Under the pieces are notes generated by a model. It saw only the letters and a program-made list of their open reading frames with translations. It did not search any database and had not been told where the DNA came from. From Escherichia phage vB_EcoS_AKFV33: DNA of 64,000 bases. The first letter of the stretch is position 1. Each line of letters opens with the position of its first letter. Shown in pieces: positions 1-64,000 of this stretch. The stretch is taken from the sequence record NC_017969.1, one strand, 5' to 3'. A program made the position numbers and the translations under genes.

Positions 1-120
1 CCAGTGGGTTGGGGGAGAATACTTAGTCTGCTAACCGCCACCCCCGTTACTATTAGCAAGGTAATTGTTTCATCCTGCAACCATTTTAATTGCAGGATGA
101 AACTATTTCAACTTTAATTA

Positions 121-855
121 TTACGCAACTTTTAATTTCTCCATGTATTGTTGCGGGCTGCAACTATATTCTGCGCGTTCTTCCTCGGTCATACCTTCCC
201 AACATAATTTCAAACGATCAGCTAGGAATTGATAATCATTATCATCATCGAGGGATTCATCAATAAAGGTTTCACCTATTAATGCCACGCCGATTGATAG
301 AATATCGTTAACGGCTTGTGCGTCCAGTGTTTTAAATCCGTATGACGCTGCCGCTGATAGCACGCCTTTATGATCATCAATCATTGTAAAATCAGCGTTC
401 GGATATAACTGTTTAAATAACTCAAAATAATAAGATTTATACACTGCGTCCTTGCTGTGGTATATTTCGCTAACCTTATCAGCTTTAAAATATTTATGCA
501 GTGTGTCGCGGGAAAACACGCGGATATTGCTTTTATCACGACCACGCAAGCCTTGTTTGCGCAGGAAGTAATAATCTGATTTGCTCATTAGTCGAGCGGT
601 GCAAATAATGTTTAAAGTATTTGAGTCATTCATGCACTGGCGCATGTATTCAACTAATGGTAATAAAGTATCTTGCATTATTAAATGATGTTTGCAGGCT
701 TCATTTTTATACTTATTTAAATCTAAATTACCCTCATTATCAAAGCAAGGCGCTACACGATGGAAAGAATTAATGATAGTGCCGTCTAAATCCCAAATCA
801 TGACGCGGGAAATATGCGGGAAGCTGCGGGAAATATTCATAATAGCTTTATTCAT
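121..855 (-). CDS. dmp: 5'-deoxyribonucleotidase, HAD-family phosphatase (pre-early)
   Basis: 244 aa ORF; N-terminal HAD motif I (WDLDGTII); first gene of leftward pre-early operon as in T5-like phages. Confidence 0.8.
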   Translation of the reverse strand: MNKAIMNISRSFPHISRVMIWDLDGTIINSFHRVAPCFDNEGNLDLNKYKNEACKHHLIMQDTLLPLVEYMRQCMNDSNTLNIICTARLMSKSDYYFLRKQGLRGRDKSNIRVFSRDTLHKYFKADKVSEIYHSKDAVYKSYYFELFKQLYPNADFTMIDDHKGVLSAAASYGFKTLDAQAVNDILSIGVALIGETFIDESLDDDNDYQFLADRLKLCWEGMTEEERAEYSCSPQQYMEKLKVA

Positions 856-941
856 TTGTTACGTTCTCCATTTAAGGGATTAGATTAATTCAATCTAGCC
901 CACTAATTATATTTTATTAGTGGGCTATGTTCAATTAACTA

Positions 942-1343
942 TTAGAACACCAGACCAAAAGCAAGAGCATCAGCGATAAAACTAACATCCTCACCTGATA
1001 CATGGGAACGAATACCCGCGCAGGTATATACTTTTGCACTGATCAATTGATCATCGAGGCAAGCGAGGCAAGGCGCGACAACTGCAAAGGCTAGGCCGGA
1101 TTTTACGGCGTCGATGATAATCGTTTCTTGTTTCACAGTGTCAACATAAACACCTTTTGCTTTAATATGGCTGGTTAGTTTACCTTGCATATATGCAAAG
1201 GTAGTAACCTGCAAGGCGTCGTTAAAGTCCAATAGCTCATCAATAACGTGCCCCGCCTCGACGTGGTAACGTTCGCCATTAGAATAAACCAGAACAATTG
1301 AGGATTGAGCGCGATCGAATGGAATGCGATTAGATTTAGCCAT
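942..1343 (-). CDS. hypothetical pre-early protein
   Basis: 133 aa ORF; conserved AATCCC..GGAG-type leader upstream. Confidence 0.5.
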   Translation of the reverse strand: MAKSNRIPFDRAQSSIVLVYSNGERYHVEAGHVIDELLDFNDALQVTTFAYMQGKLTSHIKAKGVYVDTVKQETIIIDAVKSGLAFAVVAPCLACLDDQLISAKVYTCAGIRSHVSGEDVSFIADALAFGLVF

Positions 1344-1379
1344 GTTTATAACTCCAATTAGTTTAATAAGGGGTTTAAT

Positions 1380-1637
1380 TTATTTGATAATAATCTGCAT
1401 CTGGTACGGCGTTAATTCACCGTTTACGGGTAAGTTATTATCGCTTAGCCACTCATAAAAAGCACCATCATCATCAAAAGGGACAATATCGTTATCACGG
1501 GAATCGACGGAAATAATACCATCCGTATTAGTTTTGGCGGCTAGGATAGGTCCGAAGCTGTAAACTTTATCGGATTCCATTTCATCCGGTGAAATGAATA
1601 CTTTTTCGTCCAATGTTTTGGGTAATGTAACTTTCAT
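1380..1637 (-). CDS. hypothetical pre-early protein
   Basis: 85 aa ORF, acidic, SD upstream. Confidence 0.45.
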   Translation of the reverse strand: MKVTLPKTLDEKVFISPDEMESDKVYSFGPILAAKTNTDGIISVDSRDNDIVPFDDDGAFYEWLSDNNLPVNGELTPYQMQIIIK

Positions 1638-1694
1638 TCTAATTTAGCTCCTATAATAGCGGCTATATTTCAAGCCGCTAGGGTAATAATTTAA

Positions 1695-3359
1695 TTATGC
1701 AAAGAATTTACCGTTTTTAAAGTCAATCAAAGTGCGCTGACCGTTTGCATAGGTAATTAAATGCGTTTGCGTCCAGCTTGACGCGCCAACGTTGTAACCC
1801 ATGTCCAGACTACCAGCTACGCCAGCGGTGTATACGCCACCGTAAATGCTGGCGGTATGAGTGTGTCCAGTGTTCAGTTTACCCAATTTCTTAAACTGTT
1901 TCGGATTGCCACGGCTGCCGTTAATGCCGTTGTGACCGTGTACGCCGCATTCAATGCCTGCAATCTTGAAAGATTGATCAGTAGTCAGGAAAATGGCGTT
2001 AAATTCACAACCTGCAACCTTGCGCAGCGCATAATCTAGCACGTTGAAGGTGTCGTCTTTTTCTGCAATAGCTCCATAAATCGCGGCATTTAGGCGGTGA
2101 TATAGTTCGGCGTTGGCGGGATCGTCTTTGATGTTAGCATTACGATCATCCAGCCAACGGGATAACGCCAGATCATGGTTAGATTCAACAATGATTGTTT
2201 GAGAAAAATCGCGCTCCATTGACTCCAACACGCGCCCCGTATCGATAAGATCATCCAGAACTTTATCACGTCCGGCGGCATACTGTTTTGCTAGGAATAC
2301 ACCGGATGCGCGGTTATGATGATTGCGGGATGTAAAATCATGCACGTCATGCACAAACTGATATTTTGGTTTAAGAATATCAAGCAAGCTATTTTCGCCA
2401 GCCCATGACGCAACGGCACAATCATCATCCAGTTTTTCGGCGTGAATATCGCCATATTGCAAGCCTAAAACATGCCCCGACGTTTCATAGCATCCGGCAG
2501 GAGTAGCGCAAACATTCAGATCATAAAATACCCCGCTTTCATCCATCGTTTCAAGCTGGCGAACAAAAAACTCACCGTCTTCGTCGAACTCGACAACAAG
2601 CGCACCGAAATTATGCAATGCTTCGGCTTTTTGTCCTGCCTTCTGCTGAATGTAGTTTTTGAGCGTTGCCGTTCCAGTTGAATACATACGGCGCACTACT
2701 TCACCTTTTAAAGCTGGCACGCTTTCGGCGGTAATTTTAGCGTGACCAATTGCCAGACCTTCCAGATTAAGCGCCGTTGCAGTTTCAGCGAATCCAGAAA
2801 GCGGATAATCTGCGGTGGGCAAAACGTTAATTTCAGCCATGAAAGCAAAACGGCGGTTATTTAAAAACACGTTTTTGCTGCAAATATATTTATCGAATGC
2901 GGAATCATATTTTATCCCATCCGCGCCCTCGCCATTTTGGAATCCGTTTTTATTATAAATATACTTAGAAACAAGCAAATCAGCACCGATAAATTGGGCA
3001 TATTGCTCCAGACTTGCTAAAAAGTTTTTATGCGGGAAAGTATTATTCTGAATCGATGTAATAATAAAGCGTTTGCCCTGCTTTACTTCCCAGCTTTCCA
3101 CCGTGCTAGAAACAATCCCCGCCGCTTCTGGGCGCTCATCGTTTTTAATGGCTTTTGCTACTTTTGCCGCTTTTGGTTTGACTGGTTTATTTGCTTCCAG
3201 CCAATCACAAATGGCGGTGGAGTGTTTAGTAGTATCGTATACCGCTTTCGAAATATCGTCACAAACTTCCAATTTAGTGGCGCGCAGACGTTTACCGTAG
3301 AAATTGAAGTCAGCGGCCATTTTCAGGATAACGGTTTGTTTTTCTGCGGAAATAATCAT
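1695..3359 (-). CDS. A1: A1-like pre-early protein with C-terminal calcineurin-like metallophosphoesterase domain
   Basis: 554 aa ORF; phosphoesterase motifs (GDIH, HGHNG, GHTH) in C-terminal half; lies between dmp and A2 as in T5. Confidence 0.8.
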   Translation of the reverse strand: MIISAEKQTVILKMAADFNFYGKRLRATKLEVCDDISKAVYDTTKHSTAICDWLEANKPVKPKAAKVAKAIKNDERPEAAGIVSSTVESWEVKQGKRFIITSIQNNTFPHKNFLASLEQYAQFIGADLLVSKYIYNKNGFQNGEGADGIKYDSAFDKYICSKNVFLNNRRFAFMAEINVLPTADYPLSGFAETATALNLEGLAIGHAKITAESVPALKGEVVRRMYSTGTATLKNYIQQKAGQKAEALHNFGALVVEFDEDGEFFVRQLETMDESGVFYDLNVCATPAGCYETSGHVLGLQYGDIHAEKLDDDCAVASWAGENSLLDILKPKYQFVHDVHDFTSRNHHNRASGVFLAKQYAAGRDKVLDDLIDTGRVLESMERDFSQTIIVESNHDLALSRWLDDRNANIKDDPANAELYHRLNAAIYGAIAEKDDTFNVLDYALRKVAGCEFNAIFLTTDQSFKIAGIECGVHGHNGINGSRGNPKQFKKLGKLNTGHTHTASIYGGVYTAGVAGSLDMGYNVGASSWTQTHLITYANGQRTLIDFKNGKFFA

Positions 3360-3449
3360 AGTAATAAAACTCCATTAAAGGGATTAGGTTAATAACGGCA
3401 ATATTGCCAAATATAACGCCTCGAACAATAGGCGTTATAATTTGCAACA

Positions 3450-3647
3450 TTAATTTAAAGGCATAAGGCTAGAACTAACACCACAAGCAACGGCGGCAAT
3501 AAAACAAATCAGACCTAAACGTTTTGCTAATTTAGATTTACGTTTAAAATAATACGAATCTAAATCATTTTGAAAATAAGCGAACAATAACGAGGCCGCC
3601 ATAATAAATAAGCCTAGAATTAAAGATTCAGTAGGGAAGAAAACCAT
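3450..3647 (-). CDS. small membrane protein
   Basis: 65 aa ORF with hydrophobic segments; conserved leader motif upstream. Confidence 0.4.
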   Translation of the reverse strand: MVFFPTESLILGLFIMAASLLFAYFQNDLDSYYFKRKSKLAKRLGLICFIAAVACGVSSSLMPLN

Positions 3648-3738
3648 TTTTTAAAACTCCTGATTTAAGGGAAGAAAATAACTATCGCTAAACAGTTATA
3701 TTATTGCCCCCTCACTAGAAGGGGGCAAGGTATAACTA

Positions 3739-4146
3739 TTATTCCCCTGCGGCTTGTTTTACTTCATCGGCAACGCCTAGCAGTTGCGCTACGGCGTCCA
3801 GCGTTTCAAGTTTTGCACTTTCCAGACTTGCCAGATCATCGGCGTCTTTGATAATGCCGGAATCAATAGCATGTTTAGCGATAACGCGCACATAGTGAGC
3901 TTTACGCACAGAGCTACCGCCGCCAACTTTACGCGGCTTATCGCTTTTTTGATAGGCTTTTGCACTGGTCAATTTTGACCGAACGGATACGGGAGAAGCC
4001 GCGCCTACTGCTTTTGCAATCTCTTTTAAACCGTCGCTATTTGCGAAATCTAAACCGTTTTCATTGATTAACTGCTGGTACATAGAAACAGCTTTCTGAG
4101 TGTTTTCTTCGTTCCATGCGAATTTTGCGGTTTTTGCGTTAGTCAT
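3739..4146 (-). CDS. A2: A2-like pre-early protein
   Basis: 135 aa ORF directly upstream of A1 in operon order; size and position match T5 A2. Confidence 0.65.
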   Translation of the reverse strand: MTNAKTAKFAWNEENTQKAVSMYQQLINENGLDFANSDGLKEIAKAVGAASPVSVRSKLTSAKAYQKSDKPRKVGGGSSVRKAHYVRVIAKHAIDSGIIKDADDLASLESAKLETLDAVAQLLGVADEVKQAAGE

Positions 4147-4247
4147 GATTGTAGCTCCTGTTAGTTTAATTTAAGGGATAAGATTAACATAATGTTAATC
4201 GTTATATACCCCGAACTACTGGGGTATATAAAGTTAACACTATAAAT

Positions 4248-4499
4248 TTATGCTACGGCTTCCCATTTTTCGTTGCGTTGAACAACCTTTACAACGTCGC
4301 CGGATTTAACGCGAACGCTAAAAACGGTTTTGCCGTTGTTACTACGTTCATTTTCAGCGTATACCGCGTCGATTGTATCAAATGGCATAAGCGCCGCGCC
4401 TTTAATGCGTTCGGCCTTTCCGGTTAATTCATCCGTTTTAGTAACGAAAGGAATAAAAACGGATTGACCAATTTTAGGCGCGGTAATAACGTTTTGCAT
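4248..4499 (-). CDS. hypothetical pre-early protein
   Basis: 83 aa ORF; conserved leader motif upstream. Confidence 0.45.
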   Translation of the reverse strand: MQNVITAPKIGQSVFIPFVTKTDELTGKAERIKGAALMPFDTIDAVYAENERSNNGKTVFSVRVKSGDVVKVVQRNEKWEAVA

Positions 4500-4732
4500 A
4501 GTATAAACTCCAGTTATTTAGGGGATTGTTCCGCATTACCTGCTAGAAAAGTAGTGGCAGGTAATAAGTAACAATCCGCTCGCCAATATAATCAATTTAA
4601 AGAACTCCACGCAGGCTGCTATATCCCAGTTAGGGGGCAGGATGATTTATGGGGAATCACCTAACCGTCAAATTTTATCAAGTTATCGCTCTTTTCGAAC
4701 TGGGTACATCTTAAAACCTATCGGCTAGGTTG

Positions 4733-4936
4733 TCAAACGGTTTTTTGCAGTTTTTTATGATTTTCTTTTAGGTCAATCATAATATTTCGCCAGATCATTT
4801 CCAGACCTTGCTGGCGACCTTTCTTGTACTGCGTGAATCGGTATTTTACCGATCTTTGCGCTACTGTCAACAAATTTTTTGTTTTGCTATCTAGTGCCTT
4901 AATAGGCTTGCCAGTGATCAAAAGCGTTTGTTTCAT
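4733..4936 (-). CDS. hypothetical protein
   Basis: 67 aa basic ORF. Confidence 0.3.
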   Translation of the reverse strand: MKQTLLITGKPIKALDSKTKNLLTVAQRSVKYRFTQYKKGRQQGLEMIWRNIMIDLKENHKKLQKTV

Positions 4937-5223
4937 ATCGTCGATTCCTTATAATGAATAAGTTTACCGCCGATAGGCTTTAAGATATACCCAATTTTTA
5001 AAGAGCGTGGCGGTAAACTTCCCGCCGTGTAGTTCGTCATTGCCGCCCTACGAGATAAATAATAGGGGATTCCCGAAAATGGCGCAACCTTATTTTTGTA
5101 AAGAAACGTAAAGACACGATCCACCGAACGGCGTGCGGCGACCTGGGCGCGGCGCATTAAAATTAAAAGAAACGGGCGCGCGAATACCACAAAACAAAGC
5201 AAATAGGCAAGTAATTTTTTCAT
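4933..5223 (-). CDS. hypothetical protein with N-terminal signal/TM segment
   Basis: 96 aa ORF, N-terminus MKKLLAYLLCFVVFA. Confidence 0.35.
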   Translation of the reverse strand: MKKLLAYLLCFVVFARPFLLILMRRAQVAARRSVDRVFTFLYKNKVAPFSGIPYYLSRRAAMTNYTAGSLPPRSLKIGYILKPIGGKLIHYKESTI

Positions 5224-5393
5224 TTATATTTGCTTTCCCCTACTTGACAAAATCTAAAAAGCTCGTGGTAGCGATAAACGGCTTATCCCCTTATGATGGG
5301 ATGGCTAAAAACTTCATCGCGTTCTAGGGCGTTTTAGACGTGTTCTAGCCCTGTTGATAACTTATCCCCAAAAGCAAAAATGAAATTTTCCTA

Positions 5394-5429
5394 GTTATCC
5401 ACTTGACTTTTATTTTCCAGTGGATAACT
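5394..5429. promoter_or_regulatory. inverted pair of DnaA-box-like sites (AGTTATCCAC / GTGGATAACT) with 16-bp spacer
   Basis: perfect 10-bp inverted repeat containing TTATCCAC. Confidence 0.45.
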
Positions 5430-5678
5430 ACTTATTTTATAAAATTAATTAATTGACTTTTATTTGTTAGTATGTATCGGAAAGATAGCAGACTAATAAT
5501 TACTAGAATAATAACCATGCTGGTGGATTGTAACGGCCTAAACTATCAGCAGACTATTAATCACGAAAAATCTCGTTAGCTAACTAACTATTTCATGATG
5601 TATAATATACATATAAATTAATGAGAAATAATAACTATAAGAAACTATCGGCCTAAGTGAGAACCACTATCATTTAAG

Positions 5679-5771
5679 TTATCCACAAGTTTATTAACAG
5701 CACAAAATGATTTGACACGATAGGCGGCGATATAAAGACTTATCCACAGACTTATCCACAGGTTATCCTAC
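5679..5771. promoter_or_regulatory. cluster of DnaA boxes (TTATCCACA x3 plus TTATCCTAC)
   Basis: exact matches to DnaA box consensus at about 5679, 5740, 5752. Confidence 0.5.
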
Positions 5772-5786
5772 TGTATAAATATACAG
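5740..5786. repeat. left arm of inverted repeat (CTTATCCACAG..TTATCCTACTGTATAAATATACAG)
   Basis: reverse-complement copy found at 8876-8911. Confidence 0.5.
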
Positions 5787-6053
5787 GGTAGAAAGGTAGT
5801 GTTAACAACTGCAATCAATTTTAAGCGGCCTAAAACGCTTTCTAACGAGCTAAATGCGGTGGGATAATATTAAAGTAAAGCCTTCACCCGTCGCCCTGGT
5901 GGCTTCGCCGTGGTTTGCTCTTTATTACACCGCTGCGCGGTTAGCATAAAACTAGGCGCTAGGCAAGGAAAATAAAAAGGTAAAATAATATTTGCCCCTA
6001 GAAAGAAAATACCTTTATCATTCACTCACCGATTAACGAGGGAGGCCGAACAA

Positions 6054-7046
6054 ATGAGGCTTTATAAACCTGATAATGCCACCGTTTTAAAAGGTGCATT
6101 GCGTAACCTGCTGGACGGTAGCAGGTCAACCAGCATCAAACATTTTGTTTTCAATATTGAAACTATTCATCGTAATTTTATTGATGATTATGATGCTTAT
6201 AATATGAATAGTTTTCTACCGTTATATAAACAAGGGGCAACGCTTGTTTTATATAATCAGGATTATCAATTGCTTACTAGCAGGGGGTCGGATACTGATT
6301 TCATAATCGTAAAAGGTAGCACAGTAAAAGCCTATGATACCGGGGCGGGCTTAGAAGTTTTCACAATAGAAAACTATGAGGCTAATGATAATGATCTTTA
6401 TGATGTAGAAAATTTTCTCGATTCATTTTGGCGTTATTTATCAGTTGGCTGGAATCGATCAGATTATGACGGGTATCGTTTTGCGGCTGTAATGGCTTTT
6501 GATGATAACGGTAATTTTTTGTTACCGTCGGAATTATGCCCTTATGTATATAATGATCTAATAGAAGAGGCTGGTTTTTCTTTCTGGAAAGATGATGATC
6601 AGCCCATTGACAATACAGAAAAACATGCTGTAAATTCTAACACTCAAAGCGTTAATACTCAAATCACTGAAAACAAAGGAAAAAACACCATGACCAAGAT
6701 CGCTAATATTGTTGCCGCTAATAAATCCGCTGTTGTAAATGCTGCAAAACTGGAAGCGGGTAAAATTGCACTGACTCAAATCACGAAAGTAGCGGCTAAA
6801 AAAGCACCGTTTATTATCAAGGGTTATATTGATACGCCGATTGGTCGGGTAGTGATTGCCAACCTGCTGAGCGTAGCGGTTGACCAGTACGCCCCTAGCA
6901 ACCAAAAAGCGAAAGCGGTAGCGGGCGCAGCTATGGAAGCGGCCATGTTAGAAATGGTGCAATCTTTTAACATTGCTGAGATGATTGATGAAATGGTGAA
7001 AGGTATTGATATTTCTACTTTTACCGTTAACAACGAAAGCGAGTAA
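6054..7046 (+). CDS. hypothetical protein (rightward pre-early cassette)
   Basis: 330 aa ORF with strong SD (GAGGGAGG) 7 nt upstream of ATG; Ala/Lys-rich C-terminal half. Confidence 0.6.
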   Translation: MRLYKPDNATVLKGALRNLLDGSRSTSIKHFVFNIETIHRNFIDDYDAYNMNSFLPLYKQGATLVLYNQDYQLLTSRGSDTDFIIVKGSTVKAYDTGAGLEVFTIENYEANDNDLYDVENFLDSFWRYLSVGWNRSDYDGYRFAAVMAFDDNGNFLLPSELCPYVYNDLIEEAGFSFWKDDDQPIDNTEKHAVNSNTQSVNTQITENKGKNTMTKIANIVAANKSAVVNAAKLEAGKIALTQITKVAAKKAPFIIKGYIDTPIGRVVIANLLSVAVDQYAPSNQKAKAVAGAAMEAAMLEMVQSFNIAEMIDEMVKGIDISTFTVNNESE

Positions 7047-7073
7047 TAGCTAACCTAGTGTAAAGTTTTGTAA

Positions 7074-7100
7074 AGGTCGCCTTTTATGGTGGCCTTTTTT
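7074..7100 (+). terminator. rho-independent terminator candidate
   Basis: hairpin AGGTCGCC/GGTGGCCT (with G-U pairs) followed by TTTTTT. Confidence 0.45.
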
Positions 7101-7162
7101 GTTATAATGCCTTTACACCAAAACGGTGGATTGAAAATTTCCCAAAAAATTGGAGGCTTATA

Positions 7163-7393
7163 ATGGTTGCTTACTCTTCTGCTAGTCATCTGTTCACCGC
7201 TCAAGGCTGGGTATCTAACCGCGTTATTATTCACGAAATGGTGCAAGAATATGGCATTGCTAAAACTTATAACACCATTCAGGAATTATATAACGCTGAT
7301 AAGATTGATCAGCAAACGGCTGGCTTTTTGCTAGATACCCTGAAAGCTGAACATTGCACTAAAAAACAAGCCGCTAAAATTGTTTTAATGTAA
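7163..7393 (+). CDS. hypothetical protein
   Basis: 76 aa ORF, SD GGAGG upstream. Confidence 0.45.
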   Translation: MVAYSSASHLFTAQGWVSNRVIIHEMVQEYGIAKTYNTIQELYNADKIDQQTAGFLLDTLKAEHCTKKQAAKIVLM

Positions 7394-7400
7394 TTAATAA

Positions 7401-7421
7401 CGGGGGATATTATATCCCCCG
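7401..7421 (+). terminator. stem-loop (CGGGGGATAT/TATATCCCCCG), terminator-like
   Basis: perfect 10-bp palindrome just after stop of 7163-7393. Confidence 0.3.
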
Positions 7422-7442
7422 ATAACTAGGAGGCTATCACAA

Positions 7443-7592
7443 ATGGTTATTTTTCGAGCTATTTTAGCGGGTATCTTGGGCGCTATTTTATCTTTGTTTG
7501 CAATAGCTTTCGGCGTTCACGCGGTTATTATCGGCGCGGGTATCGCTGTATTTTCTTATCTGCTGGGCTGCATGACTAGTAAAGGAGAATAA
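7443..7592 (+). CDS. small hydrophobic peptide (49 aa)
   Basis: ATG preceded by SD AGGAGG; product MVIFRAILAGILGAILSLFAIAFGVHAVIIGAGIAVFSYLLGCMTSKGE; below ORF-track size cutoff. Confidence 0.4.
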   Translation: MVIFRAILAGILGAILSLFAIAFGVHAVIIGAGIAVFSYLLGCMTSKGE

Positions 7593-7594
7593 AA

Positions 7595-7807
7595 ATGATC
7601 CGCAACGTTTCTCTTGCACGTTCGAAAGGCTTTAAGCTGGTGGATGCTAACACGTTCGAGCGTCCAGATTGTAAAATCGAATATGTAGCACGTAATAAAA
7701 ATGCCTTTCGTGTTACCGAGAAAAAATTCGACAAGCGCGGCAACGTGATCGCTGAAACGGTTAAACACTTTGCCACCTTTTACGCTGCGTTTCGTGGGGT
7801 ACTATGA
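7595..7807 (+). CDS. hypothetical protein
   Basis: 70 aa ORF, SD AAAGGAG upstream. Confidence 0.45.
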   Translation: MIRNVSLARSKGFKLVDANTFERPDCKIEYVARNKNAFRVTEKKFDKRGNVIAETVKHFATFYAAFRGVL

Positions 7808-7947
7808 AAAGCGTTATTGTTATTATCCTTGCAATGGTTAGCGGTTTTACCGCCACCTTATTTAAAAATGACCCCATTTCGTTGGGGATCTTTATGCTTT
7901 TATCTGGCTATCTGATCGGGAGGCTAACAAATGATTCAGCAAATTAA
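7804..7947 (+). CDS. small membrane peptide (47 aa)
   Basis: ATGA start/stop overlap with upstream gene; hydrophobic product MKSVIVIILAMVSGF... Confidence 0.35.
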   Translation: MKSVIVIILAMVSGFTATLFKNDPISLGIFMLLSGYLIGRLTNDSAN

Positions 7948-8053
7948 AACGGCTTTTCGTTTTTGGGGCGTCCTGCCTTCAATCGGTTTTATTCTGATAA
8001 TCATTAGTCAGCTAATGATTATAGGAGGAACTATTTGGGAGCTATGCAAATGA
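7931..8053 (+). CDS. small membrane peptide (40 aa)
   Basis: ATG with SD GGGAGG upstream; hydrophobic product MIQQIKTAFRFWGVLPSIGFILIII... Confidence 0.3.
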   Translation: MIQQIKTAFRFWGVLPSIGFILIIISQLMIIGGTIWELCK

Positions 8054-8394
8054 TAATTTATGAAGGCAATCGCTTTGTTGCTAATTGCCGTACGGCATTA
8101 CTAGCAAATTACTTAAATCAGCTTTCCCCAGCTTACAAGGGCGTTATTAATATTTATGAGGGCAAGGCGCATTATAAAATCAATGCGGTCGTTGCCCGTG
8201 AACTAGCGTTTCAATTTTTGACCTTTGCATCTTGTGACGTTCAGGTTATGGGTGAGGCATTAATTGCAGAAAATGAAGATGATTTTATTAATATTTTCCG
8301 CAAGATATGCACCGAGCGGCTGATAATGAAAGGCGCATATATTCAATCCACTGCGGATAGCATTGAAACAGCATTTCGAAAGGTGGCGCAGTGA
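8044..8394 (+). CDS. hypothetical protein
   Basis: ORF track 8035-8394 begins at a TTG; ATG at 8044 has SD AGGAGG upstream. Confidence 0.5.
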   Translation: MQMIIYEGNRFVANCRTALLANYLNQLSPAYKGVINIYEGKAHYKINAVVARELAFQFLTFASCDVQVMGEALIAENEDDFINIFRKICTERLIMKGAYIQSTADSIETAFRKVAQ

Positions 8395-8422
8395 GATAAT
8401 CAACTAATAACGGAGCGTTATT

Positions 8423-8617
8423 ATGAGCAATAAAATTATTGTAACCAAAACTAGTACAATGGTTGATATTTTTTACGTGCCCGATACGCCGGAAAACCGA
8501 CAAGCGGTCGAGCGTGGCGAATATGATAAAGTGATTTATGATCACGATGGTTATTATCATTATTTGGTAGATTCCTATGGGGAGGAGGAAAAAATCACGC
8601 ACCGACTACCGGACTAA
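8423..8617 (+). CDS. hypothetical protein
   Basis: 64 aa ORF, SD GGAG upstream. Confidence 0.45.
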   Translation: MSNKIIVTKTSTMVDIFYVPDTPENRQAVERGEYDKVIYDHDGYYHYLVDSYGEEEKITHRLPD

Positions 8618-8658
8618 TAATCACGGGGCGCAACTATCAGGAAGTGCCCCCAATTCTC

Positions 8659-8679
8659 AAATGAGAATGATTCTCATTT
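8659..8679. repeat. perfect palindrome AAATGAGAATGATTCTCATTT
   Basis: operator-like dyad symmetric site. Confidence 0.5.
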
Positions 8680-8875
8680 GACCGCGCTCGCGATGGTTAG
8701 CCTGCTAATGGTTAGGGTGTTACGTGTCGCCTTGTGTGATCGTTAGCGGGCTAACTAATTTTCAAGCCTCCTCCAATTTTGCCCTTGTTTTAGTATCTCC
8801 ACCAAAATTAAACGCGTTAGAATGCGATCTAGGACGTTTTAGCGGTATATTAGAATTATTCACTACATAGGAATA

Positions 8876-8911
8876 CTGTATATTTATACAGTAGGATAAG
8901 CTGTGGATAAG
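8876..8911. repeat. right arm of inverted repeat with DnaA box (CTGTATATTTATACAGTAGGATAAGCTGTGGATAAG)
   Basis: reverse complement of 5740-5786 region. Confidence 0.5.
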
Positions 8912-9002
8912 TCTGTTAATAACGCTTCAAAATGGCTAGGATTCTGTCAAATCAAATCGTGCTGTTAATAAGTCTGAGGATAACTTAAATAATAGTGTTT
9001 CT

Positions 9003-9175
9003 CACTTCCATTCTTAAATGCGAATCATTATCATTCGCATTTCACTATCTAACCGATAATCACTCCACTTTTTAAATGAGAATCATTTCACTTTTTGAAT
9101 AGCTCTCATTTCACTTCTTAAATGAGAATAATTATCATTTGCATTCCACTTCTTAAATGATAATGATTCTCATTC
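9003..9175. repeat. four direct copies of ~22-bp motif CACTTCTTAAATGAGAATCATT (some internally palindromic)
   Basis: copies near 9003, 9063, 9107, 9148. Confidence 0.5.
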
Positions 9176-9180
9176 AAAGT

Positions 9181-9200
9181 CGCAGGGCAATTGCCCTGCG
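9181..9200 (+). other. perfect 20-bp palindrome CGCAGGGCAATTGCCCTGCG (hairpin, terminator-like)
   Basis: followed by CTTTTG. Confidence 0.35.
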
Positions 9201-9205
9201 CTTTT

Positions 9206-9943
9206 GTGCAAATCCGACATTGCTCCACGGGTGTTACGTGCGGGCATGTATGTGCGAATCCGACAATTTTTGGTAGTGTGCAAATCCGACCCGAAAAATT
9301 TTTATAGTGTGCAAATCCGACAATGAATTTTCCCAAAAACTCCAGCAATCCGATGCTGCGCATCAATCCTGTGGAATTAGCTAGAATATGTGCAAATCCG
9401 ACATGGGTTTATTTGTGCGAAACCGACAAGATTTTTGTGACTTCGATTGGAGGGTGTGTGATTGTATGGGTTTGGGGAGAAGATAAGAGAGCGAGAGAAA
9501 TTTGGGAGGCTAGAAGGATGGGGCGCATGTTTGGTGCGGAGCACCTGATTTGCGGGGATTTTGGGGAAGAGTTGAGAAGATTTGGGTTAATTTGAGATAA
9601 GTGCAGAAAAAGTAAAATTTTATTAGCAAAATGGGGCAAAATAGCTTGACAAGTGAAAATTTCTGTGGCTCTAAAAACTCAGGCAATCATGGGCCTTCGG
9701 CCCGAAATAATGCTGCCATTTTCAGGAGATTATGTGTCCATGAAAACTTAGGCAATTGTGCAAATCCGACCAGTTTTTAAACTTATGTCAGTGTGCAAAT
9801 CCGACAGTAATTTCTGTAAATGTGTTTTCAAAAAATGTCTCCTAGAAATAACCGCCCTCCCAATAACCGCCCTGTATAGGAAAACCGGCCTAGGATATTT
9901 ATAGCAGGAGAGAAACTGCCCTATAATATGTGCAAATACGACA
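9206..9943 (+). repeat. array of nine direct 14-bp repeats GTGCAAATCCGACA (iteron-like)
   Basis: copies at about 9206, 9251, 9277, 9308, 9389, 9414, 9767, 9792, 9930, all in the same orientation, 0-2 mismatches. Confidence 0.6.
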
Positions 9944-10281
9944 GGATTTTCCTAGAAACTTAGGAGTCTACTAGAAAGTGTTGTGCCATCCTAGGAAGAG
10001 CGGTGGCAACAAGTGTATCATCTTGAATGTAAATTATGTGGTCAAAAGTTTTACCTTTAATTTAAGTATAAGATCCCCCAAAGATTGGAAGAGATGCTCC
10101 ACCCCTGGGATACGAATTGCGTGAGATGGTACAAAACTTCTTAAGATTTCCCTAGCCCTTCGACAAGCTACGGGGGAAATAGAAGTTTCCCATCCACTAT
10201 CCGTATCCGGGTGGATCTCTTTATTCTATGTTATTTCATAGAGTTATTATAACATGCAGAAATCATAACGTCAAGTAGAGT

Positions 10282-11172
10282 TTATTCATCGAACATGAGA
10301 TTTCCTTTCATCCCCATCTCCGCATACTCCATGAGTTCTTTGATGGATCTCACGGGGTAATCTACTTTACTAAAGTTATCATAGATCTTGCACGAACTCT
10401 CGTACAACTCGTTAGGTATCTGCAATTTGTTATCTGTTAGCTTCTCATAACGTGCAGAAGAATTTGTACCCTCAAATAGAACTGCGATAACTGCGGCGAT
10501 TTGTTTAGTAAGATCATCTGCTCCTAGAATTATTCTATTAATAGCAATCGTTACTTCATGCTTAGGTTTAGCAGGCGGAAGGATAGGTTTGAGATCCTTA
10601 GGTAAAGGTTCTGTTCCTAGGAATCCTTCTTTTGTGCGGAACCAATAATTATCTAGATCAGATATCGTCTTAGACTTATTCCAAATAGTAAAGCAGGGTT
10701 TATTTCCTTCACGATCTCTGTATTCACGAACTGGAAGGTAATGATCAGGGAATGAATTGAGTGCATCATGCATCGGTGAGCCTGTCTTTTTGAAGGACAA
10801 ACCATATAACTCATTATAATTCATAACTTCATCTTCGTAAACATGGAAATCTTTATATGCTGGAAGATTAAACCATTCCTGAAGTGAATGAACTGCAAAA
10901 CGTTGTGCCCAAGCATGCATCACTAGAACTCTGTATTCTTTTACTTCATCTTTTGGAGAAGTACCTTTAGCTGTTCTAGCTGAACGAATACAGAACATCT
11001 CAACAACACGTTTCTCATTTAAAGAGAGTTCAGAATAACAACGTTCATGGCAGCCTTCTAGCATTTCTAGAAGTTCACGTAGTTTCTCTACATCGACCGG
11101 TGGAAAAGGTCTTTCTTCAACTGCGAATTTACCAGTTACACCTTTTGGTTTTCTATTACTATAAAATCCCAT
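10282..11172 (-). CDS. hypothetical protein
   Basis: 296 aa ORF; translationally coupled (ATGA overlap) with upstream ORF. Confidence 0.55.
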   Translation of the reverse strand: MGFYSNRKPKGVTGKFAVEERPFPPVDVEKLRELLEMLEGCHERCYSELSLNEKRVVEMFCIRSARTAKGTSPKDEVKEYRVLVMHAWAQRFAVHSLQEWFNLPAYKDFHVYEDEVMNYNELYGLSFKKTGSPMHDALNSFPDHYLPVREYRDREGNKPCFTIWNKSKTISDLDNYWFRTKEGFLGTEPLPKDLKPILPPAKPKHEVTIAINRIILGADDLTKQIAAVIAVLFEGTNSSARYEKLTDNKLQIPNELYESSCKIYDNFSKVDYPVRSIKELMEYAEMGMKGNLMFDE

Positions 11173-11771
11173 TAATTACCTCTCTTATCTTCATTAATAG
11201 CAGCTCCCAACGCCTCCATAATAGCATCCTCTAAACTTCCATGTTTACTAGGATTATTAAAATGAATAGTACAAACAGAACTCCTAGAAACTCCAGCATC
11301 CACAGGTGCTACGCTTCGCATATCAGATTCAAAAGCTTCTTGAGTATGTTTCAACTGCACAGAAGGGCCGTAATCTTCACCAACTCGATAGGACTGATTA
11401 GATGACAGCGTACCACCACATGGAATATTGTGCAAATCCGATGATTTATTTAGCATTGCGATTGGTCCGGACGGCCATGAATCTCGAATAGTTACTGGAG
11501 CACTAGGACGGTTCACCTCAGTCTTCACGAGTTTATAACCAGCGTCTATTAGTGCATTAATCAGGTTATCAGCCGGGATGCGAGCCGTGCCAAAAATCTT
11601 ACGAGCATCTTCGAGCTTACTTTCAAGATCTTTACAGGCTTTAAGGTCGGTGTGTGCAAATGTTAGCTTCATAGATTTGAATTGTACAGTAGCAGTTAAA
11701 TCTTTAAAGCTATAATCCCATGTGTTCAGTTCATGGTCTGGTACTACTTGAATAGGTTGTTGTGTAAACAT
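11172..11771 (-). CDS. hypothetical protein
   Basis: 199 aa ORF; contains one copy of the GTGCAAATCCGA repeat within the coding sequence. Confidence 0.55.
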   Translation of the reverse strand: MFTQQPIQVVPDHELNTWDYSFKDLTATVQFKSMKLTFAHTDLKACKDLESKLEDARKIFGTARIPADNLINALIDAGYKLVKTEVNRPSAPVTIRDSWPSGPIAMLNKSSDLHNIPCGGTLSSNQSYRVGEDYGPSVQLKHTQEAFESDMRSVAPVDAGVSRSSVCTIHFNNPSKHGSLEDAIMEALGAAINEDKRGN

Positions 11772-11956
11772 TATTTATTCTCCAGTTTGTCTAACAGTTT
11801 ATGGGCTGCTAGATTATATTGTTTGAGTTCACGATTAAGGATTTGGTTCTCACACTTTAGCTCTAGATTCTTATTATTAAGAATGTTGCAGATTAGTAGA
11901 AGTGCTAGTATTAATAATAGAGAACCTACGAGCATTAAAAGAAAAAGAGTTTCCAT
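11771..11956 (-). CDS. small membrane protein
   Basis: 61 aa, single TM segment. Confidence 0.35.
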   Translation of the reverse strand: METLFLLMLVGSLLLILALLLICNILNNKNLELKCENQILNRELKQYNLAAHKLLDKLENK

Positions 11957-12189
11957 TATTTGATTCCCATGTAACGTTTGAGATATACGATGAAGTCTTC
12001 CGCTGTATGCTCTACGCTACCTTGAGCTACGAATAGCTTGAGAGCTTCACGTTGTAGTTTGATAGCAGCCAACTCACCACGCAATTTTATTAGATCTTCT
12101 GCTAGTTCTCTAGCTCTACGCATAATAGCAAAAGATATAAGTACTACGATGAATAACATAACTACTAAAATAATTGCTATGATTTCCAT
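11956..12189 (-). CDS. small membrane protein
   Basis: 77 aa, N-terminal TM segment then coiled coil. Confidence 0.4.
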   Translation of the reverse strand: MEIIAIILVVMLFIVVLISFAIMRRARELAEDLIKLRGELAAIKLQREALKLFVAQGSVEHTAEDFIVYLKRYMGIK

Positions 12190-12467
12190 ATTAACATCCA
12201 GCTTTTATCGCACATTTGGGCATATTCTATCAGTTCATTCATTGATGTATTGTTATCATAAATGCACTCTAGTATATACCTTCTGTCAAATTCGTCAACT
12301 AAATATTCTACGCTATTTATTACTACTTTATACAGATCTGGAACTAGAGGGCATGTATTTGATATTGGGCGACTGCTTAAGTCTATCTCATTATAGCCCC
12401 ATGTTGTTTTAAATAGTTTGTTACTAAGTGCTGCTAATGGATTTGACCATATAATATAGCTACTCAC
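12177..12467 (-). CDS. hypothetical protein
   Basis: 96 aa ORF. Confidence 0.4.
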   Translation of the reverse strand: MSSYIIWSNPLAALSNKLFKTTWGYNEIDLSSRPISNTCPLVPDLYKVVINSVEYLVDEFDRRYILECIYDNNTSMNELIEYAQMCDKSWMLIWKS

Positions 12468-12906
12468 TATTTATCTCCATTCTTAACTTTGAAAACTTAT
12501 TATACCAAACTATATGATTATCGTCAACTACAAATTTATGATAACATGCTGGTACGGTATAAGTTCCATAATCCGTGACACGCTGCACAACCTTGTGTGC
12601 GCACAGTCGACAACCATGCCCCTCTAAATGAGATCTAGCAGTTTGCCAGTAATAACCACCATGGTCCGGGCAGTAGATCTCGACTTGCTGTTGCATTGTT
12701 TTATAATTTACACGCTCATATCCAAAGAAAGCTCCATGAACTGTAACAGCTTTCTTGATAAATATAAGGTTTAGTGCTTCTTGCTGAAAATCGGGATGTA
12801 GCTGCTTAATCTTAGTTCTATTAATAGATCCATCTGATTTGATAAATCTATTTATTGGAAAGTTGTTAGCTTCCTCGATTAATAATTCATTTACTTTCTC
12901 TCTCAT
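12460..12906 (-). CDS. hypothetical protein with Cys/His-rich C-terminal region
   Basis: track ORF 12460-13008 trimmed to internal ATG abutting the upstream gene; CPDHG..HLEGHGCRLCAH motif. Confidence 0.45.
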   Translation of the reverse strand: MREKVNELLIEEANNFPINRFIKSDGSINRTKIKQLHPDFQQEALNLIFIKKAVTVHGAFFGYERVNYKTMQQQVEIYCPDHGGYYWQTARSHLEGHGCRLCAHKVVQRVTDYGTYTVPACYHKFVVDDNHIVWYNKFSKLRMEINSE

Positions 12907-12907
12907 A

Positions 12908-13132
12908 TTAGATATTCTCACAGCTAAGGTAAAAACATTCGTAAGCGTCTCCAGTAAACTCTTTATTTTGTAGTATACACTTAGCCTGGTCTTCTGGTAC
13001 TCCAGCATCTAATAATTGTTGTTTACTTGGCTTTTCAGCGAATACTTTTACAAAATACTCTCCATCCTGATTATACTCATTTATATCTCTAGTAAGGACA
13101 TATACTTGCATTTGAAGTTCCTTGAAACACAA
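12908..13132 (-). CDS. hypothetical protein
   Basis: 74 aa ORF. Confidence 0.4.
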   Translation of the reverse strand: MCFKELQMQVYVLTRDINEYNQDGEYFVKVFAEKPSKQQLLDAGVPEDQAKCILQNKEFTGDAYECFYLSCENI

Positions 13133-13165
13133 AAGGCCAGAACAATTAAGTCCTGGCCTCTAGAA

Positions 13166-13537
13166 TTAGTGGAGTTGTTTACCACTTCTTAAAATAGTGG
13201 CCGTTTCCATAAGATTTAACGTTGTATCACGCTTTTTGATTTGTTTGTCCAGCTCATCGGTACGTTTGCCAATGTAAGCGTTAATAGCCATATTCATAGC
13301 TGAGGCGAGATCTTCTTTGGTTATCTCTTCATTATCTAAAGCTAATTTAGCTAAAGAATCGAAAGTACTAGAAAGTCCTATAAGATCTGAGGTTTCACTG
13401 GCCAAAATAGGATTAATATTATCTACTGTTACTTCTAGCATAGAGTTAACAATATCTTCACCGTCTATTAGGCCAGATTCAATATTACTCTCCCATTCCT
13501 TCATCTGCTCCAGCAATGGATTTTTCTTTTCTGTCAT
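13166..13537 (-). CDS. hypothetical protein
   Basis: track ORF 13166-13603; start uncertain. Confidence 0.4.
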   Translation of the reverse strand: MTEKKNPLLEQMKEWESNIESGLIDGEDIVNSMLEVTVDNINPILASETSDLIGLSSTFDSLAKLALDNEEITKEDLASAMNMAINAYIGKRTDELDKQIKKRDTTLNLMETATILRSGKQLH

Positions 13538-13946
13538 GGTAAAGGTTTCCTGTGTCTGTTGGTAAGAAGGACGATTGAGCTTTAGGTGGATGTTGTTTAG
13601 CAATCCAGTTAAGAATTAGTACACGACTAGGAACAATATCAGTGTTGTACCAGAAATCATGAACCCATTGACGAGCATCCTCAAACTTACCAAATTTATA
13701 CGCTTTCTTAAACAACTCAAACCCAAAACAATCTGGTGTAAAGTCTACTTCACGATACTGAATTACTTTAGAACCAGTTAGGTCTTGGATCGCTGCATTA
13801 ATTTCTGTATGGGAGAATTTTGTTTCGTGAAACTTATTAAAGAATCGGTAGTTGAAGCGTCCGTTCGTTTCGACAAATAACTGGATAAAGAGATCGTTAA
13901 ATTGGTTATCAAACCAGTAATTCTGTAGTTGTTGTAGTGCTGTCAT
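13485..13946 (-). CDS. hypothetical protein
   Basis: 153 aa ORF. Confidence 0.45.
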   Translation of the reverse strand: MTALQQLQNYWFDNQFNDLFIQLFVETNGRFNYRFFNKFHETKFSHTEINAAIQDLTGSKVIQYREVDFTPDCFGFELFKKAYKFGKFEDARQWVHDFWYNTDIVPSRVLILNWIAKQHPPKAQSSFLPTDTGNLYHDRKEKSIAGADEGMGE

Positions 13947-14143
13947 TTACGAACTCCGTTAATTGCCACGATGATGCCTTCGTACATAAAAGGAAGTAGT
14001 TCAGAAGTGTAGAAGATATTCTCCGTTATTCCTAGATGTCGAAAAAGTATATTAAATAACGCTGTTAGAAATACAATCTGAGGCAGTAATACAAAATACT
14101 CAGTTACAATCTTTGGTGCCTGATAAACAAGACGTTTTATCAT
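13943..14143 (-). CDS. small membrane protein
   Basis: 66 aa, hydrophobic. Confidence 0.35.
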   Translation of the reverse strand: MIKRLVYQAPKIVTEYFVLLPQIVFLTALFNILFRHLGITENIFYTSELLPFMYEGIIVAINGVRK

Positions 14144-14242
14144 TGTTTTTAAGTCTCCTTATTACTTTGGCCTGCTCCACAATAATAAAAACTGCAAGCA
14201 CTAATAGTGCTATTAGCCCCGCAGTAATTGGTACTAAATCAA

Positions 14243-14569
14243 TCATGGGAGACGCCATACGTAATTAGCTGTCTGTAGAGTCTTAGCGGTATCATCATGG
14301 TACATTACTACAGACTTTGGTGAATAGCTATCAGCTAGTTCTTTACGAATCATTTCACACTCTTCACCAGTATCAATATTTTTAACTATCACTTTCATAT
14401 TAAGTGGTGTTAATACAGAAAGTGGTTTCCAAGAGTCCTCAATCTCAATTCCTACCTTTTTCTCGATTAACATGAGAACTTCTAACGTATCATCTGGAAT
14501 ACTAATGTTATTATTCACAAACTGTAATATCTCATGTAAGGTATTTAATTCATTAAAATTAAGCTTCAT
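14243..14569 (-). CDS. hypothetical protein
   Basis: 108 aa ORF. Confidence 0.45.
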   Translation of the reverse strand: MKLNFNELNTLHEILQFVNNNISIPDDTLEVLMLIEKKVGIEIEDSWKPLSVLTPLNMKVIVKNIDTGEECEMIRKELADSYSPKSVVMYHDDTAKTLQTANYVWRLP

Positions 14570-14804
14570 CTTTAATAATATCCTCTACCATATCACAAGA
14601 CTGTTGCAATTCATCAGCAATACGTTTAACATTGGTTTTTGTTACTTTACCGATTAGCATTACCAGTAACATAGAGAGGATAATAAAAGGTACTGGAATA
14701 ATAAACAAAGCTACCTTAACAACATTCTTTGGCGTCCATGTGTGGTACTTAGTAACTAGTACACCAACCACAATTAGATAAAACGCTAGAATAAACATCA
14801 TCAT
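14559..14804 (-). CDS. small membrane protein
   Basis: 81 aa, two TM segments. Confidence 0.4.
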   Translation of the reverse strand: MMMFILAFYLIVVGVLVTKYHTWTPKNVVKVALFIIPVPFIILSMLLVMLIGKVTKTNVKRIADELQQSCDMVEDIIKDEA

Positions 14805-15082
14805 TTTTTAATCTCCGTAATTATCTGTGCACGCATTACTTTATTAGGTAATTTTGTATTCCCAGCTATTGCTTCAATATTGTTTAGTTTTTCTTTTAGA
14901 ATATCTGAGCGTCTTTGTGCTAATTCAATATCTTGTTCTTGTTCTATTAAGCGGCAGTGAAGTCCACTATTAGTAATAAGCATACTCTCCATATTTTTTC
15001 GTATGCTTACAATACCAATAACCCCACCAATCGCTGCTAGTGTCATAAGCACTAGCAATCCAATGAGAATTTCAATTAACAT
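14801..15082 (-). CDS. small membrane protein
   Basis: 93 aa, N-terminal TM then coiled coil. Confidence 0.4.
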   Translation of the reverse strand: MLIEILIGLLVLMTLAAIGGVIGIVSIRKNMESMLITNSGLHCRLIEQEQDIELAQRRSDILKEKLNNIEAIAGNTKLPNKVMRAQIITEIKK

Positions 15083-15245
15083 TAAATACCCCTACATTTT
15101 TCGTTATTTGGAGTTACTTTGCAAATCTCTACGTTTAGCTCATGAAGAGACTTGTCTACTTCAGTTAAGCGTATGTTAAGAGAAACCATATTATATATTA
15201 GTATTCCTATAAGGAATGACAGTATTGAAATTGATACTCTTTCCA

Positions 15246-15515
15246 TTATTTCTTACCTTTCAGTTGCTTAACTTCACACTCAAAAGATGCTGCACGGCGT
15301 TCGGCAGTCGCCTGATGCTCTTTAGCAAAACGTGCTTCCTGTTTTGCAAGGTTGAATGCCATAGCATTCTTATTCAGAGAATCATACATCTTTTTCATTG
15401 CTGGAATAGACATCTTCATGAGCTGACCCTCAAAACCCTGCATGTCGAGGAGAATTGCCAGAACGTTAGCCATTTCATTTTTAGTCATGTTTTCCATTAG
15501 AATTTCCTCTCTCAT
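15246..15515 (-). CDS. hypothetical protein
   Basis: 89 aa ORF; early promoter motif upstream. Confidence 0.45.
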   Translation of the reverse strand: MREEILMENMTKNEMANVLAILLDMQGFEGQLMKMSIPAMKKMYDSLNKNAMAFNLAKQEARFAKEHQATAERRAASFECEVKQLKGKK

Positions 15516-15575
15516 TAATTTATGAACTTATTATACAGAATTTTAAGGCTTAAAGCAACTGAATTTTTTAATTAC

Positions 15576-16007
15576 TTACCAATCGTTAACAACGCCGGAG
15601 AACTCAGAAGCAAAAACTTTTTCAAATTTCTCTGCAATTTCAGGATGATCTTTGCAGATCAGCTCAATACAGGCTTCTGGAGTCATTCCTTCATCTTCAG
15701 GATCACCATAGTATTTATCCCAAAGATCATCAGGAATGATATGCTCCGCCAAATCTTGGAAAGAGATTAACTGATAACGTTCTGCCTCCTCAGCGATAAG
15801 AATTTCGCACAGATCTTTATCTATATCGCTACGATAATCCGCAATTAATAGGGCATTGCAAGCATGACATTCCCAGACCATCAAACGTTCAGAGATAGGA
15901 TTAGACTTATCTTGAACGTAAGACTGGAACAAGGTTCGGAAAGTTGCCTTAACTTGTTCAAACTTATCTGCTGCTGCGAAAACTAGAGCTTTATCAACTT
16001 TGTTCAT
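15576..16007 (-). CDS. hypothetical protein
   Basis: 143 aa ORF; early promoter motif upstream. Confidence 0.5.
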   Translation of the reverse strand: MNKVDKALVFAAADKFEQVKATFRTLFQSYVQDKSNPISERLMVWECHACNALLIADYRSDIDKDLCEILIAEEAERYQLISFQDLAEHIIPDDLWDKYYGDPEDEGMTPEACIELICKDHPEIAEKFEKVFASEFSGVVNDW

Positions 16008-16174
16008 TTTGATTCCTTCTCATCAATTTATAAAGTAATTATACAGAAACTTAAGCATTTTAGCAAATAAAACTTTTAATTAAAATGCCTAATCCCGTAC
16101 CAATAGCAATACAAAGGATTATAAGTATTGCTATCGCTTGTATGATTCGTTTAATAATAGCCCCAGCTATATAC

Positions 16175-16765
16175 TCAGACATTTATATCACCACGTAATA
16201 CAGCAGCTACATCTTCCCCTATTTGTAATACTTCGCCGGTAGTACAATTAACTACTCTGTCATAGCTAGTAAACTTACCAGACACAATATCCTCTAGTGG
16301 AACTGGAGTTTTACTCATTTCAAATGAGACATTAATATAACGTGGGTCACGTAAAGAAATAGTATGTACATGTCCGTGAATATTTAATTTGCCACGAAGT
16401 TCATTAGGATGTAAAGGGCAGTGAGATAGCCAAAACTTTTTGCCACCTCCAGTCTGTTTACCTAGAGCCTGAATATCATCATAAACTTCTGCTAAGTCCC
16501 TAATGCTCAGTCCTTGACGTTCCGCATCATGATTACCCATAATAAGTTGGTTAGGAACATTGTGGATAACCGACTTTAATTTGGCCAGACCTTCACGACC
16601 TACTGCAATATCCCCTAGCAAAATAAGTTTTGTTCTTTTACCAATATGCTTGGACAAAGTGTCTAGAATATACTCATCGTGCTCCTTCATGTTCTTAAAC
16701 CACGGACGGAAACGTAACGCTCCAGGGTGGTCTAAGTGCAAGTCTGACCAGAATTTAACTTTCAT
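16175..16765 (-). CDS. metallophosphoesterase (calcineurin-like)
   Basis: 196 aa; motifs DLHLDH, GDIAVG, GNHD, GHVH. Confidence 0.65.
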   Translation of the reverse strand: MKVKFWSDLHLDHPGALRFRPWFKNMKEHDEYILDTLSKHIGKRTKLILLGDIAVGREGLAKLKSVIHNVPNQLIMGNHDAERQGLSIRDLAEVYDDIQALGKQTGGGKKFWLSHCPLHPNELRGKLNIHGHVHTISLRDPRYINVSFEMSKTPVPLEDIVSGKFTSYDRVVNCTTGEVLQIGEDVAAVLRGDINV

Positions 16766-17054
16766 TACTCTTTTCCTTATTCTGTATTAAATTATCAGCC
16801 CAAGAGGTTAACACTTTGGTTTTAAACTCCTCTAGAGTCTCTCCTTCCTTAAGATCTACCTCATTAAGGTAGGTAGTAAGCCTTGTTTCTATCTCTATTT
16901 CAGCAGGAGAATTAAAACAAAAATTGACTGCTATTCCAGAATATATTACTCCGGTATCTCCTTTGACGAAAGCATTAACTAATGCCCTCCAACGAAGGGC
17001 ATCAATATGCATGGATTGTAATTCTTCTCGTACCTCTTTCATTCTATCATTCAT
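16755..17054 (-). CDS. hypothetical protein
   Basis: 99 aa ORF. Confidence 0.45.
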   Translation of the reverse strand: MNDRMKEVREELQSMHIDALRWRALVNAFVKGDTGVIYSGIAVNFCFNSPAEIEIETRLTTYLNEVDLKEGETLEEFKTKVLTSWADNLIQNKEKSNES

Positions 17055-17929
17055 TAAAGAATCCTCTGTACACCGCAGCTATTATTTTTGTCTGTAGTAA
17101 ATGTGGTGATTTTGCCAGTTTCATCGTTAACTTGCGCAACCGTCAGCTGCCCGTTGAAAACACCACCAGTATCAAGATAAACACGGTTTTTATAGAGTAT
17201 TGGGTAAGGAACCCCAGTGTGTCCGTGGAACACAAAATTTACCCCTTTAACTTCGGGCACTTCTACCATGTATTTTTCTTTAAATCCTGCATAACGCTGA
17301 AAATACGGATGTTCCTCACCGTTTTTGGACAAGTAGAAGCCTATTTCTTGGATTACATCTCGATCCCATAAATATGGTTCAATATGGTACCCAGGATGGT
17401 CATGTGGGTCTTCCTTAGCTGCTTCTACTTGTGCAATAAGATTATCCCATACTGGGGTTTCTACCTCATTACCGCATTCTTTGTATGTAAAAGGTACACC
17501 ACCGTGAACAACACCATACTTCTTACCACGATGTCTAACAGTTAGGAATACTGGCATTTTTTCAGCCATATCTTCGGCGATATTTTTAATGGTGTCTGCA
17601 TCCAGCTCTTCCATAGCCCATATACCACCGTTATACATCCAATTAGCCCAATCTCCTGCAATCATAAATTGGTCGTGATTACCACGGACACTGATAAAAT
17701 GTGGATTATACAGGAATTTGGCTAAAACTTGTAGGTTTTGTGTGCCTCGGTCAATTAAGTCACCAACACATACTAAGCAATCTTTCTTGCTATTATACCC
17801 AGCTAATTTCAACGCATCTTCCAGCAAATCATTGCATCCATGAATATCACCGACGAAAAACAAGTCGGCGTCATCCGGCACTACTAGAGTTTTATGTACA
17901 TTAAATTCTTTTTTCATAATTATTCCCAA
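17054..17929 (-). CDS. serine/threonine protein phosphatase (PPP family)
   Basis: 291 aa; motifs GDIHG, GDLIDRG, GNHD. Confidence 0.75.
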   Translation of the reverse strand: MGIIMKKEFNVHKTLVVPDDADLFFVGDIHGCNDLLEDALKLAGYNSKKDCLVCVGDLIDRGTQNLQVLAKFLYNPHFISVRGNHDQFMIAGDWANWMYNGGIWAMEELDADTIKNIAEDMAEKMPVFLTVRHRGKKYGVVHGGVPFTYKECGNEVETPVWDNLIAQVEAAKEDPHDHPGYHIEPYLWDRDVIQEIGFYLSKNGEEHPYFQRYAGFKEKYMVEVPEVKGVNFVFHGHTGVPYPILYKNRVYLDTGGVFNGQLTVAQVNDETGKITTFTTDKNNSCGVQRIL

Positions 17930-18165
17930 ATAACAGTTAAAATAGTTGTGCCATACTCATTAGATAGTTGGAGAGTATAACCCTCTTTATAGATGGCTTT
18001 TATAGCTTCATAACTAATTTCATCACGATTAAACTGTACAAAAGAACCTCCAATCTCCACAGAAGAAACTATTCTCTTTTTAACATACTTATACGTTTTC
18101 TTCTTGCTCTTAAGGAGTGCAGCTCTATTTATCCTGGCTAAACGTTTTGCTTGTTCCGCTAACAT
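17920..18165 (-). CDS. hypothetical protein
   Basis: 81 aa ORF. Confidence 0.4.
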   Translation of the reverse strand: MLAEQAKRLARINRAALLKSKKKTYKYVKKRIVSSVEIGGSFVQFNRDEISYEAIKAIYKEGYTLQLSNEYGTTILTVIWE

Positions 18166-18169
18166 TTAA

Positions 18170-18550
18170 TTATCTCCAGTGGTTAGTATGCTTCTCAGCT
18201 TCCTCATCGTTAGGCTCAAAGACAACATGGCAGTCAACTGCTTCCCAAAAAGCCTCACGGATTAAAGAGTTTTTAGCTGAAATGTCTAATTCTCCCCACT
18301 CTTCTAAAGTCTCTAGGTCTGTATCAACTTCGGTATCACAGCCAACCAGCCCCAAAGAAACAACAATAGTAACGCGATCTTCACGTTGTTCGGGATAAAC
18401 ATCAGCATATTCCCAAGCAGCTTCTTCAACATAATATTGTTGTTCCTTTTCTGGAAGTGACTTATACTTTTCTTCTGTAATACCCATCTCAACGGCGCGA
18501 GTACCACAAACTACATTGTTATTAATAATTAGATATGCATAGTTCATCAT
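18170..18550 (-). CDS. hypothetical acidic protein
   Basis: 126 aa ORF. Confidence 0.45.
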   Translation of the reverse strand: MMNYAYLIINNNVVCGTRAVEMGITEEKYKSLPEKEQQYYVEEAAWEYADVYPEQREDRVTIVVSLGLVGCDTEVDTDLETLEEWGELDISAKNSLIREAFWEAVDCHVVFEPNDEEAEKHTNHWR

Positions 18551-18690
18551 AATACTCCTACTTCTTGAGTGGCAAAGATGGCCATTAATATGACTAAAAT
18601 CCCTACAAAGATAGGAGATGTAAGCATATTAATGGCTCTTCTCTCAAATTTATATAACTATTATACCAAAATTTTTAGCAAAAAGCAAGT

Positions 18691-18721
18691 AAAATAAAAG
18701 CCTGATCAGCTAAGATCAGGC
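18691..18721 (-). terminator. rho-independent terminator candidate
   Basis: hairpin GCCTGATC/GATCAGGC followed by a U-run on minus strand. Confidence 0.45.
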
Positions 18722-18729
18722 TTTGTTTA

Positions 18730-19020
18730 TTAGTCCTCTGGGTTATCATCCAGGAAATTTTTAATAGCTTCGTGCATAGTTTCTTTACGAAGCTGACGTC
18801 CAATCAGAATATGATTAGCTTCTACTCGACCATTAGGTAAGCGATCTGCCAGAACTACTACAGGAACTTGGCGCACACCAAATTTCTGCATTAATTCTGT
18901 ATTATCAGTCTCTTTGTGGACTTCCAAATTATAGTCATTGACTACTTTATCAAATACTGGCTCAAACATTTTGCAAGGGTTGCAGGTGGAACCTTTCAAT
19001 AGATATACTAATTTACTCAT
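18730..19020 (-). CDS. thioredoxin/glutaredoxin-like protein
   Basis: 96 aa; CxxC motif (CNPC) in thioredoxin-fold context. Confidence 0.6.
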   Translation of the reverse strand: MSKLVYLLKGSTCNPCKMFEPVFDKVVNDYNLEVHKETDNTELMQKFGVRQVPVVVLADRLPNGRVEANHILIGRQLRKETMHEAIKNFLDDNPED

Positions 19021-19444
19021 AGTTATTAATGGCCTCTAAGAAGTTTTTCATAGTTTTTACGGTTGCGGTGCTCAGATCAAGATTTACACCCAAACACTCG
19101 GTTAATGCTTCCTGATAAGGAGCCTTTAATCTGCCTTCCGGGACTTCTACCTTCTTATATTCTTTATTTTTGACCTTTTTAATCATAGTCTCTAGTACAA
19201 GAAGCGGTAATTTAGCACCTTCAATATCAGTACCCAAAAGTTCAGTTAAAATTTTATTAAGATCAAGACGAGTTAACTTTTTGCCCTTAGACATAGATGC
19301 ACCTACCTTTGTATCAATAGATTTTTCCGCTTTCTTTTCGAGCTTTTTGTACTCAGGAGAGTCATGATCACGGAGTGCAATGTTTAGCTCGTAATGTGGT
19401 ATACGAAAATGTTCCGCCATTTGAGTATAGAAACGATCAGACAT
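19013..19444 (-). CDS. hypothetical protein
   Basis: 143 aa ORF. Confidence 0.45.
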   Translation of the reverse strand: MSDRFYTQMAEHFRIPHYELNIALRDHDSPEYKKLEKKAEKSIDTKVGASMSKGKKLTRLDLNKILTELLGTDIEGAKLPLLVLETMIKKVKNKEYKKVEVPEGRLKAPYQEALTECLGVNLDLSTATVKTMKNFLEAINNYE

Positions 19445-19519
19445 AATATATACCTCTCTTAACTAATTTATGTATATATTATATAATAACTAGGGCTAAA
19501 AGTCAACTACTTTTTTATC

Positions 19520-19936
19520 TTAATCTACTGCATGTATAAATTTTTTCCTAACTAGATACATAGTTATTGGGTAAATTGAGTACATAAGTATCGGGGAGAA
19601 AAGGGTGAAATACGCTGTAACTCCCCCAGCTAACATCAAAGGTATTAATGCTAGAGTAAGGGCCATAAGAATCATACCGAATGAAACAGCCAAAGCTATG
19701 GATATAGGATTCTCTAGTTCCATCCATAACCAACAATATTTCGTATCTCTATGGCAATTGCATTTACAAACGCCGAATGAACCCATAATTGTATACTCTA
19801 GTCCGTGAATAACCTTTATTAATAAGCTATTTCGGGTAGTTAATGCAATGATAGTAAAGACTATCATTAAAACGAATACTACTAGACTTATTTTCCAGAT
19901 ACCTAGCAGCATCATAGTGAATAGTTCTGCAAACAT
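19520..19936 (-). CDS. integral membrane protein
   Basis: 138 aa, several TM segments. Confidence 0.45.
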   Translation of the reverse strand: MFAELFTMMLLGIWKISLVVFVLMIVFTIIALTTRNSLLIKVIHGLEYTIMGSFGVCKCNCHRDTKYCWLWMELENPISIALAVSFGMILMALTLALIPLMLAGGVTAYFTLFSPILMYSIYPITMYLVRKKFIHAVD

Positions 19937-20013
19937 GGCTTTCTCCTATCTTCAAAAATTATTAAAGCCCCCTTTGCCTAAAAAGGCGGGAGTATTCCCG
20001 CCTAAGTTATTAA

Positions 20014-20427
20014 TTAAACTAGTTCGACATGACCGCCATCATAGGTACCACGTTTTATTTCATCGTGATAGTCTCCCGAAGCATTCCAATCAGCACCAAA
20101 ACGAAGTTTAATGCCTAGTTCTTTACCTGCTTGTTCAAAAGCCTTTTTAACTGCCCAAAATGCTTCTAAGTCATTCCAATCAATTTTGCCATTAATGTAT
20201 GGAGCAAAATCAAGAGCATCCCCAGTAATATGCTTGCTTTTACTAGGATCTTTTAAAAATGAAGTGCCATTAGCAATATTCTGGGCACTTTGTGCTACTG
20301 TACGAATACCCTGTACGATCGTGAAATCATATGGAGATAATTCTAAAGCTCTACGAGCTACTTTTTGTAGCTCTGGCTTAACGGTAGCTAATTGTTTTTC
20401 GCTATTTTTACCAAATTTAAAACTCAT
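20014..20427 (-). CDS. lys: endolysin, L-alanyl-D-glutamate peptidase (M15 family)
   Basis: 137 aa; matches size and sequence character of T5 endolysin; immediately downstream of holin. Confidence 0.8.
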   Translation of the reverse strand: MSFKFGKNSEKQLATVKPELQKVARRALELSPYDFTIVQGIRTVAQSAQNIANGTSFLKDPSKSKHITGDALDFAPYINGKIDWNDLEAFWAVKKAFEQAGKELGIKLRFGADWNASGDYHDEIKRGTYDGGHVELV

Positions 20428-21080
20428 ATTGATCTACCTAAAGATCTCTGTTGTGGTGAACAGAGCTTTGTTAAATATTCCTTAAATTTCTCAGAATCGG
20501 CTGCATCTACAGGATTATCTTTCCAAGCAATACCAATATACCCAGCATAGATATTGTTTAGATTGAAATATGGACAAGTGTATATGTAATTAAAAGTAAC
20601 GTTCTTAAACGCAGGTATATTTAACCCCGTATATTTATTTACTCTTACACTTAAATCCGATGCGTAGTTAAAGCCCTCTAAGTGACGTCTGTATAGCTCA
20701 GACGTTTTATTTACTGCTTTATCGGCCAAGTCAGCCCTATCTAATTGCGCATTGCTTTCCCATGCAATAATGTTAGAATAATCATTAATGGCATCGGGTT
20801 TATACTTGACTACAAAAACAGCATCCGCACCCGTTTGAGAAAAGAGTACCATGCTCTTTTCTCTAGCTACATTAGGAAAGTTATCTATCCTTTGAGTTTG
20901 AACATCCTGTAGAACCGCAGACGTGGAGAAAGTCTTTAAGAATGACATCACCTCGCTAGTATTACTAACAAATAAGAAAATAATGACAGCAACTAAGATA
21001 GTTAGCAGACGTTTAAGAAGCGATGCTGGATCTTTCGCTTCTTGGAGCAGTACCGTTAATAATTGTAAGAACTTTTCCAA
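20424..21080 (-). CDS. hol: holin
   Basis: 218 aa with N-terminal TM segment; ATGA overlap with endolysin gene. Confidence 0.7.
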   Translation of the reverse strand: MEKFLQLLTVLLQEAKDPASLLKRLLTILVAVIIFLFVSNTSEVMSFLKTFSTSAVLQDVQTQRIDNFPNVAREKSMVLFSQTGADAVFVVKYKPDAINDYSNIIAWESNAQLDRADLADKAVNKTSELYRRHLEGFNYASDLSVRVNKYTGLNIPAFKNVTFNYIYTCPYFNLNNIYAGYIGIAWKDNPVDAADSEKFKEYLTKLCSPQQRSLGRSI

Positions 21081-21186
21081 TTGTAACCTCCTCTAACCAG
21101 TACCATTATACTAATTTTTGAGGAAAATTACAATGGGTTTTTAAAGATCACTTCTGGAGCACAAAATTTTGTCGTTGTCAAGAAGA

Positions 21187-21216
21187 ATTTTAGATAAAAG
21201 AAAAGCCAGGGTCGTT
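21187..21216 (-). terminator. rho-independent terminator
   Basis: hairpin GCCAGGG/CCCTGGC with U-run on minus strand, downstream of ClpP-like gene. Confidence 0.5.
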
Positions 21217-21236
21217 AAACCCTGGCTTAAAATTAC

Positions 21237-21833
21237 TTACTCTTCGTTGTGCTCCTCGGATTGAGGTAACTGGGCTTTATTATATTGCTCAGATCGATAT
21301 TTCGCCAAGATTTCAATACGCTTATGGATTTCCTTGCTATCTAGATAGATATTTTTGTTGTCTTTTACCATCTCGTCGATTTCATCTATTGAGAAAAATG
21401 GATAGTAGACATCTAGCATCATATCTTCTACAAACTTGTTGTAAGATTCATAGGCTTTCTTGATTTCCTGACCTTTCTCACAGAACCCACCAGAGAACGT
21501 GTGGCCCATTAGCGTAGCATGTGGATGTACTACCCATCCATGACAGGATAGAAAAATTGTGCAGTAAGCAGAAGCACTAGGACCAACCAGATGTCCTATA
21601 ACTGTTCCACGGCAATTAGCAATTAAGTTAGATAACTGTGCAGCAGTATCAACATAACCACCAGGGCCATTAATCATCAGATTAATTTCGTCGTCCTCAT
21701 TTGCTTGCATAAGTACCATTGATAAATCACGGTATTCATCCGGCGGGCCTAATTCTTCATCAAAGAAAAAGGTATACTCATTAGATTGGCGAATGGAGTG
21801 AAACAGGTTAGTCTTTTCTTCTTTTTTAGTCAT
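21237..21833 (-). CDS. ClpP-like protease subunit
   Basis: 198 aa; ClpP-fold-like sequence (GPGGY, GPSASAY); call from motif recognition only. Confidence 0.55.
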   Translation of the reverse strand: MTKKEEKTNLFHSIRQSNEYTFFFDEELGPPDEYRDLSMVLMQANEDDEINLMINGPGGYVDTAAQLSNLIANCRGTVIGHLVGPSASAYCTIFLSCHGWVVHPHATLMGHTFSGGFCEKGQEIKKAYESYNKFVEDMMLDVYYPFFSIDEIDEMVKDNKNIYLDSKEIHKRIEILAKYRSEQYNKAQLPQSEEHNEE

Positions 21834-21845
21834 AGCGATCCTTGA

Positions 21846-22598
21846 TTATCCAACTAGTGGTTCTAGCTCTAAGTCACAGAAGTTATAAACTTCTAGTTTA
21901 AGGTTATTGATACCATCGAATTTATTAACTAATTCGTGAGTAATATATTTTGCAGGAATACCACTTTCAGATGGATGATCTGATTTAATAGTGAACTTCT
22001 GCTCAGCTGGTACTACATTTACTATCAAAGAATCCATATCTAAATGGTTTGTTTCTCTGAGTAGCTCTCCTTCATTGGGGAATCTAACATCTGTTATTAC
22101 GGCGACATCTGGGTCGTCTTTAGCGATGGATTGCTCCAGAATTATGAGCCAAATGCGTTCATGCACCAGCTGCCTTCCTAGCTCTGTTCCTATGAGCTGT
22201 AACATTTTTCTCGGAGAAATAAATAAGCTATAAAGACCATCTTCTTTATTCTCTGAGATAAGTTGTTGAGGATTAAGATACTTTTCCTCAAAAATAGGCC
22301 AAACGTACGAGAAGTCTTCAAACTTATCGATACCGTACTTAAACCACACATCTCTGGCTCGCTCCAATTGAGATTGTGTGACCGTAAACCATTGGTCAAT
22401 CTCTTTTCCCCTGCGCTCTCCTAGAAACTCTGGAGTTACACCGAGGATTACGGATGCAAGTTCATAAACGGGCTTAGCAAAACTGTAACGACGTGATAAA
22501 CACGTTGGATACGTGTCATTACACCAATCGATAATTAATTTTGCAACGGTATCTTTTCCCGAACCAGCTTCACCATGTAAACCGACTAATACTGACAT
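21846..22598 (-). CDS. dnk: deoxynucleoside monophosphate kinase
   Basis: 250 aa; P-loop GEAGSGKDT. Confidence 0.7.
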   Translation of the reverse strand: MSVLVGLHGEAGSGKDTVAKLIIDWCNDTYPTCLSRRYSFAKPVYELASVILGVTPEFLGERRGKEIDQWFTVTQSQLERARDVWFKYGIDKFEDFSYVWPIFEEKYLNPQQLISENKEDGLYSLFISPRKMLQLIGTELGRQLVHERIWLIILEQSIAKDDPDVAVITDVRFPNEGELLRETNHLDMDSLIVNVVPAEQKFTIKSDHPSESGIPAKYITHELVNKFDGINNLKLEVYNFCDLELEPLVG

Positions 22599-22951
22599 TA
22601 ATCTTTCCTATTTGTAATGGGTGGATAGTAAACTAAGCAACGTTTTTCTTGTAAATCTTGACGATAGAAGCAAACCATACTTGTCAGTCGTGAAATATAT
22701 GAATATTCTGCCTCACGGCATTTTGCCAACATATTCCAATCTTTATATGGTACAACAACTACTACGCCATCTTCCCCATTTGTAGCTAATTTCTTTTCAA
22801 ACTTAAAGTCAAAGCTACAAGGTTGAAGTCCTTTAGGCCAATCTACATGAGCTGTTGGTAGCTCATGTGTGGGTTCTGACTCTATTTCTTGTGCACAGCC
22901 TGTGATTGTGATTGCGGCTGCGAGCAGTACTCCAAGTTTCCAGTTAAACAT
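22598..22951 (-). CDS. lipoprotein (outer-membrane spanin candidate)
   Basis: 117 aa; lipobox LAAAITITGC; 5' end overlaps 3' end of upstream i-spanin-like gene. Confidence 0.45.
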   Translation of the reverse strand: MFNWKLGVLLAAAITITGCAQEIESEPTHELPTAHVDWPKGLQPCSFDFKFEKKLATNGEDGVVVVVPYKDWNMLAKCREAEYSYISRLTSMVCFYRQDLQEKRCLVYYPPITNRKD

Positions 22952-23331
22952 GCTAATCTTTCCTCGAACTCTTTATTCTGCTTTTTAGCAATTAATGTTA
23001 CCAATCCAGGCTTTGCAGCGATAACATCTTGACGACTAAGAGCTTTATCTAGCTGCTTAATCTTTTTGTCTAGATCTGCTTGCGAAATATTATTCATTGT
23101 GAAATACTGGTTCATTCGAGTCTCACGAAGTTCGCTTTCAGCTTTCACCTTATTAAGGGAAGTCTCTAGAGAGGAAATCTTTTTAGTAGCTACCGCAAGA
23201 TCTCCCGCTAAAGTCTCTACTTTATCTACTAAGTGATAAGCACCTAACCCAATGCCTATCGCTAGACCTGCTCCCAGGATATACCACTTACCGTGCCATA
23301 TTCCTGAAAGAAGTTTTTGTATCAAATCCAT
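22882..23331 (-). CDS. inner-membrane spanin-like protein (N-terminal TM, coiled coil)
   Basis: 149 aa; architecture typical of Rz-like i-spanins. Confidence 0.45.
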   Translation of the reverse strand: MDLIQKLLSGIWHGKWYILGAGLAIGIGLGAYHLVDKVETLAGDLAVATKKISSLETSLNKVKAESELRETRMNQYFTMNNISQADLDKKIKQLDKALSRQDVIAAKPGLVTLIAKKQNKEFEERLACLTGNLEYCSQPQSQSQAVHKK

Positions 23332-23986
23332 GCGCTGCTAACCTATCTTTATCTGATACTTTAATCATATCAGGCTCACCAGTTCCTAGTACACCAAAGA
23401 TATACTGTTCGAGAACTTGGTGTAAACGGTATAAGTTACTTTCAATTTCCTGCCACGGAATACCTGACTGATGGAAACGAATGTTAGTCTGAATCACGAA
23501 GTTACGAACATCATCGTTATCGTTCTTTTTAATACCTTTCACATATGCAATCGGTACACGCAGTTCGGATAAGATACGTTCTGCTTTAGGTTTTGCTTCA
23601 GCGAGCAAATCACGCATTGTTTCACGAACATCTCCACGACTCTTATCCATTAAGTAAGAGCGAGCATGCAATCCCATCTCTTCCATTTTATCGAACATAG
23701 TGTCGAGGTTGAACGTTTTGAAGCTAAACGCTGGATGCCAGCAGTACAGCTCGTGTAACCAGTAAACTTCACCTGCAACAAATAGTGGGTTTACAAAATA
23801 TTCGAAATCACCACGAAAAGATAGCGAACCATCACGAAATACCTGGCGAGTATGCACAATGTTCTTTTCTGCATCATCGGTTACTTTAACCAGTAACTCC
23901 TCAGTTTTACGTTCCCACACACGATCTGGGTCGAACAAACTGTTCTGCAAATCATACACATCGGCGAACTTAGAAATAATCCTCAT
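23288..23986 (-). CDS. hypothetical protein
   Basis: 232 aa ORF; early promoter motif upstream. Confidence 0.5.
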   Translation of the reverse strand: MRIISKFADVYDLQNSLFDPDRVWERKTEELLVKVTDDAEKNIVHTRQVFRDGSLSFRGDFEYFVNPLFVAGEVYWLHELYCWHPAFSFKTFNLDTMFDKMEEMGLHARSYLMDKSRGDVRETMRDLLAEAKPKAERILSELRVPIAYVKGIKKNDNDDVRNFVIQTNIRFHQSGIPWQEIESNLYRLHQVLEQYIFGVLGTGEPDMIKVSDKDRLAAHGFDTKTSFRNMAR

Positions 23987-24061
23987 ATTTAATCCTCTTG
24001 CCTCAATCTATAAACATATTATACAAAAGTTTGGGCATCTAAGCAACTAAAATTTTATTAT

Positions 24062-24096
24062 AAAAATAGCCCAGTCGCAAAAGTGCAGGCTGGGCT
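24062..24096 (-). terminator. bidirectional terminator-like hairpin
   Basis: AGCCCAG/CTGGGCT stem flanked by A-run and T-run. Confidence 0.45.
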
Positions 24097-24140
24097 TTGT
24101 CATTATTTGCTTTTGCTAGTAAGTTGACTTAGTGTCAATC

Positions 24141-24521
24141 TTATGTAATATTAGTTTTTCTAGCTTTGTACAGTACCCCTGCATTTCTCCACAATTTGAT
24201 GTCAGCAACTGTTTCCTTATATGGAACAATGGTAGGACCAATTGGGCCAGCAACTAATAGTCCAAAGAACCCTACAATACGCATATAGAACAAACATTCT
24301 TTGGCTGTCATATTATTTACTGCTTTTTTCTGTCTTTCATCTTTAAACTTCTGTTCTTGATCATCAATACGCAGATACTTAACAAACCATTCAGCAGAAT
24401 ATTCATCCAAATGTCTAATAATAGCTATCGCATATCCAGCACCGATTAAAAACCAGGTTGTAACAAGAATTAGTAATATAGTCATATTATCTCCAGTTAG
24501 GGCTAGCAGCCACCTCACCAC
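24141..24521 (-). CDS. membrane protein
   Basis: 126 aa, TM segments. Confidence 0.45.
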   Translation of the reverse strand: MVRWLLALTGDNMTILLILVTTWFLIGAGYAIAIIRHLDEYSAEWFVKYLRIDDQEQKFKDERQKKAVNNMTAKECLFYMRIVGFFGLLVAGPIGPTIVPYKETVADIKLWRNAGVLYKARKTNIT

Positions 24522-24595
24522 TTACCGCACTAAGGGGCACGACTCCCTTATCCGTAACAGTTGCAGGTGACGCAACTCGGTCCTACGCGAGTTCT

Positions 24596-24880
24596 TTAGG
24601 TATTCTGCATTTCAGCTTTAAATTTTTTCATATTACGAGTTTTTCTATAAAAGAAGAATACAGATGCTGGGCCTAGCAGAATATCCACAATAAATATCAT
24701 AGATCTAGCACATCTGAGTAATGTTTTATCATCAAGAGGTGGCAGATCTAACTGTCGAGTTTTATGTATAACGTATAATATTACATCTTTATTCTTAGAA
24801 ATATACAGATCATCAACCAAGCTGTAAATAGCAACCACAGACCCAATGACGAACCAAAGAGCAAACGGAGAAATAATCAT
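24596..24880 (-). CDS. membrane protein
   Basis: 94 aa, TM segments. Confidence 0.4.
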   Translation of the reverse strand: MIISPFALWFVIGSVVAIYSLVDDLYISKNKDVILYVIHKTRQLDLPPLDDKTLLRCARSMIFIVDILLGPASVFFFYRKTRNMKKFKAEMQNT

Positions 24881-25173
24881 TTCAGATCCTTTTCATTAAT
24901 TAGAATATTAGTAAACAGTGGAGTAACTCCTAGACTCATAGTGGGTCCAAACGTATTCATGGCTACCCACAATTGCATAGTAATCATCCCATCTTTAATC
25001 TCTGGATCTTTATATTCTTCGATACGTTTCTTGGCAAAAGAAACTATGCCTGGATTATTTTTATTTTCCTGAATATAGTCATGCCAAAATTGGGTATTCT
25101 CACTACGTAGGAATGTTAAAACATCCTTAGTTGCTGGAATCTGCACTGTGCTATTGATGTTTAGTCTTTTCAC
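24877..25173 (-). CDS. hypothetical protein
   Basis: 98 aa ORF. Confidence 0.4.
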   Translation of the reverse strand: MKRLNINSTVQIPATKDVLTFLRSENTQFWHDYIQENKNNPGIVSFAKKRIEEYKDPEIKDGMITMQLWVAMNTFGPTMSLGVTPLFTNILINEKDLK

Positions 25174-25570
25174 GTTCTTCTCTCCTACGTTTACTTTCTT
25201 TCATCATATGAGCTGCTACAACTTCATGGTAGTAGTCATTAATGTTACCTTCTGGCAAGAAATGTTTAATAGTCTCTAACTGACAAATAACTCGATGGAG
25301 ATGGTTATTTGGTAGACACAATTTTATACCTGCGACAAATCCTGAGAAGCCTGGAACACTGAACATGGGTTGGGCCTCTACCCTACCTTCAGAGTTGATA
25401 TTAAGCTCAATTGAGATACCCATTTTCATGCTATAAAGCTGGCAATATTCTCCATTACCAGACCTTGACCAAACAGTAAAATCCTCATCAATTTGATCTT
25501 GGATTTCTGTAATTGCAAATTTAATTCTAGGGTCTAAATTATTCATCTTCACCTTCAAAGTCGCAATCAT
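25151..25570 (-). CDS. hypothetical protein
   Basis: 139 aa ORF. Confidence 0.45.
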   Translation of the reverse strand: MIATLKVKMNNLDPRIKFAITEIQDQIDEDFTVWSRSGNGEYCQLYSMKMGISIELNINSEGRVEAQPMFSVPGFSGFVAGIKLCLPNNHLHRVICQLETIKHFLPEGNINDYYHEVVAAHMMKESKRRREEREKTKHQ

Positions 25571-25841
25571 AACGACAAGTAAAAGAATCAGAACTATTAG
25601 TACGTTGAGTGGTTATTTCACCGCGTTTGCTAATAGTAACGGCTGGAGTAGAGAAATTTTTATTAGTATATATTTCTACTTTACCATTACGTTCCTTAAC
25701 ATCACGAACTTTACCATACTCGGTAATAATGCCGTTCTGTTGAACTTTAACATTACCATTTTTCATAGAAACTTTGGTAGATGCCAGAGAGCCGAAACTA
25801 ACTGCGGAGATCATCAGTGCAATAATAAACTTATTCATCTT
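25539..25841 (-). CDS. secreted/periplasmic protein
   Basis: track ORF trimmed to internal Met giving signal peptide MKMNKFIIALMISAVSFGSLAS. Confidence 0.4.
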   Translation of the reverse strand, partial: KMNKFIIALMISAVSFGSLASTKVSMKNGNVKVQQNGIITEYGKVRDVKERNGKVEIYTNKNFSTPAVTISKRGEITTQRTNSSDSFTCRYDCDFEGEDE

Positions 25842-26112
25842 CATCCTCCCCACTACAATCACGACATACATCATAATCATTGAAAGAGTGTTCGTGAGCT
25901 TCGCACCACCAAGAACAAGAATCGCAGAGGAACATTTCGGTTTTCTCAATTGCTTGGCCTAAAAGATCATCAGCTTCCTCAGCAGTAATCTTCAATCCGC
26001 ACACATCTGCCACACGTTCTTTAATTAAACGACCTGCTTCATGGTAAGACATACAGGTTCCAGCAACATCATGTTCAAGAACATGAATGGCACAGTCTAG
26101 GCGATTTTTCAT
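25831..26112 (-). CDS. Cys-rich hypothetical protein
   Basis: 93 aa; early promoter and SD upstream. Confidence 0.45.
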   Translation of the reverse strand: MKNRLDCAIHVLEHDVAGTCMSYHEAGRLIKERVADVCGLKITAEEADDLLGQAIEKTEMFLCDSCSWWCEAHEHSFNDYDVCRDCSGEDEDE

Positions 26113-26142
26113 TTCAAACCTCTCTCATCAATTTATAAATAT

Positions 26143-26172
26143 ATTATAGCAAGAAAAGAGAGGTTTAGCAAA
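26143..26172 (-). promoter_or_regulatory. sigma70-type early promoter (-35 TTTGCT, extended -10 TGCTATAAT)
   Basis: reverse complement shows TTTGCT-n17-TATAAT with A-tract upstream; member of a family repeated more than 20 times. Confidence 0.55.
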
Positions 26173-26188
26173 TGAATTATTTCAGAAT

Positions 26189-26536
26189 TTAGTCATAGCA
26201 CCACCATAATCCACGCTTACGCATGTCATGATCGCGATTATAGTCATAATTTTCTGGATCTTTCATCACGCGGTGGAGTTCTTGACGATTCCCTTGACGA
26301 ACCATTTTATTAGAATGCCACTTAACATTCTTACTAATAGAATTCCAGCTATAACCATCCTTTTTCTCATTACGAATGGTTGCTTCCTTCATTTCCTGTT
26401 CTACATCATCCCAGGATTTAGCATAAATAACACGAATCCAGTAGCCATTTTCTTTGAGGAAAGAATATTCTTGAGAGAATTGTTCTTTAGATTTCCACCA
26501 CTGATCACCAGATTGTTTACGATAAGTACGGCTCAT
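26189..26536 (-). CDS. hypothetical protein
   Basis: 115 aa ORF. Confidence 0.45.
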   Translation of the reverse strand: MSRTYRKQSGDQWWKSKEQFSQEYSFLKENGYWIRVIYAKSWDDVEQEMKEATIRNEKKDGYSWNSISKNVKWHSNKMVRQGNRQELHRVMKDPENYDYNRDHDMRKRGLWWCYD

Positions 26537-26613
26537 ATTACCTCCATTAAGTCTTTTAAATTAACCTAATGTGGATGAATTTTATTATACATATATTATG
26601 TACCTTTATACAG

Positions 26614-26646
26614 AAAAACCCCAGACTACTTATTCAATAGCTGGGG
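26614..26646 (-). terminator. rho-independent terminator
   Basis: CCCCAG/CTGGGG hairpin with U-run on minus strand. Confidence 0.45.
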
Positions 26647-26657
26647 TTTGTTATTAA

Positions 26658-26972
26658 TTACAGATCGGGGCGTTCATCTTCGAAACAGCCTGAGCTGATT
26701 CCTTCTCCGAATCCTACAAAGCCATCAAATTCATCATTTGAGGTGCTCATAATCATTGCTTCCATTTTCCGGATCTCCGAGGTTTTCATGCCTGCTTTAC
26801 TATTCTTATAGTACTTGTGAGGGTTCCCACACATCCAACAAGAACAGATGCAAGGAGTAGTAGTGATGATACCTAACCGCTTAGGGCTTTCTTCATGTGG
26901 AAAGACTGTCCAGTACTTCTTGCGGTTGTTCTTCACACGTTGCCGGTGATGACGTCTTAATGCTCGATCCAC
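26658..26972 (-). CDS. Cys-rich hypothetical protein
   Basis: 104 aa; CICSCWMCGNPH cluster. Confidence 0.45.
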   Translation of the reverse strand: MDRALRRHHRQRVKNNRKKYWTVFPHEESPKRLGIITTTPCICSCWMCGNPHKYYKNSKAGMKTSEIRKMEAMIMSTSNDEFDGFVGFGEGISSGCFEDERPDL

Positions 26973-27053
26973 ACATTTCTCCTAAAACTTGGGAGATAAA
27001 CGGAGTTTGCTCGACTACCTTGCGTAGCTGGGAGAAATCGTATCCAAACCCCA

Positions 27054-27422
27054 TTACATCGCCTGAGTAAATGTACGACTAATAACGTCGTTCTGTTGTT
27101 CACGAGTCAGTGCATTAAATCGAACAGCGTAGCCAGAGACACGGATGGTCAACTGAGGATATTTTTCAGGATGTTTCTGCGCATCCAAAAGCTGGTCACG
27201 GCTTAATACATTAACATTTAGGTGCTGACCACCTTCGATTTGAGGGGCGATTTCCACTTTGACCTCACGGAAGGCTTCGGGATCGAATTGTGGTGTGATA
27301 CCTTCTAGATCTTCAACTAGAACTTTCTGTTTAAGTTCACCGTTATCGGAGTATAGCTGAATGATCTGATTTTCATGAACGAGGTTGATTACGCCAGATT
27401 TAAGATTTTGATAAGCTTTCAT
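27054..27422 (-). CDS. grcA: autonomous glycyl-radical cofactor protein (GrcA/YfiD-like)
   Basis: 122 aa; C-terminal [31 protein letters not shown] glycyl-radical signature. Confidence 0.7.
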
Positions 27423-27607
27423 TAGATCTCCCTGATGTTAGAATTTGGCTCAGCTTTTTGTTAACCCAGAAGCAAGATAAAAACTGGAAGGCAGGCTGTT
27501 TATTAAGTGAATACCCGATAATCGCTCGTAGTCCGGCTTGTGGATTGATAGTCCCATTCAGCTTAATAAACATAGAGATCAGGCACAAAGGCCTGATATT
27601 TTATTCT

Positions 27608-27802
27608 TTATACTTTTCCATAGTATACGGAAACTGTCTTACCAGTTTGGTTCATGACATATGCTACTTCATCTTCTTTTAAAAAGATGGCTTGGTCTAC
27701 TCCAACTATAGCCAATCTTTTATTTCTAGGATTAAAGCTTACACTTTTTCCTGTATGAATCTGCTCCCCATTCTTGGCTGACATTATTTTAATTGTTAAC
27801 AT
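27608..27802 (-). CDS. hypothetical protein
   Basis: 64 aa ORF. Confidence 0.4.
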   Translation of the reverse strand: MLTIKIMSAKNGEQIHTGKSVSFNPRNKRLAIVGVDQAIFLKEDEVAYVMNQTGKTVSVYYGKV

Positions 27803-27839
27803 AGCTGCTCCTAAATTTAGCTATCTCTAGCTATTTTAA

Positions 27840-27915
27840 TGGTAATTAGTAGTGGATTTGAACCACTGTAGTCGCTCCGTATGAAGGAGGTGCATAACCA
27901 CTCTGCCAACTAACT
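27840..27915 (-). tRNA. tRNA-Met or Ile2 (anticodon CAT)
   Basis: hand-folded cloverleaf; T-arm AGTGG-TTCAAAT-CCACT; anticodon loop TTCATAC; CCA encoded. Confidence 0.7.
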
Positions 27916-28011
27916 GTTATGTTTTACTAGACTAAGTAAGTATTCTTTATACTCTTTAGACCAATTAGCTTTTTTAAACTTTCCTGGACGCATAGTCTTA
28001 ATTCCTAAATT

Positions 28012-28088
28012 TGGTACTCCGGGAGGGATTTAAACCCCCGATCTCTCGGTTATCAGCCGAGTGCTTTAGATCGCTAAGCTACCGAAGC
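28012..28088 (-). tRNA. tRNA-Ile (anticodon GAT)
   Basis: anticodon stem CTCGG/CCGAG, loop CTGATAA; CCA encoded. Confidence 0.75.
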
Positions 28089-28089
28089 A

Positions 28090-28317
28090 TTAACATTTCA
28101 CAGCAGAACGTTTGCCATTTCTAGGTGCACCTGGAAGTCGTGCACGTTCTGCCATTCTTCGCTTAATCTTTGAGATATTTTCTAGTGTTTGTTCTTCAGG
28201 CTTAATACCTGAAACACTACACCACTGATTACCGTCCCATGCGGTAATGATCATAACACCATTACTCATGATCTTTTCTGTAAAAGTAATCCTCATTATA
28301 GCAACTCGTCTAAGCAA
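28090..28317 (-). CDS. hypothetical protein
   Basis: 75 aa ORF. Confidence 0.4.
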   Translation of the reverse strand: MLRRVAIMRITFTEKIMSNGVMIITAWDGNQWCSVSGIKPEEQTLENISKIKRRMAERARLPGAPRNGKRSAVKC

Positions 28318-28589
28318 GAGGTATATTTAAGTTTACCATCTTTATCTACTTTGATTTCGACTTCCGCCCGTGGTACTTGACGAACTACACCATGAATCAT
28401 CTTATAGCGAATGCCTTTAGCTAATTCATGATCTTTTGGAAAGACTTGCTTAACCGTTACTACCTTGTACCCATCACGCGGTGTTAATACAACTACTTGA
28501 TCACCTTCTTTGATTTTCCAAGAGCCAGGAAATTCGTAAGTATAGCGTTGACCACCAGTTTGGAACACAACAGAAAGATAACGTTTCAT
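28296..28589 (-). CDS. hypothetical protein
   Basis: 97 aa ORF; early promoter upstream. Confidence 0.45.
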   Translation of the reverse strand: MKRYLSVVFQTGGQRYTYEFPGSWKIKEGDQVVVLTPRDGYKVVTVKQVFPKDHELAKGIRYKMIHGVVRQVPRAEVEIKVDKDGKLKYTSCLDELL

Positions 28590-28619
28590 TTGGCTTCCCT
28601 CTCATTAATTTATATAAAT

Positions 28620-28649
28620 ATTATAACAATAAATAAGAGAGAAAGCAAA
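28620..28649 (-). promoter_or_regulatory. sigma70-type early promoter
   Basis: conserved ATTATAACA..AGCAAA (reverse complement TTTGCT-n17-TATAAT). Confidence 0.5.
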
Positions 28650-28663
28650 TGAATTTTTAAATT

Positions 28664-28738
28664 TGGTGCTCCCACCAGGAATCGAACCCGGTTCAGATGC
28701 TTACAAGGCAACTGCATCGCCAACAATGCTTTAGGAGC
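28664..28738 (-). tRNA. tRNA-Thr (anticodon TGT)
   Basis: T-arm with TTCGATT loop; anticodon loop CTTGTAA; CCA encoded. Confidence 0.7.
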
Positions 28739-28747
28739 GATAGCCCG

Positions 28748-28912
28748 TTATTTCAACGGGATTTCTTTTTCAATAACAGGAGACTTATCAGTCATGACTG
28801 TCATTGCCATTTGTTGTAGAAATTCAAAGGTGAAGGCTACACGTTCTTCACCAATCTCTACTTCGACACGTTTCTTTTGTTTATCGATCTTGACTTTTAG
28901 GTTATCAGCCAT
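28748..28912 (-). CDS. small hypothetical protein (54 aa)
   Basis: unlisted ORF MADNLKVKIDKQKK... between tRNAs. Confidence 0.3.
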   Translation of the reverse strand: MADNLKVKIDKQKKRVEVEIGEERVAFTFEFLQQMAMTVMTDKSPVIEKEIPLK

Positions 28913-28928
28913 CTTCGGGTTCTCGTTG

Positions 28929-29126
28929 CTACGCTACTTCTAGCCAGTCTGGTAGAAGAAACTTTGTACGAAATTCTTCGTAAGTTTCTTTGGGATAAAA
29001 GCTAAAACCTCCTTTCTCGTCATTCAGGATAACAGAGCCGTCAGTTTGTTCGTATGCTCGGTATGTTTCTCCAATAACAATAACTCGTTTATCGGTACTT
29101 TTATTACGAAATTCAAAAACGTGCAT
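28929..29126 (-). CDS. hypothetical protein
   Basis: 65 aa ORF. Confidence 0.4.
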   Translation of the reverse strand: MHVFEFRNKSTDKRVIVIGETYRAYEQTDGSVILNDEKGGFSFYPKETYEEFRTKFLLPDWLEVA

Positions 29127-29142
29127 AACATTTCCTTAAAGT

Positions 29143-29218
29143 TGGAGCGGCTAGAGGGAATCGAACCCTACTCGGCGAGGCTTGGAAGGCCTGCGACACA
29201 ACCCGTGTGCTTAACCGC
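29143..29218 (-). tRNA. tRNA-Gly (anticodon TCC)
   Basis: anticodon loop CTTCCAA; T-loop TTCGATT; CCA encoded. Confidence 0.7.
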
Positions 29219-29226
29219 TTATTGTT

Positions 29227-29302
29227 TGGCTGGAGAAGGAGGAATCGAACCTACCATTAACGGAGTCAAAGGCCGTTGTGCTAACCGTTACACTACTCTC
29301 CA
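29227..29302 (-). tRNA. tRNA-Gln (anticodon TTG)
   Basis: anticodon loop CTTTGAC; CCA encoded. Confidence 0.7.
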
Positions 29303-29308
29303 ATTATT

Positions 29309-29384
29309 TGGCTGGAGTGCCTGGGATCGAACCAGGAACCTTCGGAGTCAGAGGCCGACGATCTGCCAATTGATCTACACTCCA
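29309..29384 (-). tRNA. tRNA-Gln (anticodon CTG)
   Basis: tandem paralog of previous; anticodon loop CTCTGAC; CCA encoded. Confidence 0.7.
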
Positions 29385-29396
29385 ATAATTTTTATT

Positions 29397-29591
29397 CTAC
29401 GGAAAAATTGTTGTTGGCTCAGATTCTTCTAAACGTTTGCCTTCATGATCTACTCGAATAACTCCGCATCCTTCGCAAATCACAACTGCACCATAACCTT
29501 CTTTGACCTCAGCTTCTGTAATCAAACCAGAAAGATCACCAGTATCTCTGCCCCACATATCAATGGAGCATTGTTTGCAGAAATCAGCCAT
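29397..29591 (-). CDS. small zinc-ribbon-like protein
   Basis: 64 aa; CKQC...CEGC. Confidence 0.4.
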   Translation of the reverse strand: MADFCKQCSIDMWGRDTGDLSGLITEAEVKEGYGAVVICEGCGVIRVDHEGKRLEESEPTTIFP

Positions 29592-29616
29592 ATTTTATTT
29601 CCTATTTAAGTTAATT

Positions 29617-29693
29617 TGGGGTGGCTAGTGGAATTCGAATCCACATAGGCCTGATTCACAATCAGGATCATTAACCAATTATGATATAGCCAC
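29617..29693 (-). tRNA. tRNA-His (anticodon GTG)
   Basis: anticodon stem CCTGA/TCAGG, loop TTGTGAA; C73 discriminator; no G at position -1 encoded. Confidence 0.75.
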
Positions 29694-29922
29694 AATTGAA
29701 AACTCGCAGGGTTAGCGAAACCTTCCTCAATTAGCATGTTCTAGAATACTAATCAAGTTATCTCCTATTGCACGCAGCTCAAGACGAGTACGAATTTTCA
29801 ATTGTGGCGGCTCTCAGAAACTCTTCTACTCTAGCCTTAGCAGCTTACTCCCGAACGCATGTCGGGGAAGTCTTACTAAGAGCTTCGAATAGCACCGTTA
29901 CACTTTGAGCCATAGATGTATC

Positions 29923-30054
29923 AAGAAGTAGAAGGACTTGAACCTTCACGAGATAGACCATTTATCTCAGCCGCTTTATGAGGTATGTTGCGGGGAGTGG
30001 ATGTTCCCCATAAACCTTTTAGGCAGCCCCGTCTACCAATTCCGGCATACTTCA
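29923..30054 (-). ncRNA. atypical tRNA-like element (T-arm-like hairpin with extra hairpins)
   Basis: T-arm GAAGG-ACTTGAA-CCTTC, 6/7 complementary acceptor-like ends ~130 nt apart; no canonical anticodon loop found. Confidence 0.25.
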
Positions 30055-30059
30055 AGATT

Positions 30060-30154
30060 TGGAGGTAGGTAAGGGGATCGAACCCTTACACCGTATCACT
30101 ACGATCAACCGATTTCAAGTCGGAGTCCAGCGCCAGCCATTGGATTGACCTACC
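30060..30154 (-). tRNA. tRNA-Ser (anticodon TGA), class II
   Basis: long variable arm; anticodon loop CTTGAAA; CCA encoded. Confidence 0.7.
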
Positions 30155-30165
30155 ATTAAGTTATT

Positions 30166-30256
30166 TGGCGGAAGAGGAGAGATTTGAACTCTCAAGCCGT
30201 TTTACCAGTCAGCCACTTTCCAAGTGGTTTTCGTCGCCAATTCGATTTGCTCTTCC
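30166..30256 (-). tRNA. tRNA-Ser (anticodon GGA), class II
   Basis: perfect 7-bp acceptor stem; anticodon loop TTGGAAA; long variable arm. Confidence 0.65.
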
Positions 30257-30292
30257 AATAATAAGATGATGCCTCTATCACACCAGGCAGTT

Positions 30293-30367
30293 ACGCCTCG
30301 CTGGGATTCGAACCCATTAAAACAGCTCAACCGAGATAGTAGGTTTAATTTACTCTGACCATCAAAT
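30293..30367 (-). ncRNA. tRNA-like fragment (T-arm and 3' acceptor half without matching 5' half)
   Basis: TTCGAAT T-loop with flanking stem, but no complementary acceptor 5' strand. Confidence 0.25.
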
Positions 30368-30368
30368 T

Positions 30369-30445
30369 TGGTGCGTGACAAGGGATTCGAACCCTCAAAA
30401 CCCGACTTCTAAGGACGGTATGTATGCCCATTCCATCAATCACGC
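30369..30445 (-). tRNA. tRNA with anticodon TAG (Leu-type anticodon, class-I architecture)
   Basis: anticodon loop CTTAGAA; short variable loop; A73 discriminator; CCA encoded. Confidence 0.6.
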
Positions 30446-30450
30446 GTATT

Positions 30451-30529
30451 TGGTGGAGAATAACGGAATCGAACCGTTCTGATGTCCTCGGTGCAAGCGA
30501 GGTGTCCACTCCATGCAGACCCATTCCCC
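30451..30529 (-). tRNA. tRNA-Ala (anticodon TGC)
   Basis: anticodon stem CCTCG/CGAGG, loop CTTGCAC; G3:U70 identity pair present. Confidence 0.75.
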
Positions 30530-30767
30530 AAATTCTTTAGTTTACTAAGGCTATTAGCTCGGCGTAACTACAGCACCTTCGCTTAGAGCGGAAGGAACTA
30601 CGTCATCTCGCAAACCCAATACACTATTCAGTTGCCGCTGAATCTAGTGGACCAATCTAGAACTTCTCCCGAATCGTAGGGATCGTGCTTTTTGGCAGCC
30701 AGTCCTAGGTCGAGCTAATACCTTAGTGAACTATGATGAGGATTTCTCCTCATCAATTTATATAAAT

Positions 30768-30797
30768 ATTATAACAAGAAATTAAGCATCAAGCAAG
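30768..30797 (-). promoter_or_regulatory. sigma70-type early promoter facing a non-coding island
   Basis: conserved promoter motif; only a 12-codon ORF, then ~200 nt of GC-richer non-coding sequence downstream. Confidence 0.45.
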
Positions 30798-31142
30798 TAC
30801 ATTTTTGCAGACTTCTTGTATTTCCTTAACATCGCTAATGAAAAGGTAATCGGAACTTCCAGAGTGCATACTAGACATTAGTACACCACTATCTGGTGCA
30901 TCTTCTTTTAACGTAATGCCTAACCAGAACTCGGCAAAACTAGGTGTTACCTCACCTTGACTTGCCTTGAATACATCGGCTTCTGTGATCTCCTGACCAG
31001 TAGAAAGTCCCATGTACGGTACGTTCAGATCAATATCTTTGTAGAACTCAGCTAAATCTTGTTCGAAGTCCCAACCTTTAGAGATAGCGAACTCCATTGT
31101 CACATGACCGAAATAACCTTGAATCTTGCTTGATAATTGCAT
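30789..31142 (-). CDS. hypothetical protein
   Basis: track ORF starts at a TTG (31148); first ATG at 31142. Confidence 0.45.
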   Translation of the reverse strand: MQLSSKIQGYFGHVTMEFAISKGWDFEQDLAEFYKDIDLNVPYMGLSTGQEITEADVFKASQGEVTPSFAEFWLGITLKEDAPDSGVLMSSMHSGSSDYLFISDVKEIQEVCKNVLA

Positions 31143-31167
31143 TTGCAATTCCTTATTTTGAGTTAAT

Positions 31168-31241
31168 TGGTACCCGGTGATAGAATCGAACTATCTCAAC
31201 CGCCATGTAAAGACGGGGTTCTCCCATTAAACTAACCGAGC
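31168..31241 (-). tRNA. tRNA-Val (anticodon TAC)
   Basis: anticodon loop TTTACAT; CCA encoded. Confidence 0.65.
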
Positions 31242-31245
31242 AAAT

Positions 31246-31324
31246 TGGTAGATCGCCTGGGACTTGAACCCAGAACCTTCCGATTAAAAGTCGGATGCTA
31301 CTAAACCTATTGAGCTAGCGATCT
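31246..31324 (-). tRNA. tRNA-Lys (anticodon TTT)
   Basis: perfect anticodon stem TCCGA/TCGGA, loop CTTTTAA; CCA encoded. Confidence 0.75.
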
Positions 31325-31513
31325 ATTAGTAACCATTGTATACTTCTTTAATAGAGTGAACTTTCAAGTAAGGGTGATTAGTACTAAACTCTGCCATTAC
31401 TTCATCCCAATTTCTACCATAATGAGCAAGTAAGGATTTTGATGTATTCTTACCTAAGCGTTTGTCACTTACTACTAATCGAAATACTTTCATTTCGAAA
31501 TCCTCTATTAAAA

Positions 31514-31591
31514 TGGAAGCGGGTGCAGGAATCGAACCTACCTCTTTCTAGCTTATGAGACTAGCGATCTCTACCAGAGATCTAACCCGCA
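31514..31591 (-). tRNA. tRNA-Met (anticodon CAT)
   Basis: anticodon loop CTCATAA; position 1:72 mismatch; CCA encoded. Confidence 0.7.
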
Positions 31592-31597
31592 ATTGTT

Positions 31598-31675
31598 TGG
31601 TCTCCGTGGGAGGATTTGAACCCCCGACCCTATCGCCCCAAACGAAACGCTCTGGCCAAACTGAGCTACACGGAG
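31598..31675 (-). tRNA. tRNA-Pro (anticodon TGG)
   Basis: perfect acceptor stem; anticodon loop TTTGGGG; CCA encoded. Confidence 0.75.
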
Positions 31676-31679
31676 AATA

Positions 31680-31838
31680 TTATTTCTTCAACCACAACAA
31701 AGATAAGCCAAGCATACTAAAGCCACTAACTAATCCGATACATTTTTCTTCTATAGTAAAAGTATCTAGATTAAATGCTGTTATAGCTATTGGCATACAC
31801 CATAATGCCATAAAAACTTGAGCTATCTTGTGTTTCAT
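31680..31838 (-). CDS. small membrane protein (52 aa)
   Basis: unlisted ORF MKHKIAQVFMALWCMPIAITAF... directly downstream of early promoter. Confidence 0.3.
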   Translation of the reverse strand: MKHKIAQVFMALWCMPIAITAFNLDTFTIEEKCIGLVSGFSMLGLSLLWLKK

Positions 31839-31870
31839 TTTGCTTTCCTTCTCTTCACTTTATAAAATAT

Positions 31871-31900
31871 ATTATACAGATAGTTAAGCAGAATAGCAAA
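31871..31900 (-). promoter_or_regulatory. sigma70-type early promoter
   Basis: ATTATACAG..AGCAAATGAATTTTT motif. Confidence 0.5.
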
Positions 31901-32048
31901 TGAATTTTTAATAAATTTACTTATTGTGTAGGCCACCTGGAGGCTACCAACCCCACGGCTGACAAAGAAGTTTGCGAGACCTCTCTTAAATGCCAGAATA
32001 GACCCGCCGATCTATCGGAACCTACATAATAAGTAAACTTTATAGTGT

Positions 32049-32169
32049 CATTCTAGACAGGACTCGAACCTGTTATCACTTGTGCGGACTTACGAGAACC
32101 ATTCTTTCACTCGAATCGAACGAGCTTCTGCCCTCGCCAAGCTGGTTTCCCCACCAACCACGCTAGAAT
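32049..32169 (-). ncRNA. long tRNA-like RNA (~121 nt): perfect 7-bp acceptor-like stem, D-arm, T-arm and an extra internal TTCGATT hairpin
   Basis: ATTCTAG/CTAGAAT ends, T-arm ACAGG-TTCGAGT-CCTGT; no canonical anticodon loop. Confidence 0.35.
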
Positions 32170-32291
32170 GTTTGATTGTTTTCAGTGCAAGAGTCCGAGT
32201 CTTGGACACGACCGCTTTGCAAGTACATAGGCAGCTTATCATGAGTCAGCACTTCCGAATTGCTAGCTCCGTGTTCTGCACTGAAATTTTA

Positions 32292-32639
32292 TTAGTTTAA
32301 CCTTAAAGTATTATCTACTTCACCATTAATTGTTCGGCATTCCTCTGGAATTGCTGGAGTAGCCTTGTATTCCCACCACTCAGCTCCATCATATTCCCCA
32401 CGTTCTAGCCAGGTTCCATCGGCAAACCATACATTACCATAAAGTAGTTGTCCACCATAACCAGAATCATACTCAAAGTCTAGGTTATTAAGAAAATCCC
32501 CAATATCTTCTTCTGTATACCCCAGAGGTAATACCCAAACTTTTTTGTCCCCATAATACCCGAATTCTATTTTAATACACTTAACTTCAGAATTAGTATT
32601 TTTTAAGGCAAGTAACAACTCTTCTTTAGCATTACGCAT
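32292..32639 (-). CDS. hypothetical protein
   Basis: 115 aa ORF. Confidence 0.45.
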   Translation of the reverse strand: MRNAKEELLLALKNTNSEVKCIKIEFGYYGDKKVWVLPLGYTEEDIGDFLNNLDFEYDSGYGGQLLYGNVWFADGTWLERGEYDGAEWWEYKATPAIPEECRTINGEVDNTLRLN

Positions 32640-32665
32640 AGTATATTTCTCGTGCTAGTTTAGTT

Positions 32666-32741
32666 TGGTACACCCACTAGGACTTGAACCTAGAACCCTC
32701 CGCTTAAGAGGCGGTAGCTCTAACCATTGAGCTATGGATGT
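32666..32741 (-). tRNA. tRNA-Lys (anticodon CTT)
   Basis: anticodon loop CTCTTAA; CCA encoded. Confidence 0.65.
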
Positions 32742-32918
32742 ATTAAATTACTTTTTCCAGTTCATCAGCTATGGCTTTGATTTTTTCAAAGTTTACATCA
32801 CTAATAATGATACCTTCTAGTGACAGAGATATTCTAGCATTTTTCGTAGCAGATTCTTTTATCTGCTCTATCTCTTCTGGAGTAAACTCTCTACGTTCCA
32901 TAGCTAACCTACCTTATT

Positions 32919-32995
32919 TGGCGCGACCGATGGGATTTGAACCCACATTCCCTCCCGTGACAGGGGAGTACCATTACCAAGCCAGCCCCGGTCGC
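32919..32995 (-). tRNA. tRNA-Asp (anticodon GTC)
   Basis: perfect acceptor and anticodon stems; loop CTGTCAC; position cross-checked against ORF-track frame. Confidence 0.8.
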
Positions 32996-33004
32996 ATAAT
33001 TCAT

Positions 33005-33190
33005 TTACTCAGCTTTGAGTTTTTCAATAGCTGCATTAAGTTCTTTAAGAAACTCTTTTCGTACATTAAGACGGTTGAGACTTACTAGTATATCATGTTT
33101 AAGTTCTTCGATGTATTTCTTCTCAACTTCAATATTGTTGATAGTGCTATCACGATGAACTTCTAGCTGCGCAATTACATTCTTGGACAT
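33005..33190 (-). CDS. hypothetical coiled-coil protein
   Basis: 61 aa ORF. Confidence 0.4.
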   Translation of the reverse strand: MSKNVIAQLEVHRDSTINNIEVEKKYIEELKHDILVSLNRLNVRKEFLKELNAAIEKLKAE

Positions 33191-33292
33191 GCTTGTTTCC
33201 TCAGTTATTAATGAAAATGGTATCTGTGGCTGAATTCGATGTCAGCAATGATAGCTGGTTGGCTACCGGTTTACTTAACTCTACACAGAATT

Positions 33293-33375
33293 TGGCGGGC
33301 CGTGTAGGATTCGAACCTACGTTGTCTTTCGACATGGATTAACAGTCCACCGCCAAACCGCTTGGCTAACGACCC
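33293..33375 (-). tRNA. tRNA-Asn (anticodon GTT) with extended variable region
   Basis: D-stem GCCA/TGGC, anticodon loop CTGTTAA; 83 nt. Confidence 0.6.
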
Positions 33376-33381
33376 TGAATT

Positions 33382-33456
33382 TGGAGCACCCTGCTGGAAT
33401 TGAACCAACCTAGACGATTTTGCAGACCGTCACCTAAGCCACTCGGACAAGGATGC
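33382..33456 (-). tRNA. tRNA-Cys (anticodon GCA)
   Basis: anticodon loop CTGCAAA; CCA encoded. Confidence 0.65.
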
Positions 33457-33458
33457 AA

Positions 33459-33647
33459 TTATTCTTTATCTTCCGGCCATGAAAAGTGGATTAGATTTGC
33501 TGGCCCAAGAGTCCTGCAATAATATCCATCACCATGATCATAACCACATGTTCCACATTCACACATCTTAAATTCACCAAACTTAGTGAATAAGATTTCT
33601 GTGTCACAACAGTCGAACTTAACTAATTTAGCTTTTGGCTTCTTCAT
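33459..33647 (-). CDS. Cys-rich small protein
   Basis: 62 aa; CCDTE..CECGTCGYDHGDGYYC. Confidence 0.4.
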   Translation of the reverse strand: MKKPKAKLVKFDCCDTEILFTKFGEFKMCECGTCGYDHGDGYYCRTLGPANLIHFSWPEDKE

Positions 33648-33886
33648 TTAACACGCTCCGGTAGATCTTCGAGGTTATATTCCGTTGCTACACCAGCAGC
33701 ATCTAATAGTAAACCCATATGTTTAAGGATTTTAGTGATAGATTCACCTTCTGCTTCTTCTACAAAAGAACGTAGATGAACAAAGTCAATACCCCCATCC
33801 ATACCAGAGAAAATGTTTAGTAAGCGGAGCATTACCAGCTTACGTTCATTCAATTCTTGTTCTGTCATGTTGCTTCTCCAGTTCAA
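33644..33886 (-). CDS. hypothetical protein
   Basis: 80 aa ORF; early promoter upstream. Confidence 0.4.
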   Translation of the reverse strand: MNWRSNMTEQELNERKLVMLRLLNIFSGMDGGIDFVHLRSFVEEAEGESITKILKHMGLLLDAAGVATEYNLEDLPERVK

Positions 33887-33918
33887 TTTATGTAATTATT
33901 ATACAGAACTTTTGGAAA

Positions 33919-34206
33919 CTAAGCAACTACATTTTTTAAGAATTTGATACCTTTCTTTTTCTTCTTATATTTCCACGTTAATGGATTCTGTCGATTGTGA
34001 ACGCTTGAGATCTTTGTCTCGTCAAAGTTCTTCAATATCATGTAATCACAGGATAATTGTTCTAATGGAATGTGATTACCGTCAAAAGCATATACATAAG
34101 GCTGTTGACTAGCACGATAATGATAGACTTTGTTAATTCTACGTTTCAGCGACTTATCCGCGCAGTAAATAAAGAAGTTTTCAGGATGCATCAGCAGCTC
34201 CTTCAA
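33919..34206 (-). CDS. hypothetical protein
   Basis: 95 aa ORF (TTG start in track). Confidence 0.4.
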   Translation of the reverse strand: MKELLMHPENFFIYCADKSLKRRINKVYHYRASQQPYVYAFDGNHIPLEQLSCDYMILKNFDETKISSVHNRQNPLTWKYKKKKKGIKFLKNVVA

Positions 34207-34208
34207 TT

Positions 34209-34284
34209 TGGTGCACCCTGTTCGTATCGAACGAACCTCTCAAGCTCTTCAGGCAAGCGCTAATCCATCTCAGCTAAAGGTGCA
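34209..34284 (-). tRNA. tRNA-Phe (anticodon GAA), tentative
   Basis: anticodon loop CTGAAGA with weak stem; T-stem GTTCG/CGAAC. Confidence 0.5.
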
Positions 34285-34289
34285 AATTT

Positions 34290-34366
34290 TGGCAAACCTA
34301 CTAGGACTCGAACCTAGACCGTACGGTTTTGGAGACCGACATGCTGTCCAGTAACACTCTAGGAAT
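34290..34366 (-). tRNA. tRNA-Trp (anticodon CCA)
   Basis: anticodon loop CTCCAAA; two mismatches in acceptor stem. Confidence 0.7.
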
Positions 34367-34374
34367 GCAGAAAT

Positions 34375-34451
34375 TGGCGTCCTGTGCGGGGATCGAACCC
34401 GCAAATCCTACCTTGAAAGGGTAGTGACTTTACCAGTTTGTCTAACAGGGC
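34375..34451 (-). tRNA. tRNA-Glu (anticodon TTC)
   Basis: perfect anticodon stem CTACC/GGTAG, loop CTTTCAA. Confidence 0.75.
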
Positions 34452-34458
34452 TTAAATT

Positions 34459-34549
34459 TGGTGTTGGATGATGGAGTCGAACCACCCGAGACCCTTCCGA
34501 GTCGGCAGATTTACAGTCTGCTTCGCTACCTCTACGATACTAATCCAAC
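34459..34549 (-). tRNA. tRNA-Tyr (anticodon GTA), class II
   Basis: perfect acceptor and anticodon stems (GCAGA/TCTGC), loop CTGTAAA, long variable arm. Confidence 0.8.
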
Positions 34550-34677
34550 ATATTTAAAAATACTAAAATACTAGTTTAAACACTTTTAAATATGTTTCCA
34601 AATTAGATAACTATTATACCAAGTTTTAAGGCACTGAGCAAGTCAAATTTTAAAGAACTTGCTCAGTGCTGTATTAG

Positions 34678-34953
34678 TTAGTCGAACTTAGGAGTGACAG
34701 CTAAGGAGAATGGAAGTTCGAAAACTTCTTCACCCTCATCACTAACAGTAATTACACGGCCTTTAAGTTCAGACATTGAAATATCAATATCAGCTTTTGC
34801 ATCTGGAGCCATTCCAGCTTCAACACATTTAGCTTTAACTTCCGGCAGAAGTTCTACATCGTAGAAATAAAGCCATTCAATCTCACCTTCCCAGCCTTCC
34901 CAGGATTTACAGATTGCACTTTCAATACCAGTTGCTATAACACGATTTTGCAT
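34678..34953 (-). CDS. hypothetical protein
   Basis: 91 aa ORF. Confidence 0.45.
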   Translation of the reverse strand: MQNRVIATGIESAICKSWEGWEGEIEWLYFYDVELLPEVKAKCVEAGMAPDAKADIDISMSELKGRVITVSDEGEEVFELPFSLAVTPKFD

Positions 34954-35043
34954 TAGTTAACTCCTTCATCAATTTATATAACTATTATATCAGAAATTTA
35001 AAGCAAAAGGCAAGTACATTTTTAAAAATTCTATTTGGAGGAG

Positions 35044-35250
35044 CTAAACTCCAGATTCTTCAGCCAAGTCTAGACTAATAAGAGATATAGCCATAATTGC
35101 TGCTGTGTGCTCTTTTTCTCCAGTCTCTTTAGCTAGAGTTATAATATCAAGAATTTGCTTATGAAAGTCTGCAACCTCTTGAGTCATACCTGCTTCAGCA
35201 ATCATGCCTTTAAGCATGAAACGTTGTGCGGTAATTTCAGGATTAGCCAT
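35044..35250 (-). CDS. hypothetical protein
   Basis: 68 aa ORF. Confidence 0.4.
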   Translation of the reverse strand: MANPEITAQRFMLKGMIAEAGMTQEVADFHKQILDIITLAKETGEKEHTAAIMAISLISLDLAEESGV

Positions 35251-35425
35251 GTTGTTTCTCCAGTTTCATCTTTAATAGTCTACAAATAAAATCAATGTCT
35301 TCATCCGTGCCTAAATCTCTATCTTCAAGAGTTGCCTTGAAGTTTTTAGTCAATTCCATGAGGATAACTTCTCTAGAACGACGTGTTGGCGGAGGTGGAG
35401 GTCTATACATCTTATTTCCTTAATT

Positions 35426-35502
35426 TGGTAGGGGTGGTGGGATTCGAACCCACAAAACCTGAATTTTAAGTCCAGTACCTATGCCAATTCGATTACACCC
35501 CC
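35426..35502 (-). tRNA. tRNA with anticodon TAA (Leu-type anticodon, class-I architecture)
   Basis: anticodon stem CTGGA/TTCAG, loop CTTAAAA; A73; CCA encoded. Confidence 0.6.
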
Positions 35503-35603
35503 GTGTAATCAGTTTATTAGTTGATACATATTATAGCCTAGTGAAAATCCTACTACTAGTCCCACAAACCAACCAATATAATAATCTTTTAGTTTCACAG
35601 ATA

Positions 35604-35789
35604 TTACCCTCTTTCAATATCTAGAGAAATACCACAGTTAGGATTAATACCTGTACCATTGCAATTTGGGCAAACCCAGATATTGCAAAAAGTATCTCCT
35701 GCTTCTGCATCAGAACTTTCACCAATTCCCCTACACTCAGGGCAGGCACATTCTTCTAGCTCTTGCTTGAGTTCTTGAAACTTGGACAT
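35604..35789 (-). CDS. DnaJ-type zinc-finger small protein
   Basis: 61 aa; CPECRGIG and CPNCNGTG repeats. Confidence 0.45.
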   Translation of the reverse strand: MSKFQELKQELEECACPECRGIGESSDAEAGDTFCNIWVCPNCNGTGINPNCGISLDIERG

Positions 35790-35798
35790 ATAGTCTCC

Positions 35799-35987
35799 TT
35801 AGTCAATTACTTTTGAGGCCTCAAGGTAGTCGATATAGTGTACGTTTTCTACCGTAATCATATAATCTGCCACTTTATCCATAGCTTGGGCTTCAGAGGT
35901 AGCTCTGGCTAACCTATATCCTTTTTTATATTCATCAGGGTATTCTCTATCTTGAATAAACACAACATAAACTATGTATAATTCCAC
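35799..35987 (-). CDS. small hypothetical protein
   Basis: track ORF 35799-36134 reads through a tRNA gene; trimmed to GTG with SD AGGGGA. Confidence 0.35.
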   Translation of the reverse strand: MELYIVYVVFIQDREYPDEYKKGYRLARATSEAQAMDKVADYMITVENVHYIDYLEASKVID

Positions 35988-36007
35988 TTGTAATCCCCTA
36001 ATTAAGT

Positions 36008-36085
36008 TGGTGGCTCCCCGAGGATTCGAACCTACGTACCTTCCAGTTATGAGCTGGGTGCTCATACCATATGAGCTTGAGAACC
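36008..36085 (-). tRNA. tRNA-Met or Ile2 (anticodon CAT)
   Basis: D-stem GCTC/GAGC, anticodon loop CTCATAA; position cross-checked against ORF-track frame. Confidence 0.65.
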
Positions 36086-36091
36086 AGAATT

Positions 36092-36180
36092 TGGCGGAAG
36101 AAGTGGGAATCGAACCCACAAGGCTATATTTCAAACCGACAGATTAGCAATCTGCTGCAATACCGTTATGCTATTCTTCC
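36092..36180 (-). tRNA. tRNA-Ser (anticodon GCT), class II
   Basis: perfect 7-bp acceptor stem; anticodon loop TTGCTAA; long variable arm. Confidence 0.75.
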
Positions 36181-36201
36181 GAATTTATAAGATATATTAT
36201 A

Positions 36202-36720
36202 TTAGAAATTTAGCTTCATAGCAAGAAAATTTTTCAAGTTTTCGGTAGACATCTCATCCACATCTACAGGAGAAACAAAGCCGTTTAATTTTCTAGCAAA
36301 TTTTTCACCCGCAGGATCGTTATTCCCGACAGCTACCAATTTAAAAGGTAATAATTTCAGTTGCTTTAATAACGCTTTTCCTGGAGAAGAACCCAACATT
36401 GCTAGGGCTGGATAACCAGCGTTATGTAACGCAACTGCCTTAAATACAGATTCAGCGATCAATACTACTTTTTCATCTCCATTGAGAGTTTCTAATCCCC
36501 ATACACACTGGGTAGTAGAATAGGTAAAATATTTAGCTTCAAAGGGACACTTACCATGACCTTTTGGAGCAGAAGGATTATAAGTTTGATAGCCTCTCAA
36601 CATCCCAGAGAAATCATACAACGGGACTGTTAGCCATCCTTCCGGACTTAACCAGCAATGATATTTATCTGCATCAAATCCTCTAGATAGAAGATGTTGT
36701 GTTAATTCATCAACACCCAT
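36202..36720 (-). CDS. small TOPRIM-like domain protein
   Basis: 172 aa; VVLIAESVFKA..YPALAMLGSS..LVAVGNNDPAGEKFARKL resembles the TOPRIM acidic motif arrangement; call is low-certainty. Confidence 0.5.
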   Translation of the reverse strand: MGVDELTQHLLSRGFDADKYHCWLSPEGWLTVPLYDFSGMLRGYQTYNPSAPKGHGKCPFEAKYFTYSTTQCVWGLETLNGDEKVVLIAESVFKAVALHNAGYPALAMLGSSPGKALLKQLKLLPFKLVAVGNNDPAGEKFARKLNGFVSPVDVDEMSTENLKNFLAMKLNF

Positions 36721-36816
36721 GTTTAATCTCCTAGTTAGTTTTATAATTACATTATATAGAAAAGCCCTGCGCTCTCCAGGAAACGCAGGGCTTACTTTAG
36801 ATGTTACATGCGGGTA

Positions 36817-37764
36817 TTATTTATTACGCATATCCATGATCATTTGGCCATCATAACCAGTACCAACTACCGTCTGTGGTACACCACCTTGATACTTCTG
36901 AGCACGGATCATTTCAACTTCCAGTTGCTTCCAGCGAATCATCTCAGGAGTAATGGTACGTTGCAATGCGGCGTTAGCTTCAGCTTCTTTCTTAGCTGCG
37001 TACAGTTTAGCATCTGCGTCACGTTCATTAGCAATAGCTTGGTTGTTGCGAGCTTCACGATCTGCTTCTGCTTGTTTAACTTTTTGCTGTGCTTCCTGTT
37101 CAACACGAGCTAATTCAGCTTTAGCAGCATTAACCTGTTCTTCACGAACTTTGGTATTCTGTACCTGTTCCATGATTACCGGTGGCAAAGTAATATCCTG
37201 AAGGAACACCTGCTTAACTGTGTAACCATATGGGCGTGCATACTCTTCAACTTCCTGTTGAATTGCAGTTTGCAATTGAGCCTGAATTTTAGCATCAAAT
37301 AAATCTTGTGCTTTAGGTACAGACTTACCAAACTCACGAATAGTAGACAGTAATTTTTCAGTTACATATTTGTCTAACGCTTGATCCTGAGTACCTGCAT
37401 TAATACGGTTAATCGGTGCTTTAGAACCATCAAACTGCAACATAACAGTCAGGTCAACAGTGGATTTAAACTTATCCTGACTAGGAACCTGAAGTTTATC
37501 TAATTTTAGAGCAATATCTTTAGTACTAAAAGTATCAAAAGAAGCAAAAGGATTTACAATATGGAAACCAGGTAATACTGGATTAGGATCAACTTTACCC
37601 AAGAAAGTCTGGGTCTTAACAGTACCGTCTTGAACAACGGTATAGGAGTTAAGAGCTAGAACTAAACCTGCTAAACCAACTACAGCACCAATCCCCCAAC
37701 GTTTAATAGTACGAATTACTTTCTGCTCAGAAGTCAGTTCTTTCATATTTTTAGTATTAAACAT
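36817..37764 (-). CDS. SPFH/band-7 family membrane protein (prohibitin/HflC-like)
   Basis: 315 aa; N-terminal TM segment, SPFH-like core, C-terminal Ala/Glu/Gln-rich coiled coil. Confidence 0.65.
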   Translation of the reverse strand: MFNTKNMKELTSEQKVIRTIKRWGIGAVVGLAGLVLALNSYTVVQDGTVKTQTFLGKVDPNPVLPGFHIVNPFASFDTFSTKDIALKLDKLQVPSQDKFKSTVDLTVMLQFDGSKAPINRINAGTQDQALDKYVTEKLLSTIREFGKSVPKAQDLFDAKIQAQLQTAIQQEVEEYARPYGYTVKQVFLQDITLPPVIMEQVQNTKVREEQVNAAKAELARVEQEAQQKVKQAEADREARNNQAIANERDADAKLYAAKKEAEANAALQRTITPEMIRWKQLEVEMIRAQKYQGGVPQTVVGTGYDGQMIMDMRNK

Positions 37765-37798
37765 ATATTTCCTTTGTTTTAGTTACAGTTAATAAAAT

Positions 37799-37873
37799 TG
37801 GCCGAGGTGACAGGATTCGAACCTGCATAAAGGAATTTAGAAGACTCCTGCCTCTCCCTTAGACTACACCCCG
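37799..37873 (-). tRNA. tRNA-Arg (anticodon TCT)
   Basis: anticodon loop CTTCTAA; CCA encoded. Confidence 0.7.
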
Positions 37874-38375
37874 TTTAAGTATTTTTAAGAACTCTCGTAA
37901 AAACTCTTAAAAATACAGACGATACCGGGAGAGTCATAAGTCTCACTCATTAAGTATTTCAAGACAAAATACAGTAACGTCTATTATTTTCCAGTTTAAG
38001 TCAGGGTGACTTAGTGGTTATGTCCTGCGGTATATTGAGGACTCGGTTAGGCTTGGGGTCATGACTTCCCGCCTTTTGCTGCTACTCAACAGGAATTATC
38101 GCGAATTACCTGTGCTATTGTGCACCATTAGTGACATCTCTCATGTCAGCATTTCCCACTTTGTGGATAGCTTGAAAAACTACTCCGATGTGGAGAAAGA
38201 ACTTCACTATCCTAGAATACCTTCTAAAGTTCTTCTTTAGCCTGGACATAGTTAAACCGTAATAAAACTATTCAGCAGACTGGTTGGTTAGTCTGGAACC
38301 AACTACCGCGTGGTTTAGGCAGTGCGCAACTAACCTCGGAAGCTTTTACGTTAAAAGCATCAGTTATCCAGTTCT

Positions 38376-38447
38376 TACCGACCGTAGGATTCGAACCTAC
38401 ATCTTCCACCAGTTACGGCTTGATAATACCAATTATACTAGGACGGC
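38376..38447 (-). ncRNA. tRNA-like element with canonical T-arm but no resolvable anticodon arm
   Basis: T-arm GTAGG-TTCGAAT-CCTAC; acceptor pairing 6/7. Confidence 0.3.
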
Positions 38448-38525
38448 AGTGTTACTACATAAGTGATTTCCACACCCCACTATTTATAAATTAGATGCCT
38501 AATTATCATCTAATTTATGAATATA

Positions 38526-38554
38526 TTATATAGAATTTATAAGCATTTAGCAAA
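38526..38554 (-). promoter_or_regulatory. sigma70-type early promoter reading into the tRNA cluster
   Basis: ATTATATAG..AGCAAATGAATTTTT motif. Confidence 0.5.
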
Positions 38555-38561
38555 TGAATTT

Positions 38562-38996
38562 TTAGAAAAATTCGCTAGCAATCAAAGCAGTTGTTTTACC
38601 TTCATAACGCCCTGGAAACTCTGCCTTAATGGTTTTCATTAAGAGAGCTTTGGTAATGCCGGGGTTTAGCTTAACCAGTTCTGCAAAGTATTTACGAATT
38701 TCAGTTTCAGTCAGTTGACTTGGCTGATACTCTTGCAGCATGGAATAAAGCAGTTGCTCATAGTCTACATCAGTAGGAACTTTCGTACCAACTTTAATAG
38801 CGCGCTGCTTTGCATTTTCTAGAGCCTTAATCTGAGCTTTCAGATAGGCTACGAACTCGGTTCGAGTAACAATATCTTTATCAATACGTTGCAGGTCGCC
38901 AATCATGGTCTGAAGATTAAGCGCCCGCTCTTTATCACCGTGAGTACGTGCTAGACTAAGCAGTCCACGAAGGGTCATTAGGATATTTTCACCCAT
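38562..38996 (-). CDS. hypothetical protein
   Basis: 144 aa ORF. Confidence 0.45.
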   Translation of the reverse strand: MGENILMTLRGLLSLARTHGDKERALNLQTMIGDLQRIDKDIVTRTEFVAYLKAQIKALENAKQRAIKVGTKVPTDVDYEQLLYSMLQEYQPSQLTETEIRKYFAELVKLNPGITKALLMKTIKAEFPGRYEGKTTALIASEFF

Positions 38997-39234
38997 TATT
39001 TCATCCCCAGTGCTTGGTTAAAAGATTGCTCTGTCATAACTGCTGAGACTTTGGCGAAATCAAACTTTTTAGGGTTCGTAGTGATTTCAGCAACGTTAGA
39101 AGTTTTAACAGTTTTCGTAGTACGAATACCGCGAGTGTTAACACCAATAATTACAACTGATTTCATATTTCGCTTCCTCTCATTAATTTATGAAAGTATT
39201 ATACAGAAATTTAAGTAGTTAAGCAAGTAACTTT

Positions 39235-39702
39235 TTAAGTTTTAGTGACAACAGGTTTATAGAATGTATGTCCCTTAATCTTAGTTGTTTTCTTAAATTT
39301 CTTTGTCCAGTAAGGTTTATCTTTACCACTATGGAAGTATAGTGCTCCATGTGTAGGATCTTGTGGTAAATCAACGTAGTATATCACTCTAGCTAAATTC
39401 TTAGCGGTTTGCCAAGCCTCATCAGTTTTATCAACTTTTGGTCTCTTAGATACCCAAGAGAACTGGTTAGACTGATATACTACTTTACAGTAGGAATCTG
39501 GGAATTTACCGGAGTTTACACGGTTTTTAGTAACATGTGCAATTGCCGTCATTCCCTTTATGCCCTCACCACGACTCTCGAAATAGATATTTTTAGCAAT
39601 GCAATCTATTTCTTTTGCATCGTGCGATGCCTGACTACTAAAGCTGAAGGTAAGGGCAGCTACTAAAAGCAAAGCTGCCTTCATTCTTTTTACTCCTGCC
39701 AA
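39235..39702 (-). CDS. cell-wall hydrolase, SleB/Hydrolase_2-like, with signal peptide
   Basis: 155 aa; signal peptide; NIYFESRGEG..VTKNRV..QFSWV motif. Confidence 0.6.
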   Translation of the reverse strand: MAGVKRMKAALLLVAALTFSFSSQASHDAKEIDCIAKNIYFESRGEGIKGMTAIAHVTKNRVNSGKFPDSYCKVVYQSNQFSWVSKRPKVDKTDEAWQTAKNLARVIYYVDLPQDPTHGALYFHSGKDKPYWTKKFKKTTKIKGHTFYKPVVTKT

Positions 39703-40007
39703 TCATATTCAACACGATTGGGATTTTCTTTATACCCTAAGTCAAGCAAATCATTACGCATATTTTGCTTAGCTACTGGGTTCGAGGTTACTAGTACCAC
39801 TTTCTTTGGTCTCTGCCCAAATTCTAAGAGTAAACGAAGAATTTGATAACCTTCCATACCATCTACAGCCAAGTCATTATCCATATAAACGAAATGGCCG
39901 GTGGTATCAGTTTTATTCAGAAACTCTACAGCGGCTTCTGGGGTTCGAATGATAATGTCCATTCCGTGAAGATTACGCACATCATCAATCAAAATATGAA
40001 AAGTCAT
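39690..40007 (-). CDS. receiver (REC)-like domain protein, tentative
   Basis: 105 aa; acidic pocket LIDD, central D, LVTSN. Confidence 0.35.
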   Translation of the reverse strand: MTFHILIDDVRNLHGMDIIIRTPEAAVEFLNKTDTTGHFVYMDNDLAVDGMEGYQILRLLLEFGQRPKKVVLVTSNPVAKQNMRNDLLDLGYKENPNRVEYDWQE

Positions 40008-40449
40008 AATAGCCTCGTTTCATCAATTTAAAAATATATTATACATATAATTTAGTAGATTAGCAAATACATTTTTAAATTGTGAAACTAGTAAACCGAT
40101 AAACAGCCTAGAGGCGCCACAGGCCATATCTTATGAGCCATGTACCTTTGATCTAGGGTTTGAATCATCAACGAATACTTTGCATCTTTTAGCTTTAGAA
40201 GTTTAGAAGTTTGAGTTCTTTAAACTTTTCAGCTTTCATACTTAAATGTTGATCTTTGAAGTTGTGTCGGTAATATCAACGACGCTTTGTTCTTACGTGT
40301 CAGCTTAAAAGGCTGGTGTAATAAACATAATCTCCAATAGATTATACTTTATAGTATGGTCAGCGGTCTTATTTAACCTCGTATTTCAACCGCTGCTGCG
40401 AGGTAAGATGCTTGGGCTTTCGTCTACCGATTTACTAGCTTTTAAATTA

Positions 40450-41088
40450 TTACTCTACTTCAATGAAGGTAGAAGCGTTAGACTCGGACAGAACAAAGTC
40501 AACATTTGTTGCAAAGTCCTGATATTCCTCGTCATGCTGCTTAATCAGCTTTTCCAGTTCCAGCGGATCAATCAAGAATGGAGTATTCTTGAGTTCCAGC
40601 AGGTTGAGCTGCATTTTAACTTCATCTTCGGAAGTTTTCTTATCGCGGGTAGCCATGCTATCCTGCAAACGCTCATATTTAGCATCAAACTGTGCTTTCT
40701 GCGTATTAAACTTAACCGTAGCGGCATGGAACTGCTTACGCATGTTAGCCAGTAGTTGGGCTTTAAGTTCCATAGAACGCTTAGCTTCAATTGCTTCCGC
40801 AACAGTCATCTTACGAGAGCCAATCTCAACGATTGTTTCCGCATTGCTTTTAATCAGAGCAGCTTTGATACGATCACGCTGGGACATCATATCCAGCAGA
40901 GACTGGAAATCAGTCTTAATACGAGTAGACAGATCAGCTACTTCGATTGCAGCGCCAACTACAACTTGGTTTTTATCCTTACCTTCACCAACAGCGATCA
41001 GAAGCTGCTGTTCAGTAGCTTTACGGATTTTAGCTTCCAGAGATTTGATAGTTGCCAGAGCGCGAGTTTTAGAAATACGAGTAGTCAT
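40450..41088 (-). CDS. coiled-coil protein
   Basis: 212 aa ORF. Confidence 0.5.
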   Translation of the reverse strand: MTTRISKTRALATIKSLEAKIRKATEQQLLIAVGEGKDKNQVVVGAAIEVADLSTRIKTDFQSLLDMMSQRDRIKAALIKSNAETIVEIGSRKMTVAEAIEAKRSMELKAQLLANMRKQFHAATVKFNTQKAQFDAKYERLQDSMATRDKKTSEDEVKMQLNLLELKNTPFLIDPLELEKLIKQHDEEYQDFATNVDFVLSESNASTFIEVE

Positions 41089-41141
41089 TATTTGCTTCCT
41101 TATATGAAGTTTGAGATTTGAATTTGTTTAAAGTTGGTCTA

Positions 41142-41324
41142 TTACAGACCAATTGCCAGCAGAGTGCGTAGAACAGTATCATTACTGTTATCAATTTTAG
41201 GATTAGCACGATTTAGCAGATCAAAGATTTTCTGGATACCTGATTGACGTTCAGCCATACGACGGATACCCAGATTACGAGTAGCTTTCTTACCATTTTT
41301 ACGAACATTTTTAGATACTGGCAT
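41142..41324 (-). CDS. small basic protein
   Basis: 60 aa ORF. Confidence 0.35.
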   Translation of the reverse strand: MPVSKNVRKNGKKATRNLGIRRMAERQSGIQKIFDLLNRANPKIDNSNDTVLRTLLAIGL

Positions 41325-41394
41325 ATATGTTTTCCTTTTATTGTTTTCTCAAATTTATGAATATATTATACAGAATTTTGGGGCCGGAAGCAAA

Positions 41395-42096
41395 TCAAAT
41401 TTTCATTTTTTCGATCATAGCTGCAACACAATAGCTTTCAACTAAGGCATCAAATGCAGGATCATGCTTAACCGGATAGATCCCATAACGAATAGTGTCC
41501 ATCTTCTCCATTTTAGCTATTGCCCAGCTAATACCTTCGGTCTCTAGAGCCTTATAACTGTATCCAGCTTGCATCCAGAGATTACGAAGAGATCGAACAT
41601 TGCCCAAATTCCAGAATTTCCACGGAACTACCTCTTCATTGGTTCCAGCATGGAACGTGTTTGCAGAGTAGATAGTCATATCAAACTCTGGGCCATTGCC
41701 ATAATACAAAGCATTTTCACCTAGAGCCAACTCCATAATATTTTGAGCCATAGAGAAGGCAGCATAGTTTGAGCCTAATTTATTAGTGCAATGATGTTTA
41801 CCATTTTGGAAGGCAATCAGTTTTGGATTACGTTCCTTCATGGCTTCCATAATGTGGATAGCAGACGGGCTATTTTTAGCTTGATCCATCCAGAATGCTA
41901 GAGTAGATGCTGTAACTTTGGCACCAGAATTAAGCTGATCCTGCACATCCAAAGTAGCAAATACTAAGTCAGGGTCTTTATCAATCCCATGCATAGCCAC
42001 AAAAGCGAAAGAAGGCATTGCGATATGAGTAGTACCACAATCTCCTGGAGTTCCTAGAGATTCAATATCTAGCATACCAAATGGTTTTACTTTCAT
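41395..42096 (-). CDS. DEDDh-type 3'-5' exonuclease (DnaQ/RNase T-like), tentative
   Basis: 233 aa; Exo I-like LDIES and Exo III-like HDPAFDAL motifs. Confidence 0.5.
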   Translation of the reverse strand: MKVKPFGMLDIESLGTPGDCGTTHIAMPSFAFVAMHGIDKDPDLVFATLDVQDQLNSGAKVTASTLAFWMDQAKNSPSAIHIMEAMKERNPKLIAFQNGKHHCTNKLGSNYAAFSMAQNIMELALGENALYYGNGPEFDMTIYSANTFHAGTNEEVVPWKFWNLGNVRSLRNLWMQAGYSYKALETEGISWAIAKMEKMDTIRYGIYPVKHDPAFDALVESYCVAAMIEKMKI

Positions 42097-42124
42097 AACT
42101 TATCCTTTATTGTGTAGAAAACTA

Positions 42125-42361
42125 TTAAAGAGCTGTCTCTTTAATAGACTCCCACTTCTTGGGGTCTTTAAAACCAGGAAGCATATCCTCACTGACATCC
42201 CAGTTCTCTTCCATAGAGAAGTCGGGCCAGTCATTCCAGCTACCTTCCAGCTCTTCATAACAGGTATCCATTACTTCATGACTAGAAAGTCGTATATAAT
42301 CCCTAGCTGACTTATGGGTGCTAGCACGGTTAAAATCATTCTTTGCTACAAAATTACGCAT
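42125..42361 (-). CDS. hypothetical protein
   Basis: 78 aa ORF. Confidence 0.4.
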   Translation of the reverse strand: MRNFVAKNDFNRASTHKSARDYIRLSSHEVMDTCYEELEGSWNDWPDFSMEENWDVSEDMLPGFKDPKKWESIKETAL

Positions 42362-42402
42362 AGTTTCTCCAAATAAGAGGGGCTTTCGCCCCCTGATTTA
42401 AA

Positions 42403-42618
42403 TCACTTGCCCAGCAGTTTAAGGATATTTTCCATAATAGTTTGGGCAGATTTTTCGCTCTTGTTGGTTTCAGCCAACTTTAAAGCGAGTTCTTCCTGCT
42501 GTTTCTGAATATCCGCAGCAATTTTTTGATCAGCCTCAATACGAGCTTGAAGCTCATCAGTGATAGTGGTAAAGGAAGCAACGATTTCAGTAACGGAACG
42601 TGGTTTCTTAGAGAACAT
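42403..42618 (-). CDS. hypothetical coiled-coil protein
   Basis: 71 aa ORF. Confidence 0.4.
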   Translation of the reverse strand: MFSKKPRSVTEIVASFTTITDELQARIEADQKIAADIQKQQEELALKLAETNKSEKSAQTIMENILKLLGK

Positions 42619-42681
42619 AAAAATATCCTTGATTAGTTAGAGAATTAGTAGATTGTAGGGGCTTCTGCCCCTATTTATCTA

Positions 42682-43197
42682 TTACTTCGCTTTACGCTTG
42701 CGAGCTGGTTTAGCAGATTTACGAGCAGAATCACCCGTGAACTTAATGCCTACACCGTAACACAGAGCACGAACATTATCTTTACTATACTCTACGCCAA
42801 AGATATTTGGCTTAACAGAACCAAACTGTCCACGAGTATCACGCAATACATCTGCTGTTGGTTTACGCTTCTGGTTAACTGCCTTCTCATAGTCTTTCAT
42901 AGACATACCATTACGAGAGAACAATTCAGCCCCAGCGTTGAAGCTCAGGGAAACTGGGACAGATTTGTGGCCGTAATTTTCTACATACATAACCATTTTG
43001 TAGGATTTACGGGTGGCATTTTTAGCTTTAGGCTTCTTACGAATCGGAGCCGGATTATTCAGTGCTTGCGCAGCCTGAGCATCGGTAGGATGCTTACGCA
43101 GGTGGCGTTCCAGACGAGCTTTGCGATTAGCCTCGGTCTGCGGGAAAGTTTTAACTGCCGGAGCTGCTTGAGTTTTTGCGTTTTTCTGCTTAGCCAT
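42682..43197 (-). CDS. basic (putative nucleic-acid-binding) protein
   Basis: 171 aa; Lys/Arg-rich termini. Confidence 0.45.
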   Translation of the reverse strand: MAKQKNAKTQAAPAVKTFPQTEANRKARLERHLRKHPTDAQAAQALNNPAPIRKKPKAKNATRKSYKMVMYVENYGHKSVPVSLSFNAGAELFSRNGMSMKDYEKAVNQKRKPTADVLRDTRGQFGSVKPNIFGVEYSKDNVRALCYGVGIKFTGDSARKSAKPARKRKAK

Positions 43198-43280
43198 TAT
43201 TTGTTTTCCTTTTTGTTTATCAATTTATGAAGTATATTATACGAGAATTTGAAGCGTTTAGCAAATGAATTTTTTAAAAA

Positions 43281-43559
43281 TTATCTACCAACCATCTTAG
43301 CTTGTTCGGCATCTGAGACATATTGATACGCTCCTTTATTATACGCTGGAGCAGTACACATTTTCTTACGCTCAATCTCTTCTTGAGCTTTTCTTTCGCG
43401 TTCAGCTAATTCTTCATCCAGGTAAACTAAACGTTGCTCTGGAGGAGGTGGGAGACGTGTTTCTGGCTCACCAATATTAGCCTTTCTTATTTGACGAGGT
43501 GATTGTGCACGTTTTCTCAATGGCTTAAATCCTAATGAATTTGAGTTATAAATCCGCAT
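43281..43559 (-). CDS. hypothetical protein
   Basis: 92 aa ORF. Confidence 0.4.
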   Translation of the reverse strand: MRIYNSNSLGFKPLRKRAQSPRQIRKANIGEPETRLPPPPEQRLVYLDEELAERERKAQEEIERKKMCTAPAYNKGAYQYVSDAEQAKMVGR

Positions 43560-43635
43560 AAAGCCCTCCTCACTTTCAATACGAATATTATACTAAATTA
43601 GAGGGCTTTAAGCAAGAAAATTTTTAATTTATTTA

Positions 43636-44112
43636 TTACATCTCGGCAAGTTCTTGCTCGGTAATAACTGTGTTACACAATGCATCTACAGCTTCATTAC
43701 CACTAATACCAGAATGACCTTTAACCTTAATAAAGGTAGGGTTAGTATTATGAAAGTTGATATACTGCTGTGTTAATTTAAATGCTTCCTGCCAAAGTTC
43801 TAGATTAAGAGGGACTTCACCATCTGCTTTCTTCCAGCCTTTCCTTTGCCAAGAAAACATCCAACTTTCCATACCATTTTTGCAATAAGCAGAGTCAGTA
43901 TAGATAGCAATTGGTCTATTATCTTTTTTAACAGACCAACGTAGAGCTTCTACAATAGCTGTGAGTTCCATCTCATTATTTGTAGTTTTAGGATTATAAC
44001 CAGATTTAGAACCCAAACGATCGTCGTTATCATCATAGACAATAAAACCCCAAGCACCTGGACCTGGGTTAGACTTACAAGCACCATCTGTGTAAATGTG
44101 GAAAACCGACAT
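43636..44112 (-). CDS. rnh: ribonuclease H
   Basis: 158 aa; RNase H1 motifs (YTDGAC..GPG, TNNEMEL, HSG). Confidence 0.75.
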   Translation of the reverse strand: MSVFHIYTDGACKSNPGPGAWGFIVYDDNDDRLGSKSGYNPKTTNNEMELTAIVEALRWSVKKDNRPIAIYTDSAYCKNGMESWMFSWQRKGWKKADGEVPLNLELWQEAFKLTQQYINFHNTNPTFIKVKGHSGISGNEAVDALCNTVITEQELAEM

Positions 44113-44375
44113 TATTTTTCACCTTCTGTTACAACTCTAGTTTTTGGCGGAATTGGAGGCATTGGTGGAACTCTTGGGTACTCTCTTTGTGGACCATTTG
44201 ATGCTAAAGACGGCTCAGGAGGCTTAGGTTTTATAGCCTCTAATTCCCTATCCAAGAATTCCTCTATTGCTCTATCTACAAAGTAGTCATAAGGTAAATG
44301 ATAGTATTCTGATAGAGTAAGAAGTTTGTGTTCTTGCCTTTCTGTTAAATAAATTTTCTTTCTAAAGAGTCCCAT
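44112..44375 (-). CDS. hypothetical Pro-rich protein
   Basis: 87 aa ORF. Confidence 0.4.
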   Translation of the reverse strand: MGLFRKKIYLTERQEHKLLTLSEYYHLPYDYFVDRAIEEFLDRELEAIKPKPPEPSLASNGPQREYPRVPPMPPIPPKTRVVTEGEK

Positions 44376-44469
44376 ATGTATACCTCCAATTTATAAAATA
44401 TATTATATTTAAATTTCACTAAATAAGCAAATGAAATTTAAATATAATAGCCCCGAAGGGCTATTTGAG

Positions 44470-44823
44470 TTAAATTATAATCAAGATTATGAGAGCATAG
44501 GTTAAGTAATGGAGTAACTGATCAAATCCTAAAGCTATCCAAAACTTGGAATCACTTATATCGTATTTACAGCGTTGTGCTTTCCAGTAATCTATGATAA
44601 AGTGTAGGATTAATTCCATTATAGCTAAAGTTATAGCCATTCCTAGTGATGTGAACATAGTAAGAATTATAAAGGTTAGTCCAGCATGTACTAGAGAATG
44701 GGTTAGTAATGGAAGTTTCCATCCTATTTTGTGAGTCTTCCTTAACATGTATGGAGTTTGGAGGGGATAATCAGCCATAAAATGTTTCAGGAAGAATATA
44801 ACAAATAATAATATTGTAAACAT
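44470..44823 (-). CDS. membrane protein
   Basis: 117 aa, multiple TM segments. Confidence 0.45.
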   Translation of the reverse strand: MFTILLFVIFFLKHFMADYPLQTPYMLRKTHKIGWKLPLLTHSLVHAGLTFIILTMFTSLGMAITLAIMELILHFIIDYWKAQRCKYDISDSKFWIALGFDQLLHYLTYALIILIII

Positions 44824-44826
44824 ATA

Positions 44827-45681
44827 TTATACCGTAAAGGGGTATGCAATAGCAGGATGGTGTTTGTAACCACGAACAGTAAAATCATCCTTACTTACCC
44901 AGGTCAATACATCCTCCAGAGTTCGGATATTTGGATTGATTTCTAGAGTAGGATGTGCAAAAGGTTCACGATCGAATTGCTTATGCTCCATCAAAACATT
45001 ATACTGATCCTCATAGATATGAAGATTGATAATCTTCTGGCGTGCAATTCCTGGTTTAAGGCCTGTAATCTGTGCCATTAATGCTAGAAGCGTATAGCAC
45101 TGAACCATGTTAAATACTTGGCCTAACAGGAAGTCATTAGATCTCTGAAAAGAGTTCAGGTATAATGTATCTCCCAAAATAGAGAACTGATGAGTGTGCA
45201 TACATGGACGTAAGCAACCTTTCGAGAACTCTCCAGGATTCCAGAAGGTTAGAATTTCCCCACGATCATCAATGCCCTTCTTCAGGTTATGATAAATCTT
45301 GGCTAGTTGGTCAAACATAAGACCATCGGAATTAGTCCACTGACGTCCTTGAACACCATAGACTCGTCCCATATCATCCTCACCTTTGCGATATGGATTG
45401 TCTAGCCAAGCTAAGTTTTCATTTGCATTAGCATTCCATGTGTTAACACCAATAGCGCGGAATTGTGCTGCTGAATCATACCCACGCAGATACCCAATCA
45501 TTTCCATTATTGCTTGTTTTGCAAACGCCTTACGAGTAGTAATAAGGGGGAATTCCCCTGCACCTACGTTAAAAGTAAAGTCTGCGTCAATAATGGTGAG
45601 GCAACGAACCCCCGTTCTAGGATTCGTTACCCACTGACCCTCTGATAGAATATGTTTTCCAACTTCGATATACTGATCCAT
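44827..45681 (-). CDS. thyA: thymidylate synthase
   Basis: 284 aa; catalytic-region motif RPCMHTHQF and overall ThyA pattern. Confidence 0.85.
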
Positions 45682-46214
45682 TAATAGGTAACCAATTCCT
45701 GTACAAATCGCAGGCTGTTATCACTGTTTGCGCCAGTTGCGTAAACTAAACGAGTAGATTCATAGTTGTAATCTAGAATCGTATTATCCAGATGTACATC
45801 TGCCTCTAGTTTTTGATCACTAAAGATTGTGGATACGAAAGCACTTTCAATATGACCATGAATATACATTTCGTACAGTAATGTTGCGCCACCTAAAACC
45901 ACTGTCTGTTGATCTTTTAAGAATGTAGGCAATGTATCCCCAATCTTAGAAATTGGAATGTAAATATCATGCGTAATATCGTCTGGCAGTGGACGATCAG
46001 CACGAATAAATAGATCAGAAGCCCCAATCATACGTTCCCTAACGGCGTATGGAAGAGCTAAATAAGTACCAGCACCAATGATGATGTTATCTGGATTCAA
46101 CACGTCCAGTTGAGAATAGAAAGCATCTAGTTCTTCTTTGAAGGAACCCCATGGAAGTTTACCGTGGAGGCCGAACTCCCCATTCGGCCCAACTGCATAC
46201 ATTGCTGTAATCAT
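45681..46214 (-). CDS. frd: dihydrofolate reductase
   Basis: 177 aa; DHFR-like N-terminus; adjacent to thyA; ATGA overlap with nrdB stop. Confidence 0.7.
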
Positions 46215-47356
46215 AAGAAATCTCCAAATTCATTACCCAGATCTTTCAGAGTATCAGTAGAGGTTTCGGTGACTTGACCTACACGATATGCTGCACCAAT
46301 CTGGATTTCTTGTGGAGCAGGCTGTAAAGAAGTGGTATCCAACCAGTTCATGATCCACGGAATAGGGTTTTTGGTGATTACTGGTAAATGACTAGGCCAT
46401 TCTACACCGATGTGCATAAATGCATTACGTCCCACAAAATACAGATATTCTTCTAGAAGTTCTGCATTTAAACCAATCAGACTACGACCTTTGAAAATGA
46501 AATGACCCCATTCAATTTCAGTTTTCAGAGTTTTCAGAAGCTGTGCGGGTGCTTTAGCCAATGCTTCATCCACCAGATCTTTGTCAAACTGCTGGAACAT
46601 AATCTGGATGATTGCTTTAGACATCTGAGTGTGTAGAGCTTCATCTTTAGCGATTAGTTGTAGGTTTTTAGCAATACCTTGCAGAATATCGTTCTCTGCT
46701 AATGCAAAGGTACATGCAAAGGATGCGTAAAACTGCATTGCTTCCAGACCGTAGATTGCAAAGTAAGCGTCTAATAGCTTAGCCTGAGTTTCACGTTTAA
46801 CTTCAGGGAACTCAGTTTCTGGATACGTATTGTCGCCACGATGATCGCGTACTGCGATGAAATACTGACCTAACTGATATAGCTCATCAAATAGCTCAAC
46901 AGAATCAGCGATGCGTGCGAATGCTTCCTGGTTTTTGGTTACAGAATCAATAAATTCTGCTGGATCAGTCAGCACATTACGAATAATATTGCTATAAGCA
47001 CGACTATGCAGATCTTCAAAATAGCTCCACTGCTTGAGCATACCTTCCAATTCTGGGCGACTTACAAGTGGCATAATAGCTGCTTCAGGGGCACGACTGA
47101 TAAAGGAGTCAGTTTGAGTTTGCCATGCTAAGTTCAGGAGTGTAATTTCCTGAATTTCACGCGGGAGATTACCCCACTGCTTTTTATCAGCTTCAAGACT
47201 AATTTCAGTTTCAGTCCAGAACTGGGAACGCTGCAACAGAGCTAATCGCTCTAGTTCGGGGTGTGCCACACGCACATAATCTGCGATACCCAAAGAATCA
47301 CCTAGGAAAAGATCAGCGTTAGTATGGTCCCATTCTAAGTTAAGTAAAGTAGTCAT
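46211..47356 (-). CDS. nrdB: ribonucleotide reductase class Ia beta subunit
   Basis: 381 aa; di-iron ligand motifs, C-terminal tail. Confidence 0.85.
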   Translation of the reverse strand: MTTLLNLEWDHTNADLFLGDSLGIADYVRVAHPELERLALLQRSQFWTETEISLEADKKQWGNLPREIQEITLLNLAWQTQTDSFISRAPEAAIMPLVSRPELEGMLKQWSYFEDLHSRAYSNIIRNVLTDPAEFIDSVTKNQEAFARIADSVELFDELYQLGQYFIAVRDHRGDNTYPETEFPEVKRETQAKLLDAYFAIYGLEAMQFYASFACTFALAENDILQGIAKNLQLIAKDEALHTQMSKAIIQIMFQQFDKDLVDEALAKAPAQLLKTLKTEIEWGHFIFKGRSLIGLNAELLEEYLYFVGRNAFMHIGVEWPSHLPVITKNPIPWIMNWLDTTSLQPAPQEIQIGAAYRVGQVTETSTDTLKDLGNEFGDFL

Positions 47357-47850
47357 TTAGCTTCTCCGTTGTTTGCAAAGTCCCCATGAAGTTCTAGTAG
47401 TTTGATGTCTCTCCATTCTATAGCTTCTTCTAGGGTTTTAAAAGTTTTTGTGTAAGATTTGCCGTCTTTGCCTATCCTAACCTGAAATGAAGTGCCTTTT
47501 ACACGAATATTTTTCATTCCAAGCTGGTTATCCGCTCTTGCACACGAGTTCATAGAATTTTGAGAACTCGTGGCTTCACGGAGATTATCCCAGGCACAGT
47601 TGGACGGATTAGTATCTTTATGGTCGATTTTTCCTTCTGGTATTTCTCCAGTCATATACAAGAAGGCTAGGCGATGAGCTAAATATTGAACTCCTTCAAC
47701 TTTTATACGAAGATACCCTAATTTATCGTAGGTTCCTGCTTTAGCGTTCCATAAATGCTTTGCTAAAGTTTTTCTTGGGAGCCAGGTAAATTCGCCAGTT
47801 TCAGGGTCATAGGAGATTAGCTCTTTTAATCTACTCTGTGTTAATTTCAT
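47353..47850 (-). CDS. HNH homing endonuclease-like protein between nrdA and nrdB
   Basis: 165 aa; HNH-type motif (YLRIKVEGVQYLAHRLAF..IDHKD..N) plus C-terminal AP2-like region. Confidence 0.7.
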   Translation of the reverse strand: MKLTQSRLKELISYDPETGEFTWLPRKTLAKHLWNAKAGTYDKLGYLRIKVEGVQYLAHRLAFLYMTGEIPEGKIDHKDTNPSNCAWDNLREATSSQNSMNSCARADNQLGMKNIRVKGTSFQVRIGKDGKSYTKTFKTLEEAIEWRDIKLLELHGDFANNGEAK

Positions 47851-47896
47851 ATAGATATTATAGCAAATCTGGTAGCGATTAGCAAGTAAAATTTCA

Positions 47897-47930
47897 AAGA
47901 AAAAGGAGACCCGAAGATCTCCTTGTTTTT
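47897..47930 (-). terminator. bidirectional terminator hairpin
   Basis: AGGAGA/TCTCCT stem flanked by A-run and T-run, downstream of nrdA. Confidence 0.45.
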
Positions 47931-47931
47931 A

Positions 47932-50262
47932 TTAAATAGTACAACCACCGGATGCACAACCGGCTGCTTCTTCTCCAGCACCTCCACCATTTGCGGTATT
48001 GAAGTTAGCGTAATACCAAGTTTTCCACCCATACTTAACAGCAGTCATGAAATCACGAACTACTACTGGGCCAGGAATGATTTCATTCTCAAACTTGGTG
48101 TAGTCATAGTACATATTCGTACTGATAGACTGACTGAAGAATTTCTGCATAGTTGCTACCCATTTGATCCACTCGATACGATCTACATCATAAGCCAGTT
48201 TATAGCTCATTAACGTTTCCCAATCGGTTGCACCTGGAGCAATTGCAATTACTTTATTTACTGCACTACCTTTAATAGATACAATCTTACGAGGCGGTTC
48301 GATAGAGTTAGTAACTCCTAGCAGAACAGAAGAACTTTCTCCTGGCATCTGAGCAGTCAGAACAGAGTTACGCATACCATATTTCAGAATATCTGCACGC
48401 AGAGACTCCCAATCCATTTCTAGACCTACGGATACCAGTTCATCAACAGTTTTCTTGTACGTGTCGATTACCAGAATTCCTTTAGATGGTTTAGTGCGAT
48501 CAAACCACTCGCATGCACCCTGTTCTTTAGCTAGGCGTACAGAGGCTTTATGCAGGAAGTAAGACAGTTTTTCAGCCTCACGGTGAATCCAGTTACGGGC
48601 TTCAATACCTTCATAAGCCAGACCTTCTGCTGCCATTGCACCTGCTGCGTTCATTAGTCCAATACCAACATTACGACGTTTCTTAGCCGTATATTCCATA
48701 GTTGGGAACGGATAATCCTGAATTTCAATAATTGTATCAACGAATTTCAGAAGGATGTAGCAAGTTTTTTCCCACTCAGCCAGAGATTCCATGCGCCCAA
48801 GTACAACACCACCTAAGTTACACAGAGATACTTCACCAATATCCTCCGGCTTCATTTGATCAAGCTGCTCTTTTGTCTTATACAGCTCTGTGATATGATG
48901 GAACGGGCGTGTAGGCTGAGTAATTTCAACACAAAGGTTTGTCATACGGATCGGATCAAGGAAGTTACCGTGACGATTAGATTCCCCGATGTGATGAGCA
49001 TACATACGTCCTGTTTCCATTCGGATACGTAGCCAAGTATCTAGGATTTCTTTTGCAGAGACTTTAGGAGCTGCAGGAACTGTTTTTCCTTCGTGGTCGA
49101 TCTTTGTAAGAGATGCCACACGTTTCTCCGCTGCCACGTAGATTTCTTCAAATTTAGCCTCGTCATCACTATAAAACGCTTCATGAACTTCTGGAGCATA
49201 GAAGTATGACATTAGCGTAATATCTTCGTTTTTAAGATAACGTTTTAACAAAAGATTGTTAAAGCTCAGAGAATAATCCATCTTATCGATTTTATTCTCA
49301 TCTGTAGCACGTTGTTGCTTAACCTGCATCAATTGAATGATTTCAGGGTCGAAGTATGGATAAGACACTGTAGCAGAACCACCACGAGTTTGCTGAGTAT
49401 TGGCCTTTACTGAGCGGTCAATGTGTCGATAATATGGTAGTTTTCCGGAATGCGGGAATGCCCCATTTCGCACCGGATCAGCAATTGATCGGCTTTCAAG
49501 ATGATACCCGATTCCCGCTCTGGCTGCGACCATTTTGAAGACGATGTGCTCGGCGGTGTCGATTGAATCCAACGTGTCAGTGGAATCCACGAGGCAGCAA
49601 CTAGCAAATCCACGGTCACTAGAGCGCAGACCAACCAGTGGCGGCGTAGGAACGTTGATTTTGTGGAGTGACATTGCGTTGTAGAGGTCGATTGCATCTA
49701 GAATTGTCCAGTTAGGTTGAGATAACATCGCCATTGCCATACCCATGTAGGCAAACTGCGGAGTTTCATAAATTTCACCAGTGGCTATGTTACGACGGGA
49801 ATACTTATCAAAGAACTGCTTCAGTCCACCACTAGTAAAAAGACGGTCACGATCATGGTCGATAACCTGATTCAGAGCTTCAAATTGCTCATCGGTAATC
49901 CATGCACTCATGTCTTCCCATGCACCTACGCTAACCATGTGGTCATGGAAGAAGCGCAGAGAAGGCGGTTCGAAGGAATCATAAAGGCGTTTACGCATTT
50001 GCGCAAGACGTAATTCCTTTGCTGGCACATCATATGCTGGATTATCTTTAATAAGACTTTCAGCAGCTTTAATTAATGCATCCATCAGAGTGTCGGAATC
50101 TACAACCCCTTTAGGCAGAGTTTTTTGAGCAGCCATAGTAATGGCTGACCAACTTACATCAACTGTTTTGCAACCATACTCTGCCCAACCATTTAGTTTT
50201 TCAGGAGCAAAGTCTTCTACAGTACCGTCACGTTTAATTACTTTTTCAATGCGATGGCTCAT
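47932..50262 (-). CDS. nrdA: ribonucleotide reductase class Ia alpha subunit
   Basis: ATP-cone N-terminus (MSHRIEKVIKRDGT); track ORF extends to 50367 but ATG at 50262 has SD AAAGGAAAG. Confidence 0.85.
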   Translation of the reverse strand: MSHRIEKVIKRDGTVEDFAPEKLNGWAEYGCKTVDVSWSAITMAAQKTLPKGVVDSDTLMDALIKAAESLIKDNPAYDVPAKELRLAQMRKRLYDSFEPPSLRFFHDHMVSVGAWEDMSAWITDEQFEALNQVIDHDRDRLFTSGGLKQFFDKYSRRNIATGEIYETPQFAYMGMAMAMLSQPNWTILDAIDLYNAMSLHKINVPTPPLVGLRSSDRGFASCCLVDSTDTLDSIDTAEHIVFKMVAARAGIGYHLESRSIADPVRNGAFPHSGKLPYYRHIDRSVKANTQQTRGGSATVSYPYFDPEIIQLMQVKQQRATDENKIDKMDYSLSFNNLLLKRYLKNEDITLMSYFYAPEVHEAFYSDDEAKFEEIYVAAEKRVASLTKIDHEGKTVPAAPKVSAKEILDTWLRIRMETGRMYAHHIGESNRHGNFLDPIRMTNLCVEITQPTRPFHHITELYKTKEQLDQMKPEDIGEVSLCNLGGVVLGRMESLAEWEKTCYILLKFVDTIIEIQDYPFPTMEYTAKKRRNVGIGLMNAAGAMAAEGLAYEGIEARNWIHREAEKLSYFLHKASVRLAKEQGACEWFDRTKPSKGILVIDTYKKTVDELVSVGLEMDWESLRADILKYGMRNSVLTAQMPGESSSVLLGVTNSIEPPRKIVSIKGSAVNKVIAIAPGATDWETLMSYKLAYDVDRIEWIKWVATMQKFFSQSISTNMYYDYTKFENEIIPGPVVVRDFMTAVKYGWKTWYYANFNTANGGGAGEEAAGCASGGCTI

Positions 50263-50404
50263 TTGGCTTTCCTTTTTATAGTTATCAGGATTTAAGGAAT
50301 ATTCTACTTTATTATCGGTCATTAGGCAAATAAAATTTTCTGATAGAAAAGGCCCGAGTATTTTCATACCCAGGCCCTGTATATTACCAGTCTAGCTTTT
50401 TAGC

Positions 50405-50626
50405 TTATTCAATTACTTTAGCTCTAGCTACTTCTTTTAATAGAATATCTATGGAGGTGCTCAGCTCGTTATAATTGAATGGTTTATTTGGATTTGAGGT
50501 TACAATTTTCCACGCTAGGGTTGTCTTAGGACTTTCTTCCCCTTCCTTACGTGTAATCATATTAGCAGCACTCAGTGAAGTACGATGTATTTTAGTTTTA
50601 CGGCTCAGATGAACGACGTTTCCCAT
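50405..50626 (-). CDS. hypothetical protein
   Basis: track ORF trimmed to ATG abutting phoH stop. Confidence 0.4.
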   Translation of the reverse strand: MGNVVHLSRKTKIHRTSLSAANMITRKEGEESPKTTLAWKIVTSNPNKPFNYNELSTSIDILLKEVARAKVIE

Positions 50627-50627
50627 A

Positions 50628-51380
50628 TTACACCTTCCCCATGTCTTTAAAGATGTCATAGAATGCTTTAGACTCAACAGAACGAACGTTATCAATCAAT
50701 TCGATCATTGAGAATGGGGCATTTTCGTATTTCTCATAGACTTCCATAAGGAGTGCTAGACCTGAGTCACCTTTAATGTCTTTCTGAGCTATATCTCCGC
50801 AGATAATTAAACGGCAGTCTTGTCCTACACGAGTTAGAAGACAAATCATTGCCTCAACGGAAATATTCTGAGCTTCATCGACAATTACATAGGAGTTGTT
50901 GAAAGTTCTGCCACGAGCATGTTCGACAGCCAAAAATTTAATTTTCTGACGTTCGACATATCCCTTATAGGCATGATCGCCGATGGCCCATTTCATACCA
51001 TCAGCTATTGGCTCCAACCAAGGCTCTAGCTTTTCTGCTAGATCACCAGGAAGCATACCAAGAGACTTACCTAGAGGTTCATTAGGACGTACGAGGATAA
51101 CTTGCTCAATATCTGAGTGAATGTCTACGAGTTCCTGAGCTGCAAGAACGGACGGAATAAAGGTTTTACCAGTACCTGGCTCACCGATACCCACAGTCAC
51201 TGTGTTGTTCTTGATCATATTGATATATGATTTTTGCTCGCGGTTTTTACCTACTAGGGATTTAGCAACTGGGTTAGCGTAATCATTAGAAAAATCAGCC
51301 TGAATTACGTTATTCTCATACTTGTTGCCACGCTTTCTTGAACCATTGCGGTTCTCTCTTTTTTGACGTGCTTTTCCCAT
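50628..51380 (-). CDS. phoH: PhoH-like ATPase
   Basis: Walker A GEPGTGKTF; ATG at 51380 has SD AGGAG upstream (track starts at a GTG). Confidence 0.8.
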   Translation of the reverse strand: MGKARQKRENRNGSRKRGNKYENNVIQADFSNDYANPVAKSLVGKNREQKSYINMIKNNTVTVGIGEPGTGKTFIPSVLAAQELVDIHSDIEQVILVRPNEPLGKSLGMLPGDLAEKLEPWLEPIADGMKWAIGDHAYKGYVERQKIKFLAVEHARGRTFNNSYVIVDEAQNISVEAMICLLTRVGQDCRLIICGDIAQKDIKGDSGLALLMEVYEKYENAPFSMIELIDNVRSVESKAFYDIFKDMGKV

Positions 51381-51682
51381 AAATAACACTCCTATAGTGT
51401 ACTTCGCTAACAGAGGATCAACAAAAAGATCTTGTTTATCAACTTACAAATATATTATACCAATATATACAGTAAAAAGCAACTACAATTTTAAATAAGC
51501 CTATGATATTGCATTTAAATAAAAAATTTGCTTGCTTTTAACGTGAGATGTGTGATACTAGATAATCATTTTATATCGCGTACACGAGTGCGTGATTATA
51601 CAATCTTTAATAGAAATTGGCAAATAAAATTTTTTCAAAAATTGATTAAAGTCAAGTTATTTAAGAATGCTAAAAAATTTTA

Positions 51683-51712
51683 TTGACATAGTGGTATTTT
51701 TATATTATACTA
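51683..51712 (+). promoter_or_regulatory. sigma70 promoter (-35 TTGACA) for rightward genes
   Basis: consensus TTGACA followed by TATATTATAC, about 25 nt upstream of the SD for gene 51735. Confidence 0.5.
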
Positions 51713-51734
51713 TGTACTAAATAGGAGAAATAAA

Positions 51735-52403
51735 ATGCCAAAGAAATTGAGTACGGAAGAAGTCAATAATAGACTTTTAGATAGAGGAATTGTCTTAGTT
51801 GGGGAGTATATAAATGCTAATACTAAGGCTAGTTTTAGATGTTCAGTGGGGCATGTATGGGAAACAAAACCATCAGTGTTACTTAACATGGGATTTGGAT
51901 GTCCATATTGCAGTGGGAAAGCTAAACTAACTCCTGAAGTAATAAACCAGGAATTAAGTAATAAAGGAATACAAATAGTAGGCAAATATGTAAATAATAG
52001 AACTCCGACCCTTTTTAGGTGTGAAAATGGCCATGAGTGGAATACTACTATTAATGCAGTGAAAAATTTAGACAGTAATTGCCCGATATGTAAAAAAGAA
52101 GGCAGGTCTAAAACAAAACTATATGTTATGTATAGTGAATCTTTAGGTACTAAGATTGGTATCTCTAATAAACCGGGAACTAGATTAGGAAAAATTAGCA
52201 GAAATGCTAATATACCAGATCTTAAATTATTTAAAGTATTTGATATCTTAGATTATACTAAGTGCCGTAAAATTGAGAAAGCAGCACATGAGCATTTTAA
52301 AGAATGGAACTGCTATTATAAGGATTTTGATGGTGCTACAGAGTTTTTTGATATTGAACCAGATACAGCAGTAAAATTTATTGAGGAAAATATTAATGAC
52401 TGA
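51735..52403 (+). CDS. T5orf172-domain protein (GIY-YIG-like superfamily) with N-terminal zinc-ribbon repeats; homing-endonuclease-like
   Basis: 222 aa; repeated FRCSVGHVW..CPYC and FRCENGHEW..CPIC units; call from domain recollection. Confidence 0.55.
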   Translation: MPKKLSTEEVNNRLLDRGIVLVGEYINANTKASFRCSVGHVWETKPSVLLNMGFGCPYCSGKAKLTPEVINQELSNKGIQIVGKYVNNRTPTLFRCENGHEWNTTINAVKNLDSNCPICKKEGRSKTKLYVMYSESLGTKIGISNKPGTRLGKISRNANIPDLKLFKVFDILDYTKCRKIEKAAHEHFKEWNCYYKDFDGATEFFDIEPDTAVKFIEENIND

Positions 52404-54243
52404 AGCTGAATTATTCGATAATATCTATGGTATTACAGATGGCTTTGCAGACTCTACCCTAAAGCATAATAATGCTAATAAACCCTCTGAGCGTTTTCCT
52501 ACTCAGCGGGATATGATTGCAGGTGAACTAAGTAAATTTTTAACCTTGCAAGAAATGCCCGTACAGATCAGGACAGCACACTCAATCGGAGATATTCATT
52601 TCCATGACTTGGATTATTCCCTTTTGGGCATGACTAACTGTTGTCTAGTAGCTCTGGAAGATATGCTAAAAAATGGTATGAAGGTTGGTAATGCTGAAAT
52701 TAGCACTCCAAACTCTATCACTACTGCGGCGGCTATTACTGCTCAGATTATCACTCAGGTTAGCTCCCATCAGTATGGTGGTACTTCTGTAGATCGCCTT
52801 GATGAAGTATTAGCCCCTTATGTTCGTAAATCCTATGACAAAAATCATGCGTTTGCAAAACGTTGGACTAAGGATGAAGCCAAAGCATCAGTAATGGCTA
52901 CGGAGATGACTGAAAAAGAAGTCTATGACGCTTGTCAGGGTTTAGAATATGAAATCAATACCATGTTCAACTCTAATGGTCAGAGTCCATTTATTACCTT
53001 TGGTTTTGGTCTAGGAACTTCCTGGGAAGCACGTCTAGTACAGAAAGCAGTACTGAAAGTACGCATGGATGGTTTAGGTATCAATAAACGTACAGCTATC
53101 TTCCCGAAACTGGTATTTGTACTTCGCGATGGCGTAAATATGAAACCAGGAGATGTTAATTATGACATCAAGAAGTTAGCTATGAAATGTACTGCTGAAC
53201 GTATGTATCCAGATTATATCAGCTATGACAAGGTTGTAGAAGTTACTGGAGACTATAAAGTTTCTATGGGCTGCCGTTCATTCCTAGCTGCTGCAGAAGA
53301 TGGTGAAACTGCTGGCCGTAATAACTTAGGTGTTGTTTCTGTAAACTTGCCTAGAATTGCTATCGAAGCTGAAGGAAATATTGATCTATTCTTTGATTTG
53401 CTTGAGCTACGTGTGGATACAGCGTTAAAAGCATTGGAGTGGAGAGTTGATCGCTTAAAATACATCCAAGCTAAAGCTGCACCCATCCTCTATATGTCAG
53501 GAGCCTTTGGGTTACGCTTGGAGCCTGATGAATATGTATTCGATCATTTCTATAACCGTGCTTCTGTATCTCTAGGGTATATTGGTTGCCATGAAATGCT
53601 ACAGTTCATGTTCGGCAAAGATGTAGACACAATGTCAGAGACCTGCATCAAGTTTGTTCAGCGTGTATTGCAGTACATGCGAGATAGAGTCGATCAGAAG
53701 AAGGAAGAGACTAAGTTAGGTTATAGCCTGTATGCTACACCGTCAGAGTCCCTATGTGATAGGTTTTGCCGTTTAGACCGTGAATATTTCCCAGAGCATG
53801 AAGATATTCTGTCTAAAGGATACTACACTAACTCGCACCACCTTGATGTAGAGCGTAAAGTTGCTCCTAACGTGAAATTTGATTATGAATCTAACTTTAC
53901 GCCTATTGCTTCTGGTGGGTGCATTTCCTATGTAGAACTACCGGATATGAAACGATTCCCAGATGCACTGGAATGGGTTATTAATTATGCTGCTAGTAAG
54001 GTTCATTACTTCGGTATTAATACCCCAGTGGATTCTTGTGGTAAATGTGGATTCTTAGGTGAAACAATAGCATCCGAAGATGGATTCAAGTGCCCTATCT
54101 GTGGTAATCATGACCCCGAAACTCTTGAAGTAACTCGTCGAGTTTGTGGGTATCTTGGAAATCCAGGTGCTCGTCCGTTTAACCCAGGAAAACAACATGA
54201 GGTTATGGGCAGGGTGAAACATCAGGATATTCGAGCTAAGTAA
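52396..54243 (+). CDS. nrdD: anaerobic ribonucleoside-triphosphate reductase (class III)
   Basis: C-terminal glycyl-radical motif RVCGYLG and Cys-rich zinc site; ATG at 52396 with SD GAGG (track starts at a TTG). Confidence 0.85.
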   Translation: MTEAELFDNIYGITDGFADSTLKHNNANKPSERFPTQRDMIAGELSKFLTLQEMPVQIRTAHSIGDIHFHDLDYSLLGMTNCCLVALEDMLKNGMKVGNAEISTPNSITTAAAITAQIITQVSSHQYGGTSVDRLDEVLAPYVRKSYDKNHAFAKRWTKDEAKASVMATEMTEKEVYDACQGLEYEINTMFNSNGQSPFITFGFGLGTSWEARLVQKAVLKVRMDGLGINKRTAIFPKLVFVLRDGVNMKPGDVNYDIKKLAMKCTAERMYPDYISYDKVVEVTGDYKVSMGCRSFLAAAEDGETAGRNNLGVVSVNLPRIAIEAEGNIDLFFDLLELRVDTALKALEWRVDRLKYIQAKAAPILYMSGAFGLRLEPDEYVFDHFYNRASVSLGYIGCHEMLQFMFGKDVDTMSETCIKFVQRVLQYMRDRVDQKKEETKLGYSLYATPSESLCDRFCRLDREYFPEHEDILSKGYYTNSHHLDVERKVAPNVKFDYESNFTPIASGGCISYVELPDMKRFPDALEWVINYAASKVHYFGINTPVDSCGKCGFLGETIASEDGFKCPICGNHDPETLEVTRRVCGYLGNPGARPFNPGKQHEVMGRVKHQDIRAK

Positions 54244-54250
54244 GCTAATC

Positions 54251-54285
54251 AGCCGGGTTGCTAGTCGACCTGGCTTTTATTTTAT
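54251..54285 (+). terminator. rho-independent terminator after nrdD
   Basis: AGCCGGG/CCTGGCT hairpin followed by TTTTATTTTATTT. Confidence 0.5.
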
Positions 54286-54314
54286 TTGCTTTCAGCCAAA
54301 AATTTATATATAAT
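54286..54314 (+). promoter_or_regulatory. sigma70-type early promoter (TTGCTT-n17-TATAAT)
   Basis: A-tract, -35 TTGCTT, -10 TATAAT upstream of gene 54344. Confidence 0.55.
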
Positions 54315-54343
54315 AGATTTATAAATTTGAGGAGGTAGGAATT

Positions 54344-54724
54344 ATGACTTTAAAACCGTATATAGTGGAGTCTACGTGTGGCAGTTTCCACCTGGGTGTG
54401 GATGATATTGCTGAGGCTGTCTTTGCTGCCACAGGTGATTACTCTCATATAGGGGGTGCTGGGTACCCCACCGTTATTGGCGATTGGGTGGAAACAAATC
54501 TAGATGTGTCGCCTTATAACCCGTATTGCTTGTTTGATGAAGACAGAGATGAGGTAAAGTGTAATCTTGAATTTGTGTATAATAGAGTATTAAAAGTATA
54601 CCAACGTAGTCCCGAGGGGTACGAAGATATTACTTGTAGTATTAAACAGTATCTTAAAGATGTATACTCTAGTTTTTCTGACGAAGGCCTAGAAACAGTT
54701 GCAGTGGAGTTTAATAATGACTAA
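54344..54724 (+). CDS. hypothetical protein
   Basis: 126 aa ORF with SD GGAGG. Confidence 0.45.
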   Translation: MTLKPYIVESTCGSFHLGVDDIAEAVFAATGDYSHIGGAGYPTVIGDWVETNLDVSPYNPYCLFDEDRDEVKCNLEFVYNRVLKVYQRSPEGYEDITCSIKQYLKDVYSSFSDEGLETVAVEFNND

Positions 54725-54923
54725 GAATGTGAAACACCTTAAATATCGCTTAATCTATAACGGACGTATGGAAACAGAAGATCTGGCCCAATTAGCTATT
54801 AATTCTAATGAGGTTATGGTGCGTGCGCTAGCAATTGAAAAGTTGCGTGCTTCTTATGAAAATCATGTTATGGAACTAGAGGAGAAACTGTATGGACTTC
54901 TTGAATCAGAGTCTAAAAAGTAA
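54717..54923 (+). CDS. hypothetical protein
   Basis: ATG overlapping upstream stop. Confidence 0.4.
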   Translation: MTKNVKHLKYRLIYNGRMETEDLAQLAINSNEVMVRALAIEKLRASYENHVMELEEKLYGLLESESKK

Positions 54924-55086
54924 TCCAGAAAACATGCTTATTGAGCAATGGAACTTTGGTTATAATGCCGGTATAGCTACTTGTATTGCTAGATTGGATA
55001 TGCTTATTAAGCAAGAAAAGGTACGCCCGGAGGAAGCAATTTTACTCCGAAATATTATCGAAGGATTTAAGCAAGGAATCGTATAG
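54892..55086 (+). CDS. hypothetical protein
   Basis: 64 aa ORF with SD GAGGAG. Confidence 0.4.
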   Translation: MDFLNQSLKSNPENMLIEQWNFGYNAGIATCIARLDMLIKQEKVRPEEAILLRNIIEGFKQGIV

Positions 55087-55904
55087 TGCGTAGATTAATT
55101 ATTATTAGCGGTGCAGGTTTGAGTGTTGAAAGTGGTGTACGAGCTTTTCGTACTGATACTGCTAGTGGTAAAGCACTGTGGGATGATTATGATCTAGAAG
55201 AAGTATGTAATATTCATGCCTTTCGTGGTAATTTTTATCATAAAACCCATATGTTTTACAACAAGCGTCGTGAAGAGCTAAAAACTGTTGAACCCAATCT
55301 TGCACACTTGCGTATTGGTGAATGGTATAAACAATATCCAGGTCAAGTAGTAAACTTGACTACCAACGTTGATGACCTTATTGAGCGTGCTGGCGTTCCA
55401 CATAGTGACATTCTGCACATTCACGGATATTTAAAAGAGGTTGTTGTAGCTGATAGCTACAATAGTAGCAATAAACGGATTATTGATGTAGGGTATAATT
55501 CTATTGATCCAGATGATTATAAATGGGTTAAACCTAATGTTATCTTCTTTGGTGAGGTTGCTCCTGCCTATAAAACAATGTATGAGGTTTTTGATGGTAT
55601 CACCAGTCATGATATGATCATCATTGTTGGGTGCTCTAACCAAGTAATTAACTTCTACTGGGAGCTATTTCCTATTCTGAATCTTACTGCTGCAAAACTT
55701 ATGGTAGTTAACTATTACGATAGTGCAGTAGCTATGGAACCAGGCTATCAGGGCATGACTCGTAGTGAAATGTATCAGTTAGAAGAACGTGGTATTCCTT
55801 ACTGGAGTAAAGGTGCTGTGGATGCCTTTAGTGATCCCGATTTTATTGCTCGTGTGGAAGCTCATCTAGAAGGTAAACCCTATGTCCAACAAAAGCATGT
55901 GTGA
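55086..55904 (+). CDS. Sir2-like NAD-binding protein (sirtuin family) without zinc-ribbon cysteines
   Basis: 272 aa, GTG start; motifs GAGLSVESGVRAFR, TTNVDDLIERAG, HIHG, KPNVIFFGE, IIVGCS. Confidence 0.7.
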   Translation: MRRLIIISGAGLSVESGVRAFRTDTASGKALWDDYDLEEVCNIHAFRGNFYHKTHMFYNKRREELKTVEPNLAHLRIGEWYKQYPGQVVNLTTNVDDLIERAGVPHSDILHIHGYLKEVVVADSYNSSNKRIIDVGYNSIDPDDYKWVKPNVIFFGEVAPAYKTMYEVFDGITSHDMIIIVGCSNQVINFYWELFPILNLTAAKLMVVNYYDSAVAMEPGYQGMTRSEMYQLEERGIPYWSKGAVDAFSDPDFIARVEAHLEGKPYVQQKHV

Positions 55905-56044
55905 TCTTTTAGTGTGGCCGGACGGTAGTTGGTGCTACCGTTTCGAATTTGCTACCGATGATTTCTCATGGAAGAGTGATGATTTCTGTGTTATCTATGA
56001 AGATACAGCAGAATGGAAAGAGTTCCTTATTAAGGAGGGAGAAT

Positions 56045-56230
56045 ATGGTGAAGAAGATTTTTAAGGGTATCTGGAAAGGTCTAGTATGGTTTGTCAACCT
56101 AATCGGTATGATTACCATTTATTCTCTGTTCCTATCTGTTATGTGGGGTAAAGGTGAATTGAAGGTTCCAGTTCCTTTTACTGATGAAGTTAAAGTCTGG
56201 ACGTGGGATGCTACTGGTGGAAATAAGTAA
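56045..56230 (+). CDS. small membrane protein
   Basis: ATG with SD AGGAGGGAG; hydrophobic product MVKKIFKGIWKGLVWFVNLIGMITIYSLF... Confidence 0.35.
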   Translation: MVKKIFKGIWKGLVWFVNLIGMITIYSLFLSVMWGKGELKVPVPFTDEVKVWTWDATGGNK

Positions 56231-56723
56231 TACTCCTGTGATTTTCCTGGATATTGATGGGGTGCTCAATTCGAGCATCTCCCACCATCATGCACCTGAT
56301 GATGAAAAGATTTTCTTTGGGAGTGACTGGGTTTTCAAACCGCTTCTCAAGGCTTTTCAAGATTTTATTCGTCCTTCCTCGATAATGATTGTTGGGGTAT
56401 CCTCATGGTTCTCTGTCAGGAATGAGATGGAGAACGTTCAGATTATGACCGGATTAGGTCTTATCGATCGTTTTCTTGGTACAACGGATTTTACTGGTGG
56501 TGGATTATCTAGGGGTAATTCTGTTCTTCGCTTCGTTGAAAAGCATAAGCTCAAACATTGGTGTGTACTGGATGACGCTGGTGCTATGATGTATCAGTAT
56601 CCAACGGTTATAGTCAATGGTAGAACTGGAATAAATCTTCAAGATTTAAAAGCTGTTAGCTATATGCTAGAATTTAGCCCAGATCTTGAAATGTGTAAAT
56701 CCTTACAACAATTTAAGGTGTAA
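56184..56723 (+). CDS. HAD-like hydrolase (phosphatase)
   Basis: 179 aa; HAD motif I VIFLDIDGVLN. Confidence 0.5.
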   Translation: MKLKSGRGMLLVEISNTPVIFLDIDGVLNSSISHHHAPDDEKIFFGSDWVFKPLLKAFQDFIRPSSIMIVGVSSWFSVRNEMENVQIMTGLGLIDRFLGTTDFTGGGLSRGNSVLRFVEKHKLKHWCVLDDAGAMMYQYPTVIVNGRTGINLQDLKAVSYMLEFSPDLEMCKSLQQFKV

Positions 56724-56725
56724 AT

Positions 56726-57154
56726 ATGTTCAATAATGTATTCTCTAAAGAAGCTAACCCAATTTTGGTTAACTTTTGGCGTACTCTCCCAGCTAGCCTG
56801 TATAATGAGGCTATTAACTCTTTGAAAATATGGTGTGAGAATAACGAAATCTCCTTTGCTTTTAAAGATGATATTGATGAGGCTCCCTGTATTGGTTTAA
56901 TTGTGCAGGTAGAGGAGGGTCTTGAAGAGATTGTGGGCTGGAAAGAGTTAGACGAAATGGGCTTAGTTTTTGCGTTAAATTATAAACTGTTTATGCCTGC
57001 TAAGCATCGCCTTGTTGTTAACTATAAAACTAGTGAATCTCCTGGTTTTCAGGTTAATGAACGTTATGGTTGGTCTTACTCACCGGAAGAAGTAAATGAG
57101 GGGATTCAGAAACTTCGACGTTTCGGGTATATGATCCCGGGTTTAACTGCTTAA
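56726..57154 (+). CDS. hypothetical protein, paralog A
   Basis: 142 aa; shares DDPCIG..ALN..LF.P and C-terminal G-x-x-I/V-PGL with the next ORF. Confidence 0.5.
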   Translation: MFNNVFSKEANPILVNFWRTLPASLYNEAINSLKIWCENNEISFAFKDDIDEAPCIGLIVQVEEGLEEIVGWKELDEMGLVFALNYKLFMPAKHRLVVNYKTSESPGFQVNERYGWSYSPEEVNEGIQKLRRFGYMIPGLTA

Positions 57155-57163
57155 GGAGGCAGG

Positions 57164-57556
57164 ATGGAACAAGTATATTGGCGTCAGATTGACCCTAGTT
57201 TGGTGAAACGTGCGGAGAAGCTGCTACAACGTTGGTTGGGGGTAAGGCAAGCCTCCTTCTCTTTTCCGGAGCAGCAAACGGATGATCCATGCATTGGCGT
57301 TTTCCTGTCTGGATATGCCGGGGAATGGGAGATGGATTGGAATGAATTGTCCGCTATGAGTTTAATTGTTGCCCTAAATTTCTCTTTGTTCCATCCACGT
57401 GGTTTGGCCATATGTCGTGTGCCTGATGACGGTTGTTCGCCCCATCTTTTACAGGTGGAAGATGATATTTGGGAGTACACTCCAGATATTCTCAAAGAAG
57501 CTAAAGAACAATTAAACCGTGTTGGGATTTATGTTCCAGGCCTAAATGATGAATGA
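57164..57556 (+). CDS. hypothetical protein, paralog B
   Basis: 130 aa; tandem paralog of the previous ORF. Confidence 0.5.
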   Translation: MEQVYWRQIDPSLVKRAEKLLQRWLGVRQASFSFPEQQTDDPCIGVFLSGYAGEWEMDWNELSAMSLIVALNFSLFHPRGLAICRVPDDGCSPHLLQVEDDIWEYTPDILKEAKEQLNRVGIYVPGLNDE

Positions 57557-57695
57557 TTTTTATTAGCTGAAATTTGTAATCCGGGCTATTAGTGCTCGGA
57601 TTATTACATAATCTTTCCAGTCGATTGACAGTCAAAATAAATTGTCGTTGACAATTTGGATGGATTATGTAATAATATATGTATTGGAGGTGAGG

Positions 57696-58148
57696 ATGTC
57701 ATTCACACAGCAAGAACTTTTAGATAACTTCCGATATGAAGATGGTAAGTTATTTAGAACTACAGGAAGAAATGCAGGGAAAGAATGTTGTGTTTCTACG
57801 GGTAACGGATATTATCGTATATCTCTAGGGAATAGGACTATGCTTCGGCATAGAGCAATATTTTTAATGCATCATGGATACTTACCTGATTTAGTAGATC
57901 ATGTGAATACTATAAAAGGTGATGATCGTATTGAAAATCTTAGAGAGCAGACAGTGTCCGGTAATCTAAGAAATATCAAATATAAGAAAGGAATGCATGT
58001 TTACCCTTCTGGTAGTAAGAACTGGCAAGTAGTATTTACTATTAACCGTAAACGTATAGTTAAAGGAACATATGACAACTATGAGGTTGCATGTTCTATG
58101 GCCAAGATGTTTAGAGGTCAATTATACGGTAGGGAATCAATCCAGTAA
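57696..58148 (+). CDS. HNH homing endonuclease-like protein
   Basis: ATG at 57696 with SD GGAGGTGAGG; HNH-type motif (YYRISLGNRTMLRHRAIF..DHVN..N) with AP2-like C-terminus. Confidence 0.65.
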   Translation: MSFTQQELLDNFRYEDGKLFRTTGRNAGKECCVSTGNGYYRISLGNRTMLRHRAIFLMHHGYLPDLVDHVNTIKGDDRIENLREQTVSGNLRNIKYKKGMHVYPSGSKNWQVVFTINRKRIVKGTYDNYEVACSMAKMFRGQLYGRESIQ

Positions 58149-58155
58149 AATTTCA

Positions 58156-58186
58156 TTTGCAAGGGAGTATTATTTTATAGTATAAT
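58156..58186 (+). promoter_or_regulatory. sigma70-type early promoter (TTTGCA-n19-TATAAT) at the start of a ~0.5 kb leader
   Basis: -35 and -10 hexamers with A/T-rich upstream region. Confidence 0.45.
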
Positions 58187-58681
58187 ATTCCCATAAATGA
58201 GAGACATTAGTAAAAATTGATTTTGCTAATTTTTCTTGTTTACAATCCGCGATACGGAACAGTTAGGCTGCCCCATTAAGGGTTGTTTTAACTATTACTA
58301 GTGTTTATATTGCATTAGTTAATCTTCAATTAAGTGATCTGTGTACCCTGAATTCGGAAAGGTAAATCCAAACCGTGCATATTTAGCTCGTTATATAGGC
58401 AGAGCTTTATATGGGGGTGCGAACGAAAAGAGCAGCGAATGGCGGCACGTACAGTAGTCACCTACCAATAGGATAGTGAGGACAAATAGAATCGGCTTAG
58501 CGGCCAATGACCTAGGTTCTATTCTGTATATGAGCGAAGAGAGCACAGCACTGAGATATGATAACTTATTCATATTGTTTGATGATAATTGATGTTTACG
58601 TAAATAGTAGTAATAGTTGTTCTATTCTTTCTGAATAGTCCTAAAGAAAAGATTTCTATTAATCAACACAGGAGTATTGTT

Positions 58682-61471
58682 GTGTTTTCTATCCTCCAAG
58701 GTCACGCCGGGTTTTCTCGTGATTTAGCAACAGGTATTTGGCGAGAAATCAAAGCGGAAGATTATACCTTTGCCAAACGATTCTCGAAAGAGCATCCAGA
58801 AGGTAAACCAGCTTCTATGCCCTTCAAATTTGATGTAATAGAAGAGCACGACCCACAAAGCCTTGCCGAAATGTTACCACTTATGAGACGTTTAACGTCT
58901 GACCCTCATATCGTTGCGGTACGAGGTCGATGTCTTGCACCTAAAAATAATGTGCGACGTAAGAAAGGTAACTTTAATGTATCCAACCCTAGCAATATTA
59001 TTGCTATGGACGTGGATGGTATCCTAGATACCGGTGGGTATGACAAGTTTAATCTTGTAGGTATGGCTCGACATATTATTAGGATGTTAAATAGTATTAG
59101 TGAGGATATGTTTCCTCTTGATGCAGGGTTTATCGCTCATGCATCGTCTTCGGCTGGGCTAAAACCAGGTATCCGAATGCACTTAATACTAGAATCTAAT
59201 GTTAAGGTAACTCAGGGTCAAATCAAATTCTTATTTACATCTATCAACGAAAGTAGTAGACAAAAGTATGGCTTTGATATTGCCGACTTAGCTTATTACT
59301 CTTCCGTACAGCTCCATTATTTTGCAGATCCGTTATTTACCGATGGTATAGTAGATCCGTTTAAAGCGGAGAGTAAGCCACGTCTGGTATATGTTAAAGG
59401 TTCGAAGGTAAATTTGCCCAATAATCTGGTTGACTATGAAACAACTAGAGGGGAATTTAAGGAAGAGTTTTATTCTTTACTTGATCAAATTAAAGGCAAA
59501 AAGATTGCTTCTGATAAAGTAGAAGAAACCATCAGCGAATTGGAAGAAGCCGAGGATGGGGTGTACTTGCGTATTATCCCCAAACTCTACCATAGAGCAT
59601 TAGAGGATGGTGTTGATTTCGCATGGCTAGAACGTGAGATTAAACCCGCTTTATCTGAATATATTGCAACTAAAGATAACAGTCGTAATATTCAAGATTA
59701 CTTTAATAACGGTCGTAAGCAGGCTCTCAAAGCGTTTGTTAATAATTCTAAACGTGAGATCCCATTAAATCTGAAGGGTGTTCCACTCAAGAAATTAGAA
59801 GTGGATTCTCCACCAGAAGTTCCGTACCTGAAGATTAACATTGTGCCTCCAAAAGGCCATATAACATTTGTTAAGGCAAGTCTTGGTACTGGTAAGACTA
59901 CGGCAGTAACTAAATGGCTGGACGCAGGTGTTCTTCCTGGCAACTTTTTAGCAGTTACAAATACTAGAGCACTGGTATCTTCAAACGCTAAGAAATTTAG
60001 CGCAGGACAATATGATAAGTCTGTAGATATGCTCAACTTTAAACGTGGAGCTATTGATCGTATGTCTACAACTATCCACTCTTTGCATAAGTTCAAAAGT
60101 TTTATTGGTCAAATAGATACCATTTTTATTGATGAATGTGATGCTGTAATGAATGATCTATTATTCGCACCTGTTGTTAAGCAACGTCGCGAATGTATTC
60201 AAGTTCTACGTGACATCCTCATGACAGCTAAAACTGTAATTCTATCTGATGGGGATATTAGTGCAGAAACAATTGAAGCATATGGTTCTCTAATTGATTT
60301 TGATAAACCAGTAGCATTTTATAATCATCACCGTAAGATGCTGTCAAAAGCTCATGCTTATGAGTTCCCGGATGAATCCAGTATTTGGGTTGCACTTCAG
60401 ACCTCTCTAGAGATGGGTGAGAAATCTATCCTAGTATCTGATTGTGGGCCGGATGAACTGAATGAGAAGGGCATGGCGTTGCGTCGTAATACGGGTGCGT
60501 TAGTTAAGGAAATCCACTCAAACTCTACGTCTGATGTAGATATTCGACGTATTCTGGATTACACAACTAATGAGCTAATTGACCAACAAATTGATTGCTT
60601 ATTATGTAGTCCATCCGTAACTAGTGGTGTTGACTTCAACTATTTTGATAACGTATTCGTTATTACTAGAACCAGCAACCAAGCGCCAAACATGCGTTTC
60701 CAAGCAATCAGGCGCGACCGTGGTGCTCAGAACATTTATTATTTTATTGATAAATCTACGAGTGGATTCTCCGCAGGTTCTGAACAATATAATATTGATG
60801 AGGGTTGGCTGGAGTTAGCACAGCAATTATACGCACGTCGTAGGGAGCTGGAATCTAGGAATTATACTAGTACCTTACGTTATTACTTGCTTGATCAGGG
60901 TGCAACTATTGATATTTTCAGTGAAAGCTGGGGAACTATCGAAGGTGCAGGCAAAGAGTATACAGAAGAGCGAATCAAAGCCATTTTGTATTCAACTCCT
61001 GATTATTGCGCTCCACGTCATGCGGATGCGTATGAAGCTAAACTACTTCTTGTTCGCTACTATCATCTTGAGTCTATTAAAGATGTAACAGTTGAGCATG
61101 TTGAACAATATATCAAGGATAAACCTAATGATCGGGCTGCATTCTTCCATAAAATGCACGAGATGTTCTGGGAAGATATTAAGAAGTGTTCAAATGTCAC
61201 TATCAAACCATTCATAGAAGCTCTGAAAGGTAAGAAGAAAGATTTCTTCCTTAAAACAGGTCAGAGTGCTAACCCAAAATATGCCAGAATGTATCTTGGT
61301 ATGATGGGTATTGGTAAAGATATGAACACGGAGAATATTGTAGACTGGTACAGAACTTATTGTAAAATCGAGTGTATGCCAATCCCATATAAGTTTATGA
61401 CTGATGAGGAGAAACATATGCATGATGAAGCAATGGCAGAGCTAGGTGCTAGAAATGACAGTGAAGAATAA
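58682..61471 (+). CDS. large SF2-type helicase/ATPase; putative replication origin-binding/initiator helicase
   Basis: 929 aa, GTG start with SD AGGAG; Walker A ASLGTGKTT and DExD-type FIDECD. Confidence 0.7.
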   Translation: MFSILQGHAGFSRDLATGIWREIKAEDYTFAKRFSKEHPEGKPASMPFKFDVIEEHDPQSLAEMLPLMRRLTSDPHIVAVRGRCLAPKNNVRRKKGNFNVSNPSNIIAMDVDGILDTGGYDKFNLVGMARHIIRMLNSISEDMFPLDAGFIAHASSSAGLKPGIRMHLILESNVKVTQGQIKFLFTSINESSRQKYGFDIADLAYYSSVQLHYFADPLFTDGIVDPFKAESKPRLVYVKGSKVNLPNNLVDYETTRGEFKEEFYSLLDQIKGKKIASDKVEETISELEEAEDGVYLRIIPKLYHRALEDGVDFAWLEREIKPALSEYIATKDNSRNIQDYFNNGRKQALKAFVNNSKREIPLNLKGVPLKKLEVDSPPEVPYLKINIVPPKGHITFVKASLGTGKTTAVTKWLDAGVLPGNFLAVTNTRALVSSNAKKFSAGQYDKSVDMLNFKRGAIDRMSTTIHSLHKFKSFIGQIDTIFIDECDAVMNDLLFAPVVKQRRECIQVLRDILMTAKTVILSDGDISAETIEAYGSLIDFDKPVAFYNHHRKMLSKAHAYEFPDESSIWVALQTSLEMGEKSILVSDCGPDELNEKGMALRRNTGALVKEIHSNSTSDVDIRRILDYTTNELIDQQIDCLLCSPSVTSGVDFNYFDNVFVITRTSNQAPNMRFQAIRRDRGAQNIYYFIDKSTSGFSAGSEQYNIDEGWLELAQQLYARRRELESRNYTSTLRYYLLDQGATIDIFSESWGTIEGAGKEYTEERIKAILYSTPDYCAPRHADAYEAKLLLVRYYHLESIKDVTVEHVEQYIKDKPNDRAAFFHKMHEMFWEDIKKCSNVTIKPFIEALKGKKKDFFLKTGQSANPKYARMYLGMMGIGKDMNTENIVDWYRTYCKIECMPIPYKFMTDEEKHMHDEAMAELGARNDSEE

Positions 61472-61688
61472 AAAATGGGAAACAAGGAAGTTCCCAGTAA
61501 AAGAACGTAAAGTTCCTGTTTACGACACTTCGGAAAAGCTATGTAGGGTGGTACCGCCCAGATTAGCTGGCATCCCTAACATATCCGAATGGTTACTTAA
61601 ACAACGGAAAACCAACGTGTCTCTTCGCATCGGCTTTGAGTTAGATAAAGTCTATGCTGAACTTGCTTCTTTGCTCAAGGAATCGTAA
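61455..61688 (+). CDS. hypothetical protein
   Basis: track ORF 61446-61688; overlaps helicase 3' end. Confidence 0.4.
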   Translation: MTVKNKKWETRKFPVKERKVPVYDTSEKLCRVVPPRLAGIPNISEWLLKQRKTNVSLRIGFELDKVYAELASLLKES

Positions 61689-61696
61689 AAATTTAT

Positions 61697-61725
61697 TTGC
61701 TTTCAGGAAAATTTTTCTGTATAAT
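61697..61725 (+). promoter_or_regulatory. sigma70-type early promoter (TTGCTT-n17-TATAAT)
   Basis: upstream of gene 61757. Confidence 0.55.
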
Positions 61726-61756
61726 AGATTCATAAATTTGAGAGAGGAGTTTAAAT

Positions 61757-62461
61757 ATGGCCGGTTCTCGCAGAAAGAAACATATCCATGAAATCCCGGA
61801 TGAAGTCTTCAAAAAAGTTATAGAGCATCTAGAGAACGGTGGTACTAAGAAAGCAGCATGTGAAATGCTTGGCGTATCATCCAATCCAACTATGGAAAGG
61901 ATGATTGAAGAATGGCAAGACCGCCAGATTCAAGTTGCCGAAATGAAGAAAAAGAAACGTGGCACACTCATTGAAGGCATTGAGTTAGCTAACGTTATTG
62001 AGCAGTATTTATCTGGTGATTCTTTTGAAGAGATTGCCGATCGTAATTATCGATCTGTAGCAATGGTTAAATCTGTTCTGGAACGCTATGGTGCTTTGCT
62101 TCGTTTGAACGATATTGTAGACCCATTGAATCCTCCAATTATTCCTGATGATGCTGTAGCAGAAGAATTTGCAGTTGGTGAGCTTGTTTGGGTTCCTGGA
62201 TACCAGTGTATCGGTGAAATCAAAAAAGCAATGGATAATCCTGTTGGTTGTTACCGTGTATGGCTTCTATCAGAAGGCAAACAACAGAACGTTCATTATA
62301 TGAATTACGAGCTGGCTTCTGTTAAACATCTGGAAAAGCTAGGGGTTGATGTAAAATCTCTGGGATACAAGTGGACTCGTGAAGAAGTAATTTCGTTGAT
62401 TAACGAAGCTGTTAAGGCTGCCCTGAAACTTGATAAAGAAAAAGGAAAACGCCGTGAGTAA
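61757..62461 (+). CDS. putative HTH DNA-binding protein
   Basis: 234 aa; N-terminal helix-turn-helix-like segment (GGTKKAACEMLGVSSNPTMERMI). Confidence 0.5.
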   Translation: MAGSRRKKHIHEIPDEVFKKVIEHLENGGTKKAACEMLGVSSNPTMERMIEEWQDRQIQVAEMKKKKRGTLIEGIELANVIEQYLSGDSFEEIADRNYRSVAMVKSVLERYGALLRLNDIVDPLNPPIIPDDAVAEEFAVGELVWVPGYQCIGEIKKAMDNPVGCYRVWLLSEGKQQNVHYMNYELASVKHLEKLGVDVKSLGYKWTREEVISLINEAVKAALKLDKEKGKRRE

Positions 62462-62705
62462 ACTAACAGATTTGCTTAAAGATGGGGAAGTAAAAACTCT
62501 GTATCGTAGAAGCTGGGATAATGACAATAATGGCTTAGTGTTACTAACTTTAGACGCTGACTCAGATGTAGTTACCCAACATACCTGGGTAGCTGGTAGT
62601 TATCCCTATAGTGAGGTTGTTACGTTAACAGTATGCGAAGCTATTGCTGACGATTGGGAGATTGCCAGCATTGATGATATGCTTGCTGTTGGCCTGGTGG
62701 AGTAA
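62454..62705 (+). CDS. hypothetical protein
   Basis: GTG start with SD AAGGA; track ORF begins at an upstream TTG. Confidence 0.4.
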   Translation: MSKLTDLLKDGEVKTLYRRSWDNDNNGLVLLTLDADSDVVTQHTWVAGSYPYSEVVTLTVCEAIADDWEIASIDDMLAVGLVE

Positions 62706-62722
62706 CTACAGAAAAATTTCAG

Positions 62723-62751
62723 TTGCTTAATCCTATAATTCTTGATATAAT
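62723..62751 (+). promoter_or_regulatory. sigma70-type early promoter (TTGCTT-n17-TATAAT)
   Basis: upstream of gene 62809. Confidence 0.55.
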
Positions 62752-62808
62752 ATTCTCATAGTTTGAAAGAACTATTCTGTTTAATTCTTAATTAAGGAAA
62801 TATAAAAT

Positions 62809-63219
62809 ATGACTACTCCAACTCAGTGGACTGATGAACTGTTCGAAAAAATGTCTTCCGAATACGTTGCTCGTATGGAGCAATTCCCAGAGGATGAACG
62901 TCCGGGTGTTAGCATGGAAATTGTTAGCGAAATTGCCCAGGAAAATGGTGTAACTCCGAACGGTTTTCGTATGAAGCTGACTAAAGCAGGTTTGTATATC
63001 AAGAAAGCTGCTGGCTCTGCTTCTAAATCTAGCGCATCTACTGGAGAAAAAGCTTCCGGTGGTTCTCGTACCTCCAAAGCCCAAGCTCACGCCGATCTTC
63101 GCTCAGCATTCTCTGATGCTGGCCTAGCACCAGATTTTCTGGATGATGCAATTATCGACAAACTGACCGGTAAAGCGGCTGCTCATCTGGCAGAAGCAAT
63201 CCGAGCTATCACTAAGTAA
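62809..63219 (+). CDS. hypothetical protein
   Basis: 136 aa ORF with SD AAGGA. Confidence 0.45.
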   Translation: MTTPTQWTDELFEKMSSEYVARMEQFPEDERPGVSMEIVSEIAQENGVTPNGFRMKLTKAGLYIKKAAGSASKSSASTGEKASGGSRTSKAQAHADLRSAFSDAGLAPDFLDDAIIDKLTGKAAAHLAEAIRAITK

Positions 63220-63255
63220 TTTTTAGATAAATCCACCAACAAAAGGAACACAGTT

Positions 63256-63552
63256 ATGACCAAAGCTGAAATTATCGCACAATGTGAAAAATTTGGTGAG
63301 TTTTATCTTCATTACGAGAAACTTCGTCAGAAAGGAACCACGTACCTTCAGGGTACGATGGAATTTGATCCAGCCCAAGATAAATATCTAGCTGAGCGTA
63401 TTAAACGTGAACGTATTCGTAAAGCGAAAGATGATGAGATCCTTGTCTTCTCTCGTACTAATGATAGCTTCCGTTTTATTCCTGTCGAGAAAGTCCGTCG
63501 TGTGACCAGCCTCCAATCAGAGTTAGATCGTGCTTCTCCAGTAGGCCGATAA
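63256..63552 (+). CDS. hypothetical protein
   Basis: 98 aa ORF with SD AAGGA. Confidence 0.45.
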   Translation: MTKAEIIAQCEKFGEFYLHYEKLRQKGTTYLQGTMEFDPAQDKYLAERIKRERIRKAKDDEILVFSRTNDSFRFIPVEKVRRVTSLQSELDRASPVGR

Positions 63553-63562
63553 GAAACCAATT

Positions 63563-63586
63563 AGCCCCTATATGGGGCTTTTTGTG
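63563..63586 (+). terminator. rho-independent terminator
   Basis: AGCCCC/GGGGCT hairpin followed by TTTTT. Confidence 0.5.
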
Positions 63587-63602
63587 TATTTGGGATATGT
63601 AA

Positions 63603-63911
63603 ATGAGCGAACAGGTAAATCAAAACTATGAAGGACACGTTGATGACCAGTCCATCATACTTTGGGAGAAGGAGGGGGAACAAGTAAGATTAACAGTATC
63701 TGAATTTCGTGGGAATCTATACATGGGTATTCGTTACTGGCTTCTTGATATTAATGATGAATGGTTTCCAACGAAATCTGGCTTCTCTTTTCCTTACACC
63801 CTAGAAACAACATCACAGCTTTTCTATGCGTTTACACAGATTCTTAGCGAATCTGAGGTTTTACATGAAGTACAGAAACGAGCTGAAGAACTCAAAGCCA
63901 AGAATGCCTAG
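63603..63911 (+). CDS. hypothetical protein
   Basis: 102 aa ORF. Confidence 0.45.
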   Translation: MSEQVNQNYEGHVDDQSIILWEKEGEQVRLTVSEFRGNLYMGIRYWLLDINDEWFPTKSGFSFPYTLETTSQLFYAFTQILSESEVLHEVQKRAEELKAKNA

Positions 63912-63938
63912 TTCTTGGCTTTTTCTTTATAAATGTAC

Positions 63939-63967
63939 TTGCTTTCAACTCAGTTTTGTTATATAAT
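63939..63967 (+). promoter_or_regulatory. sigma70-type early promoter (TTGCTT-n17-TATAAT)
   Basis: at window edge; drives a gene beyond position 64000. Confidence 0.5.
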
Positions 63968-64000
63968 ATTTATATAAATTAACGAGAGATATAAATAAAT

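What the first reader, a model, noticed from the sequence alone, without database searches (positions are those of the whole stretch)
58150..58681. 0.5-kb non-coding leader with tandem promoters upstream of the large helicase gene
The 929-aa SF2 helicase/initiator gene (GTG start) is preceded by ~530 bp without credible ORFs, containing a consensus early promoter (58156-58186), a second weaker promoter-like element and a GC-richer segment. This could be a regulatory 5' UTR, a small RNA, or an origin-proximal region bound by the adjacent initiator.
Basis: inference. Interest (0 to 1): 0.45.

Follow-up and report, generated by a model that had tools for sequence, protein, structure and literature searches.

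The report
Structured leader RNA co-evolving with helicase
The 0.5-kb "empty" stretch in front of the phage T5-type D2 replication helicase gene encodes a large, conserved, folded RNA that no database lists, and its two natural variants are always paired with matching variants of the helicase, which gives a concrete candidate for how this initiator is controlled or where it acts.

Summary
The window is a T5-like phage. The 929-aa gene is T5 D2, a bipolar SF2 helicase and putative replication initiator. The gap 58149-58681 is real and non-coding. It starts with one conserved sigma-70 early promoter (-10 at 58181-58186). The second "promoter" is a chance-level match that is not conserved, so "tandem promoters" fails.

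The leader is not a plain spacer. It is a roughly 490-nt, plus-strand RNA with at least 12 helices, and compensatory base changes support it in Tequintavirus, Epseptimavirus, Klebsiella and Pectobacterium T5-like phages. Rfam has no match, and the T5 RefSeq record leaves this stretch unannotated.

The 330-nt core is closed by a long-range helix (58289-58329 with 58579-58619). It exists as two alleles about 62% identical, between flanks that are 91-100% identical. Each allele is perfectly associated with one allele of D2 residues 36-419, densest at 362-419. In public phage records, 260 are A/A, 152 are B/B and 0 are mixed. Yet recombination scrambles the DNA between the two sites, and the two genes upstream show no association.

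My best reading is that D2 recognises this element, most likely as an RNA operator on its own mRNA. The main rival is an origin or initiation element. Binding and function are inferred, not shown.

The parts
58157..58186 (+). Early sigma-70 promoter (-35 TTGCAA 58157-58162, 18-nt spacer, -10 TATAAT 58181-58186). Inferred transcription start near 58193.
   Evidence: Scored 10 of 12. TTGC-N17/18-TATAAT is conserved at a fixed distance upstream of the RNA motifs in all enterobacterial lineages. The homologous site is annotated as a promoter in T5 RefSeq. The start site is inferred, not measured.
58193..58681 (+). Inferred ~490-nt structured leader RNA of the D2 mRNA.
   Evidence: No plus-strand terminator-like site lies between the promoter and the gene. 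Plus-strand MFE is -132.4 kcal/mol (z -3.5) against -97.8 (z -1.7) for the minus strand. 22 of 155 consensus pairs are G.U, which would be A.C mismatches on the other strand. Rfam has no hit.
58199..58237 (+). P1, a 5'-terminal hairpin of 16 pairs.
   Evidence: Tested on alignment A3 with the given structure: 6 of its 16 pairs change on both sides across lineages and 91.9% of cells are paired.
58242..58286 (+). P2, a three-part hairpin with the conserved internal-loop motif UACGGAAC and the tip hairpin CAGU-UAG-GCUG (motif 58253-58271).
   Evidence: 8 of its 15 pairs change on both sides; pair 57/84 appears as GU, AU, CG, GC and UA. The motif is kept in the Klebsiella, Pectobacterium and Eos lineages.
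58289..58329 (+). P3 5' strand, part of the long-range helix that closes the central domain.
   Evidence: It pairs with 58579-58619. Cognate 5'/3' flank duplexes score -22 to -38 kcal/mol, against mostly -10 to -22 for non-cognate lineage pairs. One example of a compensatory change: AACUAUUAC/GUAAUAGUU against AACUGUUAC/GUAACAGUU.
58579..58619 (+). P3 3' strand.
   Evidence: Same evidence as the P3 5' strand.
58294..58612 (+). Central domain, allele A. This is the hyper-divergent cassette: A and B alleles are 62% identical, while the 5' domain is 100% and the 3' part 91% identical.
   Evidence: RNAalifold run independently on A/Eps sequences and on B sequences gives the same architecture.
58333..58344 (+). 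P4 (AGUG) and P5 (CUGUGU) 5' strands. Their partners are at 58543-58552.
   Evidence: P5 appears as CUGUG/CACAG (window), CUGCG/CGCAG (Epseptimavirus and some B) and CUACA/UGUAG (B), which are compensatory changes.
58449..58529 (+). P8 (GUACAG 58449-58454 with CUGUAU 58524-58529), enclosing hairpin P9 (58457-58483) and the m2 hairpin.
   Evidence: Compensatory A-U to C-G change between window and Epseptimavirus. In the CM-based cross-lineage alignment, 4 of 8 pairs change on both sides.
58485..58523 (+). m2 hairpin. The outer stem is AAAUAGAAUC/GGUUCUAUU. The inner hairpin is GGCU-UAGC-GGCC (58494-58505), the most conserved motif of the RNA.
   Evidence: CUUAGCGG is kept in all enterobacterial lineages, including Proteus. 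The outer stem has a different sequence in every lineage but stays paired (6 of 8 pairs change on both sides).
58555..58576 (+). m3 hairpin (GAUAUGA-UAACUUAU-UCAUAUU).
   Evidence: It appears as GGGG...CCCC in the B allele and in other forms elsewhere. 5 of 6 pairs change on both sides.
58622..58638 (+). 3' hairpin CUAUUC-UUUCU-GAAUAG inside an invariant block (58612-58645).
   Evidence: Invariant in Tequintavirus and Epseptimavirus. It appears as CUAUC/GAUAG, CCAUC/GAUGG and CUUUCC/GGAAAG in other lineages.
58665..58686 (+). Hairpin that pairs the Shine-Dalgarno edge and the GUG start codon (AACACAG with UUGUGUU; AGGAG at 58670-58674; GUG at 58682-58684).
   Evidence: The L032 lineage has CAU paired with an AUG start where T5-like phages have CAC paired with GUG. 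Other lineages occlude the SD or start codon in other ways.
58682..61471 (+). D2 gene: a 929-aa bipolar SF2 helicase and putative replication initiator, homologous to T5.108.
   Evidence: Literature: PMC3632103.
59765..59938 (+). D2 codons 362-419, the segment just before and around Walker A. Its allele co-varies perfectly with the leader's central-domain allele.
   Evidence: 18 of the 29 fully discriminating protein columns lie here. DNA identity between A and B is 67% here, against 93% in the rest of the gene. The association is shown.
58217..58246 (+). Second promoter-like match, which I do not accept as a feature.
   Evidence: It scores 9 of 12, at chance level. It lies within the P1 3' strand and the P1-P2 joiner and is not conserved in the L032 or Eos lineages.

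Best explanation
The gap encodes a ~490-nt, highly structured plus-strand RNA. It is transcribed from one conserved early promoter and continues into the D2 helicase/initiator gene. The layout is a 5' hairpin domain (P1-P2), a 330-nt multi-helix core closed by a long-range helix (P3), a conserved 3' hairpin, and a small hairpin that pairs the ribosome-binding edge and the GUG start codon. I propose that D2, through its N-terminal 420 residues, specifically recognises the core of this RNA on its own mRNA and thereby sets how much D2 is made (autogenous control of translation and/or mRNA stability). Shown here: the conservation, the RNA-type covariation, the strand specificity, the absence of coding potential, and the perfect allele-to-allele association with D2. 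Inferred: that the RNA is made from this promoter, that D2 binds it, and that the outcome is regulation of D2 synthesis.
For: RNA structure:
- The 5' domain is 91.4% paired against 39-48% when partners are slid, 14 of 31 pairs change on both sides, and 0 of 500 shuffles reach the score.
- In the A/Epseptimavirus alignment, 155 pairs include 6 compensatory and 10 one-sided (G.U-type) changes with only 2 broken cells, against 0-1 compensatory pairs in slid controls.
- The B allele, folded independently, gives the same architecture with 5 more compensatory pairs.
- The CM-based cross-lineage alignment of P8/m2/m3 is 90.6% paired against 42-53% slid, with 16 of 26 pairs changed on both sides.
- Cognate P3 flanks pair far better than non-cognate ones.
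- The fold is strand-specific.

Context:
- No conserved ORF, no Rfam family, and no terminator before the gene.
- The start codon and SD are occluded in a conserved way, including a CAC/GUG to CAU/AUG change.

Link to D2:
- 29 of 132 variable D2 columns separate leader alleles A and B perfectly, and all lie in residues 36-419.
- There are 0 discriminating columns in the two variable genes just upstream.
- The association profile has two peaks, with mostly four-gamete sites between them.
- Complete association at 1.1-1.7 kb is 0 of 4,860 site pairs elsewhere, but 2,682 of 5,535 between the RNA core and D2 codons ~360-425.
- All 40 loci held are concordant.
- Database-wide there are 260 A/A and 152 B/B records and 0 of either mixed type.
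- No RNA-RNA complementarity between leader and that coding segment explains it.
Against: There is no expression, end-mapping or binding data for this region in any paper I could find.

Known phage translational operators are small (tens of nt), and a 330-nt core is far more than an operator needs.

Proteus T5-like phages carry a second perfect (12 of 12) promoter 37 nt before D2, downstream of the RNA-like region. There D2 can be expressed without the leader, which argues against a purely cis-regulatory role.

The association shows co-adaptation but cannot tell RNA recognition from DNA recognition.

Each compensatory change between A and Epseptimavirus sequences is probably a single evolutionary event. 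The CM alignment is fitted to the structure. The sub-structure around P6 and P9 is not resolved consistently between alleles.
Confidence: 0.4

Rival explanations
1. Replication origin or initiation element. D2 is the initiator, and this element is its cognate loading or priming site. It could act as double-stranded DNA, as displaced structured plus-strand DNA, or as an R-loop or structured RNA made from the early promoter. The two alleles would be two origin-initiator specificity types.
For: D2 is the putative T5 initiator: it is UL9-like, its amber mutants make no DNA, and no T5 origin has been mapped in sequence (PMC3632103). Perfect allele matching between an initiator's N-terminal part and an adjacent nucleic-acid element is the classic signature of ori-initiator modules. 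The core is flanked by AT-rich segments with GC 0.25-0.29. The Proteus second promoter suggests the element works independently of D2 translation. The element sits next to the rep-type gene near the middle of the genome.
Against: No iteron-like repeats were found: only 2-copy, 8-22-nt matches. The constraint is on plus-strand base pairing with G.U tolerance and long-range helices 290 nt apart, which double-stranded origin DNA does not need. The cumulative GC-skew minimum is at about 50-52 kb, not here. Recombitron strand bias suggested mainly unidirectional replication of T5 from one genome end (PMC10055335).
Confidence: 0.3
2. Stand-alone trans-acting non-coding RNA. The long P3 duplex is a processing stalk, for example for RNase III as in rRNA precursors. 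It would release a stable ~330-nt RNA that acts elsewhere, for instance as an RNP partner of D2 or another protein, or in host takeover or anti-defence.
For: The core is a self-contained module closed by a ~35-bp long-range helix kept in every lineage. It is exchanged as a cassette between invariant flanks. The Proteus phages have a separate D2 promoter. Its size and complexity resemble large phage ncRNAs.
Against: No terminator or own 3' end signal is present. No processing data exist. The tight allele matching with D2 ties it to D2 rather than to an unrelated target. It was found only directly upstream of D2.
Confidence: 0.12
3. Ordinary long leader or spacer. On this view the conservation and the D2 association are by-products of linkage, homing-endonuclease-driven gene conversion, or population structure.
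For: An HNH homing-endonuclease gene sits right upstream in some phages, including this window. T5-like genomes are mosaic.
Against: Linkage would decay monotonically and would include the nearer upstream genes. Instead those genes have 0 discriminating sites, there is a second peak 1.2 kb away, and four-gamete sites lie between the two peaks. Compensatory changes preserve helices. The 5' domain is 100% identical between alleles whose neighbouring genes differ by 7-15%.
Confidence: 0.03
4. Unannotated small protein genes occupy the gap.
For: ORFs of 26-60 aa exist on both strands in the window. Some records annotate 'hypothetical proteins' here.
Against: None is conserved in position, frame or length between the A, Epseptimavirus and B alleles or other lineages. 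Substitution patterns follow base pairing, not codons.
Confidence: 0.02

Closest known systems
Autogenous translational operators of phage replication proteins (T4 gene 32, gene 43 and regA targets; from my own knowledge)
   Same: A replication protein is proposed to bind the 5' leader of its own mRNA next to an occluded ribosome-binding site. The element lies in the 5' UTR and is transcribed with the gene.
   Different: Those operators are single hairpins or pseudoknots of a few tens of nt. This element is ~490 nt with at least 12 helices and a swappable 330-nt core. Binding is not shown here. Proteus relatives have a promoter that bypasses the leader.
Origin-initiator specificity modules (lambdoid O protein with ori iterons, plasmid Rep with iterons, HSV-1 UL9 with oriS; from my own knowledge, plus PMC3632103 for the UL9-D2 homology)
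   Same: A discrete nucleic-acid element lies next to the initiator gene. Its allelic types are matched one-to-one with allelic types of the initiator's non-catalytic part. AT-rich flanks are present.
   Different: No iterons were found. The conserved property is single-strand, plus-strand, RNA-type base pairing rather than duplex sequence repeats. No replication data exist.
ColE1 RNA II pre-primer (from my own knowledge)
   Same: A ~500-nt structured transcript starts at a dedicated promoter and has a replication role that depends on its fold.
   Different: ColE1 has no plasmid-encoded initiator and is controlled by an antisense RNA I. No antisense promoter was found here. This transcript runs into a protein gene. 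No RNase H or primer evidence exists.
Large structured phage-associated ncRNAs (GOLLD, ROOL; Rfam families)
   Same: A large, multi-helix, covariation-supported RNA encoded by phages, with unknown biochemical function.
   Different: No match to these or any of the 4,227 Rfam models, even at E up to 10. This RNA is a leader fused to one specific gene and co-evolves with that gene's product.
RNase III processing stalks flanking rRNAs and T7 early RNAs (from my own knowledge)
   Same: A long duplex formed by sequences flanking a structured RNA (P3, about 35 bp).
   Different: Cleavage is not shown. P3 has internal loops, and no end-mapping data exist.

Membership tests
Any described RNA family (Rfam 15) | A score at or near the family's covariance-model threshold | tested here: not met
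   No match at E <= 1 in window 57000-59500. Across 10 other lineages only unrelated sub-threshold hits outside the element appeared.
Sigma-70 early promoter of T5 type | -35 and -10 hexamers with a 16-18-nt spacer, conserved in relatives | tested here: met
   Scored 10 of 12 at 58157-58186. Conserved as TTGC-N17/18-TATAAT in all enterobacterial lineages. Annotated as a promoter in T5 RefSeq. Activity itself was not tested.
   The match at 58217-58246 scores 9 of 12. The count of such matches equals the shuffled expectation. It is not conserved where the sequence varies.
Conserved structured RNA | Base pairs maintained by compensatory changes, more than in controls, on one strand | tested here: met
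   (paired 90-99% against 36-53% slid; 14, 6, 5 and 16 pairs changed on both sides). Strand asymmetry is shown.
Independent sRNA gene | Own terminator or defined 3' end before the next gene | tested here: not met
   No plus-strand terminator-like site lies between 58186 and 58682. The 3' hairpin lacks a U-tract.
Iteron-type replication origin | Three or more direct repeats of ~17-22 bp that serve as initiator binding sites | tested here: not met
   Only two-copy repeats of 8-22 nt at 73-100% identity were found.
Iteron-type replication origin | An AT-rich unwinding region adjacent to the binding sites | tested here: inconclusive
   GC is 0.25-0.29 at 58150-58250 and 58550-58700, but these segments are also the paired strands of P1 and P3.
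Origin-initiator specificity module | Element type matched to initiator type across natural variants | tested here: met
   260 A/A records, 152 B/B records, 0 mixed.
Origin-initiator specificity module | Replication initiates at the element | not testable with these tools
   This needs marker-frequency or nascent-strand mapping. GC skew is uninformative because its minimum at 50-52 kb coincides with the strand switch of genes.
Autogenous translational operator | Located in the regulated gene's own leader, with structure involving the SD or start codon | tested here: met
   The hairpin 58665-58686 pairs the GUG start codon and the SD edge and is conserved with a compensatory start-codon change.
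Autogenous translational operator | The gene product binds the leader and represses translation | not testable with these tools
   There is only indirect support from allele co-variation.
Riboswitch | A known aptamer class, or a ligand pocket with an expression platform | tested here: inconclusive
   No known class matches. An expression-platform-like SD/start hairpin exists, but nothing points to a ligand. Allele matching with a protein argues for a protein partner.
Protein-coding region | An ORF conserved in frame and length among relatives | tested here: not met

The most novel reading that the evidence does not exclude
This element is the missing cis-acting partner of the T5 initiator. It would be a transcribed, folded nucleic-acid 'origin' (structured RNA, R-loop or displaced strand) that the D2 helicase recognises in an allele-specific way to start replication. 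Initiator specificity would then be read from an RNA-type fold rather than from duplex iterons.
Probability: 0.25. Interest if true: 0.85.

Novelty: new variant of a known kind. Interest (0 to 1): 0.7.

Why it matters
T5 is a classic model phage, yet its replication origin has never been mapped in sequence and the role of D2 is still inferred from homology.

This analysis turns an unannotated 0.5-kb gap into a defined object with three properties:
- A large RNA fold with mapped helices.
- Conservation across several genera of T5-like phages.
- Two natural specificity types that never occur with the wrong D2 type in about 420 sequenced phages.

That gives simple experiments a clear expected outcome: cognate against non-cognate binding, allele swaps, origin mapping and reporter fusions. 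It also adds a sizeable structured RNA family that Rfam lacks. Finally, it warns annotators that the small 'hypothetical proteins' called here in some genomes, and the extended D2 starts in others, are probably artefacts.

Tried and rejected
- **Rfam:** searches of the window region and of 10 other lineages found nothing relevant.
- **Coding potential:** there is no conserved ORF.
- **Iterons or repeats:** none is convincing.
- **Antisense promoter or terminator:** the only minus-strand 'terminator' hit (58508-58491) is the reverse complement of the m2 hairpin.
- **RNA-RNA pairing:** pairing between the leader core and D2 codons 355-425 could have explained the co-variation, but cognate duplex energies are no better than non-cognate or shuffled ones.
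- **GC skew as an origin marker:** the minimum is at about 50-52 kb, where gene orientation switches, so it is not informative for 58.4 kb.
- **D2 N-terminal domain:** Pfam, PHROGs, PDB sequence and profile searches found nothing beyond 'replication origin binding'. The protein database returned one partial homologue only. Single-sequence AlphaFold gave pLDDT 35, which is unusable, so I ran no fold search.
- **Distant relatives:** the 5'-domain and P8-m3 covariance models did not find the element in Vibrio T5-like phages or the most distant metagenomic relatives. Proteus phages share only motifs, and their three sequences are too similar for covariation.
- **Alignment method:** plain MAFFT mis-registers the divergent alleles. 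I therefore analysed cross-allele helices with covariance models, local folds and cognate/non-cognate duplex energies.
- **Literature:** searches found no paper on this leader, on T5 transcript ends here, or on a mapped T5 origin. Bourguignon et al. 1976 was not available.
- **Motif scan of viral contigs:** every true match lay upstream of D2 in T5-like contigs; the other matches were unrelated chance hits.
Full report
**What is there**

The window is a T5-like phage. The region is 99.4% identical to Escherichia phage H8, and about 440 Tequintavirus and Epseptimavirus records match it.

The finding's interval, 58149-58681, lies between two genes:
- An HNH homing-endonuclease gene at 57696-58148. 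This gene is present only in some relatives.
- A 929-aa GTG-start ORF at 58682-61471.

The 929-aa ORF is the homologue of T5.108, that is D2. D2 is a biochemically characterised bipolar SF2 helicase with a UL9-like core. Its amber mutants make no DNA, and it has been proposed as the T5 replication initiator (PMC3632103 read).

In the T5 RefSeq record a terminator and a promoter are annotated upstream. The following ~470 nt up to the D2 start carry no annotation.

**Checking the observation**

The gap has no conserved ORF. The ORFs of 26-60 aa seen in the window change length, frame or disappear in the Epseptimavirus, B-allele, Klebsiella, Pectobacterium and other lineages.

The first promoter is confirmed as a pattern:
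- It reads TTGCAA, 18-nt spacer, TATAAT, with the -10 at 58181-58186, and scores 10 of 12.
- It is conserved as TTGC-N17/18-TATAAT at a fixed distance from downstream motifs in every enterobacterial lineage.

The second "promoter" at 58217-58246 is not supported:
- It is a 9 of 12 match in a region where such matches occur at the shuffled rate (13 found, 11.0 +/- 3.1 expected).
- It lies inside a conserved hairpin strand.
- It is not promoter-like in the L032 and Eos lineages.

The GC-richer segment at 58350-58550 is real. It corresponds to the core of the RNA fold described below.

A long gap upstream of D2 is a family trait. It measures 530-890 bp in all 31 IMG/VR loci. It is about 600 bp in Pectobacterium, Klebsiella and Eos phages, 820 bp in Proteus phages and 700-860 bp in Vibrio phages.

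**The leader is a structured RNA**

The plus strand folds much better than its shuffles and than the minus strand: -132.4 kcal/mol with z -3.5, against -97.8 with z -1.7. In the consensus structure, 22 of 155 pairs are G.U, which would be mismatches on the other strand.

Comparative evidence comes from five tests.

1. **The 5' domain (P1 58199-58237; P2 58242-58286).** I aligned 11 distinct sequences from six lineages.
   - 91.4% of cells are paired, against 39-48% when partners are slid.
   - 14 of 31 pairs change on both sides.
   - No shuffle out of 500 reaches the covariation score.
2. **The A-allele plus Epseptimavirus alignment.** Of 155 predicted pairs, 6 are compensatory, 10 change on one side only (G.U-type) and only 2 cells are broken. 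Slid controls give 0-1 compensatory pairs.
3. **The B allele.** Folded independently, it returns the same architecture with 5 further compensatory pairs.
4. **A covariance model of P8, m2 and m3, used to align 13 distinct sequences from the A, Epseptimavirus, B, L104, Klebsiella-type, Eos and Pectobacterium lineages.**
   - 90.6% of cells are paired, against 42-53% slid.
   - 16 of 26 pairs change on both sides.
   - The caveat is that this alignment is fitted to the model.
5. **The long-range helix P3 (58289-58329 with 58579-58619).** Its sequence differs in every lineage, yet cognate flanks form duplexes of -22 to -38 kcal/mol. Non-cognate combinations mostly give -10 to -22.

The most conserved single-stranded or loop motifs are:
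- UACGGAAC in P2.
- The hairpin GGCU-UAGC-GGCC at 58494-58505. It appears as GACU...GGUC in a Pectobacterium phage and as CCU...GGG in Proteus, both compensatory.
- The block around the 3' hairpin at 58622-58638.

A last hairpin, 58665-58686, pairs the Shine-Dalgarno edge and the GUG start. The Klebsiella-type lineage has CAU paired with AUG instead of CAC paired with GUG.

No plus-strand terminator separates the fold from the gene. Rfam 15 has no matching family in the window or in ten other lineages.

Parts of the core, around P6 and P9, are predicted differently in the two alleles. I consider them unresolved.

**Two alleles, and a perfect match with D2**

Within Tequintavirus and Epseptimavirus the core exists in two forms. 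The table gives DNA identity between allele A (window, T5) and allele B (SPC35-like), all.

| Segment | A vs B identity |
|---|---|
| 5' domain of the leader | 100% |
| Core of the leader | 62% |
| 3' part of the leader | 91% |
| D2 codons ~362-419 | 67% |
| D2 downstream of nt 1300 (rest of the gene) | 93% |

In 28 loci (16 A, 12 B), 29 of 132 variable D2 protein columns separate the two leader alleles without exception. All 29 lie in residues 36-419: 18 of them at 362-419, just before and around Walker A, and none in 420-929.

The two genes immediately upstream are highly variable (57 and 73 variable columns) yet have no discriminating column.

Along the DNA, discriminating sites form two peaks, at the core and at 59800-60000. 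Few lie between them and none lie outside. Between the peaks most common sites show all four gametes with the leader allele, so recombination has occurred there repeatedly.

As a background measure, I counted complete association between common biallelic sites 1.1-1.7 kb apart. It is 0 of 4,860 pairs elsewhere in the locus, but 2,682 of 5,535 for pairs between the core and the D2 segment.

One lineage, Shivani/SHSML-45, has an A core, a B-like spacer and first codons, and A-type D2 residues from position 36 onward.

I then tested the whole phage collection with chimeric BLAST queries:

| Query (core + D2 segment) | Records matched | Places | Records with both pieces |
|---|---|---|---|
| A core + A segment | 274 | 534 | 260 |
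| B core + B segment | 165 | 317 | 152 |
| A core + B segment | 426 | 426 | 0 |
| B core + A segment | 425 | 425 | 0 |

Records include some duplicates of the same genome. Direct RNA-RNA pairing between the core and that coding segment does not explain the link. The simplest reading is co-adaptation between the element and the N-terminal part of the D2 protein.

**Mechanism**

Shown here:
- A conserved promoter pattern.
- A conserved plus-strand fold.
- An occluded start site.
- An element-protein allele match.

Inferred:
- The RNA is made from this promoter.
- D2 physically recognises the element.

I put most weight (0.4) on D2 binding the core of its own leader RNA and thereby controlling its own synthesis. 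This fits the location, the RNA-type constraint and the start-site hairpin. It also has precedent in phage replication proteins that repress their own mRNAs, though their operators are far smaller.

The main rival (0.3) is that the element is the cognate initiation site of D2, acting as structured single strand, R-loop or DNA.
- In its favour: type-matched initiator-element pairs are typical of replicons, the flanks are AT-rich, and Proteus relatives have a second perfect promoter 37 nt before D2 that bypasses the RNA-like region.
- Against it: no iterons, the single-strand nature of the constraint, an uninformative GC skew, and a published hint of unidirectional T5 replication from one end (PMC10055335).

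A processed, trans-acting ncRNA released by cleavage in P3 is possible (0.12). A plain spacer or hidden small genes are effectively excluded.

**Comparison with known systems, and novelty**

The element works like either an autogenous leader operator or an origin-initiator specificity module.
- It meets the type-matching criterion of the origin-initiator module and the location/start-occlusion criterion of the leader operator.
- It fails the iteron criterion.
- The binding and initiation criteria cannot be tested here.

It belongs to no Rfam family, and I found no paper describing it. I therefore class it as a new variant of a known kind: a new, unusually large structured leader RNA family that co-evolves with the initiator helicase it precedes.

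**Limits**

- No transcript, structure-probing or binding data exist.
- The transcription start is inferred from the promoter pattern.
- Several compensatory changes reflect single evolutionary events.
- The element could not be traced in Vibrio T5-like phages.
- The association cannot tell RNA recognition from DNA recognition.

Noticed in passing
window 57696-58148; L001 (Shivani) about 3040-3140: An HNH homing-endonuclease gene is inserted between the T5.107 homologue and the leader promoter in this window and some relatives, but not in T5. In Shivani the cassette is followed by a second copy of the promoter plus the first ~55 nt of the leader, so the insertion joint duplicates the element's 5' end. 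HNH-bearing phages also use a variant promoter spacer (18 nt).
   Followed up: partly
L016, L018, L036 (about 1985-2085 of each locus): A ~100-nt insertion sits inside the leader between P1 and P2 in DT571/2-like phages. The 5'-domain model matches twice there, so the insert seems to carry its own P1-like hairpin.
   Followed up: no
window 58682-59581 (D2 residues 1-300): Across nine lineages the N-terminal domain keeps an invariant DxD (IIAMDVDG, D110/D112) and HASSSAGxKPGxRxH (154-167). From memory these resemble motifs I and II of archaeo-eukaryotic primase-polymerases, which would make D2 a primase-helicase fusion. Pfam, PDB sequence and profile searches found nothing, and single-sequence AlphaFold failed.
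   Followed up: partly
L094 (Proteus phage VTCCBPA139) 705-733 and 1435-1464: There are two perfect (12 of 12) sigma-70 promoters. One lies in front of a ~700-nt RNA-like region carrying UACGGUUCG and GCCUUAGCGGGU motifs. The second lies 37 nt before the D2 start. The first 430 nt are 100% identical in three Proteus phages, while the last 270 nt vary.
   Followed up: partly
window about 50000-52000: The cumulative GC skew of the window has its minimum here, where skew turns from negative to positive. It probably marks the switch in gene orientation. It is not at the leader.
   Followed up: no
window 58388-58399 (P6b loop) and 58562-58569 (m3 loop): The loops of hairpins P6b and m3 are complementary over 5-6 nt in several lineages, with different sequences: GUUAU/AUAAC here, GUUAGU/ACUAAC in Eos, GUCAU/GUGAC in L032 and GCAAU/GUUGC in DU_PP_V. 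This could be a kissing interaction. My rough estimate is that chance alone gives such a match in about a quarter of lineages, so it is unproven.
   Followed up: no
HQ406778 (SPC35) 58057 and MH370367 (S114) CDS starts; Klebsiella and Vibrio records: Several GenBank records extend the D2 start 120-200 nt upstream into the leader, or annotate 29-55-aa 'hypothetical proteins' inside the gap. Given the lack of ORF conservation these look like annotation artefacts.
   Followed up: partly
window 27840-37873, minus strand: A cluster of 23 tRNA genes, the T5 tRNA region. It is unrelated to the finding.
   Followed up: no
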